Source: Bugula neritina | Lineage: Eukaryota; Animalia; Bryozoa | Reading direction: 5' to 3' | Assembly (NCBI GenBank): GCA_964035545.1 | Contig: OZ037772.1 | Span: 2,604,001-2,668,000, forward strand | Length of the DNA: 64,000 bases | Part shown: in pieces, positions 1 to 64,000 of the stretch | Position numbering within the stretch: the stretch's first letter is position 1 | Layout: each line of letters begins with the position of its first letter | Program-made: the position numbers and the translations under genes | Notes under the pieces: model-generated | The model's database searches: none | What the model was told of the DNA's origin: nothing | The model's input: only the letters and a program-made list of their open reading frames with translations

Positions 1-1105
1 ACAGTATATTATGTCATACAGTATATGCTATGTTATACGGTATATTATGTTATACAGTATATTATGTTATACAGTATACTACGTTATACAGTATATTATG
101 TTATACAGTATACTATGTTATACAGTATACTATGTTATACAGTATACTATGTTATACAGTATATTATGTTATACAGTATATTGTGTTATACAGTATATTA
201 TGTCATACAGTATATGCTATGTTATACGGTATATTATGTTATACGGTATATTATGTTATACAGTATATTATGTTATACAGTATACTATGTTATACAGTAT
301 ACTATGTTATACAGTATACTATGTTATACAGTATACTATGTTATACAGTATATTATGTTATACAGTATATTGTGTTATACAATATATTATGTTATACAGT
401 ATACTATGTTATACAGTATACTATGTTATACAGTATATTATGTTATACAGTATATTATGCTATACAGTATACTATGTTATACAGTATATTATGTTATACA
501 GTATACTATGTTATACAGTATACTATGTCATACAGTATACTATGTTATACAGTATACTATGTTATACAGTATATTATGTTATACAGTATACTATGTTATA
601 CAGTATACTATGTTATACAGTATACTATGTTATACAGTATATTATGTTATGCAGTATACTATGTTATACAGTATATTATGTTATGCAGTATATATTATGT
701 TATACAGTATACTATGTTATACAGTATACTATGTTATACAGTATACTATGTTATACAGTATACTATGTTATACAGTATACTATGTTATACAGTATATTAT
801 GTTATGCAGTATATTATGTTATACAGTATATTATGTTATACAGTATATTATGTTATACATTATATTGTGTTATACAGTATACTATGTTATACAGTATATT
901 ATGTTATACAGTATACTATGTTATACAGTATATTATGTCATACAGTATACTATGTTATACAGTATATTATGTTATACAGTATACTATGCTATACAATATA
1001 TTATGTCATACAGTATATGCTATGTTATACAGTATATTATGTTATACAGTATATTATGTTATACAGTATACTATGTTTTACAGTATATTTTGTCATACAG
1101 TATAC
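1..1105. repeat. Minisatellite, 17-bp unit (TTATACAGTATAYTATG)n
   Basis: Direct tandem repetition; the three overlapping 369-377 aa ORFs are the 17-aa periodic translation of this unit. Confidence 0.97.
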
Positions 1106-2344
1106 AATCATTCACCACCATGTCAGTCAAATAATATAATATAAAGTATATTATGTAGCAACAGCTGGGCTGTGGTGAAACTCTACCAGTCTAAATGCTT
1201 ACATGCAGACATGCATATTTAATTAATTCAAACATTTTAAAAATGAACTTAAAACTCAAGAATTTAAAATATGAAACAAAATAATGTGTCCTATAAAAAT
1301 AGCACTAGATTTTAGAAGCAAGTATTTTACACTTGAACATGCAGAATTTGTACAGCTTATAATGATGACATTGTTGAATTGATACACACCTCTGATTGGA
1401 TGGGTTTTACATAATAAAACAATCGTTCATCACTTTTATTATTAGTCTAAGGTTGACAATAATTTACACTGTTATAGTTATTGGTTGTAAACTGATTAAT
1501 TCATCATTAAGTACTTGTTTGCTGCTGCCTGGTTTATCACTGCTCATCATGATTTTAATAACAAGGAAATTATCTTCTCCTGTTGTCTCCAGGTGCTACT
1601 GTATTTGACAGGTTTCCCTGTTAATAAAGTAATTTTATACTGTTACTGATGACATCAACAAATACTTGTGTAGGGAAACAATTGACCTTTTTCTACAACA
1701 GGAAAAGAATTGGTAAGACACGTACTAATAATATTACATACTTTATTTCATCAATTCACTTATCCTTAATCTAATTGATCAAAAGCTATTTGCATGTAGG
1801 CTATTTTATAAATTGTTCTTAAAACTAATTTGAGTGTACCTATACAATACTAGGTTTATATGACTGTAGTATATTGCTGAGTGCACATAGGCAGTGTCAA
1901 TAATTATAGTTACTGTAGACTTTGCTCTTAGTGATCTGGTTGGAATAATTTACAGTCCAGTTCTTCGTGATGGAAAATTTTTATCTGCGGAGCAACTCTA
2001 ATTGAGAAACTGTTATCTAAAGTTTGTTACTTCAAGTACTATATAAATATTATTAGCAGCTTGACATTTGTTATCATTAAGGAGTGTTTAATATGAATAT
2101 AATACTTGAGATAAACATTCTCATGTGATATACTGCAACCTAAAGTTATATCATATGACTTGACTATCTCTACTAGAGTTAGGGTGGGTCACCTGACAGC
2201 CCACACATATCCATACACTGCAACACATACTGTAGGAATACTGGCACAGCTGAAGCTAGGCTGGCTAATAAGTATGGAGTAGTTGACCCAGCAGTTAGAT
2301 ACTTTGTTATAGAGACTCTAACTTTCTAGTAGTAGAAATAAAAG

Positions 2345-2768
2345 CAAGAGTGTCCAACCTTTTCAGAAGGAGGGCCACTACAGGAAAGCAATTAATACTT
2401 CATGACGAAGGCCATATTGGACACGTTAGCTTGCTCTGATAGCCACAGCATCAGCATTTTTAAATTTACTTTATTCCAAATTCCTATAAATCACTACACA
2501 ATAAAGTTCCAATAGTTACTGTTTTATAGCATGTGTATAAGTAAGACATTAGAAAGATAGCTTCTCACTCTAATCCATGTATACATGTGAAATATTTTTT
2601 TAGTTTTTTGCTTTTGAGGGCCACATATAAATGTAGGCTGGGGGCCACTTAAATGTAGGCTGGGAGCCACATAAATGTGGGCTGGGGGCCACATAATTGT
2701 AGGCTGGGGGCCACATAAATGTAGGCTGGGGGCCACATCCGGCCTGGGCCGCCTGTTGAAAAGCCCTG
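2345..2768. mobile_element. Degenerate hAT-like MITE with internal ~24-bp GGGCCACATAAATGTAGGCTG repeats
   Basis: Ends CAAGAGTGTCCAAC ... GTTGAAAAGCCCTG resemble hAT CAGGGGTGTCCAA termini; GGGCC subterminal motifs; no clean TSD. Confidence 0.5.
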
Positions 2769-3417
2769 CTTTAAATAGTTGGTATAATTATAAGTATGCC
2801 AGTGACCTAAAATTTAATGGTCACTCTAGTGTTACTTTACACTTAACACAATTCAAATATTGTATATAATAATCTACTATACTCCATTAGTATAGTATAG
2901 TAGTTGTCACCACCTGCAGGATGGTCACATGACCACTGCTACTTCTCAGACAGTTTACTAAATAACAGAATAAGAAGAATGATAGCTGATCAGATGTATA
3001 ATAACATAGTTTATCAGTTCACTTGAAGTCTTAAATTATTTTTGTTGAAAGTTAGTCGCTTGCATTTTAAAACTTGTTAATAAAACTATTATAACTATAC
3101 AATACTAGGTTTATATTATGTGACTGCAATGGAATATTTACAATGAAATTTACAGTCCAGTTCTTCGTGATGGAAATTTTTTATCTGCAGAAGAGCTCTA
3201 ACTGAAAAACTGTTATCTAAAGTTTGTTACTTAAAGTACTATACAAATATTATTAGCAGCTTGACATTTGTTATCATTAAGGGGTGTTTAACATAAATAT
3301 AATACTTGAGATAAACATTCTCATGTGATATAATGTAACCTGAAGTTATATCATATGACTTGACTATCTCTACTAGAGTTAGGGTGGGTCACCTGACAGC
3401 CCACACATATCTACACT

Positions 3418-4449
3418 GGTGTCAGGTGATAATGGTACAATTGGCAAAATAGGTAAAACTATATAGCACATTTTCAATATTAAGGTTTGAGGCAGGTTAA
3501 GTAGTTAAAAAGAAGTTAAGGTTTGAGAATGAGGTTCTTAGTTTGGGGTTTGGGTTTTGAGTTTGTGGTTTACCCTCCTAATTACGCTTAACGTACTGTA
3601 CGCCATAACAGCAAATTTCAGCCATTCCTGGTATAAGTTGCAGTGTTAATCAAGCACTGCTTGGCTCAAAAAATCACACCAGGCAGAGTTGATATGGTAC
3701 TATAAAATTTAAAAAGTCCTTTCCGCTGGTTTGTTTTACTCGCTTATTGTTGATTTAATTTAATAAATTCAAAAGTTTCAAAGGATTAAAATATCTTTTT
3801 CCCCTTGCTTGAATTAAATTCAGCTTAAAAATGTAGATTTCACTAATTACTAAAGTATGCAAACCAACAATGTAAAAATTAATTGGACAGCTTAAATATT
3901 TTTATTATTCAAATTAGTTTGCACAATTATATATTTAATAGACACATATATTTAAAGGAGAGGTTTCTTTTTTTAAATGCTTTTATCTAGTCAAGAACAT
4001 TATTATCACATTTTTTGAAAATAATGTTGCAATAATTTGTGAATAATATTCAAAGGAGTACAAGTAACCGCAGACAAGAATTAGCCTTATTATGATTGGT
4101 CATAGCTCAACGTCATGCGTTGTACTTTTCTCAGTGTGTGACGCATGTCGACCAAACGTAACAGCAGGGCAATTTTATTTTTACCGTACGGTAAGTGTGA
4201 ATAAGGGGTTAGAGTTGAGGGTTTGAGTTTGGAGTTTAAGAAAACTTATAAACACCAGTAAGCCATTTTTTCCTGCTAGGCTTTTTCCATTTGTGCCCTT
4301 GATACCAGAACCATTATTACCTGCGTGCCATTCTACCTGCGTGCCATTTTATTTGTGCCATTTTATACCTGTGCCAATTTACCTGTGCCATTATTACTTG
4401 TGCCGTTATTACCTGTGCCATTTTGCCTCTGCCATTATTACCTAAAATC
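3418..4449. mobile_element. Non-autonomous DNA transposon (MULE-like by 9-bp TSD) inserted into copy 2 of the triplicated block
   Basis: Interrupts sequence that is contiguous in copy 3; flanks ATCTACACT (3409-3417) and AACTACACT (4450-4458) match 8/9; degenerate TIR GGTGTCAGGTGATAATGG vs CCATTATTACCTAAAATC; TTACCTGTGCCA subterminal array 4310-4445. Confidence 0.55.
3573..4208. mobile_element. Old piggyBac-like MITE nested in the previous element
   Basis: Imperfect ~30-bp inverted termini TTACCCTCCTAATTACGCTTAACGTACTGT vs ACCGTACGGTAAGTGTGAATAAGGGGTTA; CCC...GGG ends next to TTAA-like flanks. Confidence 0.4.
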
Positions 4450-5321
4450 AACTACACTACATCACATGCTGTAGGAACACTATGGCACTCTAATTGAAAA
4501 ATTGTTATCTATAAAGTTTGTTACTTAAAGTACTATACAAATATTATTAGTAACTTGACATTTCTTATCCCTAAGGGGTGTTTAATATAAATATAATACT
4601 TGAGATAAACATTCTCATGTGATATAATGTAGCCTGAAGTTATATCACATGACATGACTATTTCTACTAGAGTTAGGGTGGGTCACCCCACAGCCCACAC
4701 ATACAACTACACTATACACCACATGCTGTAGGAACACTGGCACAGCTGAGGCTAGGCTGACTAATAGGTATGGAATAGTTGACCCAGCAGTTATATACTT
4801 TGGTATAGAAACTCTAACTTTCTAGTATTAGAATATAAATAATTCTCTAAAGAATTGGTATATCAGAAAGAGAGTCACTCAACACCAATTAACTTGGTTG
4901 TCTCAATCAGAGCTGCTCTCTGTGTAGTTCAGTTTGTTTTAAAGGTTCTCTGAAGCTTCCCCAGTCTTTATGAGCTCTCTTTAGATATATACAATAGTTT
5001 TAATACAATACAAAGACAATCATTGTTAACACATGTTAAGTAACAGAACAGGAATAAGGCCTCTCTGATAGTTATTTGAATATCTACAAGAAGTATAACT
5101 AAATATACAATAATAACTACATATCTAGAAACATGCAGAATATTATACTAGAAGAAATCTCTTGTAACAAAGTATTGTTACATAACTGGAAGATAGAGAA
5201 ACTATATTTCTCAATTCAGAACACAATCTGCAATCAGCATTCAGTGCTGAAATTAAGCAAAAGCGATGACAGTTGTTATATGAATATAATAATATCATGA
5301 TGTAAATAATGATCATGATAT

Positions 5322-5626
5322 TGTGGTGGCTCGTGGAGCTACCAGCAACACAATACGCAAGGTTGCGTATTGACCCGGAACAATGTATTAGCCAATTAGC
5401 TAGGCTGTTTTATGAGAGTAGTAGCAGCTTCGCGCTACTAGCTCAGTTGAGGATAGTGCTGTAAATTAAATAGACGTGCGTATCATTACTGTTGTACATT
5501 AGATTTTATTATGTATTCTTGTATTAAAATATAACGATATCTACTCGACTTAACTCGGTGAAGTTTCTCTAGTGATAAATAGACTCTCTTGGTGGCACAT
5601 CAACCCTAAATCTGAAAATCATAACA
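5322..5626 (+). repeat. 5' LTR of copy A (305 bp)
   Basis: TGTGGTGGC...ATAACA, repeated at 12471, 16219, 23352 and (minus strand) 43862, 50617. Confidence 0.97.
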
Positions 5627-5627
5627 G

Positions 5628-5645
5628 TGGTGGCAGCAGTGGGAT
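5628..5645 (+). promoter_or_regulatory. Primer-binding site complementary to the tRNA-Leu 3' end (TGGTGGCAGCAGTGGGAT)
   Basis: Begins 1 nt after the LTR with TGG; matches metazoan tRNA-Leu ...AUCCCACCGCUGCCACCA with one mismatch. Confidence 0.88.
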
Positions 5646-5659
5646 AGTGTATATCAAAG

Positions 5660-6526
5660 ATGGAGACTGAAAATACTAGAATGCAACCACCCCCAGTAGA
5701 AGGTGAGCGTAGAAATGCTGTTAATCCTGTGAATCGTGAGGGAGAAGAAGCTTATAGACATTGCTTGAAAGCTCCCACCTTTACTGGGTCGGAAGATGTC
5801 GAACAATTTATACAGAAATTTAGAGAGGTAATGGAGGTTGCTCAATGGCCGCATAGAGTGGCCCTTATTCAATTGCGGAGAGCGATGACGGAGCAAGCCA
5901 AGCCGTACGGAGTGGGAACGGACGTAGACGAAATACTGGCTGCGCTGCGGGCCCGTTTTGGCATCTCCGTAATAGACGCTAGGACCAAGTTAGAGAGATT
6001 GTGCCGCACCCCGCGGACCTCGCTGCAAGAACATGCCGCGACGGTGAAGAAGCTGGCGCAGATTGCATATAGCGATCGGCCAGCACAACACCAAGAGCGT
6101 TACACCTATGACGCCTTTGTCCAGTCACTAAACGACCTGGGCCTGGACCATCACCTACGAGCTAAAGGGATAACCAGAATAGAGGATGCCCTGAAGGCTG
6201 GAGAAGCTTACCTGTTGGCTACCCAAATGCATCGAGCACAAAGGAACCCACCAGTAGTTGGAGTCAGCGCTGCCAGGGCTACGACAGGTCCCGAAGCCCT
6301 CCCGCTGGAAGCCGAAGTGGACCGTATGGTAGAGATGCTGGGACAACTGGTAACCATTCTGGCCGGTGCTGGCCCCGGTCAGGCCCTGCGGGTGCCCCCA
6401 ACGCCTGTGGGGCAGGGCTGGAGTAGCGCTGATCAGGACCAGGGACAGAAAAGACGACCCCAATACCAGGGGGCGTTAAACTGTCACGGCCCGCGGACAC
6501 TCTCCCTCCCCGCGGGCCGCAACTGA
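5660..6526 (+). CDS. gag: Gag (capsid) of copy A, 288 aa, no CCHC zinc knuckle
   Basis: Gypsy capsid motif APTFTGSEDVEQFIQKF...W...L...A; located immediately after the PBS. Confidence 0.9.
   Translation: METENTRMQPPPVEGERRNAVNPVNREGEEAYRHCLKAPTFTGSEDVEQFIQKFREVMEVAQWPHRVALIQLRRAMTEQAKPYGVGTDVDEILAALRARFGISVIDARTKLERLCRTPRTSLQEHAATVKKLAQIAYSDRPAQHQERYTYDAFVQSLNDLGLDHHLRAKGITRIEDALKAGEAYLLATQMHRAQRNPPVVGVSAARATTGPEALPLEAEVDRMVEMLGQLVTILAGAGPGQALRVPPTPVGQGWSSADQDQGQKRRPQYQGALNCHGPRTLSLPAGRN
6475..6519 (+). promoter_or_regulatory. -1 programmed ribosomal frameshift signal (G_TTA_AAC, 5-nt spacer, 10-bp stem 6487-6496/6510-6519)
   Basis: Heptamer in Gag frame; CGGCCCGCGG/CCGCGGGCCG perfect stem; -1 frame open from here into protease. 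Confidence 0.8.
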
Positions 6527-9500
6527 AGGAATATGGTGGAACACGCCGTCGTCTGTCCGTACGGACACGACGGAACACTCCACCCGAGTGGCAGGTACCA
6601 CGCAGGACTAGTAGGCCCGCACAACGGCCAAGTACCTTCTCCCTGCCACTCGCTAACCGGTTTCACCGGTTACCTCGGGAAGAGGAGCCCGCCACTGAAA
6701 TGGAGCCAGAAGGCCCAGTGGAGAGGCCCGAACCCCGCCGGCACCAACCTCGCCGCCGGAAGCCCCGTAAACCACGGGTGAAACCCCCGCCGTCCTGTCA
6801 AACCAGGACAGCACATGCGGGGGGGGTGAAAGTACAACCACATGGAGAGAGCTATTTCCTACCCGGAAAGGTGGCCGGCAACGCCGTCACTTTCCTGCTC
6901 GACTCCGGTTGTACTACCAACCTTCTCAGTCGTAGAGTCTTTGAGGCACTGCCCCGCCGGGACAGGGATAGAGTACGACCGTATACGGGGGAACATGGCA
7001 CCCTGGCAGACGGGTCATGTATTCCCTTTTATGGTATTATCGAGCTCCCTGGGCGTGTCCGAGATCAGGCTGTACAGGAGACCTTTATCATAGGTCAACT
7101 GGAGGAAGATGCTATCCTCGGAATGCCCTTCTTGAAGCAACACCAGTGCCGAATAGACTTTAGTAAGTCGGTGGTGCTGATGGGCGGGCGAGAACTCGCC
7201 TGTGTGGATAAGTTTGGGCGTCCTCTGGTGGGCGGTGTTCAGGTAGTTCGAAACTGCACCGTACCCGGACGCTCCAGAGCTACTATCCACTGCCGAGTGA
7301 ACAGCAACCGGATAGCCAGGCTCGGGGTCGTTGAAGGCGCGCACAAAAGGATCCAACTCGCCAGTAGTTTAAACCGACTAACTGAGCGAGGGGAGGTCTT
7401 AGTGCAGTGTGTCAACCCCTTTACCGAGCCCATTGAGCTCCCAGCTGGGTCAATGCTGGGCCGGTTCCACTCCGTCCAAGAAGAGGACGTGGGCCCGTCG
7501 CTGGGTGACGCGACGGAGGCACCCCCTCGACACCCTATTCAGGGACGAGGGGCAGTCCCAACACATCTCCGGGAGTTATACGAAACAGCCAGTGGTGGCT
7601 GCGCGAGTAACCGAGAACGCCAAGCTATGGCTAAGTTACTACGCGACTACGGTGATGTGTTCAGCAGCGGAGAGCATGACGTGGGACTGACTGGAATTGT
7701 CAGACACGAAATACCGCTGACTGCAGGGACAGTCCCTGTCCGGCAGCCCACGCGCAGGCTGGGGCCGGAGAAAGAGAAGGAGGTTAGCTGACAAGTACGG
7801 GATCTTCTGGACCGGGGACTGATAGAGCCCGCCCATAGTGCGTGGAGCTCGCCAGTCGTACTGGTCCGGAAGAAAGACGGCAGTTGGCGGTTCTGTGTGG
7901 ACTACCGCAAACTCAATAGCGTAACCATACAGGACGCCTACCCTCTACCTCGTATTGACGAGTCATTGGACGCCCTAGCCGGCAGCAAGTACTTCAGTAC
8001 GTTAGACTTGCTAAGCGGCTATTGGCAGGTTCCTCTGAGTCCCGACGCCCAAGAGAAAGCGGCGTTTATCACACGGGACGGTTTGTGGAAGTGGAAGGTG
8101 CTGCCCTTCGGGTTAACCTCCGCCCCAGCCACCTTCCGGAGGCTGATGGAACAAGTCCTTAGCGGACTCCATTGGAAGACACTGCTGGTCTACCTCGATG
8201 ATGTCATCGTAATCTCTCCAGACCTCGAGACACATGTCAGTCGTCTGCAGGAGGTTTTCGAGAGACTCCGAGGTGCCGGTCTCAAGCTCAAACCTTCCAA
8301 GTGCGCTCTATTGCAGCCGGAGGTCAAGTACCTGGGGCACGTTGTCGGTCGAAACGGCGTGGCAACGGATCCCGAAAAGGTACGGGCGATAGAAGACTGG
8401 GTCACCCCCCAAGACTTGACCGGACTCCGGGCTTTCTTGGGGCTGGTAGGGTATTACAGGCAATACATACCAGACTTTGCGGGCATAGCCCAGCCGTTAA
8501 ACCGGCTCACCGCAAAGAGTGACGTGGCAGTGGACCCCAGTCGAACAAGAAGCGTTCGACCGCCTCAAGGGCTGCCTACTAACGGCGCCCATCTTGGCCT
8601 ACCCAGACCCCACTCTGGAGTACATCCTCGACACGGACGCCAGTGACCAAAATGTTGGCGCTGTGCTGTCACAAGTGCAAGAAGGCCGAGAGGTAGTAGT
8701 AGCCTACTACAGCAAGTCTCTCTCACCCGCTGAACGAAATTACTGCACTACCCGCAAGGAGCTGCTGGCAGTAATCAAGTCAGTGAAGCACTTCAGACCC
8801 TACCTATACGGCAGGAAGTTCCGGCTGCGTACGGATCATGCCTCGCTGATCTGGTTGTGCAGGAGAGCAGAGCCCTCTAGTCAGGTCGCCCGGTGGCTCG
8901 AAACCCTAGCTGAATTCTCATACCGGATCGAACATCGACCGGGCAAGAGACACAGCAATGCGGATGGGTTAAGTCGCCGACCTGACGGAGGTTGCAAACA
9001 GTGTCTCAACATCGAGAGGAGGGATGGAGGTCCCCCGCGATGCGAGTTGGAGACGCTGGCTCATCACGGAGCACCGTTTGACTGGGACCAAGGTCAACTC
9101 AGACAAAGAGTTGATGAGTCCCCGGAGGATGTACAAAACCTCCGCGCCAACCCTGTATTGGCCGGTAATGTTCGAGAGCTGAAGAAGCTCCAAGAAGAGC
9201 TGCCTGGAGTCGTGGCAGACATATACCGGGCCAAAAGGGAAGGGCGACGACCCAGCGAGGAACGCATATGACAGGGATGCGCCGAGTTCCGGCTATACTG
9301 TCAGCGTTGGGACTCGCTGCGGATCGGGCAGGATGGGTTGCTAACCATCTCTCTAGCTGCCAGCGGCAGACACCCGGAAAGGAAGAGGGTAGTCTGCCCC
9401 ACGGCCATCCGCCGTGAGTTGATTTGGGATACTCACAAACAGGCCCACGCAGGGGTCAAGAGAGTGATATCCAAATTACGACTCCGGTGGTATTGGCCGC

Positions 9501-11098
9501 AGATGGAGCGTGACGTCCGGCTCAGAGTCAAACAGTGTGAGATCTGCCAGGCCAGTAAGCATAGCCGCCCCCCTGGTGAAGCAGGACGGCGGAGGCTATA
9601 TGCTGGTAGGCCCTGGCAAGTAGTCGCTGTAGACCTGGTCGGACCCATGCCCCTGACCCCCAGAGGCAATAATTGGATACTAGTACTAACCGACCACTTT
9701 ACTAGGTGGGCGGATGCTCTGGCTATCCCAGACGCATCAGCCCCAACAGTGGCCAGGGCGCTAGACCAACATGTATTCTGTTATTTTGGGCTTCCCGAAC
9801 AGATACACTCTGATCAAGGCGCTCAATTCCAGTCTCAACTGATGAGCGACCTTTGCCACCTCTGGGGAGTAAATCAGAGCAGGACCACCCCCTACCACCC
9901 TCAAGGTAACGGGGTGGTGGTGCGCAACAACCGGATGCTAGGTGATGCACTCCGGAGTCTCCTCCTTGGACGAGGTCAAGAGGAATGGGATACGGTGTTG
10001 CCGCAAGTCATGCGTGCATACCGTAGCACCCCACACACCAGTACTGGTGAGACCCCAAACCTCTTGATGCTCGGGAGAGAGACTCCTGTCCCTGACCATC
10101 TCACCTATCACGTTCCAGAGCAAGACAACTCGGTTTACGAGTATGCCAGTGAACTAGTGGAACGGATGAAGGCCGCACACGAGATACTGCGTCAACAGCA
10201 GTGGAAGGTGCGGCACGAAGATTCCGATGAACCACCTCTCTATCAAACGGGAGATAAGGTGTGGATAGTCAATTACCGTAGGCGTCGCGGACAGGCTGAT
10301 AAACTGAAGCCTAAGTTTGTAGGGCCCTACGTGGTCGTCGAGACTATGCCCAATCATACGTACAAGATTGAGCGCTCAGGACAGGTGTCTATCCAGAATG
10401 AGTCTCGCTTGAAACCGTATTGGGCTAGCCCCGACGGAGTGGGAGAAGCCCCCCCGTTGTTAGAGCCCAGGAGGCAGACAACGACGCGCGGGCGACGGCG
10501 GCATGGACCTGAATACGAAGTGGTCATACCGCGGGAGGAAAACTTGGTGAGAGAGGAGCGGCAACTTTTGTCAACAGAAGCGTGTCCGCCACCGCCAAGT
10601 CTAATTCCATCACTTCCAGAAACCGAGCCGGTTCCGGAAGTGCAAACCCCCACAGAGGGAGGGGCTCCATCCGGAGAACAAGAAGAGCTGACCGCTAACG
10701 GTGAAGTAGAGACGCCATTAGAGGCCCCTACTAACGAACCGGCAAGCGTGTCACCCCCCCTAGAAAGGGGACAGCGTACGAGGAAACCCCCACCGTATTT
10801 GAAAGACTTCGTATGTGACTGCATTAGAAGCGGCGCACATGAAAGGCTAGGGGAAAACCGTACGATAAAATGTTGGAGTTGTGAACCCCACGCAAATATC
10901 AACTTTTGCGAGGGCGGAATAGTGGGAGGAATTAATGCGCGTAAAGCAAATAGTTCCGACCTCGTGCCTCAGAAACGATGCTCAGCCTTTTCTTATGCTG
11001 ACATCGCCAAAGGCAGACGTATCTCACAACCAGCTCCAACCTTACCAAGAACGTTGAGTATGGACATTAATACCGAGTTCCCAGGTAAGCCAGTATAA
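6475..11098 (+). pseudogene. pol: pol of copy A (PR, RT, RNase H, IN), disabled
   Basis: LLDSGC protease, LPFGL/YLDD RT, DTDAS RNase H, HHCC and DDE integrase; TGA at 7789 and 9269, 2-bp deletion near 8517, catalytic E replaced by V (GVVVRNN vs GVVERNN). Confidence 0.95.
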
Positions 11099-11115
11099 GT
11101 CTTGTATTCCTATTC

Positions 11116-12189
11116 ATGGAAACGGGCTCGATGCCAGTAAATTCTGAACTAATTCAGCAGATTGAATCAGAATTAATGGGAACCACGTTTCATGTGAATG
11201 ACGATGAAGACACTGTAATGGCCGACGGTCTGTTAGACCTGGAGCTAGACACTGTTCTTGGTCAGTCCACACATGATTCATCAGTTCCTCGAGTGCATTC
11301 CAAAAGCTGTGACTCTCAGGCTAGCAACGGTCGACAGTCACTAGAATTATGTTGTAAAGATCCACCGCGATCTAACAATAATTCTACTTTTGTAGACACA
11401 CTCGCGCCCGTCTCTCCGGGCATGCCTTCTCTAGAGATGGCGTGGGACCCAGAGCCGGCCCCAACAACTTCTACAACCAGGCAACTGCCACCCCAGTTGG
11501 AAGCAACCTCCAACTGGATTACCCCTGCCACAGAGAGAGAAATCAGGACCCATCAAGGAGGTGAGAGTAATCGTGAATGCAACCTCTGCCAGCAGCGATT
11601 CACAAACCACCGCAGACTAAAAGTACACTTGCCGCAGCACTACATCACCACTTTCTGCCCTTGCGAAGAATATAGCTACAATCGTGATTACCTATTGCGG
11701 CACCAACGTACTATGCAGTGTTATCAAGGGCATGTCTATGAAGTAGACGAATCATCCTATCCTGCCTTTCTCAACGCCATCAAACCACTCATCACTGACT
11801 CAGCTCGGCTATCTCGCCTGGAGCAAGGCTTCCCTTCCCCGCGACCCATCATCTCTGGAGCCGCAGACAAACCTACCCAGTCTACTAACTCTCCACCTCA
11901 CAGTCCTCTACGCATGCCGCATACCTTTCCTCGTGTCGTACTACAGAGGGTAGACACAAATGCGTATACACTCCCTCCTCCCCTTCCATCCTCAGAGCGG
12001 AAAAGACACAGACAGCCGACTTCCTCTCGCTCGTCTCCCTGGGCCTGCAACCTACGTGAAGTAGAAGCTAGGGCACACGACTTGGAGCAAGAAGTGTACA
12101 GGCTGGCCCCACGGGTGAAAGCTGCATCCAGTGAACTCAAATATTTACAGGAGTCTATTAAACGCATGAAGCGTGCGGCCCGCAGTTAA
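11116..12189 (+). CDS. Retrotransposon ORF3, 357 aa: acidic N-terminus, C2H2 finger plus atypical C-x-C-x12-H finger, Pro/Ser linker, C-terminal coiled coil
   Basis: Intact ORF between pol stop and PPT; CNLCQQRFTNHRRLKVHLPQH; same length in copy B with mostly synonymous differences at the 3' end. Confidence 0.85.
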   Translation: METGSMPVNSELIQQIESELMGTTFHVNDDEDTVMADGLLDLELDTVLGQSTHDSSVPRVHSKSCDSQASNGRQSLELCCKDPPRSNNNSTFVDTLAPVSPGMPSLEMAWDPEPAPTTSTTRQLPPQLEATSNWITPATEREIRTHQGGESNRECNLCQQRFTNHRRLKVHLPQHYITTFCPCEEYSYNRDYLLRHQRTMQCYQGHVYEVDESSYPAFLNAIKPLITDSARLSRLEQGFPSPRPIISGAADKPTQSTNSPPHSPLRMPHTFPRVVLQRVDTNAYTLPPPLPSSERKRHRQPTSSRSSPWACNLREVEARAHDLEQEVYRLAPRVKAASSELKYLQESIKRMKRAARS

Positions 12190-12470
12190 CTTGAGTCTAC
12201 CTACAACTCCATACTACTCATTCCCCTACCTCTCTGTGGCATTCCCTACCGTAATGGTGGCACGTACTCTACATGTAGATAGGACCTTCTCTTGCTTATT
12301 ACTTAGTGTGCACGTTATATATACCTGTATATTTTTATCAGTTGTTGTTGTTTTTTTTGTATATACTTTTATACTGTTCTCTTACCCCCCCCCCCCCCAC
12401 AACGAAGTATACGTTTTTTTTATGTGAATTTTATTTTATCAGAAAGTGGGCTCTCTGCTGGAGGGGGCAG

Positions 12471-12774
12471 TGTGGTGGCTCGTGGAGCTACCAGCAACAC
12501 AATACGCAAGGTTGCGTATTGACCCGGAACAATGTATTAGCCAATTAGCTAGGCTGTTTTATGAGAGTAGTAGCAGCTTCGCGCTACTAGCTCAGTTGAG
12601 GATAGTGCTGTAAATTAAATAGACGTGCGTATCATTACTGTTGTACATTAGATTTTATTATGTATTCTTGTATTAAAATATAACGATATCTACTTGACTT
12701 AACTGGTGACGTTTCTCTAGTGATAAATAGACTCTCTTGGTGGCACATCAACCCTAAATCTGAAAATCATAACA
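12471..12774 (+). repeat. 3' LTR of copy A
   Basis: Follows PPT; ends AACA then TSD ATAT. Confidence 0.97.
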
Positions 12775-12796
12775 ATATTATATTTATATAACAAAT

Positions 12797-12946
12797 CGCA
12801 TTGTAGTTCCCTAAGCCAAGCGTAACTGGTTATTGTAGGTCACGTGACTCAACAGATACACGCCCCTTCTGCTGTAACATTATAACGTCATTGAACACAG
12901 TCCTCCACACGTTGACTGAAGAGGGCTACACACTGATAACTCGGAG
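12797..12946 (+). promoter_or_regulatory. Putative TRIM-gene promoter and non-coding first exon
   Basis: Local CpG enrichment, TGTAGTTCCC (ACTACA motif), palindromic E-box GTCACGTGAC 12839-12848, donor-like GAG|GTTAGT at 12946/12947; acceptor TTTTACAG precedes the ATG exon at 14415. Confidence 0.45.
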
Positions 12947-14437
12947 GTTAGTATAACATTTATAGACTTAGTTTATCCATAGTCGGCAATCAGTATAAGT
13001 ATTACATTTACTACATTGCTATAACTATTAGAATTAGATTCAGTGTTGCAATCAGTTTTAATACCACGCTCGCTACCATCATCATTAAATTTATTTAAAA
13101 TGATTATCTTAACAAGTTATACTTGTAGTAGGTTTATTAATATTATTATTTATAACCAGTGAGTCACTTATCTTTACTTTGTAAATTTATGATTGTAACA
13201 CTGAATAGCATTATCATCATTATAATTATAATAATAATTATAATTATAATTGCAAGTTTTTAAATTAATGTTACACTTACTCGATTTGAATATCAGAATA
13301 TCTTACCACTGGCACTAGTCAGTTATTAATGACAGTGCATAGTGATCACTGCATGTGAGACATTGTCATACCCTGCACATTCCAATGCACTGCCCTTCTG
13401 TATTCATTGTGAATAGCATATTTAGTTGGCTTATATTATTTTACTCAGCTTTGATTATACAACTAACATGTACTGCACTGCTCTAATTTATGTAACAACA
13501 CTAGTTGCTACTATCTTTACCTCTAAATTTATATCATTTAAAAAACTAACATATTTACATGATAGGTATTAAAGTTAAAGTTACATCATTGGAATTGACT
13601 ATTCTATAGATTACTGAGAATATAAGGTTAGCCGCATTTATATGATGTTGTAGACATAAAATATGAGGTTAGTGTTAATAAATCATTTGCTAGGTAAGAG
13701 TGTAGAATAAATAATTTGCTAGAGATGAGTGTAGAAGCTGCCAACTCATGAAACAACTACACCTGACCTAACAGAAGCACAAACATGTTAAATTAGTTTG
13801 TTTCACACCACCATAGTTTCTATTAGATGATTAGAATAGCAAACTAGCAATTGATGGCATGTTTCCTGACAGATGGAAGGGTGACTCTAAGTAACATATT
13901 AAATCATGCATCACTAACACTGCAGAAATGTTAAAATGAGTTTTGTCATGTAGATTATCAAGGAAACAAAGAATTTCCAACACCCAGCACAAAATATTTC
14001 ATAGAACTATGTTTTCTCACACTGCTATGTTCCCCCTGTTTAGTTTCTCACTCATGCTATACACTCCTTGCTATGTAATAGTTCAAAGTACACCCTGGGA
14101 AGGAACAAAGTCTATCCTATGCTCAGGTGTAGACTCTGTCCCAGTAGTGTGTCAAAGTATTCAGTTAGAAACACATTATTATTGGGAGTTCATGAAATAT
14201 CCAGCTTATATAAGCAGCTGAGTCAAATTCTGCTGTTTGTTCATGAAATTATTACGTAACTCACTGGTATTCATGTTTCACTTTTCCTCTACATATTTAT
14301 AGTCTGGATATGACTTAGAACTTAATAGGTCAGTCTTTGGTTGGGAAGGCGAAGGACAAACCTTTACAGATGTAGTGTGAAATATTATGCTAAGAGTATG
14401 TGTATCTTTTACAGGATTTCCTTATTATATAACCAAG

Positions 14438-17400
14438 ATGGCAGAATCCAGAGTTGTGAAAAAGAGACTAAACAATTCGTATCGCTGTGGGTACTGCTCG
14501 CAGTACTTCAACAAACTTGAAGATCCCAGAACTCTGCCCTGTCTGCATGTGTACTGCATGAGATGTTTGAAGACTGACATCGGTGGTAGGAAGGATCATA
14601 TCAGATGTGCTTATTGTAGGTGAGTTACAGTACATAACACAATATATCATGTCATAGGCTTGCATATGATTTTCTCACTACCACCTAGGAGTTGTCTGAT
14701 CTGTGTCTATGAAAAGCAAACAATACTGTATGTTCTATGTGAACTCTGGTTACTAACTTGTGGAGTGTGTGGATATCTTTTCATTAGGTAGAGAAAATAA
14801 CTGTTATGTAGATTACATCATCAGCTGTCCTCTCTTGTTGAATTGTGGTGATGTTGGATGTCATGGGATTGGGGTTGTCTCCTCATTATATTATTTTGTT
14901 CTCATACAGTACAAGACTTGTTAGACCAACCTTTTTCATATCATCCCCACTTTCATACATGTTTACTATTAATTATCCCCCCTTTAAAAAACCAAAAAAA
15001 TTTATGACTGACATAATGATAATAAAGATTACAATGCAATATTTTTCCTATTACATTTGAATATAATATAATTATTTCTGATAATTATATTATGCATGTA
15101 TAAAACACAGAGCAGTTCAATTATTAATATTATGGCTGCAGCTGATGACATTGTGTCAGCTTGCTTTCAAACCTCCCACCCCAACCCCTAAACCCCAACC
15201 CCAATATTGTAATTAAAACACATTCATGTAGAAGTAGACTGAGATGACAGAATTGGTTAAATAGATAAGCTAAGATGAATGCTTATAGATATGCATGTAC
15301 ATGTAACTTGCAAAAGCTCAAAAGTCTTTAACAAACTGCTTGAAATTGTCAAAATCGAAATCCAGGCTCCCCCTACGAAGCCCAAAATTCCCTCTTATAG
15401 GGGGATTCTCCCAGGTTGGGAACCACTGTGTTGAATTGACTTATGTTTACTATCTTCTTTCCTGTGATTAGAAATATGTATGATGTTGTCATGACAACAG
15501 AGTTGCTGTGGCACAAAGTACAGTTTACTAGTATGTAGTGATTGTGTAGTGAGAGTGGAGTGTTTGGTTATTGTCCATGGTTATGTGTAATCTGTAAGGA
15601 GTAGAATTATATTATTTTAATATAATGTTGAGAGAGGTACTTTTATAATGGCAGTTTGCTCAATAGCTTTAGTTCTAATGCGATAGACTCATAGCTCTGG
15701 AGTCTAGCAGCTGTTACTATTACCACTAGCTGTTCAAAATTCTGCCAACATCCGGGCTGCCAAAGCATAATAGCCATTGACATTAAGGCCAAGCAGTCAC
15801 TGGGAAATTATTTGACTAAAGAGCAGGTCTTATGACAATTAGTAGTCAGTCCCTTAGACAGGAAACAGTGATTCCGTGACCTATTTAGTTAAATCCAGTG
15901 CTGAAATTTTAATAGATTATTAGACGGCCATCACAATTGTATTTGGTAGTGAGTTGTACAATATAATATTATGGGGTGTCAATCAGTGTCTAATATAGTC
16001 TGTGAATTGAGTGTCTCCTTTAGCTTTGATGAGTTGATTACTTCTTCTACCATCAGTCAGTTGTATTGAGTGTTACTTTGTATTGAGTGATGAATAGTGT
16101 TAAGGATTTGGGCTTATATTATGCCAACCCCCCCCCCCTGACTTAGACTGTGACCCAACCTGCTGCACATACATAGCAGTACTACACTGAAGATAGTCAA
16201 CATGTGTATATATCATATTGTGGTGGCTCGTGGAGCTACCAGCAACACAATACGCAAGGTTGCGTATTGACCCGGAACAATGTATTAGCCAATTAACTAA
16301 GCTGTTTGATAAGTAATAGTAGCCGCTTCGCGCTACTAGCTCAGTTGAGGATAGTGCTGTAAATTAAGTAGACGTGCGTATCATTACTGTTGTGCATTGG
16401 ATTTTATTATGTATTCTTGTATTAAATATAACAATATCTACTCGACTTAACTGGTGACGTTTCTCTAGTGTTAAATAGACTCTCTTGGTGGCACATCAAC
16501 CCTAAAACTGAAAACTATAACAGTGGTGGCAGCGGTGGGATAGTGTATATCAAAGATGGAGACTGAAAACGCTGGAATGCAACCACCCCCAGTAGAAGGT
16601 GAGCGTAGAAATGCTGTTAACCCTGTAAACTATGAAGGAGAAGAAGCTTATAAACATTACTTGAAAGCTCCCACCTTTACTGGGTCGGAAGATGTCGAAC
16701 AATTCATACAAGAATTTAGAGAAGTAATGGAAGTTGCTCAATGGCCGCATAGAGTGGCCCTCATTCAGTTGCGGAGAGCAGTGACGGAGCAAGCCAAGCC
16801 GTACGGAGTGGGAACGGACGTAAACGGCATACTGGCTGCGCTGCGGGCCCGTTTTGGCACCTCCGTCATAGACGCTCGGACCAAGCTGGAGAGATTGTGC
16901 CGCACCCCGCGGACCTCGCTGCAAGAACATGCCGCGACGATGAAGAAGCTGGCGCAGATTGCATATAGCGATCTGCCAGCACAACACCAAGAGCGTTACA
17001 CCTATGGCGCCTTTGTCCAGTCCCTAAACGACCTGGGCCTAGACCATCACCTACGAGCTAAAGGGATAACCAGAATGGAGGATGCCCTGAAGGCTGGAGA
17101 AGCTTACCTGTTGGCTACCCAAATGCATCGAGCACAGCGGAACCCACCAGTAGTTGGAGTCAGCGCTGCTCGGGCTACGACAGGCTCCGAAGCCCTCCCG
17201 CTGGAAGCCGAAGTGGACCGTATGGTAGAGATGCTGGGACAATTGGTAACCATTCTGGCTGGTGCTGGCCCCGGTCAGGCCTTGCGGATGCCCCCAACAC
17301 ATGTGGGGCAAGGCTGGAGTAGCGCTGATCAGAACCAGAGACAGGAAGGACGACCCCAATACCAGGGGGCGTTAAACTGTCACGGCCCGCGGACATTCTC

Positions 17401-20400
17401 CCTCCCCGCGGGCCGCAACTAAAGGAGCATGATGGAACACGCCGTCGGCTGTCCGTACGGACGCGGCGGAACATTCTACCCGAGTGGCAGGTACCACGCA
17501 GGACTAGTAGGCCCGCACAACGGCCCAGTACCTTTTCCCTGCCACTCGCTAACCGGTTTCACCGGTTACCTCGGGAGGAGGAGCCCGCCACTGAAATGGA
17601 GCCAGAAGGCCCAGTGGAGAGGCCCAAACCCCGCCGGCACCAACCTCGCCGCCGGAAGCCCCGTAAACCACGGGTGAAACCCCCGCCGTCCTGTCAAACC
17701 AGGACAGCACATGCGGGGGGGGTGAAAGTACAACCACATGGAGAGAGCTATCTCCTACCCGGAAAGGTGGCCGGCAACGCCGTCACTTTCCTGCTCGACT
17801 CCGGTTGTACTACCAACCTTCTCAGCCGTAGAGTCTTTGAGGCACTGCCCCGCCGGGACAGGGATAGAGTACGACCGTATACTGGAGAACATGGCACCCT
17901 GGCAGACGGGTCATGTATCCCCTTTTATGGTATTATCGAGCTCCCTGGGCGTGTCCGAGATCAGGCTGTACAGGAGACCTTTATCATAGGTCAACTGGAA
18001 GAAGATGCTATCCTCGGAATGCCCTTCTTGAAGCAGCACCAGTGCCGAATAGATTTCAGTAAGTCGGTGGTGCTGATGGGCGGGCGAGAACTCGCCTGTG
18101 TGGATAAGTTTGGGCGTCCCCTGGTGGGCGGTGTTTAGGTAGTTCGAAACTGCACCGTACCCGGACGCTCCAGAGCTACTATCCACTGCCGAGTGAACAG
18201 CAACCGGATAGCCAGGCTCGGGGTTGTTGAAAGCGCGCACGAAAAGATCCAACTCGCCAGTAGTTTAAACCGACTAACTGAGCGAGGGGAGGTCTTAGTG
18301 CAGTGCGTCAACCCCTTTACCGAGCCCATTGAGCTCCCAGCTGGGTCAATGCTGGGCCGGTTCCATTCCGTCCAGGAAGAGGACGTGGGCCCGTCGCTGG
18401 GTGACGCGACGGAGGCACCCCCTCGACACCCTATTCAGGGACGAGGGGCAGTCCCAACACATCTCCGGGAGTTATACGAAACAGCCAGTGGCGGCTGCGC
18501 GAGTAACAGAGAACGCCAAGCTATGGCCAAGTTACTACGCGACTACGGTGATGTGTTCAGTAGCGGAGAGCATGACGTGGGACTGACTGGAATTGTCAGA
18601 CACGAAATACCGCTGACTGCAGGAACAGTCCCTGTCCGGCAACCCACGCGCAGGCTGGGGCCGGAGAAAGAGAAGGAGGTTAGCCGACAAGTACGGGATC
18701 TTCTGGACCGGGGACTGATAGAGCCCGCCCATAGTGCGTGGAGCTCGACAGTCGTACTGGTCCGGAAGAAAGACGGCAGTTGGCGGTTCTGTGTGGACTA
18801 CCGCAAACTCAATAGCGTAACCATACAGGACGCCTACCCTCTACCTCGTATTGACGAGTCATTGGACGCCCTAGCCGGCAGCAAGTACTTCAGTACGTTA
18901 GACTTGCTAAGCGGCTATTGGCAGGTTCCTCTGAGTCCCGACGCCCAAGAGAAAGCGGCGTTTATCACACGGGACGGTTTGTGGAAGTGGAAGGTGCTGC
19001 CCTTCGGGTTAACCTCCGCCCCAGCCACCTTCCAGAGGCTGATGGAACAAGTCCTTAGCGGACTCCATTGGAAGACACTGCTGGTCTACCTCGATGATGT
19101 CATCGTAATCTCTCCAGACTTCGAGACACATGTCAGTCGTCTGCAGGAGGTTTTCGAGAGACTCCGAGGTGCCGGTCTTAAGCTCAAACCTTCCAAGTGC
19201 GCTCTGTTGCAGCCGGAGGTCAAGTACCTGGGGCACGTTGTCGGTCGAAACGGCGTGGCAACGGATCCCGAAAAGGTACGGGCAGTAGAAGACTGGGTCA
19301 CCCCCCAGGACTTGACCGGACTCCGGGCTTTCTTGGGGCTGGTAGGGTATTACAGGCAATACATACCAGACTTTGCGGGCATAGCCCAGCCGTTAAACCG
19401 GCTTACCGCAAAGGGAGTGACGTGGCAGTGGACTCCAGTCGAACAAGAAGCGTTCGACCGCCTCAAGGGCTGCCTCCTAACGGCGCCCATCTTGGCCTAC
19501 CCAGACCCCACTCTGGAGTACATCCTAGACACGGACGCCAGTGACCAGAATGTTGGCGCTGTGCTGTCACAAGTGCAGGAAGGCCGAGAAGTAGTAGTAG
19601 CCTACTACAGCAAATCTCTCTCTCCCGCTGAACGAAATTACTGCACTACCCGCAAGGAGCTGCTGGCAGTAATCAAGTCAGTGAAGCACTTCAGACCATA
19701 CCTATATGGCAGGAAGTTCCGGCTGCGTATGGATCATGCCTCGCTGATCTGGTTGTGCAGGAGAGCAGAGCCCTCCAGTCAGGTCGCCCGGTGGCTCGAA
19801 ATCCTAGCTGAATTCTCGTACCGGATCGAACACCGACCGGGCAAGAGACACAGCAATGCGGATGGGTTGAGTCGCCGACCTGACGGAGGTTGCAAACAGT
19901 GTCTCAACATCGAGAGGAGGGATGGAGGTCCCCCACGATGCGAGTTGGAGACGCTGGCTCATCACGGAGCACCGTTTGACTGGGATCAAGGTCAACTCAG
20001 GCAAAGAGTTGATGAGTCCCCGGAGGATGTACAAAACCTCCGCGCCAACCCTGTACTGGCCGGTAATGTTCGAGAGCTGAAGAAGCTCCAAGAGGAGCTG
20101 CCTGGAGTCGTGGCAGACATCTACCGGGCCAAAAGGGAAGGGCGACGACCCAGCGAGGAACGCATACGACAGGGATTCGCCGAGTTCCGGCTATACTGTC
20201 AGCGTTGGGACTCGCTGCGGATCGGGCAGGATGGGTTGCTAACCATCTCTCTAGCTGCCAGCGGCAGACACCCGGAAAGGAAGAGGGTAGTCTGCCCCAC
20301 GGCCATCCGCATTTAGTGTTGATTTGGGATACCCACAAGCAGGCCCACGCAGGGGTCAAGCGAGTGATATCCAAATTACGACTCCGGTGGTATTGGCCGC

Positions 20401-23400
20401 AGATGGAGCGTGACGTCCGGCTCAGAGTCAAACAGTGTGAGATCTGCCAGGCCAGTAAGCATAGCCGCCCCCCTGGTGAAGCAGGACGGCGGAGGCTATA
20501 TGCTGGTAGGCCCTGGCAAGTAGTCGCTGTAGACCTGGTTGGACCCATGCCCCTGACCCCCAGAGGAAATAATTGGATCCTAGTACTAACCGACCACTTT
20601 ACTAGGTGGGCGGATGCTCTGGCTATCCCAGATGCGTCAGCCCCAACAGTGGCCAGGGCACTAGACCAACATGTATTCTGTTATTTTGGGCTTCCCGAAC
20701 AGATACACTCTGATCAAGGCGCTCAATTCCAGTCTCAACTGATGAGCGACCTTTGCCACCTCTGGGGAGTAAATCAGAGCAGGACCACCCCCTACCACCC
20801 TCAAGGTAACGGGGTGGTGGAGCGCAACAACCGGATGCTAGGTGATGCGCTCCGGAGTCTCCTCCTTGGACGAGGTCAAGAGGAATGGGATACGGTGTTG
20901 CCGCAAGTCATGCGTGCATACCGTAGCACCCCACACACCAGTACTGGTGAGACCCCAAACCTCTTGATGCTCGGGAGAGAGACTCGTGTCCCTGACCATC
21001 TCACCTATCACGTTCCAGAGCAGGATAACTCAGTCCACGAGTATGCCAGTGAACTAGTGGAACGGATGAAGGCCGCACACGAGATACTGCGTCAACAGCA
21101 GTGGAAGGTGCGGCACGAAGATTCCGATGAACCACCCCTCTATCAGAGAGGAGATAAGGTGTGGATGGTCAATTACCGTAGGCGCCGCGGACAGGCTGAT
21201 AAGCTGAAGCCTAAGTTCGTAGGCCCCTACGTGGTCGTCGAGGCTATGCCCAATCATACGTACAAGATTGAGCGCTCAGGACAGGTGTCTATCCAGAATG
21301 AGTCTCGCTTGAAACCGTATTGGGCTAGCCCTGACGGAGTGGGAGAAGCCCCCCCGTTGTTAGAGCCCAGGAGGCAGACAACGACGCGCGGGCGACGGCG
21401 GCATGGACCTGAATACGAAGTGGTCATACCGCGGGAGGAAAACTTGGTGAGAGAGGAGCGGCAGCTTTTGTCAACAGAAGCGTGCCCGCCACCGCCAAGT
21501 CTAATTCCATCACTTCCAGAAACCGAGCCGGTTCCGGAAGTGCAAACCCCCACGGAGGGAGGGGCTCCATCCGGAGAACAAGAAGAGGTGACCACTAACG
21601 GTGAAGTAGAGACGCCATTTGAGGCCCCTACTAACGAACCGGCAAGCGTGTCACCCCCCCTAGAAAGGGGACAGCGTACGAGGAAACCCCCACCGTATTT
21701 GAAAGACTTCATATGTGACTGCATCAGAAGCGGCGCATATGAAAGTCTAGGGAAAAACCGTACGATAAAATGTTGGAGTTGTGAACCCCACGCAAATATC
21801 AACTTTTGCGAGGGCGGAATAGTGGGAGGAATTAATGCGCGTAAAGCAAATAGTTCCGACCTCGTGCCTCAGAAACGATGCTCAGCCTTTTCTTATGCTG
21901 ACATCGCCAAAGGCAGACGTATCCCACAACCAGCTCCAACCTTACCAAGAACGTTGAGTATGGACATTAATACCGAGTTCCCAGGTAAGCCAGTATAAGT
22001 CTTGTATTCCTATTCATGGAAACGGGCTCGATGCCAGTAAATTCTGAACTAATTCAGCAGATTGAATCAGAATTACTGGGAACCACGTTTCATGTGAATG
22101 ACGATGAAGACACTGTAATGGCCGACGGTCTGTTAGACCTGGAGCTAGACACTGTTCTTGGTCAGTCCACACATGATTCATCAGTTCCTCGAGTGCATTC
22201 CAAAAGCTGTGACTCTCAGGCTAGCAACGGTCGACAGTCACTAGAATTATGTTGTAAAGATCCACCGCGATCTAACAATAATTCTACTTTTGTAGACACA
22301 CTCGCACCCGTCTCTACGGACATGCCTTCTCTAGAGATGGCATGGGACCCAGAGCCGGCCCCAACAACTCCTACCACCAGGCAACTACCACCCCAGTTGG
22401 AAGCAACCTCCAACTGGATTACCCCTGCCACAGAGAGGGAAATCAGGACCCATCAAGGAGGTGAGAGTAATGGTGAATGCAACCTCTGCCAGCAGCGATT
22501 CACAACCCACCGCAGACTAAAGGTGCACTTGCCGCAGCACTACATCACCACTTTCTGCCCTTGCGGAGAATATAGCTATAACCGTGATTACCTACTGCGG
22601 CACCAACGGACTATGCAGTGCTATCAAGGACATGTCTATGAAGTAGACGAATCATCATATCCTGCCTTTCTCAACGCCATCAAACCACTCATCACTGACT
22701 CAGCTCGGCTATCTCGCCTGGAGCAAGGCTTCCCTTCCCCGCGACCTATCATCTCTGGAGCCACAGATAAACCTACACAGTCTGCTAACTCTCCACCTCA
22801 CAGTCCTGTACGCATGCCGCATACCTTTCCTCGTGTCGTACTACAGAGAGTAGACACAAATGCATATACACTCCCTCCTCCTCTTCCATCCTCAGAGCGG
22901 AAACGACACAGGCAACCAACTTCCTCTCGCTCGTCCCCCTGGGCCCGTAACCTACGTGAGGTAGAAGCTAGGGCGCATGACTTGGAGCAAGAAGTCTACA
23001 GGCTGGCCCCACGAATACAAGCAGCCTCCAGTGAACTCAAGTACTTACAGGAGTCGATTAAACGCATGAAGCGTGCGGCCCGCAATTAACTCGAGTCTAC
23101 CTACCACTCCCTACTACTCATTCCCCTACCTCTCTGTGGCATTCCCTACCGTAATGGTGGCACGTACTCTATATGTAGATAGGACCTTCTCTTGCTTATT
23201 ACTTAGTGCACGATATATATACCTGTATATTTTTTACCAGTTGTTTTTTTTTTTTATACTTTTATGCTGTTCTCTTACCCCCCAACGAAGTATACGTTTT
23301 TTTTGTGAATCTTATTTTATCAGAAAGTGGGCTTTCTGCTGGAGGGGGCAGTGTGGTGGCTCGTGGAGCTACCAGCAACACAATACGCAAGGTTGCGTAT

Positions 23401-26400
23401 TGACCCGGAACAATGTATTAGCCAATTAACTAAGCTGTTTGATAAGTAATAGTAGCCGCTTCGCGCTACTAGCTCAGTTGAGGATAGTGCTGTAAATTAA
23501 GTAGACGTGCGTATCATTACTGTTGTGCATTGGATTTTATTATGTATTCTTGTATTAAATATAACAATATCTACTCGACTTAACTGGTGACGTTTCTCTA
23601 GTGTTAAATAGACTCTCTTGGTGGCACATCAACCCTAAAACTGAAAACTATAACAATATACATATATATATAACATATATATGTATACATGCATATATCA
23701 TCCTACTAGTAATGGATTACTAACTACAACTTATCCTATGACTCACTCTTCTTATGATAGCTGCATGAGATAGACAACACTCACACGTGACACGCACTCA
23801 CAGTGCACTAGCTCTTGACACATTGCCAAGGATGATGAAATGACAGTTTCGCCGCCACTCCTAGCAGTTAGAGTGGCAGGGAATAGTTGTAGTATGTTGT
23901 AGTATTGGCTCCTCAGAATTCACTCCTCAGTAATTAGTTGCATTGCACAAACTTGCAACAATAGTGAATAATTATTGACAATATGGCCTCCACTCAGTAG
24001 TTAACTAGTAATTTGTCTTGTCATTTTACTCTACAAGTTATAGTTGAGTCTGTTTGGTGAGTAGCAGTTCTTTGTCATGAGTGACTATTTTCCAGCATAT
24101 CATTAAATACATTATATAGTGAAGTGTGTTTGTGTGATAGCCTGTGGTCTATATAATGAATGTGTGTTGATGAGTGATGAGTATTTATTTGAGTATTTGT
24201 CAAGGACATATCTGTGTGTGTGGATGGAGTATTTCATTACTTGAGATATACTAAACACAGCTAACACAGGTAACATACTGATTGCTATATAGTATTGTAG
24301 GAAAGATCACTATGACATCACAGATCCCACAACACTACCAGTAGCTCAGCATGGAGACCCCTTAGAATACAAGTCTCCGCCTAAACCTGCACCCATTCCC
24401 TGCGATGTGTGTAAAGGTGGAACACAAGCTGCTGTGTTTTGTCTTGAGAGTCAAAAGAAATTATGTCAGCAACATCAAGAAGTGAGTATTTCTTATATAA
24501 TTTCTCAAGATTAGTTACTAAACCTGTTCTGGATTGTGTGTAGAATATTATTGAAAAAAAATGTTGAGTCTGTGTGACTTTTTATACTAAACACACAGTT
24601 TCACAGTGCAGTGAGTCAACTATGACAGACTTGTTGGTGAAAATACAACCAACTAAACTGTTGACCTTTATTATACAGAATCACAGAGAGCTGATGGGAA
24701 ATAGACATCAGTTTATTGACATTGAGGTCTACAGAGCTTCTCCCCAAAGATATACTATAACTGAATGTGAACATCATAAACAGGAACAGCTGACAGAAGT
24801 GTGTTCTAAGTGTCACCAGATATTTTGTATGAGATGTGATATGAGGACTGGCTGTAAGGATAAGACAAGTATTTACTTGCTGTTTCTATTTCTGTAGAGA
24901 GAAACTGAGAAATATTACAAGAACCTGTTATTTATTATTTTATTATTAAAGTGAATTATGTAACAGTATAAGAGGAAGTAAGTTTGTCAGCATTAAGGTT
25001 TGTGTGAGACAGAAGTGGATAGTGCAGGAGTTTATATTCTCACTGTTATGTTGAATATTTAGTATATTTCATCCTTCAAGTGTCTGTTTCCTTGATAAGA
25101 TGGTATAGGCATAGCTTTAACTCAGTGGTGTCCCACCTTTTTCATACCATCCCCCTTTTTTATAAATATTTTCTATTAAGTTTCGGCCTCTTTGATAAAA
25201 TTGTAATTTCATTTATAAAGAAAATCTTGGACAGGTTGTTTTCCTAATAATTCATTGAGTGTAGGAAAAGGCCAGTGTGTTTGACATGGACCAGTGTCTG
25301 CCACAACTTCAGTTCAGCTTTGAAAGCATTGATGCTGCTATTAAAAGCAATGAGTTGATGATTATACTCATTCATTTAAGGTTCAGAGTTTTTAGTACAG
25401 CAAATATAACTACTAGGTACGCAGTAAATAGTTTGTGGCGATCAGTTCCACTGACTGCAACAACTTCCTGTTAGTTTTTACTTTCAATAAACCTTTTAGC
25501 CTCCATTCGTAGTAGGAGGGGTAGCAGCTAGAGTAGAGTGAATATTAGACACATGGATGTAGAAGTAAACTTAGATTGTAGAGTGTAATGTGGATAAATA
25601 AATGAACTACATAAAATGAAGGAGTTATAATTATACATATTCATGTAACCTGGAACACAAGGCAAGAGCTCAAAAAGCTGATAACAAACTCTGTGAAATT
25701 TTAGAAATGAAAACCCCTAAAAAACTCAAATTTCCTGTGAAGGGGAAATTCCCCAAGGTTGGGAGCCACTGCTTTAATTTTTTCAACTATTTCATTCCAA
25801 GTGCAGTGAATATAAATGACATCTTTCTAGTCCAAGTCTAACTGTCTATAGTTATTACATAGTATGTGTGTAGTGATACATCATCAACCTGTAGTTACAG
25901 GTAGTAGGTGTAGAATTAGTACAATGTCATATTCTGAAATGCTTTTATAAATAGTGTGATTTTATGTATACAGAGGAGACAGTAGCATCCCATGACTTGG
26001 CATCTTTGAGTGATTTGTCTTGTGAGTTACGAGAAAGCCTGACTGGTGGAATAGAGACTCTGTCTGAGAAAGTTGCAGAGTTGAATGACATCTCAAAGGA
26101 TGCCTGGAAAGAACTGAGTAAAATAGAAGATGAAGTGAAGAAGATGGTTGCCAGAGTAAACGCTGTAGCTGACGCTCAGGTATGCTGACATGGTGATGCC
26201 ATGTAATATTATTTCTGTTTGTCTGAAATTGGAATTTGCATTTGGTCTTTGAGTTGTAATCAGAAATGAATTTTATTTGCCACTAGAATTAACTGGCCAT
26301 TAAAGTATTATCATTCTGTGTACAAGTAGCAGTAGTCATTCATCACATGTTACTCAGTGCAGAGGAACCTGTCAATACAGATGACTCACTCATCCTTCTG

Positions 26401-29119
26401 CAACTGTCAATCACTCACACAGAGAGGTTGGCTGTGTGAGTGATTGACAGGTGTCAGGAGGAGGAGACTAGTCACGTGATGTACTAGCTCTCTGCTGTGT
26501 ATAGAGTGTCACGTGACTGAGTCATTGTCCACTCAGTGGGTGATCTGTCACTTTCATTTCGAGTGAAGAGGTTGTGAGGTGCAGATGTGGTTACACTGTG
26601 TTACTTATTATTAGATAGAAGAGATTAGAAAGAGAGCTACAAACCTGAGGCTAGAAATATATGGATATTTGAAGAGCTGCACACAGATAGTGGATAATTA
26701 TAGAATAGAGCTGGCCTTGAGTAAGACAATGGGCAGACAGTCTCTGCTGGACACAGTACAACATGCAGTTGATAAGTTCAATGATGCAGGGATTGTGAGA
26801 GACTACAAAGAGATGAGTGAGAAGGTGGAAAAGGCTACAGATATTGGTGTAATAGAGAAGTGTGTACTTCCAGACAGCATCTTGGTACCAACATGTAGGT
26901 GGAGTCTATAAATAGTAACACTAACTATAAATAACTTTCTGCTTGTAATCATGCGAGTTGCTTTCACTAAATATTTAATAGTAGAATAAGTAGATAGAGT
27001 TTATTTATTAGAGAATTGAGTTTTGTTCTACTCTTACATTATGAGACATTTCTGCAGTGTTTCAGAGTTTATGATGTATAAGTGAGCTGCTAAACTGTGT
27101 TATGCTGACTACCTGCTGTCAGTATTAACAAGATATTCTCACTTAGACCTGTGCATCACGTAGCAACTTGTAGTAACTACAGACTGCTTGTATTTAAAAC
27201 ATCTTTTAGTTTTAAGTTTGAAAAGCTGTTCCCACCTCCTCAGGTGATGAGATTCTCAAGTTATAGAATTGTTATTTTGTTGTTGCAGACAGTGAAGACA
27301 GTCTGGGACTGAAGCTGCTGCAGCCACCATCTTCTCTCCAGTCTGATGGACTTCCTGTACGTGGCTGGTGTCACACAGTAAACATCTCAGCTGATGGGCA
27401 TGTGATGTGTGGGACACGACGAGGTGTAGAAGTAATGAATAGAGAGACTCTGGATACTATCAGCTCAGTGAAGGACACCAACACTACAGGGTGGAGGGAA
27501 ATAATCCAACCTGAAGGGGTGATGGCTGGCTGCTGGTATAATAGAGAGGAGGAAACAGCTGAAGTCTCACTTCTTGACCCGAACTCCTTGGAGAAGACTC
27601 GCTCTCTCTACAAGCATTCAGTAGATAGATACGCTTACTATAGTATAGCTCAGCACGACTCACTGCTCTATATTGTAGACAATACAGAGAAACAGCTGGT
27701 AGTATGTAACCTAGTTGACAATAAAATACAGAAGTTCCCACTTCCTGAGATGAAGCTCCCTCTACCTGTATGCATCCTCCCAGACTCAACTCTCCTCATA
27801 GGAGACTGTGCTGCAGATGGTAAAGTGAGAAGATATAAAGTGGAGAACACAACTCTCACTCTAATGTGGGAATTCCCTCACATCTCAGACCCAACTGGTA
27901 TTTCCTTTGATCCAACATCTGAACTGATTCACATCTGTACACTGAGAGGACCTCTCCTCATCCTCTCACTTGAAGGTAAATACTCTGTTTATTATAGTAA
28001 GTTTAGTTATTTTATATATAATTATGTTGTAGTAAATAATATATTTTAATAATTAACAGTTAACAACTTCCACTCATAAGATATATTATGGTATTGTTAG
28101 TATGTATCAAGTCACTGATGTTACTTTTAGCTGAGAGTTATGTAATAAAGACTGTAACATGCTGATAGTAGATGTTATATTCTTCATCACATGACTTGTA
28201 GCTAATAATAATATCAGTGAATAATACTGCCTCCCTACAATAAGTTTATTTCCAGCTGCAGTAACATGCAGGATGTAAGCACAGGTAAAAGTGTGTATTA
28301 TATTGTATAGGTTCAAGGTGTACTCTGTGTAGTGTGCAGTGAGCTCTTAGTAAACTCTCTATTCAGTCTTCCTTTCCAAGGGTTCACCTGGTAGTGTAGA
28401 GGATAGGGACTCCACACTGCTGAGTGAGTTGGTGCTGCAAGGGGTTCAAACCCACCTATCAGCATGTCTAGTTAGTATACTATGCAAGTGTTTTACAGTA
28501 ATTTTAGAGGTGCTCAGTCTAACAACTGTACAGACTGCCAGCTACACATGAGTTATGAGTTGTAGTTTGACTTCAGTCTAGTGCTGCTATTGTTTTGGTC
28601 ATCAGATAATTTAAATGTAAATAATTTGATACTTTCTGACTGCCATTACTGAGTTTATTGTAATTTGATGGTAGCTGGTAGAGCAGTGTTTGCTGGTGGG
28701 ACTCAGGTGGCCGTGTTTGGTTCTTGTCAAGTATTTAATATGTGATAATGTTGGAGTAGCTGCAGTAGTAGTAGTTAAAAGTAGACATGTGGGTGTGTTC
28801 TTGCTCAGAGCCACAGGCTAAGTTTGTGGGTCAAGGTCAATACAGTTGTATAATGAGACACTATTTTCTGCTCTGTTAGAATATTTACTTCATGCATGTA
28901 ACCTGCTTAGTTCCATCTTTAAAGGCAGTCTGTCTGTTTCTCTCAATACACACCAACTGATACAATATGATGCTATTATTTACAGGTCAACTGGTGCTTA
29001 CTGTTCCCAGAGAAAGTCTTGGTGTGAGTAACTGGGTGAATGACATTGCTGTGTATAACAGAGACACAGTGTTTCTAGCATGTGATGATGGACTGAGAAG
29101 ATACACAATAAAATACTAA
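14438..29119 (+). CDS. TRIM-like E3 ligase (C3HC4 RING, B-box1, B-box2, coiled coil, NHL-like beta-propeller), 619 aa; coding exons 14438-14619, 24301-24481, 24679-24868, 25974-26179, 26615-26894, 27289-27975, 28986-29119
   Basis: RING CGYC...PRTLPCLHVYCMRC...CAYC; B-boxes CDVC...FCLES...LCQQH and CEHH...CSKC...FCMRC; all introns GT-AG with matching phases; exon sum 1860 nt without internal stop; AATAAA at 29296. Confidence 0.85.
14925..15428. mobile_element. hAT-like MITE remnant (same family as 25123-25771)
   Basis: ACCTTTTTCATATCATCCCC start and CCAGGTTGGGAACCACTG end match the 25123-25771 copy. Confidence 0.55.
16556..17422 (+). CDS. gag: Gag of copy B, 288 aa
   Basis: Colinear with copy A gag; GTTAAAC at 17371 followed by the same stem. 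Confidence 0.9.
   Translation: METENAGMQPPPVEGERRNAVNPVNYEGEEAYKHYLKAPTFTGSEDVEQFIQEFREVMEVAQWPHRVALIQLRRAVTEQAKPYGVGTDVNGILAALRARFGTSVIDARTKLERLCRTPRTSLQEHAATMKKLAQIAYSDLPAQHQERYTYGAFVQSLNDLGLDHHLRAKGITRMEDALKAGEAYLLATQMHRAQRNPPVVGVSAARATTGSEALPLEAEVDRMVEMLGQLVTILAGAGPGQALRMPPTHVGQGWSSADQNQRQEGRPQYQGALNCHGPRTFSLPAGRN
17371..21998 (+). pseudogene. pol: pol of copy B, disabled
   Basis: PR/RT/RH/IN motifs; CAG>TAG at 18136-18138; net +2 frameshift near 20311. Confidence 0.95.
22016..23089 (+). CDS. ORF3 zinc-finger/coiled-coil protein of copy B, 357 aa
   Basis: Intact, colinear with 11116-12189. Confidence 0.85.
   Translation: METGSMPVNSELIQQIESELLGTTFHVNDDEDTVMADGLLDLELDTVLGQSTHDSSVPRVHSKSCDSQASNGRQSLELCCKDPPRSNNNSTFVDTLAPVSTDMPSLEMAWDPEPAPTTPTTRQLPPQLEATSNWITPATEREIRTHQGGESNGECNLCQQRFTTHRRLKVHLPQHYITTFCPCGEYSYNRDYLLRHQRTMQCYQGHVYEVDESSYPAFLNAIKPLITDSARLSRLEQGFPSPRPIISGATDKPTQSANSPPHSPVRMPHTFPRVVLQRVDTNAYTLPPPLPSSERKRHRQPTSSRSSPWARNLREVEARAHDLEQEVYRLAPRIQAASSELKYLQESIKRMKRAARN
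25123..25771. mobile_element. hAT-like MITE in TRIM intron
   Basis: TIRs CAGTGGTGTCCCACCTT / AAGGTTGGGAGCCACTG; 8-bp TSD CTTTAACT / CTTTAATT (7/8). Confidence 0.75.
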
Positions 29120-30447
29120 ACTTATCAGCTACAGTTTACTAATAATCAGCTCAGTGAGGTCCTGAGAGATGAATTGGATAATATTTGTCATCAACATAAT
29201 TATTTCATCACAATTCATCAATACACACACTCTGTAATTATAGTTGGATATGAGATGTTTTACTGTATCAAATATGTGTTGCTATTTTACCATCTAATAA
29301 AGTTTATTTGTTAGTGAAAACTTAGTCTGTTTTCATGCCTCTTTAGCTTTAGTTCAAGTTGAGTTCGGTTAGTAACAATAATCTATACTGGAGCAGTAAC
29401 TGTAAGTGACTTGTTTGTGGGAGAATTTACACACTGAATTGACATGCAGGTGCAAGTAACTCCAACATGACTAAGTAAATTTATTACAACCATTCAAAAT
29501 AATATACCTTCCACTGCTGTGTATACAACAGCATTGAGTAGCCAATCAAATTGTTTCTTGTCATGCAATCAGGAATCTGATAAATAATATATAAGGCAAT
29601 CAGCTAGATATAAACACTGTATTACTCTACACATGAGCTGTCTATGATACAGCTGCTTTGTAAACTGTGTGTAATTTGATGAGTTTAGTTCAATTGGTTA
29701 CAGTTTAATTATGACATGTTTCCCATTCACCTGGGAGAAATCCCATGAGGTATAATAGAGGACAACTGCGTTGAAAATGCAGAGCGACAAGTTCGAAGGT
29801 TTTCTCAACTCGCACAGTGGACACCTTTGCTACTTGTGATTTCAATTTTCGCATGCGAAAATACGCGCCGTGTGGCCCTAGGCTTATGCCATGTTCCCTA
29901 TTCACCTGGGAGAAATCCCCTGAGGTATAATAGAAGACAACTCCTAAGCATGTCTAAAGGCATGTTTTTAGTAAACAATGTATTGCAATGCTACCATTTG
30001 ATTGGACAATTCTGTTCTCATGCAACAGCTTAGAGCTGTGGAATACTTGATCTACTCTGTATCATGTAAACTAACTTACACACAAGTTATATACAGCTAC
30101 TACTTGATAAGGAAGTAATAGACTTACACTAACAGAGTTATTGACATGAAAAAGTAAATAATATTTAAATTGTGATGACTAAGTAAGTGGATGAGTCATA
30201 AACCAGTCAAAAAATAATTTCTACAAACAAACTTTATTGAGTAAATGTGACTACAGAGTCTTGACAGCATAGCAGAGTGAATATGTTACATAATCATTAC
30301 TAATCAACATCAAATACTGCATATAAGCAGTGTAAGTCCTGTGGAATATATAATATTATACTGTGAGTAGAACACAATATATTATATTTGACATGTACTA
30401 CTGATGACCTCACTGAGCTGATTATTAGTGAAGTGTAGCTGATAAGT

Positions 30448-30581
30448 TTAGTATTTTATTGTGTATCTCCTCAGACCATCTCTACATGCTAGAAACACTG
30501 TGTCTCTGTTATACACAGCAATGTCCCACACCCAGCCACTAACACCAAGACTTTCTTTGGGAATTGTTACCACCAGTTCAC
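30448..30581 (-). pseudogene. Orphan terminal exon of an inverted (tail-to-tail) TRIM paralog, with flanking intron and 3' UTR homology over ~30120-31195
   Basis: 134-bp exon reads ELVVTIPKESLGVSGWVWDIAVYNRDTVFLACRDGLRRYTIKY* vs QLVLTVPRESLGVSNWVNDIAVYNRDTVFLACDDGLRRYTIKY*; no upstream TRIM exons seen on the minus strand. Confidence 0.85.
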
Positions 30582-31197
30582 CTTTAAAAAATATAATGTC
30601 AGATTGAATCAGTTTGAGACAAACAGACAGACTACAGTGACATCACAACAGCTGACACAACTACATGCAAGTTTCTACTTTCCAGTATAATATAGTAACT
30701 GAAATATATTCGATAATAATACAATAAATTTCAAATATATTTCTCACTCAGAAAGACTTCCTTTAAAGATGCAACTAAGCAGATTATGTTGAAGATAATA
30801 AAGTTCTACCAGTAAGTATTGAATAATTCAATGAGCTGCTCTACTGTTTACTTCATAATAAATGACAACATGGAGAGACTCAACATAGAAATTTACCCCC
30901 TCAGCAAATATGATTATACAGGAAGGAAGATATATAATATAAGTATTACATACATGAAGTAAATATTCTAACAGAAAATAGTGTCTCATTATACAACTGT
31001 ATTGACCTTGACCCACAACCTTAGCCTGTGGCTCTTATATAGAACACACCCACATGTCTACTTCTAATAATACTGCTACTGCAGCTACTCCAACAATATC
31101 ACATATTAAATACTTGACAAGAACCAACCACGGCCACCTGAGTTCCACCAGCAAACACTGCTCTACCAGCCACCATCAAATTACACTAGTCTCAGTA

Positions 31198-31365
31198 ATA
31201 ATTACATAATATAAGATATATTACATAATATAAGATATATTACATAATATAAGATATATTACATAATATAAGATATATTACATAATATAAGATATATTAC
31301 ATAATATAATATATATTACATGATATAAGACATATTACATAATATAAGATATATTACATAATATT
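31198..31365. repeat. 19-bp minisatellite (ATTACATAATATAAGATAT)n
   Basis: Direct tandem copies, at the point where TRIM-paralog homology stops. Confidence 0.9.
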
Positions 31366-31594
31366 TATATACTATTTCTATAATGTATAATCTTGCATAC
31401 ACATACAGCCATTAAAACCTCTTGCTATTTAGTTTAAGTTTATCAATTTAGACACAGAATGCATTTGATCTTCAGTCCAATGACTGTCAAAACAGCACAT
31501 TTCACATTCATTGGTTGTACAAGAGATTGTTTCCCCAATGATAGCAGCGTTACTCTAAATTGAAAAAATCTTTAAAGTTATCAGCTAATTAAAC

Positions 31595-31753
31595 AGAGTC
31601 ATCTAAAGGGTACAGATATAGAATAAGTATATTGAATAGAGTCATCTAAAGGGTATAGATATAGAATAAGTATATTGAATAGAATCATCTAAAGGGTATA
31701 GATATAGAATAAGTTAATTGAATAGAATCATCTAAAGGGTATAGATATAGAAT
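31595..31753. repeat. 43-bp tandem repeat, about 3.7 copies
   Basis: AGAGTCATCTAAAGGGTATAGATATAGAATAAGTATATTGAAT period. Confidence 0.85.
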
Positions 31754-32182
31754 GGTAACCACAGACATCAGAAGAAGCAGAAGACACTTTCTACCACCAG
31801 ACGTACCTCTTTGAAGGGAAGCTCCCCGAGTAGGAATTGTCCCATCATGACTATGCGGGCCACCCAGAAGAAGAGGACATCCAGTCTCTAGCAGAGTACC
31901 CGGGTAGTAGGCTTGCAGGTCGGGGGTGTTATCTGGCCACCCCATAGTTGAAAAAGGAAATATTCCGGAACTAAACCAAGTGTCCAGCACATCCTCACCT
32001 GTATAACAGGCAGGAAATGGAACAATGTTCAGAGTTGTCTTCTCTGACAAACTGAAACTGGGGTTAATTTACTCAAAGGAAATGTCTCGTCCGTGAACAA
32101 AAGAAAGTAAATTATCAATAAGTAGTTAGAGAAATGTAGCTCGCTGCTTTACTATAAAGGAGAAGAGAAAGTTGGAGGTGTG

Positions 32183-32762
32183 TACATACTCAATATATAC
32201 TCAATATATACTCAATATCTACTTAATATATACTCAATACATACTCAATATATACTCAATATAAACTCAATATATACTCAATACATACTCAATACATACT
32301 TAATATATACTCAATACATATTCAATACATACTCAATATATACTCAATATAAACTCAATATATACTCAATATATACTCAATACATACTCAATATATACTC
32401 AATATATACTCAATACATACTCAATATATACTCAATACATACTCAATATATACTCAATACATACTCAATATATACTCAATACATACTCAATATATACTCA
32501 ATACATACTCAATATATACTCAATATCTAATCAATAAATACTCAATACATACTCAATACATACTCAATATCTACTCAATATATACTGAACATATACTCAA
32601 TATAGACTCAACATATACTCAATACATACTCAATATATACTCAATATATACTCAATATATACTCAATGCATACTCAATATATACTCAATACACACTCAAT
32701 ATATACTCAATATCTACTCAATAAATTCTCAATATATACTCAATACATACTCAACATATACT
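32183..32762. repeat. 11-bp minisatellite (ATATACTCAAT)n
   Basis: Direct tandem repeats in a ValRS intron. Confidence 0.95.
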
Positions 32763-32987
32763 TGATAAAATGCTTTCTGTAAATAACACAAGACAAGATG
32801 AAGAATGAGTCATACCTCAGCCTTAGGTTTCCCCCTGGATCTGCACAAAGTAGGCCGGTATTCTGTGCCCCCACCATAGCTGTCTGGAGATACACCAGTC
32901 CCTGGAGTTCCTCAGCCATTTGTACCAAGTGACTGTGTGATAGTCTGGTATGATCTTTAGCTTGCCTGATTCTACTACCTGCAGTAT

Positions 32988-33493
32988 ACATACTATGCTA
33001 TAGATATACTATACTATAGATATACTATGCTATAGATATACTATACTATAGATATACTATGCTATAGATATACTATGCTATAGATATACTATGCTATAGA
33101 TATACTATGCTATAGATATACTATGCTATAGATATACTATACTATAGATATACTATGCTATAGATATACTATGCTATAGATATACTATGCTATAGATATA
33201 CTATGCTATAGATATACTATGCTATAGATATACTATACTATAGATATACTATGCTATAGATATACTATACTATAGATATACTATGCTATAGATATACTAT
33301 GCTATAGATATACTATGCTATAGATATACTATACTATAGATATAGTATACTATAGATATACTATGCTATAGATATACTATGCTATAGATATACTATGCTA
33401 TAGATATACTATACTATAGATATAGTATACTATAGATATACTATACTATAGATATACTATACTATAGATATACTATGCTATAGACATACTATA
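32988..33493. repeat. 16-bp minisatellite (TACTATGCTATAGATA)n
   Basis: Direct tandem repeats abutting a ValRS acceptor. Confidence 0.95.
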
Positions 33494-35235
33494 CAGTACT
33501 AATATATTATATACTATACAATACTAATATAATATATATACTATACATAATATATAATACAAGTACCTCTACAGCCTTGGTTGCCATATCGTCACACGCC
33601 ACATACCACTGTGGTTAGGGTATCGGCTCAATGATATCTTTAGATCGACTATGACACAAGAGAACACGGTGTGGAGGTCATTGTTAACAGACAGACACAC
33701 ATAGTAACAGTTCAACTCAACAGCATTGTAAAATATAATGGATATGTTAATGGAGCTATTCTTTAGGAGAACAAGAGAGGACAACTTCTATTACATTGAG
33801 ATCTGTAACTATGAGTCATTTTACTTGATTTAGCACACAGAGCCATATGCCTCTAGTTTTTAGCTATTGTTCACAGTTGAGCTGCTAATTCAACATTTTA
33901 ATGTAAGAAACTATACACATTAGCAGCTAAACTGTGAAAAATAGCTAAGAACTAGAGAGATATGGTGTGTACTAAACTAAGTAAAATGACTCACAAGTAA
34001 ACATGACTAGAAAAAGTTCAGGATCTAACTGTACGTGTATGAAGAAAATGCAATGGAGCTTGTAGAAATCTAACAAGTTGGGATAAGATTGTAGAGAGAA
34101 GACGACTCACCTACATACAGGAACTGCCATAGGGTTGTCTTCCTTTCCTTTGTATAGCCTCAAGTCTTCCAACCTTTTCTGAACACCTGCACATAAGACT
34201 TACACAGAGTATAAATTGCTAATAGGCTCACACCTGTCACCTGCTTACAAATGTCACCTGCTCACACCTGTCACCTGTACACAAATGGTATTAAACCACT
34301 AAAACCTATGTAGATCAATATTTTCTTGCTATTAAGTTGACTAATTGTGAAACAGCCAAAATAGGAAAATAAGACCTTGTAGTGCAGTGAGCAAGGCAAG
34401 TTCAAGCCATACAACTTTAACATGTTGCATTACAGAAGAAAGACCTGCTTCATTTTGGTAAAATATAGCTATAAGTAATATTGGGAGTTACGCCACCTTT
34501 GAGTAACAACATGGAGTTGTGTTTCTTTTCACAAACGCAAAAAGGTAAAAGTTACTTGTTCCTTCGAGGTAGCATATATAATGCAAGGAAAAACCATCTC
34601 AACTTAGAAATATGTCACACAATTAGGAGTTATGCCACCTCCTTGTCAGAAACACGGAATACTAGATTCACACACCTTTTCATTTCCACAAACTCGCCGG
34701 AGCCTCCACATATTAACCCGTCATCGTCAATGATTGTGAGGAAGGGGAGTTTGTGTCAGAGGCCAACGTCGTAATCCTTGGGATCATGTGAGGGGGTTAT
34801 CTTCACCGCCCCTATCGACAATTAGATGGGAAGTGAGAAGCTCTGAGGCTATGAATATTACAAACAGTACTCGTTGCTATACGAATAGACTCCAATTTAG
34901 TTCTCCCTCCGTATCTCAGTAAGCTGAGGGACCTGAAACCTTAATTCATGACATAGTAGAATTCTCACCATAGTAGAATACCATATTTAACACACAGATC
35001 TGTTAATTTAAACTAATTTGTCCCAATACACATAACATAAGCCATAAAACAAAGGATCGAGCCATTCTCATGACCTGTGGTATTTCATGAGAACTAGAAA
35101 CATAAGATATAGTGGAAGCACTGCCCCAAACAAAACAAATCAAATGAAATGATAGTTTAGTGATGGAAATAATTAGTTAATAGTCTTTGAAAATAGTTGG
35201 GCCGGTCAACTTCTGAAATTACCATGTAAGAAACA

Positions 35236-35885
35236 CAACAGGCTATGAATATACAGGACAACAGGCTATGAATATACAGGACAACAGGCTATGAATATAC
35301 AGGACAACAGGCTATGAATATACAAGACAACAGGCTATGAATATACAGGACAACAGACTATGAATATACAGGACAACAGGCTATGAATATATAGGACAAC
35401 AGGCTATGAATATACAGGACAACAGGCTATGAATATACAGGACAACAGGCTATGAATATACAGGACAACAGGCTATGACTATACAGGACAACAGGCTATG
35501 AATATACAGGACAACAGGCTATGAATATACAGGACAACAGGCTATGAATATACAGGACAACAGGCTATGACTATACAGGACAACAGGCTATGAATATACA
35601 GGACAACAGGCTATGAATATACAGGACAACAAGCTATGAATATACAGGACAACAGGCTATGAATATACAGGACAACAGGCTATGAATATACAGGACAACA
35701 GGCTATGAATATACAGGACAACAGGCTATGAATATACAGGACAACAGGCTATGAATATACAGGACAACAGGCTATGAATATACAGGACAACAGGCTATGA
35801 ATATACAGGACAACAGGCTGTGAATATACAGGACAACAGGCTATGAATATACAGGACAACAGGCTATGAATATACAGGACAACAG
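35236..35885. repeat. 23-bp minisatellite (CAACAGGCTATGAATATACAGGA)n
   Basis: About 28 near-identical head-to-tail copies without spacers. Confidence 0.97.
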
Positions 35886-38329
35886 AGAACTCACAAAACC
35901 AAGATGGAGGACCTTATGATTAGTGTTTTACTTTAAGGACTTTATGCAGAGTTGTTGCCCCCTGATCAGGAAACGGCGGTAGGTGGAGGTAGGTGCAGTA
36001 ATGGAAAAATTGAGGAAAACATGTGTTCTAGATTAGAAATATAGCACAAGAAGTTATTTTCTTGAAACTTCAACCCGCACCTTAAACCAAAATGCAATAA
36101 TAATGTTAAAGAACTTAGGCTATCTCAAGTACTCCACTACTGCTCCTAAGTGAGAAGGTGAGAATAGTTGAGAATAGGGAGTTGAGAGAATACTGGAGTT
36201 ACTTCAACTGGCAGCAAGAGTCAGCCATTATTACGTTGATAAGCAACAAGGCTATTAGTGACATTGATGTCTACTAACCCAACATAGTTTCTAATCTAGT
36301 TGTGGCCACAATGATCTCTTCGTCAGAGTCTTCTACTTTATATGCAAAGGAAAGGAGAACTCCGAACTCCACCTTCTCCTTGTAGCCCGGCACAGAGAGC
36401 ATAGTCCTTCCTGTCAACTCTACTTTGTCTACCTGCAATCAGTGATACAACTCTCTCAGACTATACAGGTCAAAGGTTAAACTGTAGTGTGTGCTTCTGA
36501 GTCAATGCGTTTGCATTCTTTTCTATTAGTTCATATAATGTATATGAATGCTCCTACGAATGAATATGTGGCTGTGGTCTCATTGATGTATTCATTCGAA
36601 GATAGTCATAATATGTAATATATCAGGCTGTGTCTGAATACTACTATTAGGTTAGTTACCACCAACACACAAGTCTCGCAGTGAATAAACAGTTGACGTG
36701 CACACAGCCGGGAGTCAGACTGATACTGTACGATATACCTCAATATCAGAGACGGCAGAGTTGAGAGTACAGGACCAGTTGACGAGTCGGTTAGCTCTGT
36801 AGATCACACCTTTCTCGTGCATTCTGATAAACGCTTCGTTCACCGCTTTCACAGATTTCTAATAAACAATTATAAATGAGTCATGTGTCAAGTGTGAACT
36901 GATTGGAGACCAGGCCTCATGATTAACCAATCATAGAGAGGATAACACACTGAGTCAGTAAACAGCCGACACGGCAGATAGACTCTACTACTCAAACATA
37001 ATATATGTATAGAGAGGATAACTCCTCACCTCATCCATAGTGAACGTAGTTCTGTCCCAGCCATAAAACCCGCCCACTTTCCTCAACTGATGGTAGATTC
37101 TGTCTCCTTTTCCATAGAAATTATATAATAACACTGACCAATCGTTGTGCTGCAAAACTTAGTTATATTAGCAACTTAAATAATGAGTCCAATGATAGAG
37201 TGTGATGAAGTAAACCTATATTTAACTTTTTGTATATTCAATTATATATAAGAATTTTATCATATTATCATATATATTATATATTATCTTATATCAAACT
37301 GTAGCAACTGCACACCAATAAGATAAAATAAAAACCCAAACCCGAATACTAAGTCGCTATGAAATGCATTTTCAAGATAAAATATTCCCTTACTGGTTCT
37401 TCCAGTCCCACACTCGTCTCACAAACTCATCTCGTCCCAAATCGTGTCGAGTTTTATTCTCTTCTCTAGCGAGTTTTTTCTCGACGACCACTTGAGTGGC
37501 TATTCCTGCGTGGTCACATCCGGGTACAAACAGTGTCACCTTCCCATTCATCCGGTGCCTGACAATACAGCAGAACTGACACCTGACAACACAAGCATAT
37601 CAGACACCTGTAGATATTCTGGAAAGGTGCTGAGAGAAATATCTGTGGTTGAAAAAACATCAATATGATAGATGAATGACTTATGCCAACCGGTACTTAC
37701 CACAAATTTTCTCAGCATTCAAAAAAGAATTAACAGGGGGATGTTCATAGCCTGTCTGTGGAATATCTCAAAGTGAGTTGGCAAGATGCCAAAATGTCAT
37801 GTAGTCACCACCAGAGGAATGGTGTCTACTGTTACATGCTATAAGCTACATACACCACCAGTTTAGTGACTAGGTAAGTACGGAGTTGTCTCATCTATAT
37901 GAATGAACATCTTACCACCGAACTATCGCATCCTCAACCGCCCCCGCGAGGGCGTGTCCTAGGTGAAGAGTCCTGGTCACATTAGGGGGAGGGATCAGGA
38001 TGATAAACTTCTCTTCAGGTGTGAGTTTCAGCACATCTCTACCTGTTACAAAGCAACCAATCACATCTCTCTCGGTTACAAAGTAACAAGCAACCAATCA
38101 CAGTACCTGTTACAACAGAGTAACAAATCACACCTCTACGTGTTAGAAGTAACCAATCACACATTATAGACTTTACTAGGATGAGAAGTGTACCTTTGAG
38201 ATTATACTCAGGTTTGAAGAACCCTTCCTTCTCCCACCAAAAGTACCAGGCAGCTTCCACATAGGACGGAGAGTAAGAATCAGGCATGGGACACGTCGTG
38301 TCTAGAATAACAGAAAACTATAAAGTATA

Positions 38330-38520
38330 GGGGAGCAGCTGTGGTCTAGGGGTTAGAGCGTTTGTCTAGTGAACACGAAGCCATTGTTTGACAAAGGCCA
38401 TTGTGATGTTAGGAAGAGCATCCAGTCATAATTGCTCCTGTGCCACATCTAAATAAGTCCTCAGCCTGTTTTAACAAAAATGCTTTCCACCAGGAGTCTC
38501 TCACAAGGGTGGTGACTATA
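38330..38520 (+). mobile_element. Degenerate tRNA-derived SINE; related head in reverse at ~63820-63895
   Basis: GTGGTCTAGGGGTTAGAGCG box-A-like head; the 63.8-kb copy shows TGGTCTAGGGG...CTAGTAAACACGAA...GGTTCGAGCC. Confidence 0.45.
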
Positions 38521-40914
38521 CACTGATATCTAAATATACTAAGTTGAGACTTGTCTTCTACTGGTCCATACAGTTCAAATGTGATAAACACATGTATAAA
38601 TACAATAATCTATTCATAGCCCATAGTCTAACCACCAACAAGGACGAATAAATAAGACGGTGGCCTGACACTACTACTACTACAACTTATATAACTTATA
38701 CACAGCAGATTGTTAGGAGTATTTGAATCTGAGGCTATCCAATGTATGAGTAGGGCAGCCCTAAATGTAGGATATTGGAATACGATGTCTTATTACTTCA
38801 GTCTAAAGCAGTGTTTATACCTTCACGATTTTCAGTCAGAAATTCAATTTTGCCGAGTTGCATTTCATTCTAAAAGCCAATCATCAAAATTTTTGCTTTG
38901 TACATGCTTAATCAAATAATTTTAGAGTAACAATCAAAAGGAATGATAACTCCTTTAGATATGGGGTATTCATGTTTATAATTACATCGGCTGTCTTTTT
39001 CAATTATCACTTTTATGCTGTCAACTTAATTTATTACGTTTTCAAAGGGCATCAAATAGTGATTAAGCGAGGTATATTTGAGTATTACAGAGTGAGCTTC
39101 CTTATTAATATGATTTCAACAATTTTAAGTAAGACTATAGAGGGGCGGGAAACACTGAACTCCTTTCAGTAAAGATAGAAACGCAACTTCAGTTTAAACT
39201 GCTTACACACATAACTGTGTGTTCACTACCGGGCAGTGTACACTGATAAATCAGTGCTTCAACTGAAACTTGTAAGTAAAAGAATGAAGAGCTCAATTGG
39301 GTATAAAATGTAGAGAATAATTGAACTGAACCTTTCTTATGGCCAACTGGTGTGTCCACGTTATACGTTACTACAGCCTTCTCCTTTTTCTCTTTCACTT
39401 TTTTCTAGAAAAAAAATCAAATTTGAAGAAAATAAAATGGAAATTGTTAGCTACAGATACAGACAACTTCCAGGTAAAAGTACAGCCATACAGTCGCAAT
39501 ACGAATATGTAATTCAAGTAACACTTTCATGTAGAAGTACAACCATAAATATGAATAGAAAGTAACACAAATATATACATTTAGGAGCCGTAGTGTAGAA
39601 ATTGAGATAGCCTAGGTTCTTTAATCTTATTATCAAATTTTGGTTTGGGGTTTGGGTTGAAATTCTTACAAAAACACAACTTCTTATGCTACATTTCTAA
39701 TCTAGAACACAGGCTTTCTCAATTTCTCCATTACTGCACCTACCTTAGTATATATAGAACCTGTAACTAACTAAACAGACACCTCAGTAGTCGTGGCAGA
39801 CTCTACCTTCTGTTTAGCCTGCTTAGCTTGAAACTTGGCTAGTTTAGCAGCTTTAGCAGCTTCTTTCTATAACCCTTTCTCAGATTTCACCTTGACCTCG
39901 CCAGTTGGCGCATCACCAGGGTTCACTTCCGACATGTTCGTTTATTGTGAGACTTTCCCTAAAACACAATCAGCCGGCATGGAACTAATAGATATCTCAA
40001 TACTAAACATACAAACTATTGACCCAGTATAGTTATAGACAGATATCTTAATACTAATAATATAAACTAATGGCTCAGTATTGCCTTAGTTATGCGTGGG
40101 GGTTCAGTGATAAAACTCCTATAAACCACACAGTTCAATAATGAAAGACTGTGACTTTTCACGAACAGACATCTCATCTCTGATTCTAATGAAAAATCAC
40201 GAAATTTTCAGACAAACGATACTGCATTTTAACTTTGTGACTATCACATGATAATAATCGTTGTCATTTGAAAGATTCTGCTAAAATCGAAATGCCAATG
40301 TTAATCACAAGGTCAACCATAAATGACTCAGTCTGATGGCTGACGGTTATGCTTAATGATTAATTAGTAATATGAATCGATTACAAGTGATTAGCATGAT
40401 GATGGTGATGATTGCTTTTCACCATCAAAGGTCAAACTTTGTAATTGCAGCTTGAAATGTAAAATCAAATAATATTACTTTTATTTAATTATACAAGTAT
40501 AACTTACTATCATAACAACATTCAACTTTATGTAGTCATTATGAACATGATAACGGTTTACCTTTTACTTTAGGTGATAATTATACTATTCACGATTATC
40601 ATTATGTCTACCATTATGATTATCTCAACTTTAACTTATCAATTACGATAATTAACCATTTGTTTTAATGATAAAAACTTAAATCATTGAATGAACATTA
40701 AAAATGATTTAATTTCACACTTTTATTATCATAACTATGAAATTAATATTGATAGGCATATTTGATTTTTAGATTACAATAATAATTATCAAATCATGGT
40801 ATAGAATTAAATAATTATTATAGTTAATATTATTATAAATATAATTAATATAATTGTATTTATTGAAACTAAAATAGTAAGGTAAACTAAATGAATTATC
40901 GACATGAGTATGAG

Positions 40915-41295
40915 TAGGCCACAACTAGAAGGTGCAGCAGCAATTTGAGATCCCCGTTTGCAATACTTCATCAAAGGTATAGAACAGGTGCAAAATAATG
41001 CAATCAGATTCATTGCTAAATTGAAAGGCAGAGACAGTATCACTGTGGCACGTGACAAACTATACCTAGAATCTCTCCCCGACAGACGCTTCAAGCTGAG
41101 GCACAAGTTACTGTTGCGACTTCTATCTAATGAGGGAAATCAGGCATCTCTAACCAACTCCTATGAACTGATGAACAGTAAAACCTAAAATACTAGATTT
41201 ACTAAGGCATCAAGCAGGGACGATCCCCCAACCATTTTTGCAAAATCAGCAGCCTACTACAGCAGCTTCTTTCCAAAAACAGCCCGAGAGCTTAA
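40915..41295 (+). mobile_element. 3' fragment of a CR1/L2-type LINE ORF2
   Basis: RPQLE....DP....IKGIEQVQNNAIRFI...L.LESLPDRR and SFFPKT resemble the conserved post-RT tail RPxLEY..WDP....IE.VQRRA.R / SFFPRT; interrupted by stops. Confidence 0.7.
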
Positions 41296-42794
41296 GTCTA
41301 TGCTAAATAATTAGTCAATGCACCAGAGTTGTATATGTGCAACATACTGAAAATACTTGCTAGCCTGTAATCAGCAACTGTAGAGGTGTGCCTCTTGCTA
41401 CATGCTCTAATGCGTGTAAGAGGTAAGAGGACTATCAATATGACTATCAATATTAGTAGGAGTACCCAAGTACCAGTAGACATAGTAGCTGTAGAAAGTC
41501 TATCCCAATCAGTAACTGTAAGCCGTGAGGAATATAAAAAACTATAACTTGAGTATAACTAATTGAAGGTGAGTTAACATAAATTAAAAAATAATAAATA
41601 TAATTACTAAAAAATCAAAATGAAATATGGTTTATAAATATTTATATTTTTATTTTATAATAATTTTTAAATTTATTTATATCATTTCATTTAGGTTCAT
41701 CACCTTTCATTATGATTAATGAAATTCATGAATCATATTCATAACGATATGATAATCACTTAAAAAAATGAAAAGTGATAAACCCATAATGATAATCATA
41801 ATGATGATTATTATTATCATTTATCGCTTATCAGTGATAATCATAATCATAATGATAATCTTGATCATAATCAATATGAATATCAATATCATGTTATACT
41901 TATTCAATAATTATAACTGATTGATTCTTATTCATATTAATAATGAATAAAGAATTATATGAACACTACAACTTACTTAATTAGAGTATTACTTATTACT
42001 ATTAGTATAAGTATTAGTATTACTATTACTATTACCATTAGTATTACTTACAACTTGCTTATGCAAGAGAATTAAATCTTTAAAGCGTAGCATCCTTTTC
42101 AAGCAAAATAAGGATAATAAGTTTCGTCAAATTGAGTTAAAAACTACAACTTATAAGTCACAAGTATAAAGCAACTTATGCTCAGTCATCACTAATCCTA
42201 GTGGGTACGGCAAGCATATAGCATAATTTATTTCCCAATGCGACAAGATTATCTAGACGGTGCGCTTACGCCTCTCATTGTACTTAAGCAATATCCAATT
42301 GTACGGTTCTTATGACTTTAAAATCCGTTTTTGAGAAGCAAGGCTAGATAGAAGCAGTGTGGTATATTAAGAGTGTTGCCATTAGCAAATCTTACGGAAT
42401 CATATGGGCGCCATTATGCCGAGATTGGTAACGCGAGTTTATATAAGTTATATTGGAAAACTTTTGCCACTTTTGTTATTTTATTTTTTTTCTATTTTAT
42501 GTGTACATTTTTTTTAATTTTGTTTATTGGTAAAGTTTTTAAACACATTTTTAATGCACATAAAATTAAAAGAAAAATTAAAACTCAATCATGCACATAA
42601 ATACAAAGCTATAAAGTTAAAGCTTCGCTGTGATTACAATGTGAATATGAATTGAATAATGCTTGCAATAACCATTATACACAAAATACGCTACAGTTGC
42701 TATAAATGTAAGACTAGTTAATTGGATGCAAATAGGCACGGTAATACTATTTAATTTATGCTATTTTTGAATTTTGTAGTAAATATTTGGCATG

Positions 42795-43750
<956 letters not shown>

Positions 43751-44436
43751 TACATGCCGAATATTTACTACAAATTTCAAAAATAGCATAAATTAAATAG
43801 TATTACCGTGCCTATTTGCATCCAATTTACTAGTCTAACATTTATAGCAACTGTAACGTATTGTTATAGTTTTCAGATTTAGGGTTGATGTGCCACCAAG
43901 AGAGTCTATTTAACACTAGAGAAACTTCACCAATTAAGTCGAGTAGATATCGTTATATTTAATACAAGAATACATAATAAAATCCAATGTACAACAGTAA
44001 TGATACGCACGTCTATTTAATTTACAGCACCATTCTCAACTGAGCTAGTAGCGCGAAGCTGCTACTATTACTCATAAAACAGCCTAGCTAATTGGCTAAT
44101 ACATTGTTCCGGGTCAATACGCAACCTTGCGTATTGTGTTGCTGGTAGCTCCACGAGCCACCACACTGCCCCCTCCAGCAGAAAGCCCACTTTCTGATAA
44201 AATAAAATTCACATAAAAAAACGTATACTTCGTTGTGGGGGGGGGTAAGAGAACAGTATAAAAGGATATACAAAAAAAACAACAACTGATAAAATATACA
44301 GGTATATATAACGTGCACACTAAGTAATAAGCAAGAGAAGGTCCTATCTACATGTAGAGTACGTGCCACCATTACGGTAGGAAATGCCACAGAGAGGTAG
44401 GGGAATGAGTAGTATGGAGTTGTAGGTAGACTCGAG

Positions 44437-45509
44437 TTAACTGCGGGCCGCACGCTTCATGCGTTTAATAGACTCCTGTAAATATTTGAGTTCACTGGAT
44501 GCAGCCTGCACCCGTGGGGCCAGCCTGTACACTTCTTGCTCCAAGTCGTGCGCCCTAGCTTCTACTTCACGTAGGTTGCGGGCCAAGGGGGACGAGCGAG
44601 AGGAAGTCGGCTGTCTGTGTCTTTTCTGCTCTGAGGATGGAAGGGGAGGAGGGAGTGTATACGCATTTGTGTCTACCCTCTGTAGTACGACACGAGGAAA
44701 GGTATGCGGCATGCGTAGAGGACTGTGAGGTGGAGAGTTAGTAGACTGGGTAGGTTTATCTGCGGCTCCAGAGATGATGGGTCGCGGGGAAGGGAAGCCT
44801 TGCTCCAGGCGAGATAGCCGAGCTGAGTCAGTGATGAGTGGTTTGATGGCGTTGAGAAAGGCAGGATAGGATGATTCGTCTACTTCATAGACATGGCCTT
44901 GATAACACTGCATAGTACGTTGGTGCCGCAATAGGTAATCACGATTGTAGCTATATTCTCCGCAAGGGCAGAAAGTGGTGATGTAGTGCTGCGGCAAGTG
45001 TACTTCTAGTCTGCGCTGGGTTGTGAATCGCTGCTGGCAGAGGTTGCATTCACCATTACTCTCACCTCCTTGATGGGTCCTGATTTCTCTCTCTGTGGCA
45101 GGGGTAATCCAGTTGGAGGTTGCTTCCAACTGGGGTGGTAGTTGCCTGGTTGTAGAAGTTGTTGGGCCGGCTCTGGGTCCCACGCCATCTCTAGAGAAGG
45201 CATGCCCGGAGAGACGGGCGCGAGTGTGTCTACAAAAGTAGAATTATTGTTAGATCGCGGTGGATCTTTACAACATAATTCTAGTGACTGTCGACCGTTG
45301 CTAGCCCGAGAGTCACAGCTTTTGGAATGCACTCGAGGAACTGATGAATCATGTGTGGACTGACCAAGAACAGTGTCTAGCTCCAGGTCTAACAGACCGT
45401 CGGCCATTACAGTGTCTTCATCGTCATTCACATGAAACGTGGTTCCCAGTAATTCTGATTCAATCTGCTGAATTAGTTCAGAACTTACTGGCATCGAGCC
45501 CGTTTCCAT
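44437..45509 (-). pseudogene. ORF3 of copy C, 1-bp frameshift near 45165
   Basis: ORFs 45006-45509 and 44437-45183 together reconstitute the 357-aa protein. Confidence 0.88.
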
Positions 45510-45526
45510 GAATAGGAATACAAGAC

Positions 45527-48500
45527 TTATACTGGCTTACCTGGGAACTCGGTATTATTGTCCATACTCAACGTTCTTGGTAAGGTTGGAGCTGGTTGTG
45601 AGATACGTCTGCCTTTGGCGATGTCAGCATAAGAAAAGGCTGAGCATCGTTTCTGAGGCACGAGGTCGGAACTATTTGCTTTACGCGCATTAATTCCTCC
45701 CACTATTCCGCCCTCGCAAAAGTTGATATTTGCGTGGGGTTCACAACTCCAACATTTTATCGTACGGTTTTCCCCTAGACTTTCATGTGCGCCGCTTCTA
45801 ATGCAGTCACATATGAAGTCTTTCAAATACGGTGGGGGTTTCCTCGTACGCTGTCCCCTTTCTAGGGGGGGTGACACGCTTGCCGGTTCGTTAGTAGGGG
45901 CCTCTAATGGCGTCTCTACTTCACCGTTAGCGGTCACCTCTTCCTGTTCTCCGGATGGAGCCCCTCCCTCCGTGGGGGTTTGCACTTCTGGAACCGGCTC
46001 GGTTTCTGGAAGTGATGGAATTAGACTTGGCGGTGGCGGACACGCTTCTGTTGACAAAAGCTGCCGCTCCTATCTCACCAAGTTTTCCTCCCGCGGTATG
46101 ACCACTTCGTATTCAGGTCCATGCCGCCGTCGCCCGCGCGTCGTTGTCTGCCTCCTGGGCTCTAACAACGGGGGGGCTTCTCCCACTCCGTCAGGGCTAG
46201 CCCAATACGGTTTCAAGCGAGACTCATTCTGGACAGACACCTGTCCTGAGCGCTCAATCTTGTACGTATGATTGGGCATAGCCTCGACGACCACGTAGGG
46301 GCTTACGAACTTAGGCTTCAGTTTATCAGCCTGTCCGCGACGCCTACGGTAATTGACCATCCACACCTTATCTCCCGTTTGATAGAGAGGTGGTTCATCG
46401 GAATCTTCGTGCCGCACCTTCCACTGTTGTTGACGCAGTATATCGTGTGCGGCCTTCATCCGTTCCACTAGTTCACTGGCATACTCGTGAACCGAGTTGT
46501 CTTGCTCTGGAACGTGATAGGTGAGATGGTCAGGGACACGAGTCTCTCTCCCGAGCATCAAGAGGTTTGGGGTCTCACCAGTACTGGTGTGTGGGGTGCT
46601 ACGGTATGCACGCATAACTTGCGGCAACACCGTATCCCATTCCTCTTGACCTCGTCCAAGGAGGAGACTCCGGAGTGCATCACCTAGCATCCGGTTGTTG
46701 CGCTCCACCACCCCGTTACCTTGAGGGTGGTAGGGGGTGGTCCTGCTCTGATTTACTCCCCAGAGGTGGCAAAGGTCGCTCATCAGTTGAGACTGGAATT
46801 GAGCGCCTTGATCAGAGTGTATCTGTTCGGGAAGCCCAAAATAACAGAATACATGTTGGTCTAGTGCCCTGGCCACTGTTGGGGCTGATGCATCTGGGAT
46901 AGCCAGAGCATCCGCCCACCTAGTAAAGTGGTCGGTTAGTACTAGGATCCAATTATTGCCTCTGGGGGTCAGGGGCATGGGTCCGACCAGGTCTACAGCG
47001 ACTACTTGCCAGGGCCTACCAGCATATAGCCTCCGCCGTCCTGCTTCACCAGGGGGGCGGCTATGCTTACTGGCCTGGCAGATCTCACACTGTTTGACTC
47101 TGAGCCGGACGTCACGCTCCATCTGCGGCCAATACCACCGGAGTCGTAATTTGGATATCACTCGCTTGACCCCTGCGTGGGCCTGCTTGTGAGTATCCCA
47201 AATCAACTCACGGCGGATGGCTGTGGGGCAGACTACCCTCTTCCTTTCCGGGTGTCTGCCGCTGGCAGCTAGAGAGATGGTTAGCAACCCATCCTGCCCG
47301 ATCCGCAGCGAGTCCCAACGCTGACAGTATAGCCGGAACTCGGCGCATCCCTGTCGTATGCGTTCCTCGCTGGGTCGTCGCCCTTCCCTTTTGGCCCGGT
47401 ATATGTCTGCCACGACTCCAGGCAGCTCTTCTTGGAGCTTCTTCAGCTCTCGAACATTACCGGCCAGTACAGGGTTGGCGCGGAGGTTTTGTACATCTTC
47501 CGGGGACTCATCAACTCTTTGCCTGAGTTGACCTTGATCCCAGTCAAACGGTGCTCCGTGATGAGCCAGCGTCTCCAACTCGCATCGTGGGGGACCTCTA
47601 TCCCTCCTCTCGATGTTGAGACACTGTTTGCAACCTCCGTCAGGTCGGCGACTCAACCCATCCGCATTGCTGTGTCTCTTGCCCAGTCGGTGTTCGATCC
47701 GGTACGAGAATTCAGCTAGGATTTCGAGCCACCGGGCGACCTGACTAGAGGGCTCTGCTCTCCTGCACAACCATATCAGCGAGGCATGATTCGTACGCAG
47801 CCGGAACTTCCTGCCATATAGGTATGGTCTGAAGTGCTTCACTGACTTGATTACTGCCAGCAGCTCCATGCGGGTAGTGCAGTAATTTCGTTCAGCGGGA
47901 GAGAGAGACTTGCTGTAGTAGGCTACTACTACCTCTCGGCCTTCCTGCACTTGTGACAGCACAGCGCCAACATTCTAGTCACTGGCGTCCGTGTCTAGGA
48001 TGTACTCCAGAGTGGGGTCCGGGTAGGCCAAGATGGGCGCCGTTAGGAGGCAGCCCTTGAGGCGGTCGAACGCTTCTTGTTCGACTGGAGTCCACTGCCA
48101 CGTCACTCCCTTTGCGGTAAGCCGATTTAACGGCTGGGCTATGCCCGCAAAGTCTGGTATGTATTGCCTGTAATACCCTACCAGCCCCAAGAAAGCCCGG
48201 AGTCCGGTCAAGTCTTGGGGGGTGACCCAGTCTTCTACCGCCCGTACCTTTTCGGGATCCGTTGCCACACCGTTTCGACCGACAACGTGCCCCAGGTACT
48301 TGACCTCCGGCTGCAACAGAGCGCACTTGGAAGGTTTGAGCTTAAGACCGGCACCTCGGAGTCTCTCGAAAACCTCCTGCAGACGACTGACATGTGTCTC
48401 GAAGTCTGGAGAGATTACGATGACATCATCGAGGTAGACCAGCAGTGTCTTCCAATGGAGTCCGCTAAGGACTTGTTCCATCAGCCTCTGGAAGGTGGCT

Positions 48501-50152
48501 GGGGCGGAGGTTAACCCGAAGGGCAGCACCTTCCACTTCCACAAACCGTCCCGTGTGATAAACGCCGCTTTCTCTTGGGCGTCGGGACTCAGAGGAACTT
48601 GCCAATAGCCGCTTAGCAAGTCTAACGTACTGAAGTACTTGCTGCCGGCTAGGGCGTCCAATGACTCGTCAATACGAGGTAGAGGGTAGGCGTCCTGTAT
48701 GGTTACGCTATTGAGTTTGCGGTAGTCCACACAGAACCGCCAACTGCCGTCTTTCTTCCGGACCAGTACGACTGGCAAGCTCCACGCACTATGGGCGGGC
48801 TCTATCAGTCCCCGGTCCAGAAGATCCCGTACTTGTCGGCTAACCTCCCTCTCTTTCTCCGGCCCCAGCCTGCGCGTGGGCTGCCGGACAGGGACTGTCC
48901 CTGCAGTCAGCGGTATTTCGTGTCTGACAATTCCAGTCAGTCCCACGTCATTCTCTCCGCTGCTGAACACATCACCGTAGTCGCGTAGTAACTTGGCCAT
49001 AGCTTGGCGTTCTCTGTTACTCGCGCAGCCGCCACTGGCTGTTTCGTATAACTCCCGGAGATGTGTTGGGACTGCCCCTCATCCCTGAATAGGGTGTCGA
49101 AGGGGTGCCTCCGTCGCGACACCCAGCGACGGGCCCACGTCCTCTCCCTGGACGTAATGGAACCGGCCCAGCATTGACCCAGCTGGGAGCTCAATGGGCT
49201 CGGTAAAGGGGTTGACGCACTGCACTAAGACCTCCCCTCGCTCAGTTAGTCGGTGTAAACTACTGGCGAGTTGGATCTTTTCGTGCGCGCTCTCAACGAC
49301 CCCGAGCCTGGCTATCCGGTTGCTGTTCACTCGGCAGTGGATAGTAGCTCTGGAGCGTCCGGGTACGGTGCAGTTTCGAACTACCTGAACACCACCCACC
49401 AGAGGACGCCCAAAGTTATCCACACAGGCGAGTTCTCGCCCGCCCATCAGCACCACCGACTTACTAAAATCTATTCGGCACTGGTGTTGCTTCAAGAAGG
49501 GCATTCCGAGGATAGCATCTTCCTCCAGTTGACCTATGATAAAGGTCTCCTGTACAGCCTGATCTCGGACACGCCCAGGGAGCTCGATAATACCATAAAA
49601 GGGGATACATGACCCGTCTGCCAGGGTGCCATGTTCTCCAGTATACGGTCGTACTCTATCCCTGTCCCGGCGGGGCAGTGCCTCAAAGACTCTACGGCTG
49701 AGAAGGTTGGTAGTACAACCGGAGTCGAGCAGGATAGTGACGGCGTTGCCGGCCACCTTTCCGGGTAGGAAATAGCTCTCTCCATGTGGTTGTACTTTCA
49801 CCTCCCCCGCATGTGCTGTCCTGGTTTGACAGGACGGCGGGGGTTTCACCCGTGGTTTACGGGGCTTCCGGCGGCGAGGTTGGTGCCGGCGGGGTTTGGG
49901 CCTCTCCACTGGGCCTTCTGGCTCCATTTCAGTGGCGGGCTCCTCCTCCCGAGGTAACCGGTGAAACCGGTTAGCGAGTGGCAGGGAGAAGGTACTGGGC
50001 CGTTGTGCGGGCCTACTAGTCCTGCGTGGTACCTGCCACTCGGGTGGAATGTTCCGCCGTGTCCGTACGGACAGACGACGGCGTGTTCCACCATACTCCT
50101 TTAGTTGCGGCCTGCGGGGAGGGAGAGTGTCCGCGGGCCGTGACAGTTTAAC
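45527..50152 (-). pseudogene. pol: pol of copy C, disabled
   Basis: PR/RT/RH/IN motifs; in-frame stops at 49079, 47975, 46070. Confidence 0.95.
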
Positions 50153-50583
50153 GCCCCCTGGTATTGGGGTCGTCCTTTCTGTCCCTGGTCCTGATCAGCG
50201 CTACTCCAGCCTTGCCCCACAGGCGTTGGGGGTATCCGCAAGGCCTGACCGGGGCCAGCGCCGGCCAGAATGGTTACCAATTGTCCCAGCATCTCTACCA
50301 TACGGTCCACTTCGGCTTCCAGCGGGAGGGCTTCGGAGCCTGTCGTAGCCCTGGCAGCGCTGACTCCAACTACTGGTGGGTTCCTTTGTGCTCGATGCAT
50401 TTGGGTAGCCAACAGGTAAGCTTCTCCAGCCTTCAGGGCATCCTCTATTCTGGTTATCCCTTTAGCTCGAGCTTTCAAGCAATGTCTATAAGCTTCTTCT
50501 CCTTCACGATTCACAGGATTAACAGCATTTCTACGCTCACCTTCTACTGGGGGTGGTTGCATTCTAGCATTTTCAGTCTCCAT
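50101..50583 (-). pseudogene. gag: gag of copy C with a 384-nt in-frame deletion of the capsid core
   Basis: RHCLKA joins directly to RAKGITR; 160 aa vs 288 aa. Confidence 0.9.
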
Positions 50584-52830
50584 CTTTGATATACACTATC
50601 CCACTGCTGCCACCACTGTTATAGTTTTCAGATTTAGGGTTGATGTGCCACCAAGAGAGTCTATTTATCACTAGAGAAACTTCACCAGTTAAGTCGAGTA
50701 GATATCGTTATATTTAATACAAGAATACATAATAAAATCCAATGTACAACAGTAATGATACGCACGTCTATTTAATTTACAGCACTATCCTCAACTGAGC
50801 TAGTAGCGCGAAGCGGCTACTATTACTTATAAAACAGCCTAGCTAATTGGCTAATACATTGTTCCGGGTCAATACGCAACCTTGCGTATTGTGTTGCTGG
50901 TAGCTCCACGAGCCACCACAGTATTTTGTGTAAAATGGTTATTGCAAGCATTATTCAATTCATATTCACATTGTAATCACAGCGCAGCTTAAACTTTATA
51001 GCTTTGTATTTACGTGCATGATTAAGTTTTAATTATTTTTAAAATTTTACATGTATTGAAAATATGTTTAAAAACTTTACCAATAAACAAAACTAAAAAA
51101 AATGGACACATAATATAAAAAAAATAATAAAATTACAAAAGTGGCAAAATTTTTCCTTTATAACTTATATAAACTCGCGGTACCATTAGCGACATAATGA
51201 TTTTTTTCATGGTTTAAAGTCAACACTCTTAATATACCACACTGGATAGAAGTTAATGATCGATATTGACTCGCTAAGAGTTTTCATGTAAACCCGCAAA
51301 CTACAACTTTTAACTTGACTGCAAAGCTGGAAGTACGATAAGCGTCGCCGTATTGATTTCAGGCGAATTTTAGTTGATTTCTTTCAAACTGCTGAGAAGT
51401 AATATTTGCTTCCATTTTATGTCTGTATCAGCCATCAGGGCTATCGCGATACAATTATAAATGTTCTTAAATCAATCAATATTATGAAATAAATAATGTA
51501 GGAAATTCAATTTTGACTATATAGAATAATCTCAATCTGAATAAGTATTATTTATTTATTGTATCACTTGCACTTCGTCTCACTCTTACTCTTAAAGTCA
51601 GATAACATAGTTAATGTTATACTTATAGTACATACTGAGACGATACTGATACTCATAGTCATACTGATACTCAATCCCATACTCAATCTCATACTGAGTC
51701 TGATACTCATAGTCATAGTGATAGTCTTTGCCAGATTATTGCTAGATAATTTAAGCTAGTACTAGTACTACTACTAGTAGTACTACTACTAGTACTAATA
51801 ATCACAGTACTAATCAGGGTTGGGGTCAATTACATGTAAATGTAATTAATTGCAATTACAATTACATGAAGATTTGTCAATTACAATTATAATTACTGTA
51901 AAAAATAAATGTAATTAATTACAATTACAATTACTTTTGTTCTCACAAGGAATAAATAGAAGTCACTTCTAGGATCTAGCTACCAGGGGCAGTGTTGACA
52001 GTGGTGAACCTCTTTTGTTTTCTACAGTGATACTATTATATCATTCCATACCAAATCAACCAACTTTCAAGGGGTCCCAAGTCTTTGTGTCTCAGGTTTT
52101 GCTCATATTTACACCAAATGGACCTACACATGTTCAGATCACCATTCGTGAATATTTCTGGCCTGACACAAAAATACTGTTGTGCATTTGTGGATTATAA
52201 GAATAGACTAGTAGTCTGCATGCCAGTTATTGTGATAGAAATAAAGTCTTTGTAAAATATTGATTCTAATAGTCTTTATTGATGTTTCCTCTGTGAGCTC
52301 CAGTGTTAGACTGATTCATACTAGAAAAACTCACGCTTATATACAGAGGGGTCCGAAGTTCGTACGAAGTTCGGAGTTCCGGCGACCGATGTCGGAAATA
52401 TCCGGTCCGATCTCGGACAGGCTCCTCCGACATCGGTTCCGACTTCGGACGAGCTTCGGCTCACATAGTTAATTATTTATAAAACAAAAAGAAAAGTGGC
52501 AGGGAATACAACTCACAAAAACTATTACAGTAAACAAACAAAAATAATAGAAAGGGCAATTCACAATCATTACGCTATTTACTACACTAAGAGCTTAGCT
52601 ATAATTACAATATTTGAGGCATTAGAAAGCTACGCAAGGAGCTTAGCTATAATTACAGCATTTACAGTATTTACAAAGTTACGCTAAGTCCATTATAATA
52701 GTGACGCGATATAATTACTAGAGCGTTAAAATCCATTACATTCTCCCCCCATCGAAAAGCATCTCCCTTTTCGATAACAGAAAAACAGTTTGGGTGTCGA
52801 ATGCTGGGGATTCGCAGTTGTTGGTCTCAG

Positions 52831-55800
52831 TCATCGGATCCGGCGTATCAGGCTTTCCATTTCCCTTGTGCATTGATCGAGGTGGCAGGATAAGGCCTGG
52901 ATTCTTCTGTCCAAGTCGCTTTCTTGAGTGAGGTCAAGGTGGTCCGTAGGTCCAGGGCGCCATTGTCTGCTTGGATCAACACTGGGCTGGTGTGCGAGTT
53001 GTTGTCCCTGGAGTCGTCCTGCACTGTCAGGGCTGCTCTGCATCCGAAATTTAGAGTTTTTACCCGTACTGGGTGAACAACTCGGTGGCCCAGAGTCGGT
53101 TAAGCATCCCACGTGGTAATCTGCTAAATATTTTGGGGGTCTTCTATCCCTTTTACTCCTGCCCAGGGTGTCAGATACTGATGTATCGGACTGTCTGTGG
53201 GGCTCGTCACTTGGAGGGGCTTCATTCTGATTTCTTGCTGGTGAGGGAGCGTCCTTTGTCATGGGGGCCACCGGGGTCAAGCCCGGGATTGGCCGATCCT
53301 CTAGCTGTGGTTGGGGTGGTGGATCCGGAATGGGGGCGTTTGGTGGTGGATCCCGAGGCGGAGCTTCTAAGGTATTATGAACTTCTTCGGGGTCACGAAT
53401 GAATATTTCCCACTCTCGGGGTTGATTCCTCCTCCCCCGGGTGATGGGCTGTCGTGCTGGTTCCAGCAGTGGTGGTGCCTGTCCCGCGGCTTCCGGGCTT
53501 CCGTGGTAAGGTTTCAACCGCTGCTCGTTTTGAACAGATATCTGTCCCGAGCGTTCCACACGATATGTATGGTTTGGTAAAACCTCTACCACGCAGTAGG
53601 GCCCGCCGAACTTAAGCTGTAATTTAGCCGATTGTCCGCGTTGCCTGCGGTAGCTGACCATCCACACCCAGTCCCCTTCGCGATACAGAGGTGGTTCCTC
53701 GGAATCTTCTGTTCGTACCAGCCACTGTTTCTCTCTCAGTGCGTCATGAGCTTTCTTCATGGTTTCGACTAACTTTCCCACGTACTCATGTACTGGGAAT
53801 TCTGGGTTAGGAATGTGGTACGCGAGATGTTCTGGTACCCTGGTTTCTCGGCCCAACATCATCAAGTTTGGTGTTTCCTGTGTGCTAGAGTGGGGGGTGC
53901 TTCGATATGCTCGCATAATCTGTGGTAGCATGACGTCCCACTCCTCTTGACTCCTTCCCAACAAGAGGCTCCGGAGAGCATCACCCAACATCCGGTTGTT
54001 TCTTTCAACTACCCCATTTCCTTGGGGGTGATACGGGGTGGTCCGGCTCTGGTTCACCCCCCATACTTGGCAGAGGTCCTTCATTAGCTGTGATTGGAAT
54101 TGAGCGCCCTGGTCGGTGTGTATCTGTTCCGGTAGGCCGAAGTAACAGAACACATGCTGGTCCAGGACTCGGGCTACTGTAGGTGCCGATACGTCGGGGA
54201 TAGCCAGGGCATCCGCCCATCGTGTGAAGTGGTCTGTAAGGACCAAGATCCAAGAGTTTCCCCTTTCGGTCGTGGGCATGGGTCCCACGAGATCTACCGC
54301 CACGACCTGCCAAGGCCGGCCGGCGTATAGCCGGCGCCGACCTGTGGTTTCGGTGGGGCGTCCGTGTTTGCTGGCCTGACAGACTTCACAGTGCCGAATT
54401 CTCAGTCGCACATCCCTGGTCATCCCGGGCCAATACCATCGCATCTGCAGGCATCTGATGACCCGACTGGCTCCCGCATGGGCCTGTTTGTGGGTGTCCC
54501 AGATGATTTCCCGACGGAGAGCGCGTGGGCATACGACGCGATCCCTCTCCTGTTGTCGGTTGTCTGCTGCGAGTGTCATCGTCAGGAGGCCGTCTGAACG
54601 AATCTGGAGAGAATTCCAGCGGCGGCAGAAGAACTGAAACTCAGCGTCTCCCTGCCGTTGCTGTTCCTCCGAGGGTCGGCTGCCTCCTTTCTTGGCTCGG
54701 AAGATGTCAGCTACTGATCCAGGGAGTGTTTCTTGCAGTCGACACAGCTCCTTGACGTTCTGGTACAGTGTGGGGTTAGCACGGAGTGCCTGGACGTCGT
54801 CTGAGTGGGTTTCAGGCCGAAGATGGCCGTGCTCCCAATGATAGACGTTGCCGTCTCCCAACTGTGCCTCGACGTCAAGGCGGGCAGGTCCCCCATCACG
54901 CCTCTCGATGTGTAGGCATTGCTTGCAGTCCTCCACCGGTCGGCAACTCATGCCATCAGCGTTCCCGTGTTTCTTGCCGGCGCGGTGCTCTATCCGGTAG
55001 GAAAACTCAGCAAGAATCTCTAGCCAACGAGCCACCTGGCTCGAGGGCTCTGCACGTTTACACAACCATATCAGTGATGCATGGTCTGTTCGCAACCGGA
55101 ACGTTCTCCCATACAGATATGGCCGAAAGTGCTTGACCGCCTTGACTACTGCTAGGAGTTCCTTCCTAGTGGTGCAGTAGTTTTTCTCGGCGGCCGCGAG
55201 AGTCTTGCTGTAGTAAGCCACGACCACCTCACTTCCACCCTGGACTTGAGACAGAACAGCTCCCACACTGTGGTCGCTGGCGTCGGTGTCCAGGATGTAC
55301 TCTTTGGCTGGATCAGGATACGCCAGAATCGGCGCCTCCATTAGCCGTTGTTTGAGGTGGTCGAATGCCTGCTGCTCCTCCTGTGTCCACTGCCACCGGA
55401 CTCCCTTGGCGGTTAGCCGATTCAAAGGCTGAGCCACCCCTGCAAACCCGGGTACGTACTGCCTGTAGTACCCTACCAGGCCCAGGAATGCCCGCAATTC
55501 AGAGAGGTCCCGGGGACGGCCCACTCCTTCACAGCCTGTACCTTCTCCGGATCGGTAGCGACCCCGTCACGGCCAACCACATGGCCCAGGTACGTGACTT
55601 CTTGCTGTAGGAGTGCACACTTGGAGGGCTTCAACTTCAGTCCAGCAGCCCGGAGTCGGTCAAAGACCTCCCGCAGACGACTGACATGAGTCGTAAAGTC
55701 TGGGGAGATGACAATGACGTCATCCAGATAGATTAGGAGGGTCTTCCAGTGTAACCCACTGAGGACCTGCTCCATGAGTCTTTGGAAAGTTGCCGGGGCG

Positions 55801-57518
55801 GACGTAAGTCCAAACGGCAGTACTTTCCACTTCCAGAGCCCATCGCGGGTAATGAATGCTGCTTTGTCCTGAGCATCAGGACTGAGGGGTACTTGCCAGT
55901 ACCCGCTAAGCAGATCCAGAGTACTGAAGTACTTGCTACCCGCGAGGGCATCCAGAGACTCATCTATCCGCGGAAGGGGGTAAGCGTCCTGGATGGTAAC
56001 GCTGTTGAGTCTGCGGTAGTCCACACAGAACCTCCAGCTACCATCCTTCTTCTTGACCAGGACTACTGGAGAGCTCCACGCACCGTGGGCAGGCTCAATC
56101 AGATCCCGGTCGAGAAGATCTTGCACCTGCCGGCTCACCTCCTTCTCCTTCTCCGGGCCCAGACGTCGGGTTGGCTGCCTGATGGGAGTGGTGCCAGCTG
56201 CCAGAGGTATCTCGTGGGAGATAACCTTAGTCAGTCCCATATCTTCATCACCACGACTGAAGATATCACTGTACTCCGCGAGTAGTTGAGCCAGTGTTTG
56301 GCGTTCAGTACTACTCGTACAGTTTCCACACGCTCCACTGTACAAGCCAGCCACATGCTCCGGGACTGCTTCTCGGTGGTTGTGAGGGGGGTTTCCCTGG
56401 GTGTCGGTCACTGTTTCCAGTGCCGGACCCACATCCGCCTCATGGATGGAGTGGTACTTCCCCACCAGTGCACCAGCCGATAATCGGACCGATTCCGCAA
56501 AGGGGTTTATGCATTGCACGAGGAGCTCTCTTCGACAGTCCAGCCGATTTAGGCTGTTTGCCAGTCGAATTGCTCCGTGCGTTCCCTCCACCACCCCCAG
56601 TGCGGCGATCTCCTTGCAGTTGACCCTGCATCGGAGAGTAGCCTGGGATCTCCCTGGAATCATGCAGTCCTGCACTACCTGGACTCCGCCCACCAAGGGC
56701 CTACCAAACTTGTCCACACAGGCAAGTTCCTTCCCAGCCATCACCACCGCCGACTTCTGGAAATCCATGTGACACTGGTGTTTCTCCAGAAAGGGCATTC
56801 CCAGAATGGCGTCTTCCTTCAGGTGGCTGACAATGAACGTCTCGTGAATTACTTGATCACGGACTCGTCCAGGTAGTGTGATAATGCCGTAGAAGGGGAT
56901 ACACGATCCGTCCGCCAACGTACCGTGTGCTCCTTCGTATGGCTCGAGGCTCGCCCGCTCTCGGGCGCCAAGGGTGCCGAAGAGACGCCGACTTAGCAGG
57001 TTTGTAGTGCACCCTGTGTCCAGCAGGAAGGTGGCAGCTTTACCCGAAATTTTTCCGGGCAGGAAGTAGCTGCTTCCATACGGCTGGGTGCTCCTGGGTC
57101 GGTCAGTCTCTGGGGGGGACACCTCTTGGGTCCTTACAGCGGGCCTCCTCTTCGTCTTACAGACAACGGGGGTTTTCTGAGGCTGGGAGGGTAGCTTGGG
57201 ATACTCTTGCGAGTAAGCTGATTCTTCCTCCACAGCCTCTTCGGGCAACCCCGCGAACCGGTTTTGGAGTGGCCAGGCCGGAGGATCGGGTAAACCTTGC
57301 GGTCTCCGAGATCTCCGAGGTGCCTGCCATCCTGCATCTAGGAGTCCCATCCGGGTCGTAGGTGGCTGGGTTGGAGAGTCGGGCAGACCTTGGGGTCTCC
57401 AACGTCCCCACGCAGCCTCGGCTGGCCTGGAAGAGGCTCCTTGGGTCATTTCTTCCCGGATGGGGTTGGCTGGTGGCTCACGGTTGGCGGAGGTTACCGC
57501 GAGCCCCGGGTGTTTAAA
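52831..57518 (-). pseudogene. pol: pol of copy D, with a single 1-bp frameshift in a C run near 55512 (real lesion or sequencing error)
   Basis: LLDTGC, YLDD, DTDAS, DDE all intact; KEWAVP|RDLSELRAFL restored by adding one C; RT highly similar to family 1. Confidence 0.9.
57475..57518 (-). promoter_or_regulatory. -1 frameshift signal of copy D (T_TTA_AAC, 6-nt spacer, 10-bp stem with one G-U)
   Basis: Heptamer 57512-57518 in Gag frame; GGCTCGCGGT/ACCGTGAGCC; pol in the -1 frame. Confidence 0.82.
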
Positions 57519-58441
57519 GGCATCCTTCTTTCGTGAGGGCATTGCCTTCGTACATGTCCCCTGGCACCACACCCCCAGCAGGTGAGGTGGGTAGTACCGG
57601 CTGGTTCACCCCGGGGTCGGGGGTTTCGTTTATCAGCCTGTTCTCTCTGCATCTGTTTCATCTCTGCCTGCAATCCCTTTACCATGTCCATCAGCATGGT
57701 CATCTGGTCAGGTGACGAAGTAGTAGCAGCCGCCACGGCCTGTGGGTTTGGCTGATCCGGCTTAGCGACTTCGGGTCGTTCCTCAATCTGACAAGCGGTG
57801 AAATCCGCACATTGAGGTCCCTCCACTTGGTAGTAAGCCTTGCCCAGGGCTAAGGCTTCCTCTATAGTGGTGACCTTGGCTGCCAAGTAATAACGCTGTA
57901 GTCCAGGGTTATTGATTGTGTGGAAGAAGGCTTCATACACAGCACCTCTTTGTGCTGCCGGTGTGTCGTCGCTATGGGCTACTGGTACTAGTGCCTCAAT
58001 AGCGTTCGCATGGTCTTGGAGTGAGGTCTTCCGGTCTCGGCGTATGGTGCGCAATTTGTCCCTGGCGGCGCGGGCGGTTAGCCCGAAACGCGACCTGAGG
58101 GCCTGAAAGATGTGCGCTGTATTGGGTCCCAGAGCATAACTCTTTGCCTGACCTGTCAGACAGGTACGGAGGTGAAGAAGGCGCACCGGTGCCGGCCATT
58201 CGGCGAGGGTGGCTACCTCTTCAAACTCCCTGATGAATTGCTCTATGTCCCCATCGCCTCCGAAAATCGGGGGCCTCAGGCGATACCTGTCTCCAGGTGC
58301 TGCCTGCCCGGCCTTGCTGACCTCCCGGAGGGCTGCGATGAGAGTCTCCATGGTGAGACGGTCCCCTTCTCCTTCTTCTTCTCCTTCTACCATGACTTCT
58401 TCTCCTTCTACCATGACTTCTGCTTCTCCTTCGTCCCCCAT
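57494..58441 (-). CDS. gag: Gag of copy D, 315 aa, with CCHC knuckle
   Basis: PPIFGGDGDIEQFIREF capsid motif; CWGCGARGHVRRQC. Confidence 0.92.
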   Translation of the reverse strand: MGDEGEAEVMVEGEEVMVEGEEEGEGDRLTMETLIAALREVSKAGQAAPGDRYRLRPPIFGGDGDIEQFIREFEEVATLAEWPAPVRLLHLRTCLTGQAKSYALGPNTAHIFQALRSRFGLTARAARDKLRTIRRDRKTSLQDHANAIEALVPVAHSDDTPAAQRGAVYEAFFHTINNPGLQRYYLAAKVTTIEEALALGKAYYQVEGPQCADFTACQIEERPEVAKPDQPNPQAVAAATTSSPDQMTMLMDMVKGLQAEMKQMQREQADKRNPRPRGEPAGTTHLTCWGCGARGHVRRQCPHERRMPLNTRGSR

Positions 58442-59487
58442 TGTGCTGTTCTTTCTTTCTCTCTAATGGCTGCTTGTCGTACTAGTCTATTCTAATCCCA
58501 CCGCTGCCACCAATGTTGTGCATTTGTGGATTATAAGAATAGACTAGTAGTCTGCATGCCAGTTATTGTGATAGAAATAAAGTCTTTGTAAAATATTGAT
58601 TCTAATAGTCTTTATTGATGTTTCCTCTGTGAGCTCCAGTGTTAGACTGATTCATACTAGAAAAACTCACGCTTATATACAGAGGGGGCCGAAGTTCGTA
58701 CGAAGTTCGGAGTTCCGGCGACCGATGTCGAAAATATCCGGTCCGATCTCGGACAGGCTCCTCCGACATCGGTTCTGACTTCGGACGAGCTTCGGCTCAC
58801 ATAGTTAATTATTTATAAAACAAAAAGAAAAGTGGCAGGGAATACAACTCACAAAAACTATTACAGTAAACAAACAAAAATAATAGAAAGGGCAATTCAC
58901 AATCATTACGCTATTTACTACACTAAGAGCTTAGCTATAATTACAATATTTGAGGCATTAGAAAGCTACGCAAGGAGCTTAGCTATAATTACAGCATTTA
59001 CAGTATTTACAAAGTTACGCTAAGTCCATTATAATAGTGACGCGATATAATTACTAGAGCGTTAAAATCCATTACAATACTTTGCGAAATTACTACTTTG
59101 GTGAACAAAGGTTGGGAAATATTTTGAGGAAAATTTGTGATTTACACTTTTAAACCAATTTATAAGTAATTTGAAATTTGATTAGGCGAGTATTTGAAAT
59201 TTTTCAAAATTTACAAAGATTTGTTCATATTCAATGACTTTGCATATATGCACACAAAGTATTCTGTAATATGTAATATGTAATTGGGCTCACTGGGTAG
59301 GTTATATTATTGTATTCATATTAACCAACTTGACAGTTTACTAATTCATTGTCTAACTCTGTCTGTCTTAGTCTAGTAACACTATTTATTTATTTATTTA
59401 CTTATTAATTTATTTATTTGACTAAATCTTGTCTGTCTTTGTCTAGTAACACTATTTATTTATTTATTTACTTATTAATTTAATTAA

Positions 59488-61432
59488 ATTACTAGTTTAT
59501 ATTACCAAGTTATATTACTAGTTTATATTACCAAGTTATATTACTAGTTTATGTAACCAAGTTATATTACTAGTTTATGTTACCAAATTATATTACTAGT
59601 TTATATTACCAAGTTATACTACCAAGTTATATTACTAGTTTATGTTACGAAGTTATATTACTAGTTTATGTTACCTAGTTATATTACTAGTTTATGTTAC
59701 CAAGTTATATTACTAGTTTATGTTACCAAGTTATATTACTAGTTTATATTACCAAGTTATATTACTAGTTTATGTTACCAAGTTATATTACTAGTTTATG
59801 TTACCAAGTTATATTACTAGTTTATGTTACCAAGTTATATTACTAGTTTATATTACCAAGTTATATTACTAGTTTATGTTACCAAGTTATATTACTGGTT
59901 TATGTTACCAAGTTATATTACTAGTTTATGTTACCAAGTTATATTACTAGTTTATTTTGCCAAGTTATATTACTAGTTTATGTTACCAAGTTATACTACC
60001 AAGTTATATTACTAGTTTATGTTACCAAGTTATATTACTAGTTTATGTTACCAAGTTATATTACTAGTTTAGGTTACCAAGTTATATTACTAGTTTATGT
60101 TACCAAGTTATATTACTAGTTTATACTACCAACTTATATTACTAGTTTATGTTACCAAGTTATATTACTAGTTTATGTTACCCAGTTATATTACTAGTTT
60201 ATTTTGCCAAGTTATAGTACCAAGTTATATTACTAGTTTATGTTACCCAGTTATATTACTAGTTTATGTTACCAAGTTATAGTACCAAGTTATATTACTA
60301 GTTTATGTTACCAAATTATATTACTAGTTTATGTTACCAAGTTATATTACTAGTTTATGTTACGAAGTTATATTACTAGTTTGTATTACCAAGTTATATT
60401 ACTAGTTTATGTTACCAAGTTATATTACTAGTTTATGTTACCAAGTTATATTACTAGTTTATGTTACCAAGTTATATTACTAGTTTATGTTACCAAGTTA
60501 TATTACTAGTTTATGTTACCAAGTTATATTACTAGTTTATGTTACCAAGTTATATTACTAGTTTATGTTACCAAGTTATACTACCAAGTTATATTACTAG
60601 TTTATGTTACCAAGTTATATTACCAAGTTATATTACTAGTTTATGTTACCAAGTTATATTACTAGTTTAGGTTACCAAGTTATATTACTAGTTTATGTTA
60701 CCCAGTTATATTACTAGTTTATGTTACCAAGTTATAGTACCAAGTTATATTACTAGTTTATGTTACCAAATTATATTACTAGTTTATGTTACCAAGTTAT
60801 ATTACTAGTTTATGTTACGAAGTTATATTACTAGTTTATATTACCAAGTTATATTACTAGTTTATGTTACCAAGTTATATTACTAGTTTATGTTACCAAG
60901 TTATATTACTAGTTTATGTTACCAAGTTATATTACTAGTTTATGTTACCAAGTTATATTACTAGTTTATGTTACCAAGTTATATTACTAGTTTATGTTAC
61001 CAAGTTATATTACTAGTTTATGTTACCAAGTTATACTACCAAGTTATATTACTAGTTTATGTTACCAAGTTATATTACTAGTTTATGTTACCAAGTTATA
61101 TTACTAGTTTATATTACCAAGTTATATTACTAGTTTATATTACCAAGTTATATTACTAGTTTATATTACCAAGTTATATTACCAGTTTATGTTACAAAGT
61201 TATATTACTAGTTTATGTTACGAAGTTATATTGCTAGTTTATATTACCAAGTTATATTACTAGTTTATGTTACCAAGTTATATTACAAGTTTATGTTACC
61301 AAGTTATATTACTAGTTTATATCACCAAGTTATCTTACTAGTTTATATAACCAAATTATATTACTAGTTTATTTTGCCAAGTTATATTACTAGTTTATAT
61401 TACCAAGTTATATTACTAGTTTATACTGCTAG
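59488..61432. repeat. 26-bp satellite (TTACTAGTTTATGTTACCAAGTTATA)n, itself a dimer of related 13-mers
   Basis: About 75 tandem copies; occasional single 13-mer slips. Confidence 0.97.
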
Positions 61433-62496
61433 TATTCAACAACTACCCTCCAGCACATCTCAACTCTGACACAACTAAGCTGACTAATCATCCGTATAGT
61501 TTATAGTTTTTGTTGAATTCTTCAGACCCTGAGAACTGTGCGTGTGGCTTCACCTGCGAGTGTGGTGCCTGTGTTGGGGTATGTGACCTTGACAGAGACT
61601 GTGGGAAGCTGCAGATCTGTTTGGAGAAAAGATGTTATCAGCAGGCCTCACCAGATGACAGGACTGTTGTCTAGGATCTTTATCACTCAGAACTAGTAGA
61701 ATGTTCTTCAGGTATGAATGCGAAATCTTTGTTCTAAACTCTATTAGAGTTTAAAAGTGTTGCTTTCTGTTGTACTTATATCTGTGCTGGCCAGGATTTT
61801 TGAATGATTTTTGTAATGTATTTACATAACAGAGTGTAAACTTAAAGCTGAATTTGCTTTATTTTCTACATATTTTGGTTTGCGATTTTTCAGTAGAAAT
61901 GAGGCATCACACTCGGTGTGATTATCAGCATTTTTTGCAGGTGCTTCTATCCGTGTACTGACAACACAGCCTGTCCTAGTGATGGACAAATCTGTCGCCA
62001 TGGTGTCTGTAAAGAGGGCTGTCAGGTGAGTAGTCGCTATGACCTACACTGCGAGTTATTGATGACTTTCATACTATGAGTTGTGACTACCTACTATAAT
62101 TTATACTGCGAGTCCAAGTAGCTGCTGTAACTTATGCTGTGAGTCATGGCTAACTGAAATCACTTATACTGTGAGTCATGACTAACTGAAATCACTTATA
62201 CTGTGAGTCATGACTAACTGATATCACTTATACTGTGAGTCAATTATCAAAAATAGCAAAGAAGTAGAGATATGTTGTGTATGTGAGATATGTGAGGTTA
62301 TTTAGTGACTAGTTCGCTATTTATAGAGTTTTGTTTCTATTAATAGACTGTACTGAAGATGAACAATGTAGATCTGAGTTTACTGAATGCATATCCAACA
62401 TATGCTATCAGCTTTATCCTCTCAACAATTCAGATCTTTCTGATGCTGAGCAGGACAGACTCTTTGATGATCCGCTGGACATATAGAATGATGGTA

Positions 62497-62740
62497 AGTT
62501 ACTCTGTTAGTACAGTTACTCTGTTAGTACAGTTACTCTGTTAGTACAGTTACTCTGTTAGTATAGTTACTCTGTTAGTATAGTTACTCTGTTAGTACAG
62601 TTACTCTGTTAGTACAGTTACTCTGTTAGTATAGTTACTCTGTTAGTATAGTTACTCTGTTAGTATAGTTACTCTGTTAGTATAGTTACTCTGTTAGTAT
62701 AGTTACTCTGTTAGTTTAATTACTCTGTTAGTATAGTTAC
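62497..62740. repeat. 17-bp minisatellite (GTTACTCTGTTAGTAYA)n
   Basis: Tandem copies starting inside a splice donor. Confidence 0.93.
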
Positions 62741-62993
62741 AGTAGCAGTTTGCTAGTCATAATAACTTGCACTGTTAGCTGCTTAACTAGTTATTCTACA
62801 TCTCTTGTAGCCACAACCAAAGTGGTGTCTATATATCCTGCTAGTGACTTGAGTAATGACTCATATGTCTCCTACAGTACGAGTGGTCAGCTTGCGGCAG
62901 TGTTGGAAGAGAGTGGAGACAACTTGGATCAGAGGTATAGGTATTGCTTAGTATAAGTTATACCATTACCATATATAAGCAGAGTGACAGATG

Positions 62994-63029
62994 AACTGAC
63001 TGACTGACGGACAAACTGACTGACTGACT

Positions 63030-63060
<31 letters not shown>

Positions 63061-63082
63061 GGACTGGCTGACTGACTGACTG
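62994..63082. repeat. (GACT)n microsatellite
   Basis: Direct. Confidence 0.9.
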
Positions 63083-64000
63083 GACAAACAGACAGATAAA
63101 CAGATAGGTAAATATTGATCACATATATACTGAAGCTACCAACTGAGACCCATACTGTGTTTTGATTTAGCATATACTGGTATATGATATCTTTCTACAA
63201 TGTGTTTACAGTTTACTCTACAAAGGATAGTTCCATCAGATGGACTCACTCTACTCACGTGTAAGACTCATCAAGAATGTTTACCCAATCAGATCTGTGG
63301 TAACGAGGTGTGCACACTGACATGTAAAAGTGACTCTGAGTGTACATTCAACCAGGTTAGATACTGCATACATGTCTCTATCCTAGCAGCTAATTGTACG
63401 ACCATATATGGAAGTGTTCAATTCAATGTCTATATATGGGATTATTTATCTCTGTGGCCATATATGGTAGCGAATGTCCTTGTGCATGTCCGTATTTGGC
63501 AATATGTATATCCGTGACCATATATGGTATGAACATATTTTATGACAAACTGTTTCTATGATGCATGTAGCTGTATGCGTTTTTATGACTATATTATATA
63601 ACAGCAATGTGAATAGCAGTTGATGAATGTATGCATTTCTATGACCTTATAGCTGTATATTTCTTCATGACTGTATTTAGTAGTAAACTATCTCTATGAT
63701 CATGATATAATATCTATTAAGCAAACTTTCTATTACACATCAGGTCTACTCTGACAGTAGCCTGTATACGTATAGATATCATTTACTGACTGGATGTTTT
63801 TCCTAACATTGCCCATAGCTTTTTTCGTGGCTCGAACCTATCATTTCGTGTTTACTAGGCAAACCCTCGAAAACCCCTAGACCATGTCTGCCACATGTTA
63901 TTTATTTATATGGGTGTCAGTGTGAAGTTCCGGTTTGTAGGAGATCCTGGTTAAATTGGACCACAAGGACCCAGTGGACGAGACGGAGAAAATGGAGCTC

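Follow-up and report, generated by a model that had tools for sequence, protein, structure and literature searches.

Our results revealed a zinc module that forms an integrase tail in some Ty3/Gypsy families and as a third ORF (ORF3) in another, and that appears to be undescribed. In the three ORF3-bearing element copies of the window (the whole 64,000-nt stretch of DNA analyzed here), ORF3 is best read as a detached C-terminal extension of Pol. We tentatively favor, at a probability that we place a little short of even, a role as a chromatin tether that would guide the integration complex to host chromatin. A first-pass annotation had offered three options for ORF3 (a self-encoded activator, an anti-silencing factor, or an integration tether), and the last of these is the one most strengthened, since the module occurs in relatives as an in-frame extension of integrase.

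The window contains four LTR elements. Copies A (5322..12774, forward strand; LTRs at 5322-5626 and 12471-12774; PR and IN domains), B (16219..23655, forward), and C (43862..50920, reverse) form one family with a mutual likeness of 96-98%. Element D (52178..59076, reverse) represents a sister family, about 70% alike in pol, that has neither the zinc domain nor ORF3 and ends pol in a helix resembling the ORF3 coiled coil. Each of the four has an LTR pair with TG...CA ends, a 4-bp target duplication, a PBS of one type, which we take to fit tRNA-Leu, and a PPT. These features and the pol order PR-RT-RH-IN (read from ORF translations, with Pfam matches for PR, RH, and IN and with RT recognized by its motifs) are those of Ty3/Gypsy (Metaviridae) elements. 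No chromodomain family matched the pol tails of A and D or ORF3 at E values up to 1. Element D carries a gag with a CCHC knuckle and a frameshift-broken pol that ends 93 nt before the LTR, and it inserted recently, as judged by LTRs that are 99.5% alike. Pol is also broken in A, B, and C, whereas ORF3 of A and B is intact, and the gag of copy C lacks 384 nt (5775-6157 in A coordinates). An antisense ORF of 156 codons over the pol tail (10354-10824, reverse; 21254-21724, reverse; 45801-46271, forward) is open in all three family copies and may simply reflect the proline-rich frame of pol. As for the surroundings, copy C and an AT-rich tandem array are flanked by inverted repeats (42355-42689 and 50921-51244, 86% alike), and this copy may have inserted into a DNA transposon. 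Tandem-repeat arrays (1-1156, 32183-33560, 35232-35886, 42791-43805, and 59482-61433) lie beside the four young LTR elements, and the 64-kb setting is repeat-rich and possibly heterochromatic. A 214-aa ORF at 27405-28049 (forward) resembles, by eye, part of a beta-propeller (NHL-type) host gene and has no Pfam match; no tRNA genes were found within the 64-kb window.

ORF3 is intact and 357 aa long in copies A (11116..12189, forward) and B (22016..23089, forward), and is divided into two ORFs by a frameshift near codon 115 in copy C (44437..45509, reverse). All three copies lie within the LTR pairs and upstream of the PPT, and in A and B the ORF sits between pol and the PPT, starting 17 nt past the pol stop, in agreement with the positions and the gap first reported for this family. 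In copy A, the segment 9503..11098 (forward) comprises the integrase core, the SH3/GPY-F region, and the pol tail, and a gap of 17 nt separates it from ORF3, which is read in another frame. Each of the three window copies has this pol stop and change of frame, so that there is no fusion to pol at the DNA level. The earlier view that this third ORF is not Env is upheld by its highest 19-residue hydropathy of 0.58; neither a signal peptide nor a membrane helix was found in ORF3, where an env-type third ORF would have a signal peptide and a membrane anchor.

The first 60 residues of ORF3 include 13 D/E and one K/R. The acidic N-terminal segment (aa 28-65; 11197..11310, forward) contains, in copy A, a degenerate version of a motif of its relatives, LL[DEQM]...P[YCF]K. 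The N-terminal part is probably still coding, given that the motif is found again both in 4 of 33 distant proteins (shuffle mean 0.02) and in the relative L001, within its Pol-fused tail. Behind it come a compact two-zinc domain with flanking helices (aa 121-242; 11476..11841, forward; C155/C158/H171/H175 and C181/C183/H196/C202), a PxVxL-like motif (aa 272-279; 11929..11952, forward) predicted to be an HP1-binding box, and an NLS-like basic patch (aa 295-299; 11998..12012, forward) that is a predicted nuclear signal. The ORF closes with a C-terminal heptad helix (aa 308-356; 12037..12183, forward), a predicted coiled coil in which all 13 of 13 a/d positions are hydrophobic, as befits the heptad tail proposed before; most distant family members end, by eye, in a similar helix. 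The letters first quoted for the second finger and the heptad tail were those of copy B, from which A differs at codons 184, 334, and 335.

AlphaFold2 predicted order in ORF3 only at aa 121-240 and in the helix at 308-356, and a domain-only model (76 sequences) reached a pLDDT of 96.4 and a pTM of 0.87. In the predicted domain, two zinc sites are wrapped in helices, and the fingers would be parts of one 120-residue unit. Ligands C155, C158, H171, H175, C181, C183, and H196 are kept in 122-130 of 132 aligned rows; the corresponding counts are 94 for C202, 112 for W134, and 122 and 118 for a VD pair. Of the "tandem zinc fingers" in the first-pass annotation, two conserved zinc sites therefore stand, but within one 120-residue domain rather than a Kruppel-type array (C-x2/4-C...H-x3/5-H fingers, a TGEKP-type linker, and a score above the Pfam cut-off). 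Specifically, finger 1 fits the C2H2 pattern and scores below curated cut-offs, finger 2 reads C-x-C...H-x5-C, no Pfam family rises above cut-off for ORF3, and any single Pfam finger model matches at most 7 of 76 family members at E 0.01. The core matches tandem C2H2 pairs weakly, with Z under 4 (3.4-3.7 over 50-57 residues at an rmsd of 2.4-3.8 A), as in Kaiso (Z 3.7, 2.7 A, 57 residues) and ZBTB20 (Z 3.4, 2.4 A, 50 residues). Over 50-57 residues, the predicted two-finger geometry may thus resemble that of Kaiso/ZBTB33, ZBTB20, and CTCF; ORF3 differs from these proteins in its second finger, in a five-residue linker, and in four extra helices that pack around the fingers in the model and have no structural match. 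None of 48,161 chains reached Z 5 for the domain in a structural aligner, sequence matches in the PDB covered one finger only, and ESM Atlas gave unnamed clusters at 0.90 and 0.95-0.96, which we take as leads only. A Foldseek search of PDB and BFVD at E 0.001 was also without a match, which is not proof of a new fold; modeling and fold search, both suggested at the outset, thus returned a confident domain and no significant fold match.

Close homologs of ORF3 number 36 (44-73% identity), and wider searches gave 180 representatives at E 0.001 (150 among the matches listed) and 97 profile matches; many ORF3 homologs are truncated or frameshifted. The 36 close homologs and the 97 profile matches come from JGI, ENA, or Logan sources, none being named and none coming from NCBI/UniRef, and there is among the homologs no sign of the recent capture from a named host gene against which the first reading was to be checked. 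Longer proteins (694-2000 aa) gave one single-finger match, to WIZ, which is weak evidence either way. Neither the ORF3 alignment, run against metagenome and viral contigs, nor the integrase query, run against viral contigs, gave a confirmed locus in those searches, and there was no phage match. As a separate observation, the zinc domain is repeated in P0042, P0073, and P0134 (two copies, the first partial in P0134) without a Pol part, and these proteins could be candidates for domesticated host genes.

Among the loci examined, the zinc module marks one integrase clade. The integrase query gave 86 loci (the metagenome part being the best 80 of 454), of which the distant set is perhaps not all Gypsy, and the domain profile matched only the three window copies and L001-L005 among them. 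With the metagenome part again taken as the best 80 of 454, five loci, from three families, have at least 55% integrase identity and enough 3' DNA, and in all 5 the domain follows integrase on the same strand; among distant loci with at least 1.4 kb downstream, the figure is 0 of 41, and 40 loci with too little DNA were left out of this count. In an integrase tree of 30 rows, A-D, P0174, L001, L003, L005, L007, and L008 share one long branch with support of 100/100. Other integrase relatives, L082-L086, are on contigs filed under bacterial MAGs and may be either contamination from a host or elements of bacteria.

Further, Pol and the module share one continuous reading frame in two families (L001/L002 and L004) and in the protein P0174. 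L001 and L002 each have a single pol frame, of 1744 and 1760 codons, that runs from protease to a terminal helix; behind integrase it continues through an acidic linker into the zinc domain and from there, by way of a basic patch, into the helix, and its stop lies just before the PPT. The pol-module frame of L004 is continuous as far as the contig reaches; L003 is a near-copy of L004 with one stop upstream of the module, and L005 is decayed. P0174 joins an integrase core and SH3 to the zinc domain, its integrase being 59% identical to that of A, and in P0161 and, by eye, P0078 an integrase tail motif is in frame with the domain. The domain tree is poorly resolved, and Pol-linked forms are scattered over it. 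In D, the pol-end helix scores 10.9 bits on the family tail profile, against maxima of 6.5 in 1000 shuffles and 6.9 in 12 other tails; only this helix profile detects the likeness, as a pairwise comparison of the D tail with the family was not significant. The fused (L001, L002), split (A-C), and reduced (D) forms thus amount to three states within one clade.

In the tether that we favor, the fingers would contact DNA or chromatin, the PxVxL-like box would recruit the element to HP1-marked chromatin, and the coiled coil would multimerize the module. In the family of A-C, the module would get to integrase either in trans or by in-phase splicing of a pol-ORF3 message (11085 to 11395). Integrase-borne targeting has precedents in the Ty5 domain that binds Sir4 (PMC7175516) and in chromodomains (PMC9289625, PMC2774666). 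As to the box, which lies within a disordered stretch behind the domain (pLDDT under 50), all 27 close homologs share L276, 26 share V274, and 25 share P272, and the residues around these positions vary. PxVxL is the HP1-binding motif of KAP1 and Drosophila Oddjob (PMC8904932, PMC7655104), and in Oddjob, as in ORF3, it lies in the disordered linker of a zinc-finger protein (PMC7655104); on the strength of this motif, the ORF3 box is predicted to bind HP1. The extended form of the motif, a pattern defined after seeing that of A, occurs in 9 of 32 non-redundant members (shuffle mean 1.5, maximum 6 of 300). For the strict form, the count in distant members does not exceed chance (2 of 32 versus 2.9 in shuffles), and the fused L001 tail is without the motif. 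Other observations weigh against the tether: ORF3 of A-C is not joined to pol in the DNA, the fold match is weak, D inserted recently without the zinc domain, and the tail of a Pol protein can be cut off by the element's protease, so that fusion is no proof of action on integrase. In addition, a separate gene is the rule in the subfamily of A-C, given that the first Met of ORF3 is the called start in 18 of 39 close homologs, and this suits a trans-acting regulator equally well.

Such a regulator is the first alternative to be weighed, and one that we consider rather unlikely. Here ORF3 would be a free nuclear regulator of element transcription, either an activator or an anti-silencing factor, whose binding sites would lie in the LTR or in internal DNA and by which HP1 would be either recruited or titrated. 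A free-standing ORF that begins at its own Met agrees with this, as do the acidic N-terminus, the heptad tail, and a predicted finger-pair geometry that may be like that of DNA-binding proteins. The C-x-C spacing of finger 2 and the missing TGEKP-type linker speak against it, and so does the production of the module as part of Pol in relatives, Pol being a low-abundance, particle-bound product. The earlier reading of ORF3 as a real, non-Env, selected, element-borne ORF with zinc fingers and a coiled coil is retained, and its "dimeric transcription factor" is kept as a possibility.

The predicted expression routes bear on both readings. Element A has two AG|GTRAG donors, both in phase 1 and kept in B and C: one at gag codon 15 (5700..5708, forward), from which an intron would begin at 5703, and one just before the pol stop (11082..11090, forward), from which it would begin at 11085. 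A predicted branch point, pyrimidine tract, and acceptor (11372..11395, forward) fall at ORF3 codon 94, and the acceptor at 11395 is in phase 1 in the ORF3 frame. The rule used for acceptors is loose and yields 19 such sites, this one included, and the chance of being in phase is one in three per predicted donor. The codon of residue 93 would hold the YA of the acceptor; 51 of 52 homologs have L, S, V, or I at this residue, a pattern that agrees better with a splice signal than with constraint on the protein. Splicing from the gag donor is predicted to yield a short free protein, its short message counting in favor of a free regulator, and splicing from the pol donor a fusion with integrase; ORF3 could also be translated from its own Met. 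No AG|GTRAG donor was found in the fused families L001, L002, and L004. Contigs of one RNA run, from a library that may contain DNA, cover ORF3 at 11419-11560 and 11841-12116 at a depth of 2-5; no joints at the predicted splice sites occur in these contigs, from which neither splicing nor expression level can be read. We also considered that ribosomes might shift frame from pol into ORF3, which is unlikely, as the frames overlap by few bases with no in-frame slippery heptamer there.

The start of ORF3 behaves differently from the rest. Over 10826-11394 (the last 90 pol codons and ORF3 codons 1-93), synonymous differences number 0 at 126 sites, compared with 62 at 796 in pol (p 1.5e-4), and the stretch of suppressed nucleotide variation (10851..11395, forward; pol tail and ORF3 codons 1-93) has 6 variable sites in 545 nt, compared with 134 in 4151 (p 0.004). 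Across 14 full-length homologs, the N-terminal part shows 74% identity with changes that are not conservative, those in codons 6-93 being less so than those in the domain (mean BLOSUM -0.54 versus 0.04, bootstrap p 0.047), which points to constraint at the nucleotide level; a cis-acting signal likely overlaps 10851-11395. These observations suit a second alternative, which we nevertheless judge improbable, that ORF3 is a Rev- or CERV-like factor binding a cis element in this stretch of unspliced genomic RNA and promoting its export or controlling splicing. The constrained stretch would sit in the intron of a gag-ORF3 message, and CERV of the Cer1 element, a protein with a cysteine finger as well as a zipper and an NLS, is itself the product of spliced gag exons (PMC10309623). 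Against this reading, the fused families are without the donor, Rfam has no family matching the stretch, and the stretch folds no better than other gag-pol sequence (mean z -2.1 in 5 windows versus -1.5 in the 81 windows of the rest of gag-pol, 30 of which reach -2). An RNA structure at 10851-11400 (z -3.1 and -2.9) had looked striking, but failed the control across element A. The most stable RNA windows of element A (z -4.5 to -6.9) are at 6452-6676, by the gag stop, and 7727-7950, in early RT.

ORF3 codons 94-357 are under purifying selection like that on integrase. By Nei-Gojobori counts made by region on copies A, B, and C, A and B differ over the whole ORF at 35 synonymous and 14 non-synonymous codons; over codons 94-357, pS is 0.19, pN is 0.022, and pN/pS is 0.12 (p 1.5e-12), and B and C give the same ratio of 0.12 (p about 1e-12). 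The pair A and C alone, which is too close, gives 0.48 (p 0.13, not significant). By part, the A/B ratio is 0.08 in the domain, 0.10 in the linker behind it, and 0.12 in the tail helix, each significant, and the integrase core ranges over 0.08-0.39. The count of 10 synonymous and 3 non-synonymous differences in the last 46 codons of A and B, on which selection had first been proposed, is exact, and the ratio among the window copies is not near 1 for A/B and B/C. The proposal holds for codons 94-357 but does not extend to codons 1-93, with their zero synonymous change. In two public runs, 29 of 37 listed variants are synonymous, many of them repeating A/B differences and so not independent. The remaining alternative, that the element carries ORF3 along neutrally, either as a zinc-finger fragment captured from a host or as what is left of an old, decaying Pol tail, could draw on the missing domain of D, the many truncated or frameshifted homologs, and the repeated-domain proteins that could be host genes, but it is very improbable and already largely refuted by the low pN/pS across domain, linker, and helix, the largely synonymous variants with their overlap with A/B differences, the unnamed homologs from outside NCBI/UniRef, and the tracking of one integrase clade by the domain.

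Several known systems resemble parts of this arrangement. The chromodomain of chromoviruses and the Ty5 targeting domain occupy the same site as the module of the fused relatives, at the C-terminus of Pol or integrase (PMC2774666, PMC9289625, PMC7175516), and these integrase targeting modules are likewise chromatin-directed and confined to one clade, as would be the ORF3 module if it targets integration. Unlike them, ORF3 has no chromodomain, but a two-zinc fold, a PxVxL-like box, and a coiled coil, and it is split from pol in A-C. Gypsy_Ds1 of the ostracod Darwinula stevensoni has an atypical 250-aa coiled-coil extension behind its integrase, like the fused module, that was read as a possible env remnant with an allowed role in contacts between integrase and proteins (PMC7998251); we liken the two by description only, and the sections of that report drawn on here do not mention a zinc finger. 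CERV of Caenorhabditis elegans Cer1 is a nuclear Gypsy accessory protein that combines a zipper and an NLS with a zinc-binding motif, and its spliced message has its start in common with gag (PMC10309623). It maps to the gag region, includes a G-protein-like domain besides a finger of the C4 type, and is confined to nematodes (PMC10309623), whereas ORF3, compared by description, lies behind pol, has two His-containing zinc sites, and has a Pol-fused form in relatives. Bdelloid rotifer LTR elements carry family-specific non-env ORF3s at the env position (GDSL, DEDDy, coiled-coil, and TM types), typically expressed from spliced messages (PMC5408684); no zinc-finger type is among them in the text consulted, in which "zinc" and "C2H2" occur 0 times (PMC5408684). 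The arrangement is therefore less unprecedented than first thought, as non-env third ORFs and a Gypsy regulatory protein were already known (PMC5408684, PMC10309623), while the domain itself looks undescribed. We found no description of the ORF3 domain or arrangement in the literature searched; Repbase, Dfam, and GyDB were outside this search, and an entry there is possible.

How animal LTR retrotransposons other than chromoviruses choose insertion sites or handle HP1 silencing is a largely open question. A broader proposal, which we put forward as decidedly unlikely in its entirety, is that an animal Gypsy clade evolved a chromodomain-independent chromatin-targeting device (a new two-zinc fold, an HP1-binding box, and a coiled coil on the integrase tail), and that alternative splicing lets the family of A-C switch its product, the gag donor giving a free regulator and the pol donor a tether fused to integrase. 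Direct assays are feasible for both the 120-residue domain and the eight-residue motif, and the two-zinc domain defines a zinc-finger family absent from Pfam. Further, a clade-diagnostic domain that is fused, split, and lost in close relatives constitutes a natural experiment, with insertion profiles comparable in one host genome, and illustrates how one module can exist both as an ORF3 at the env position and as a tail of Pol.
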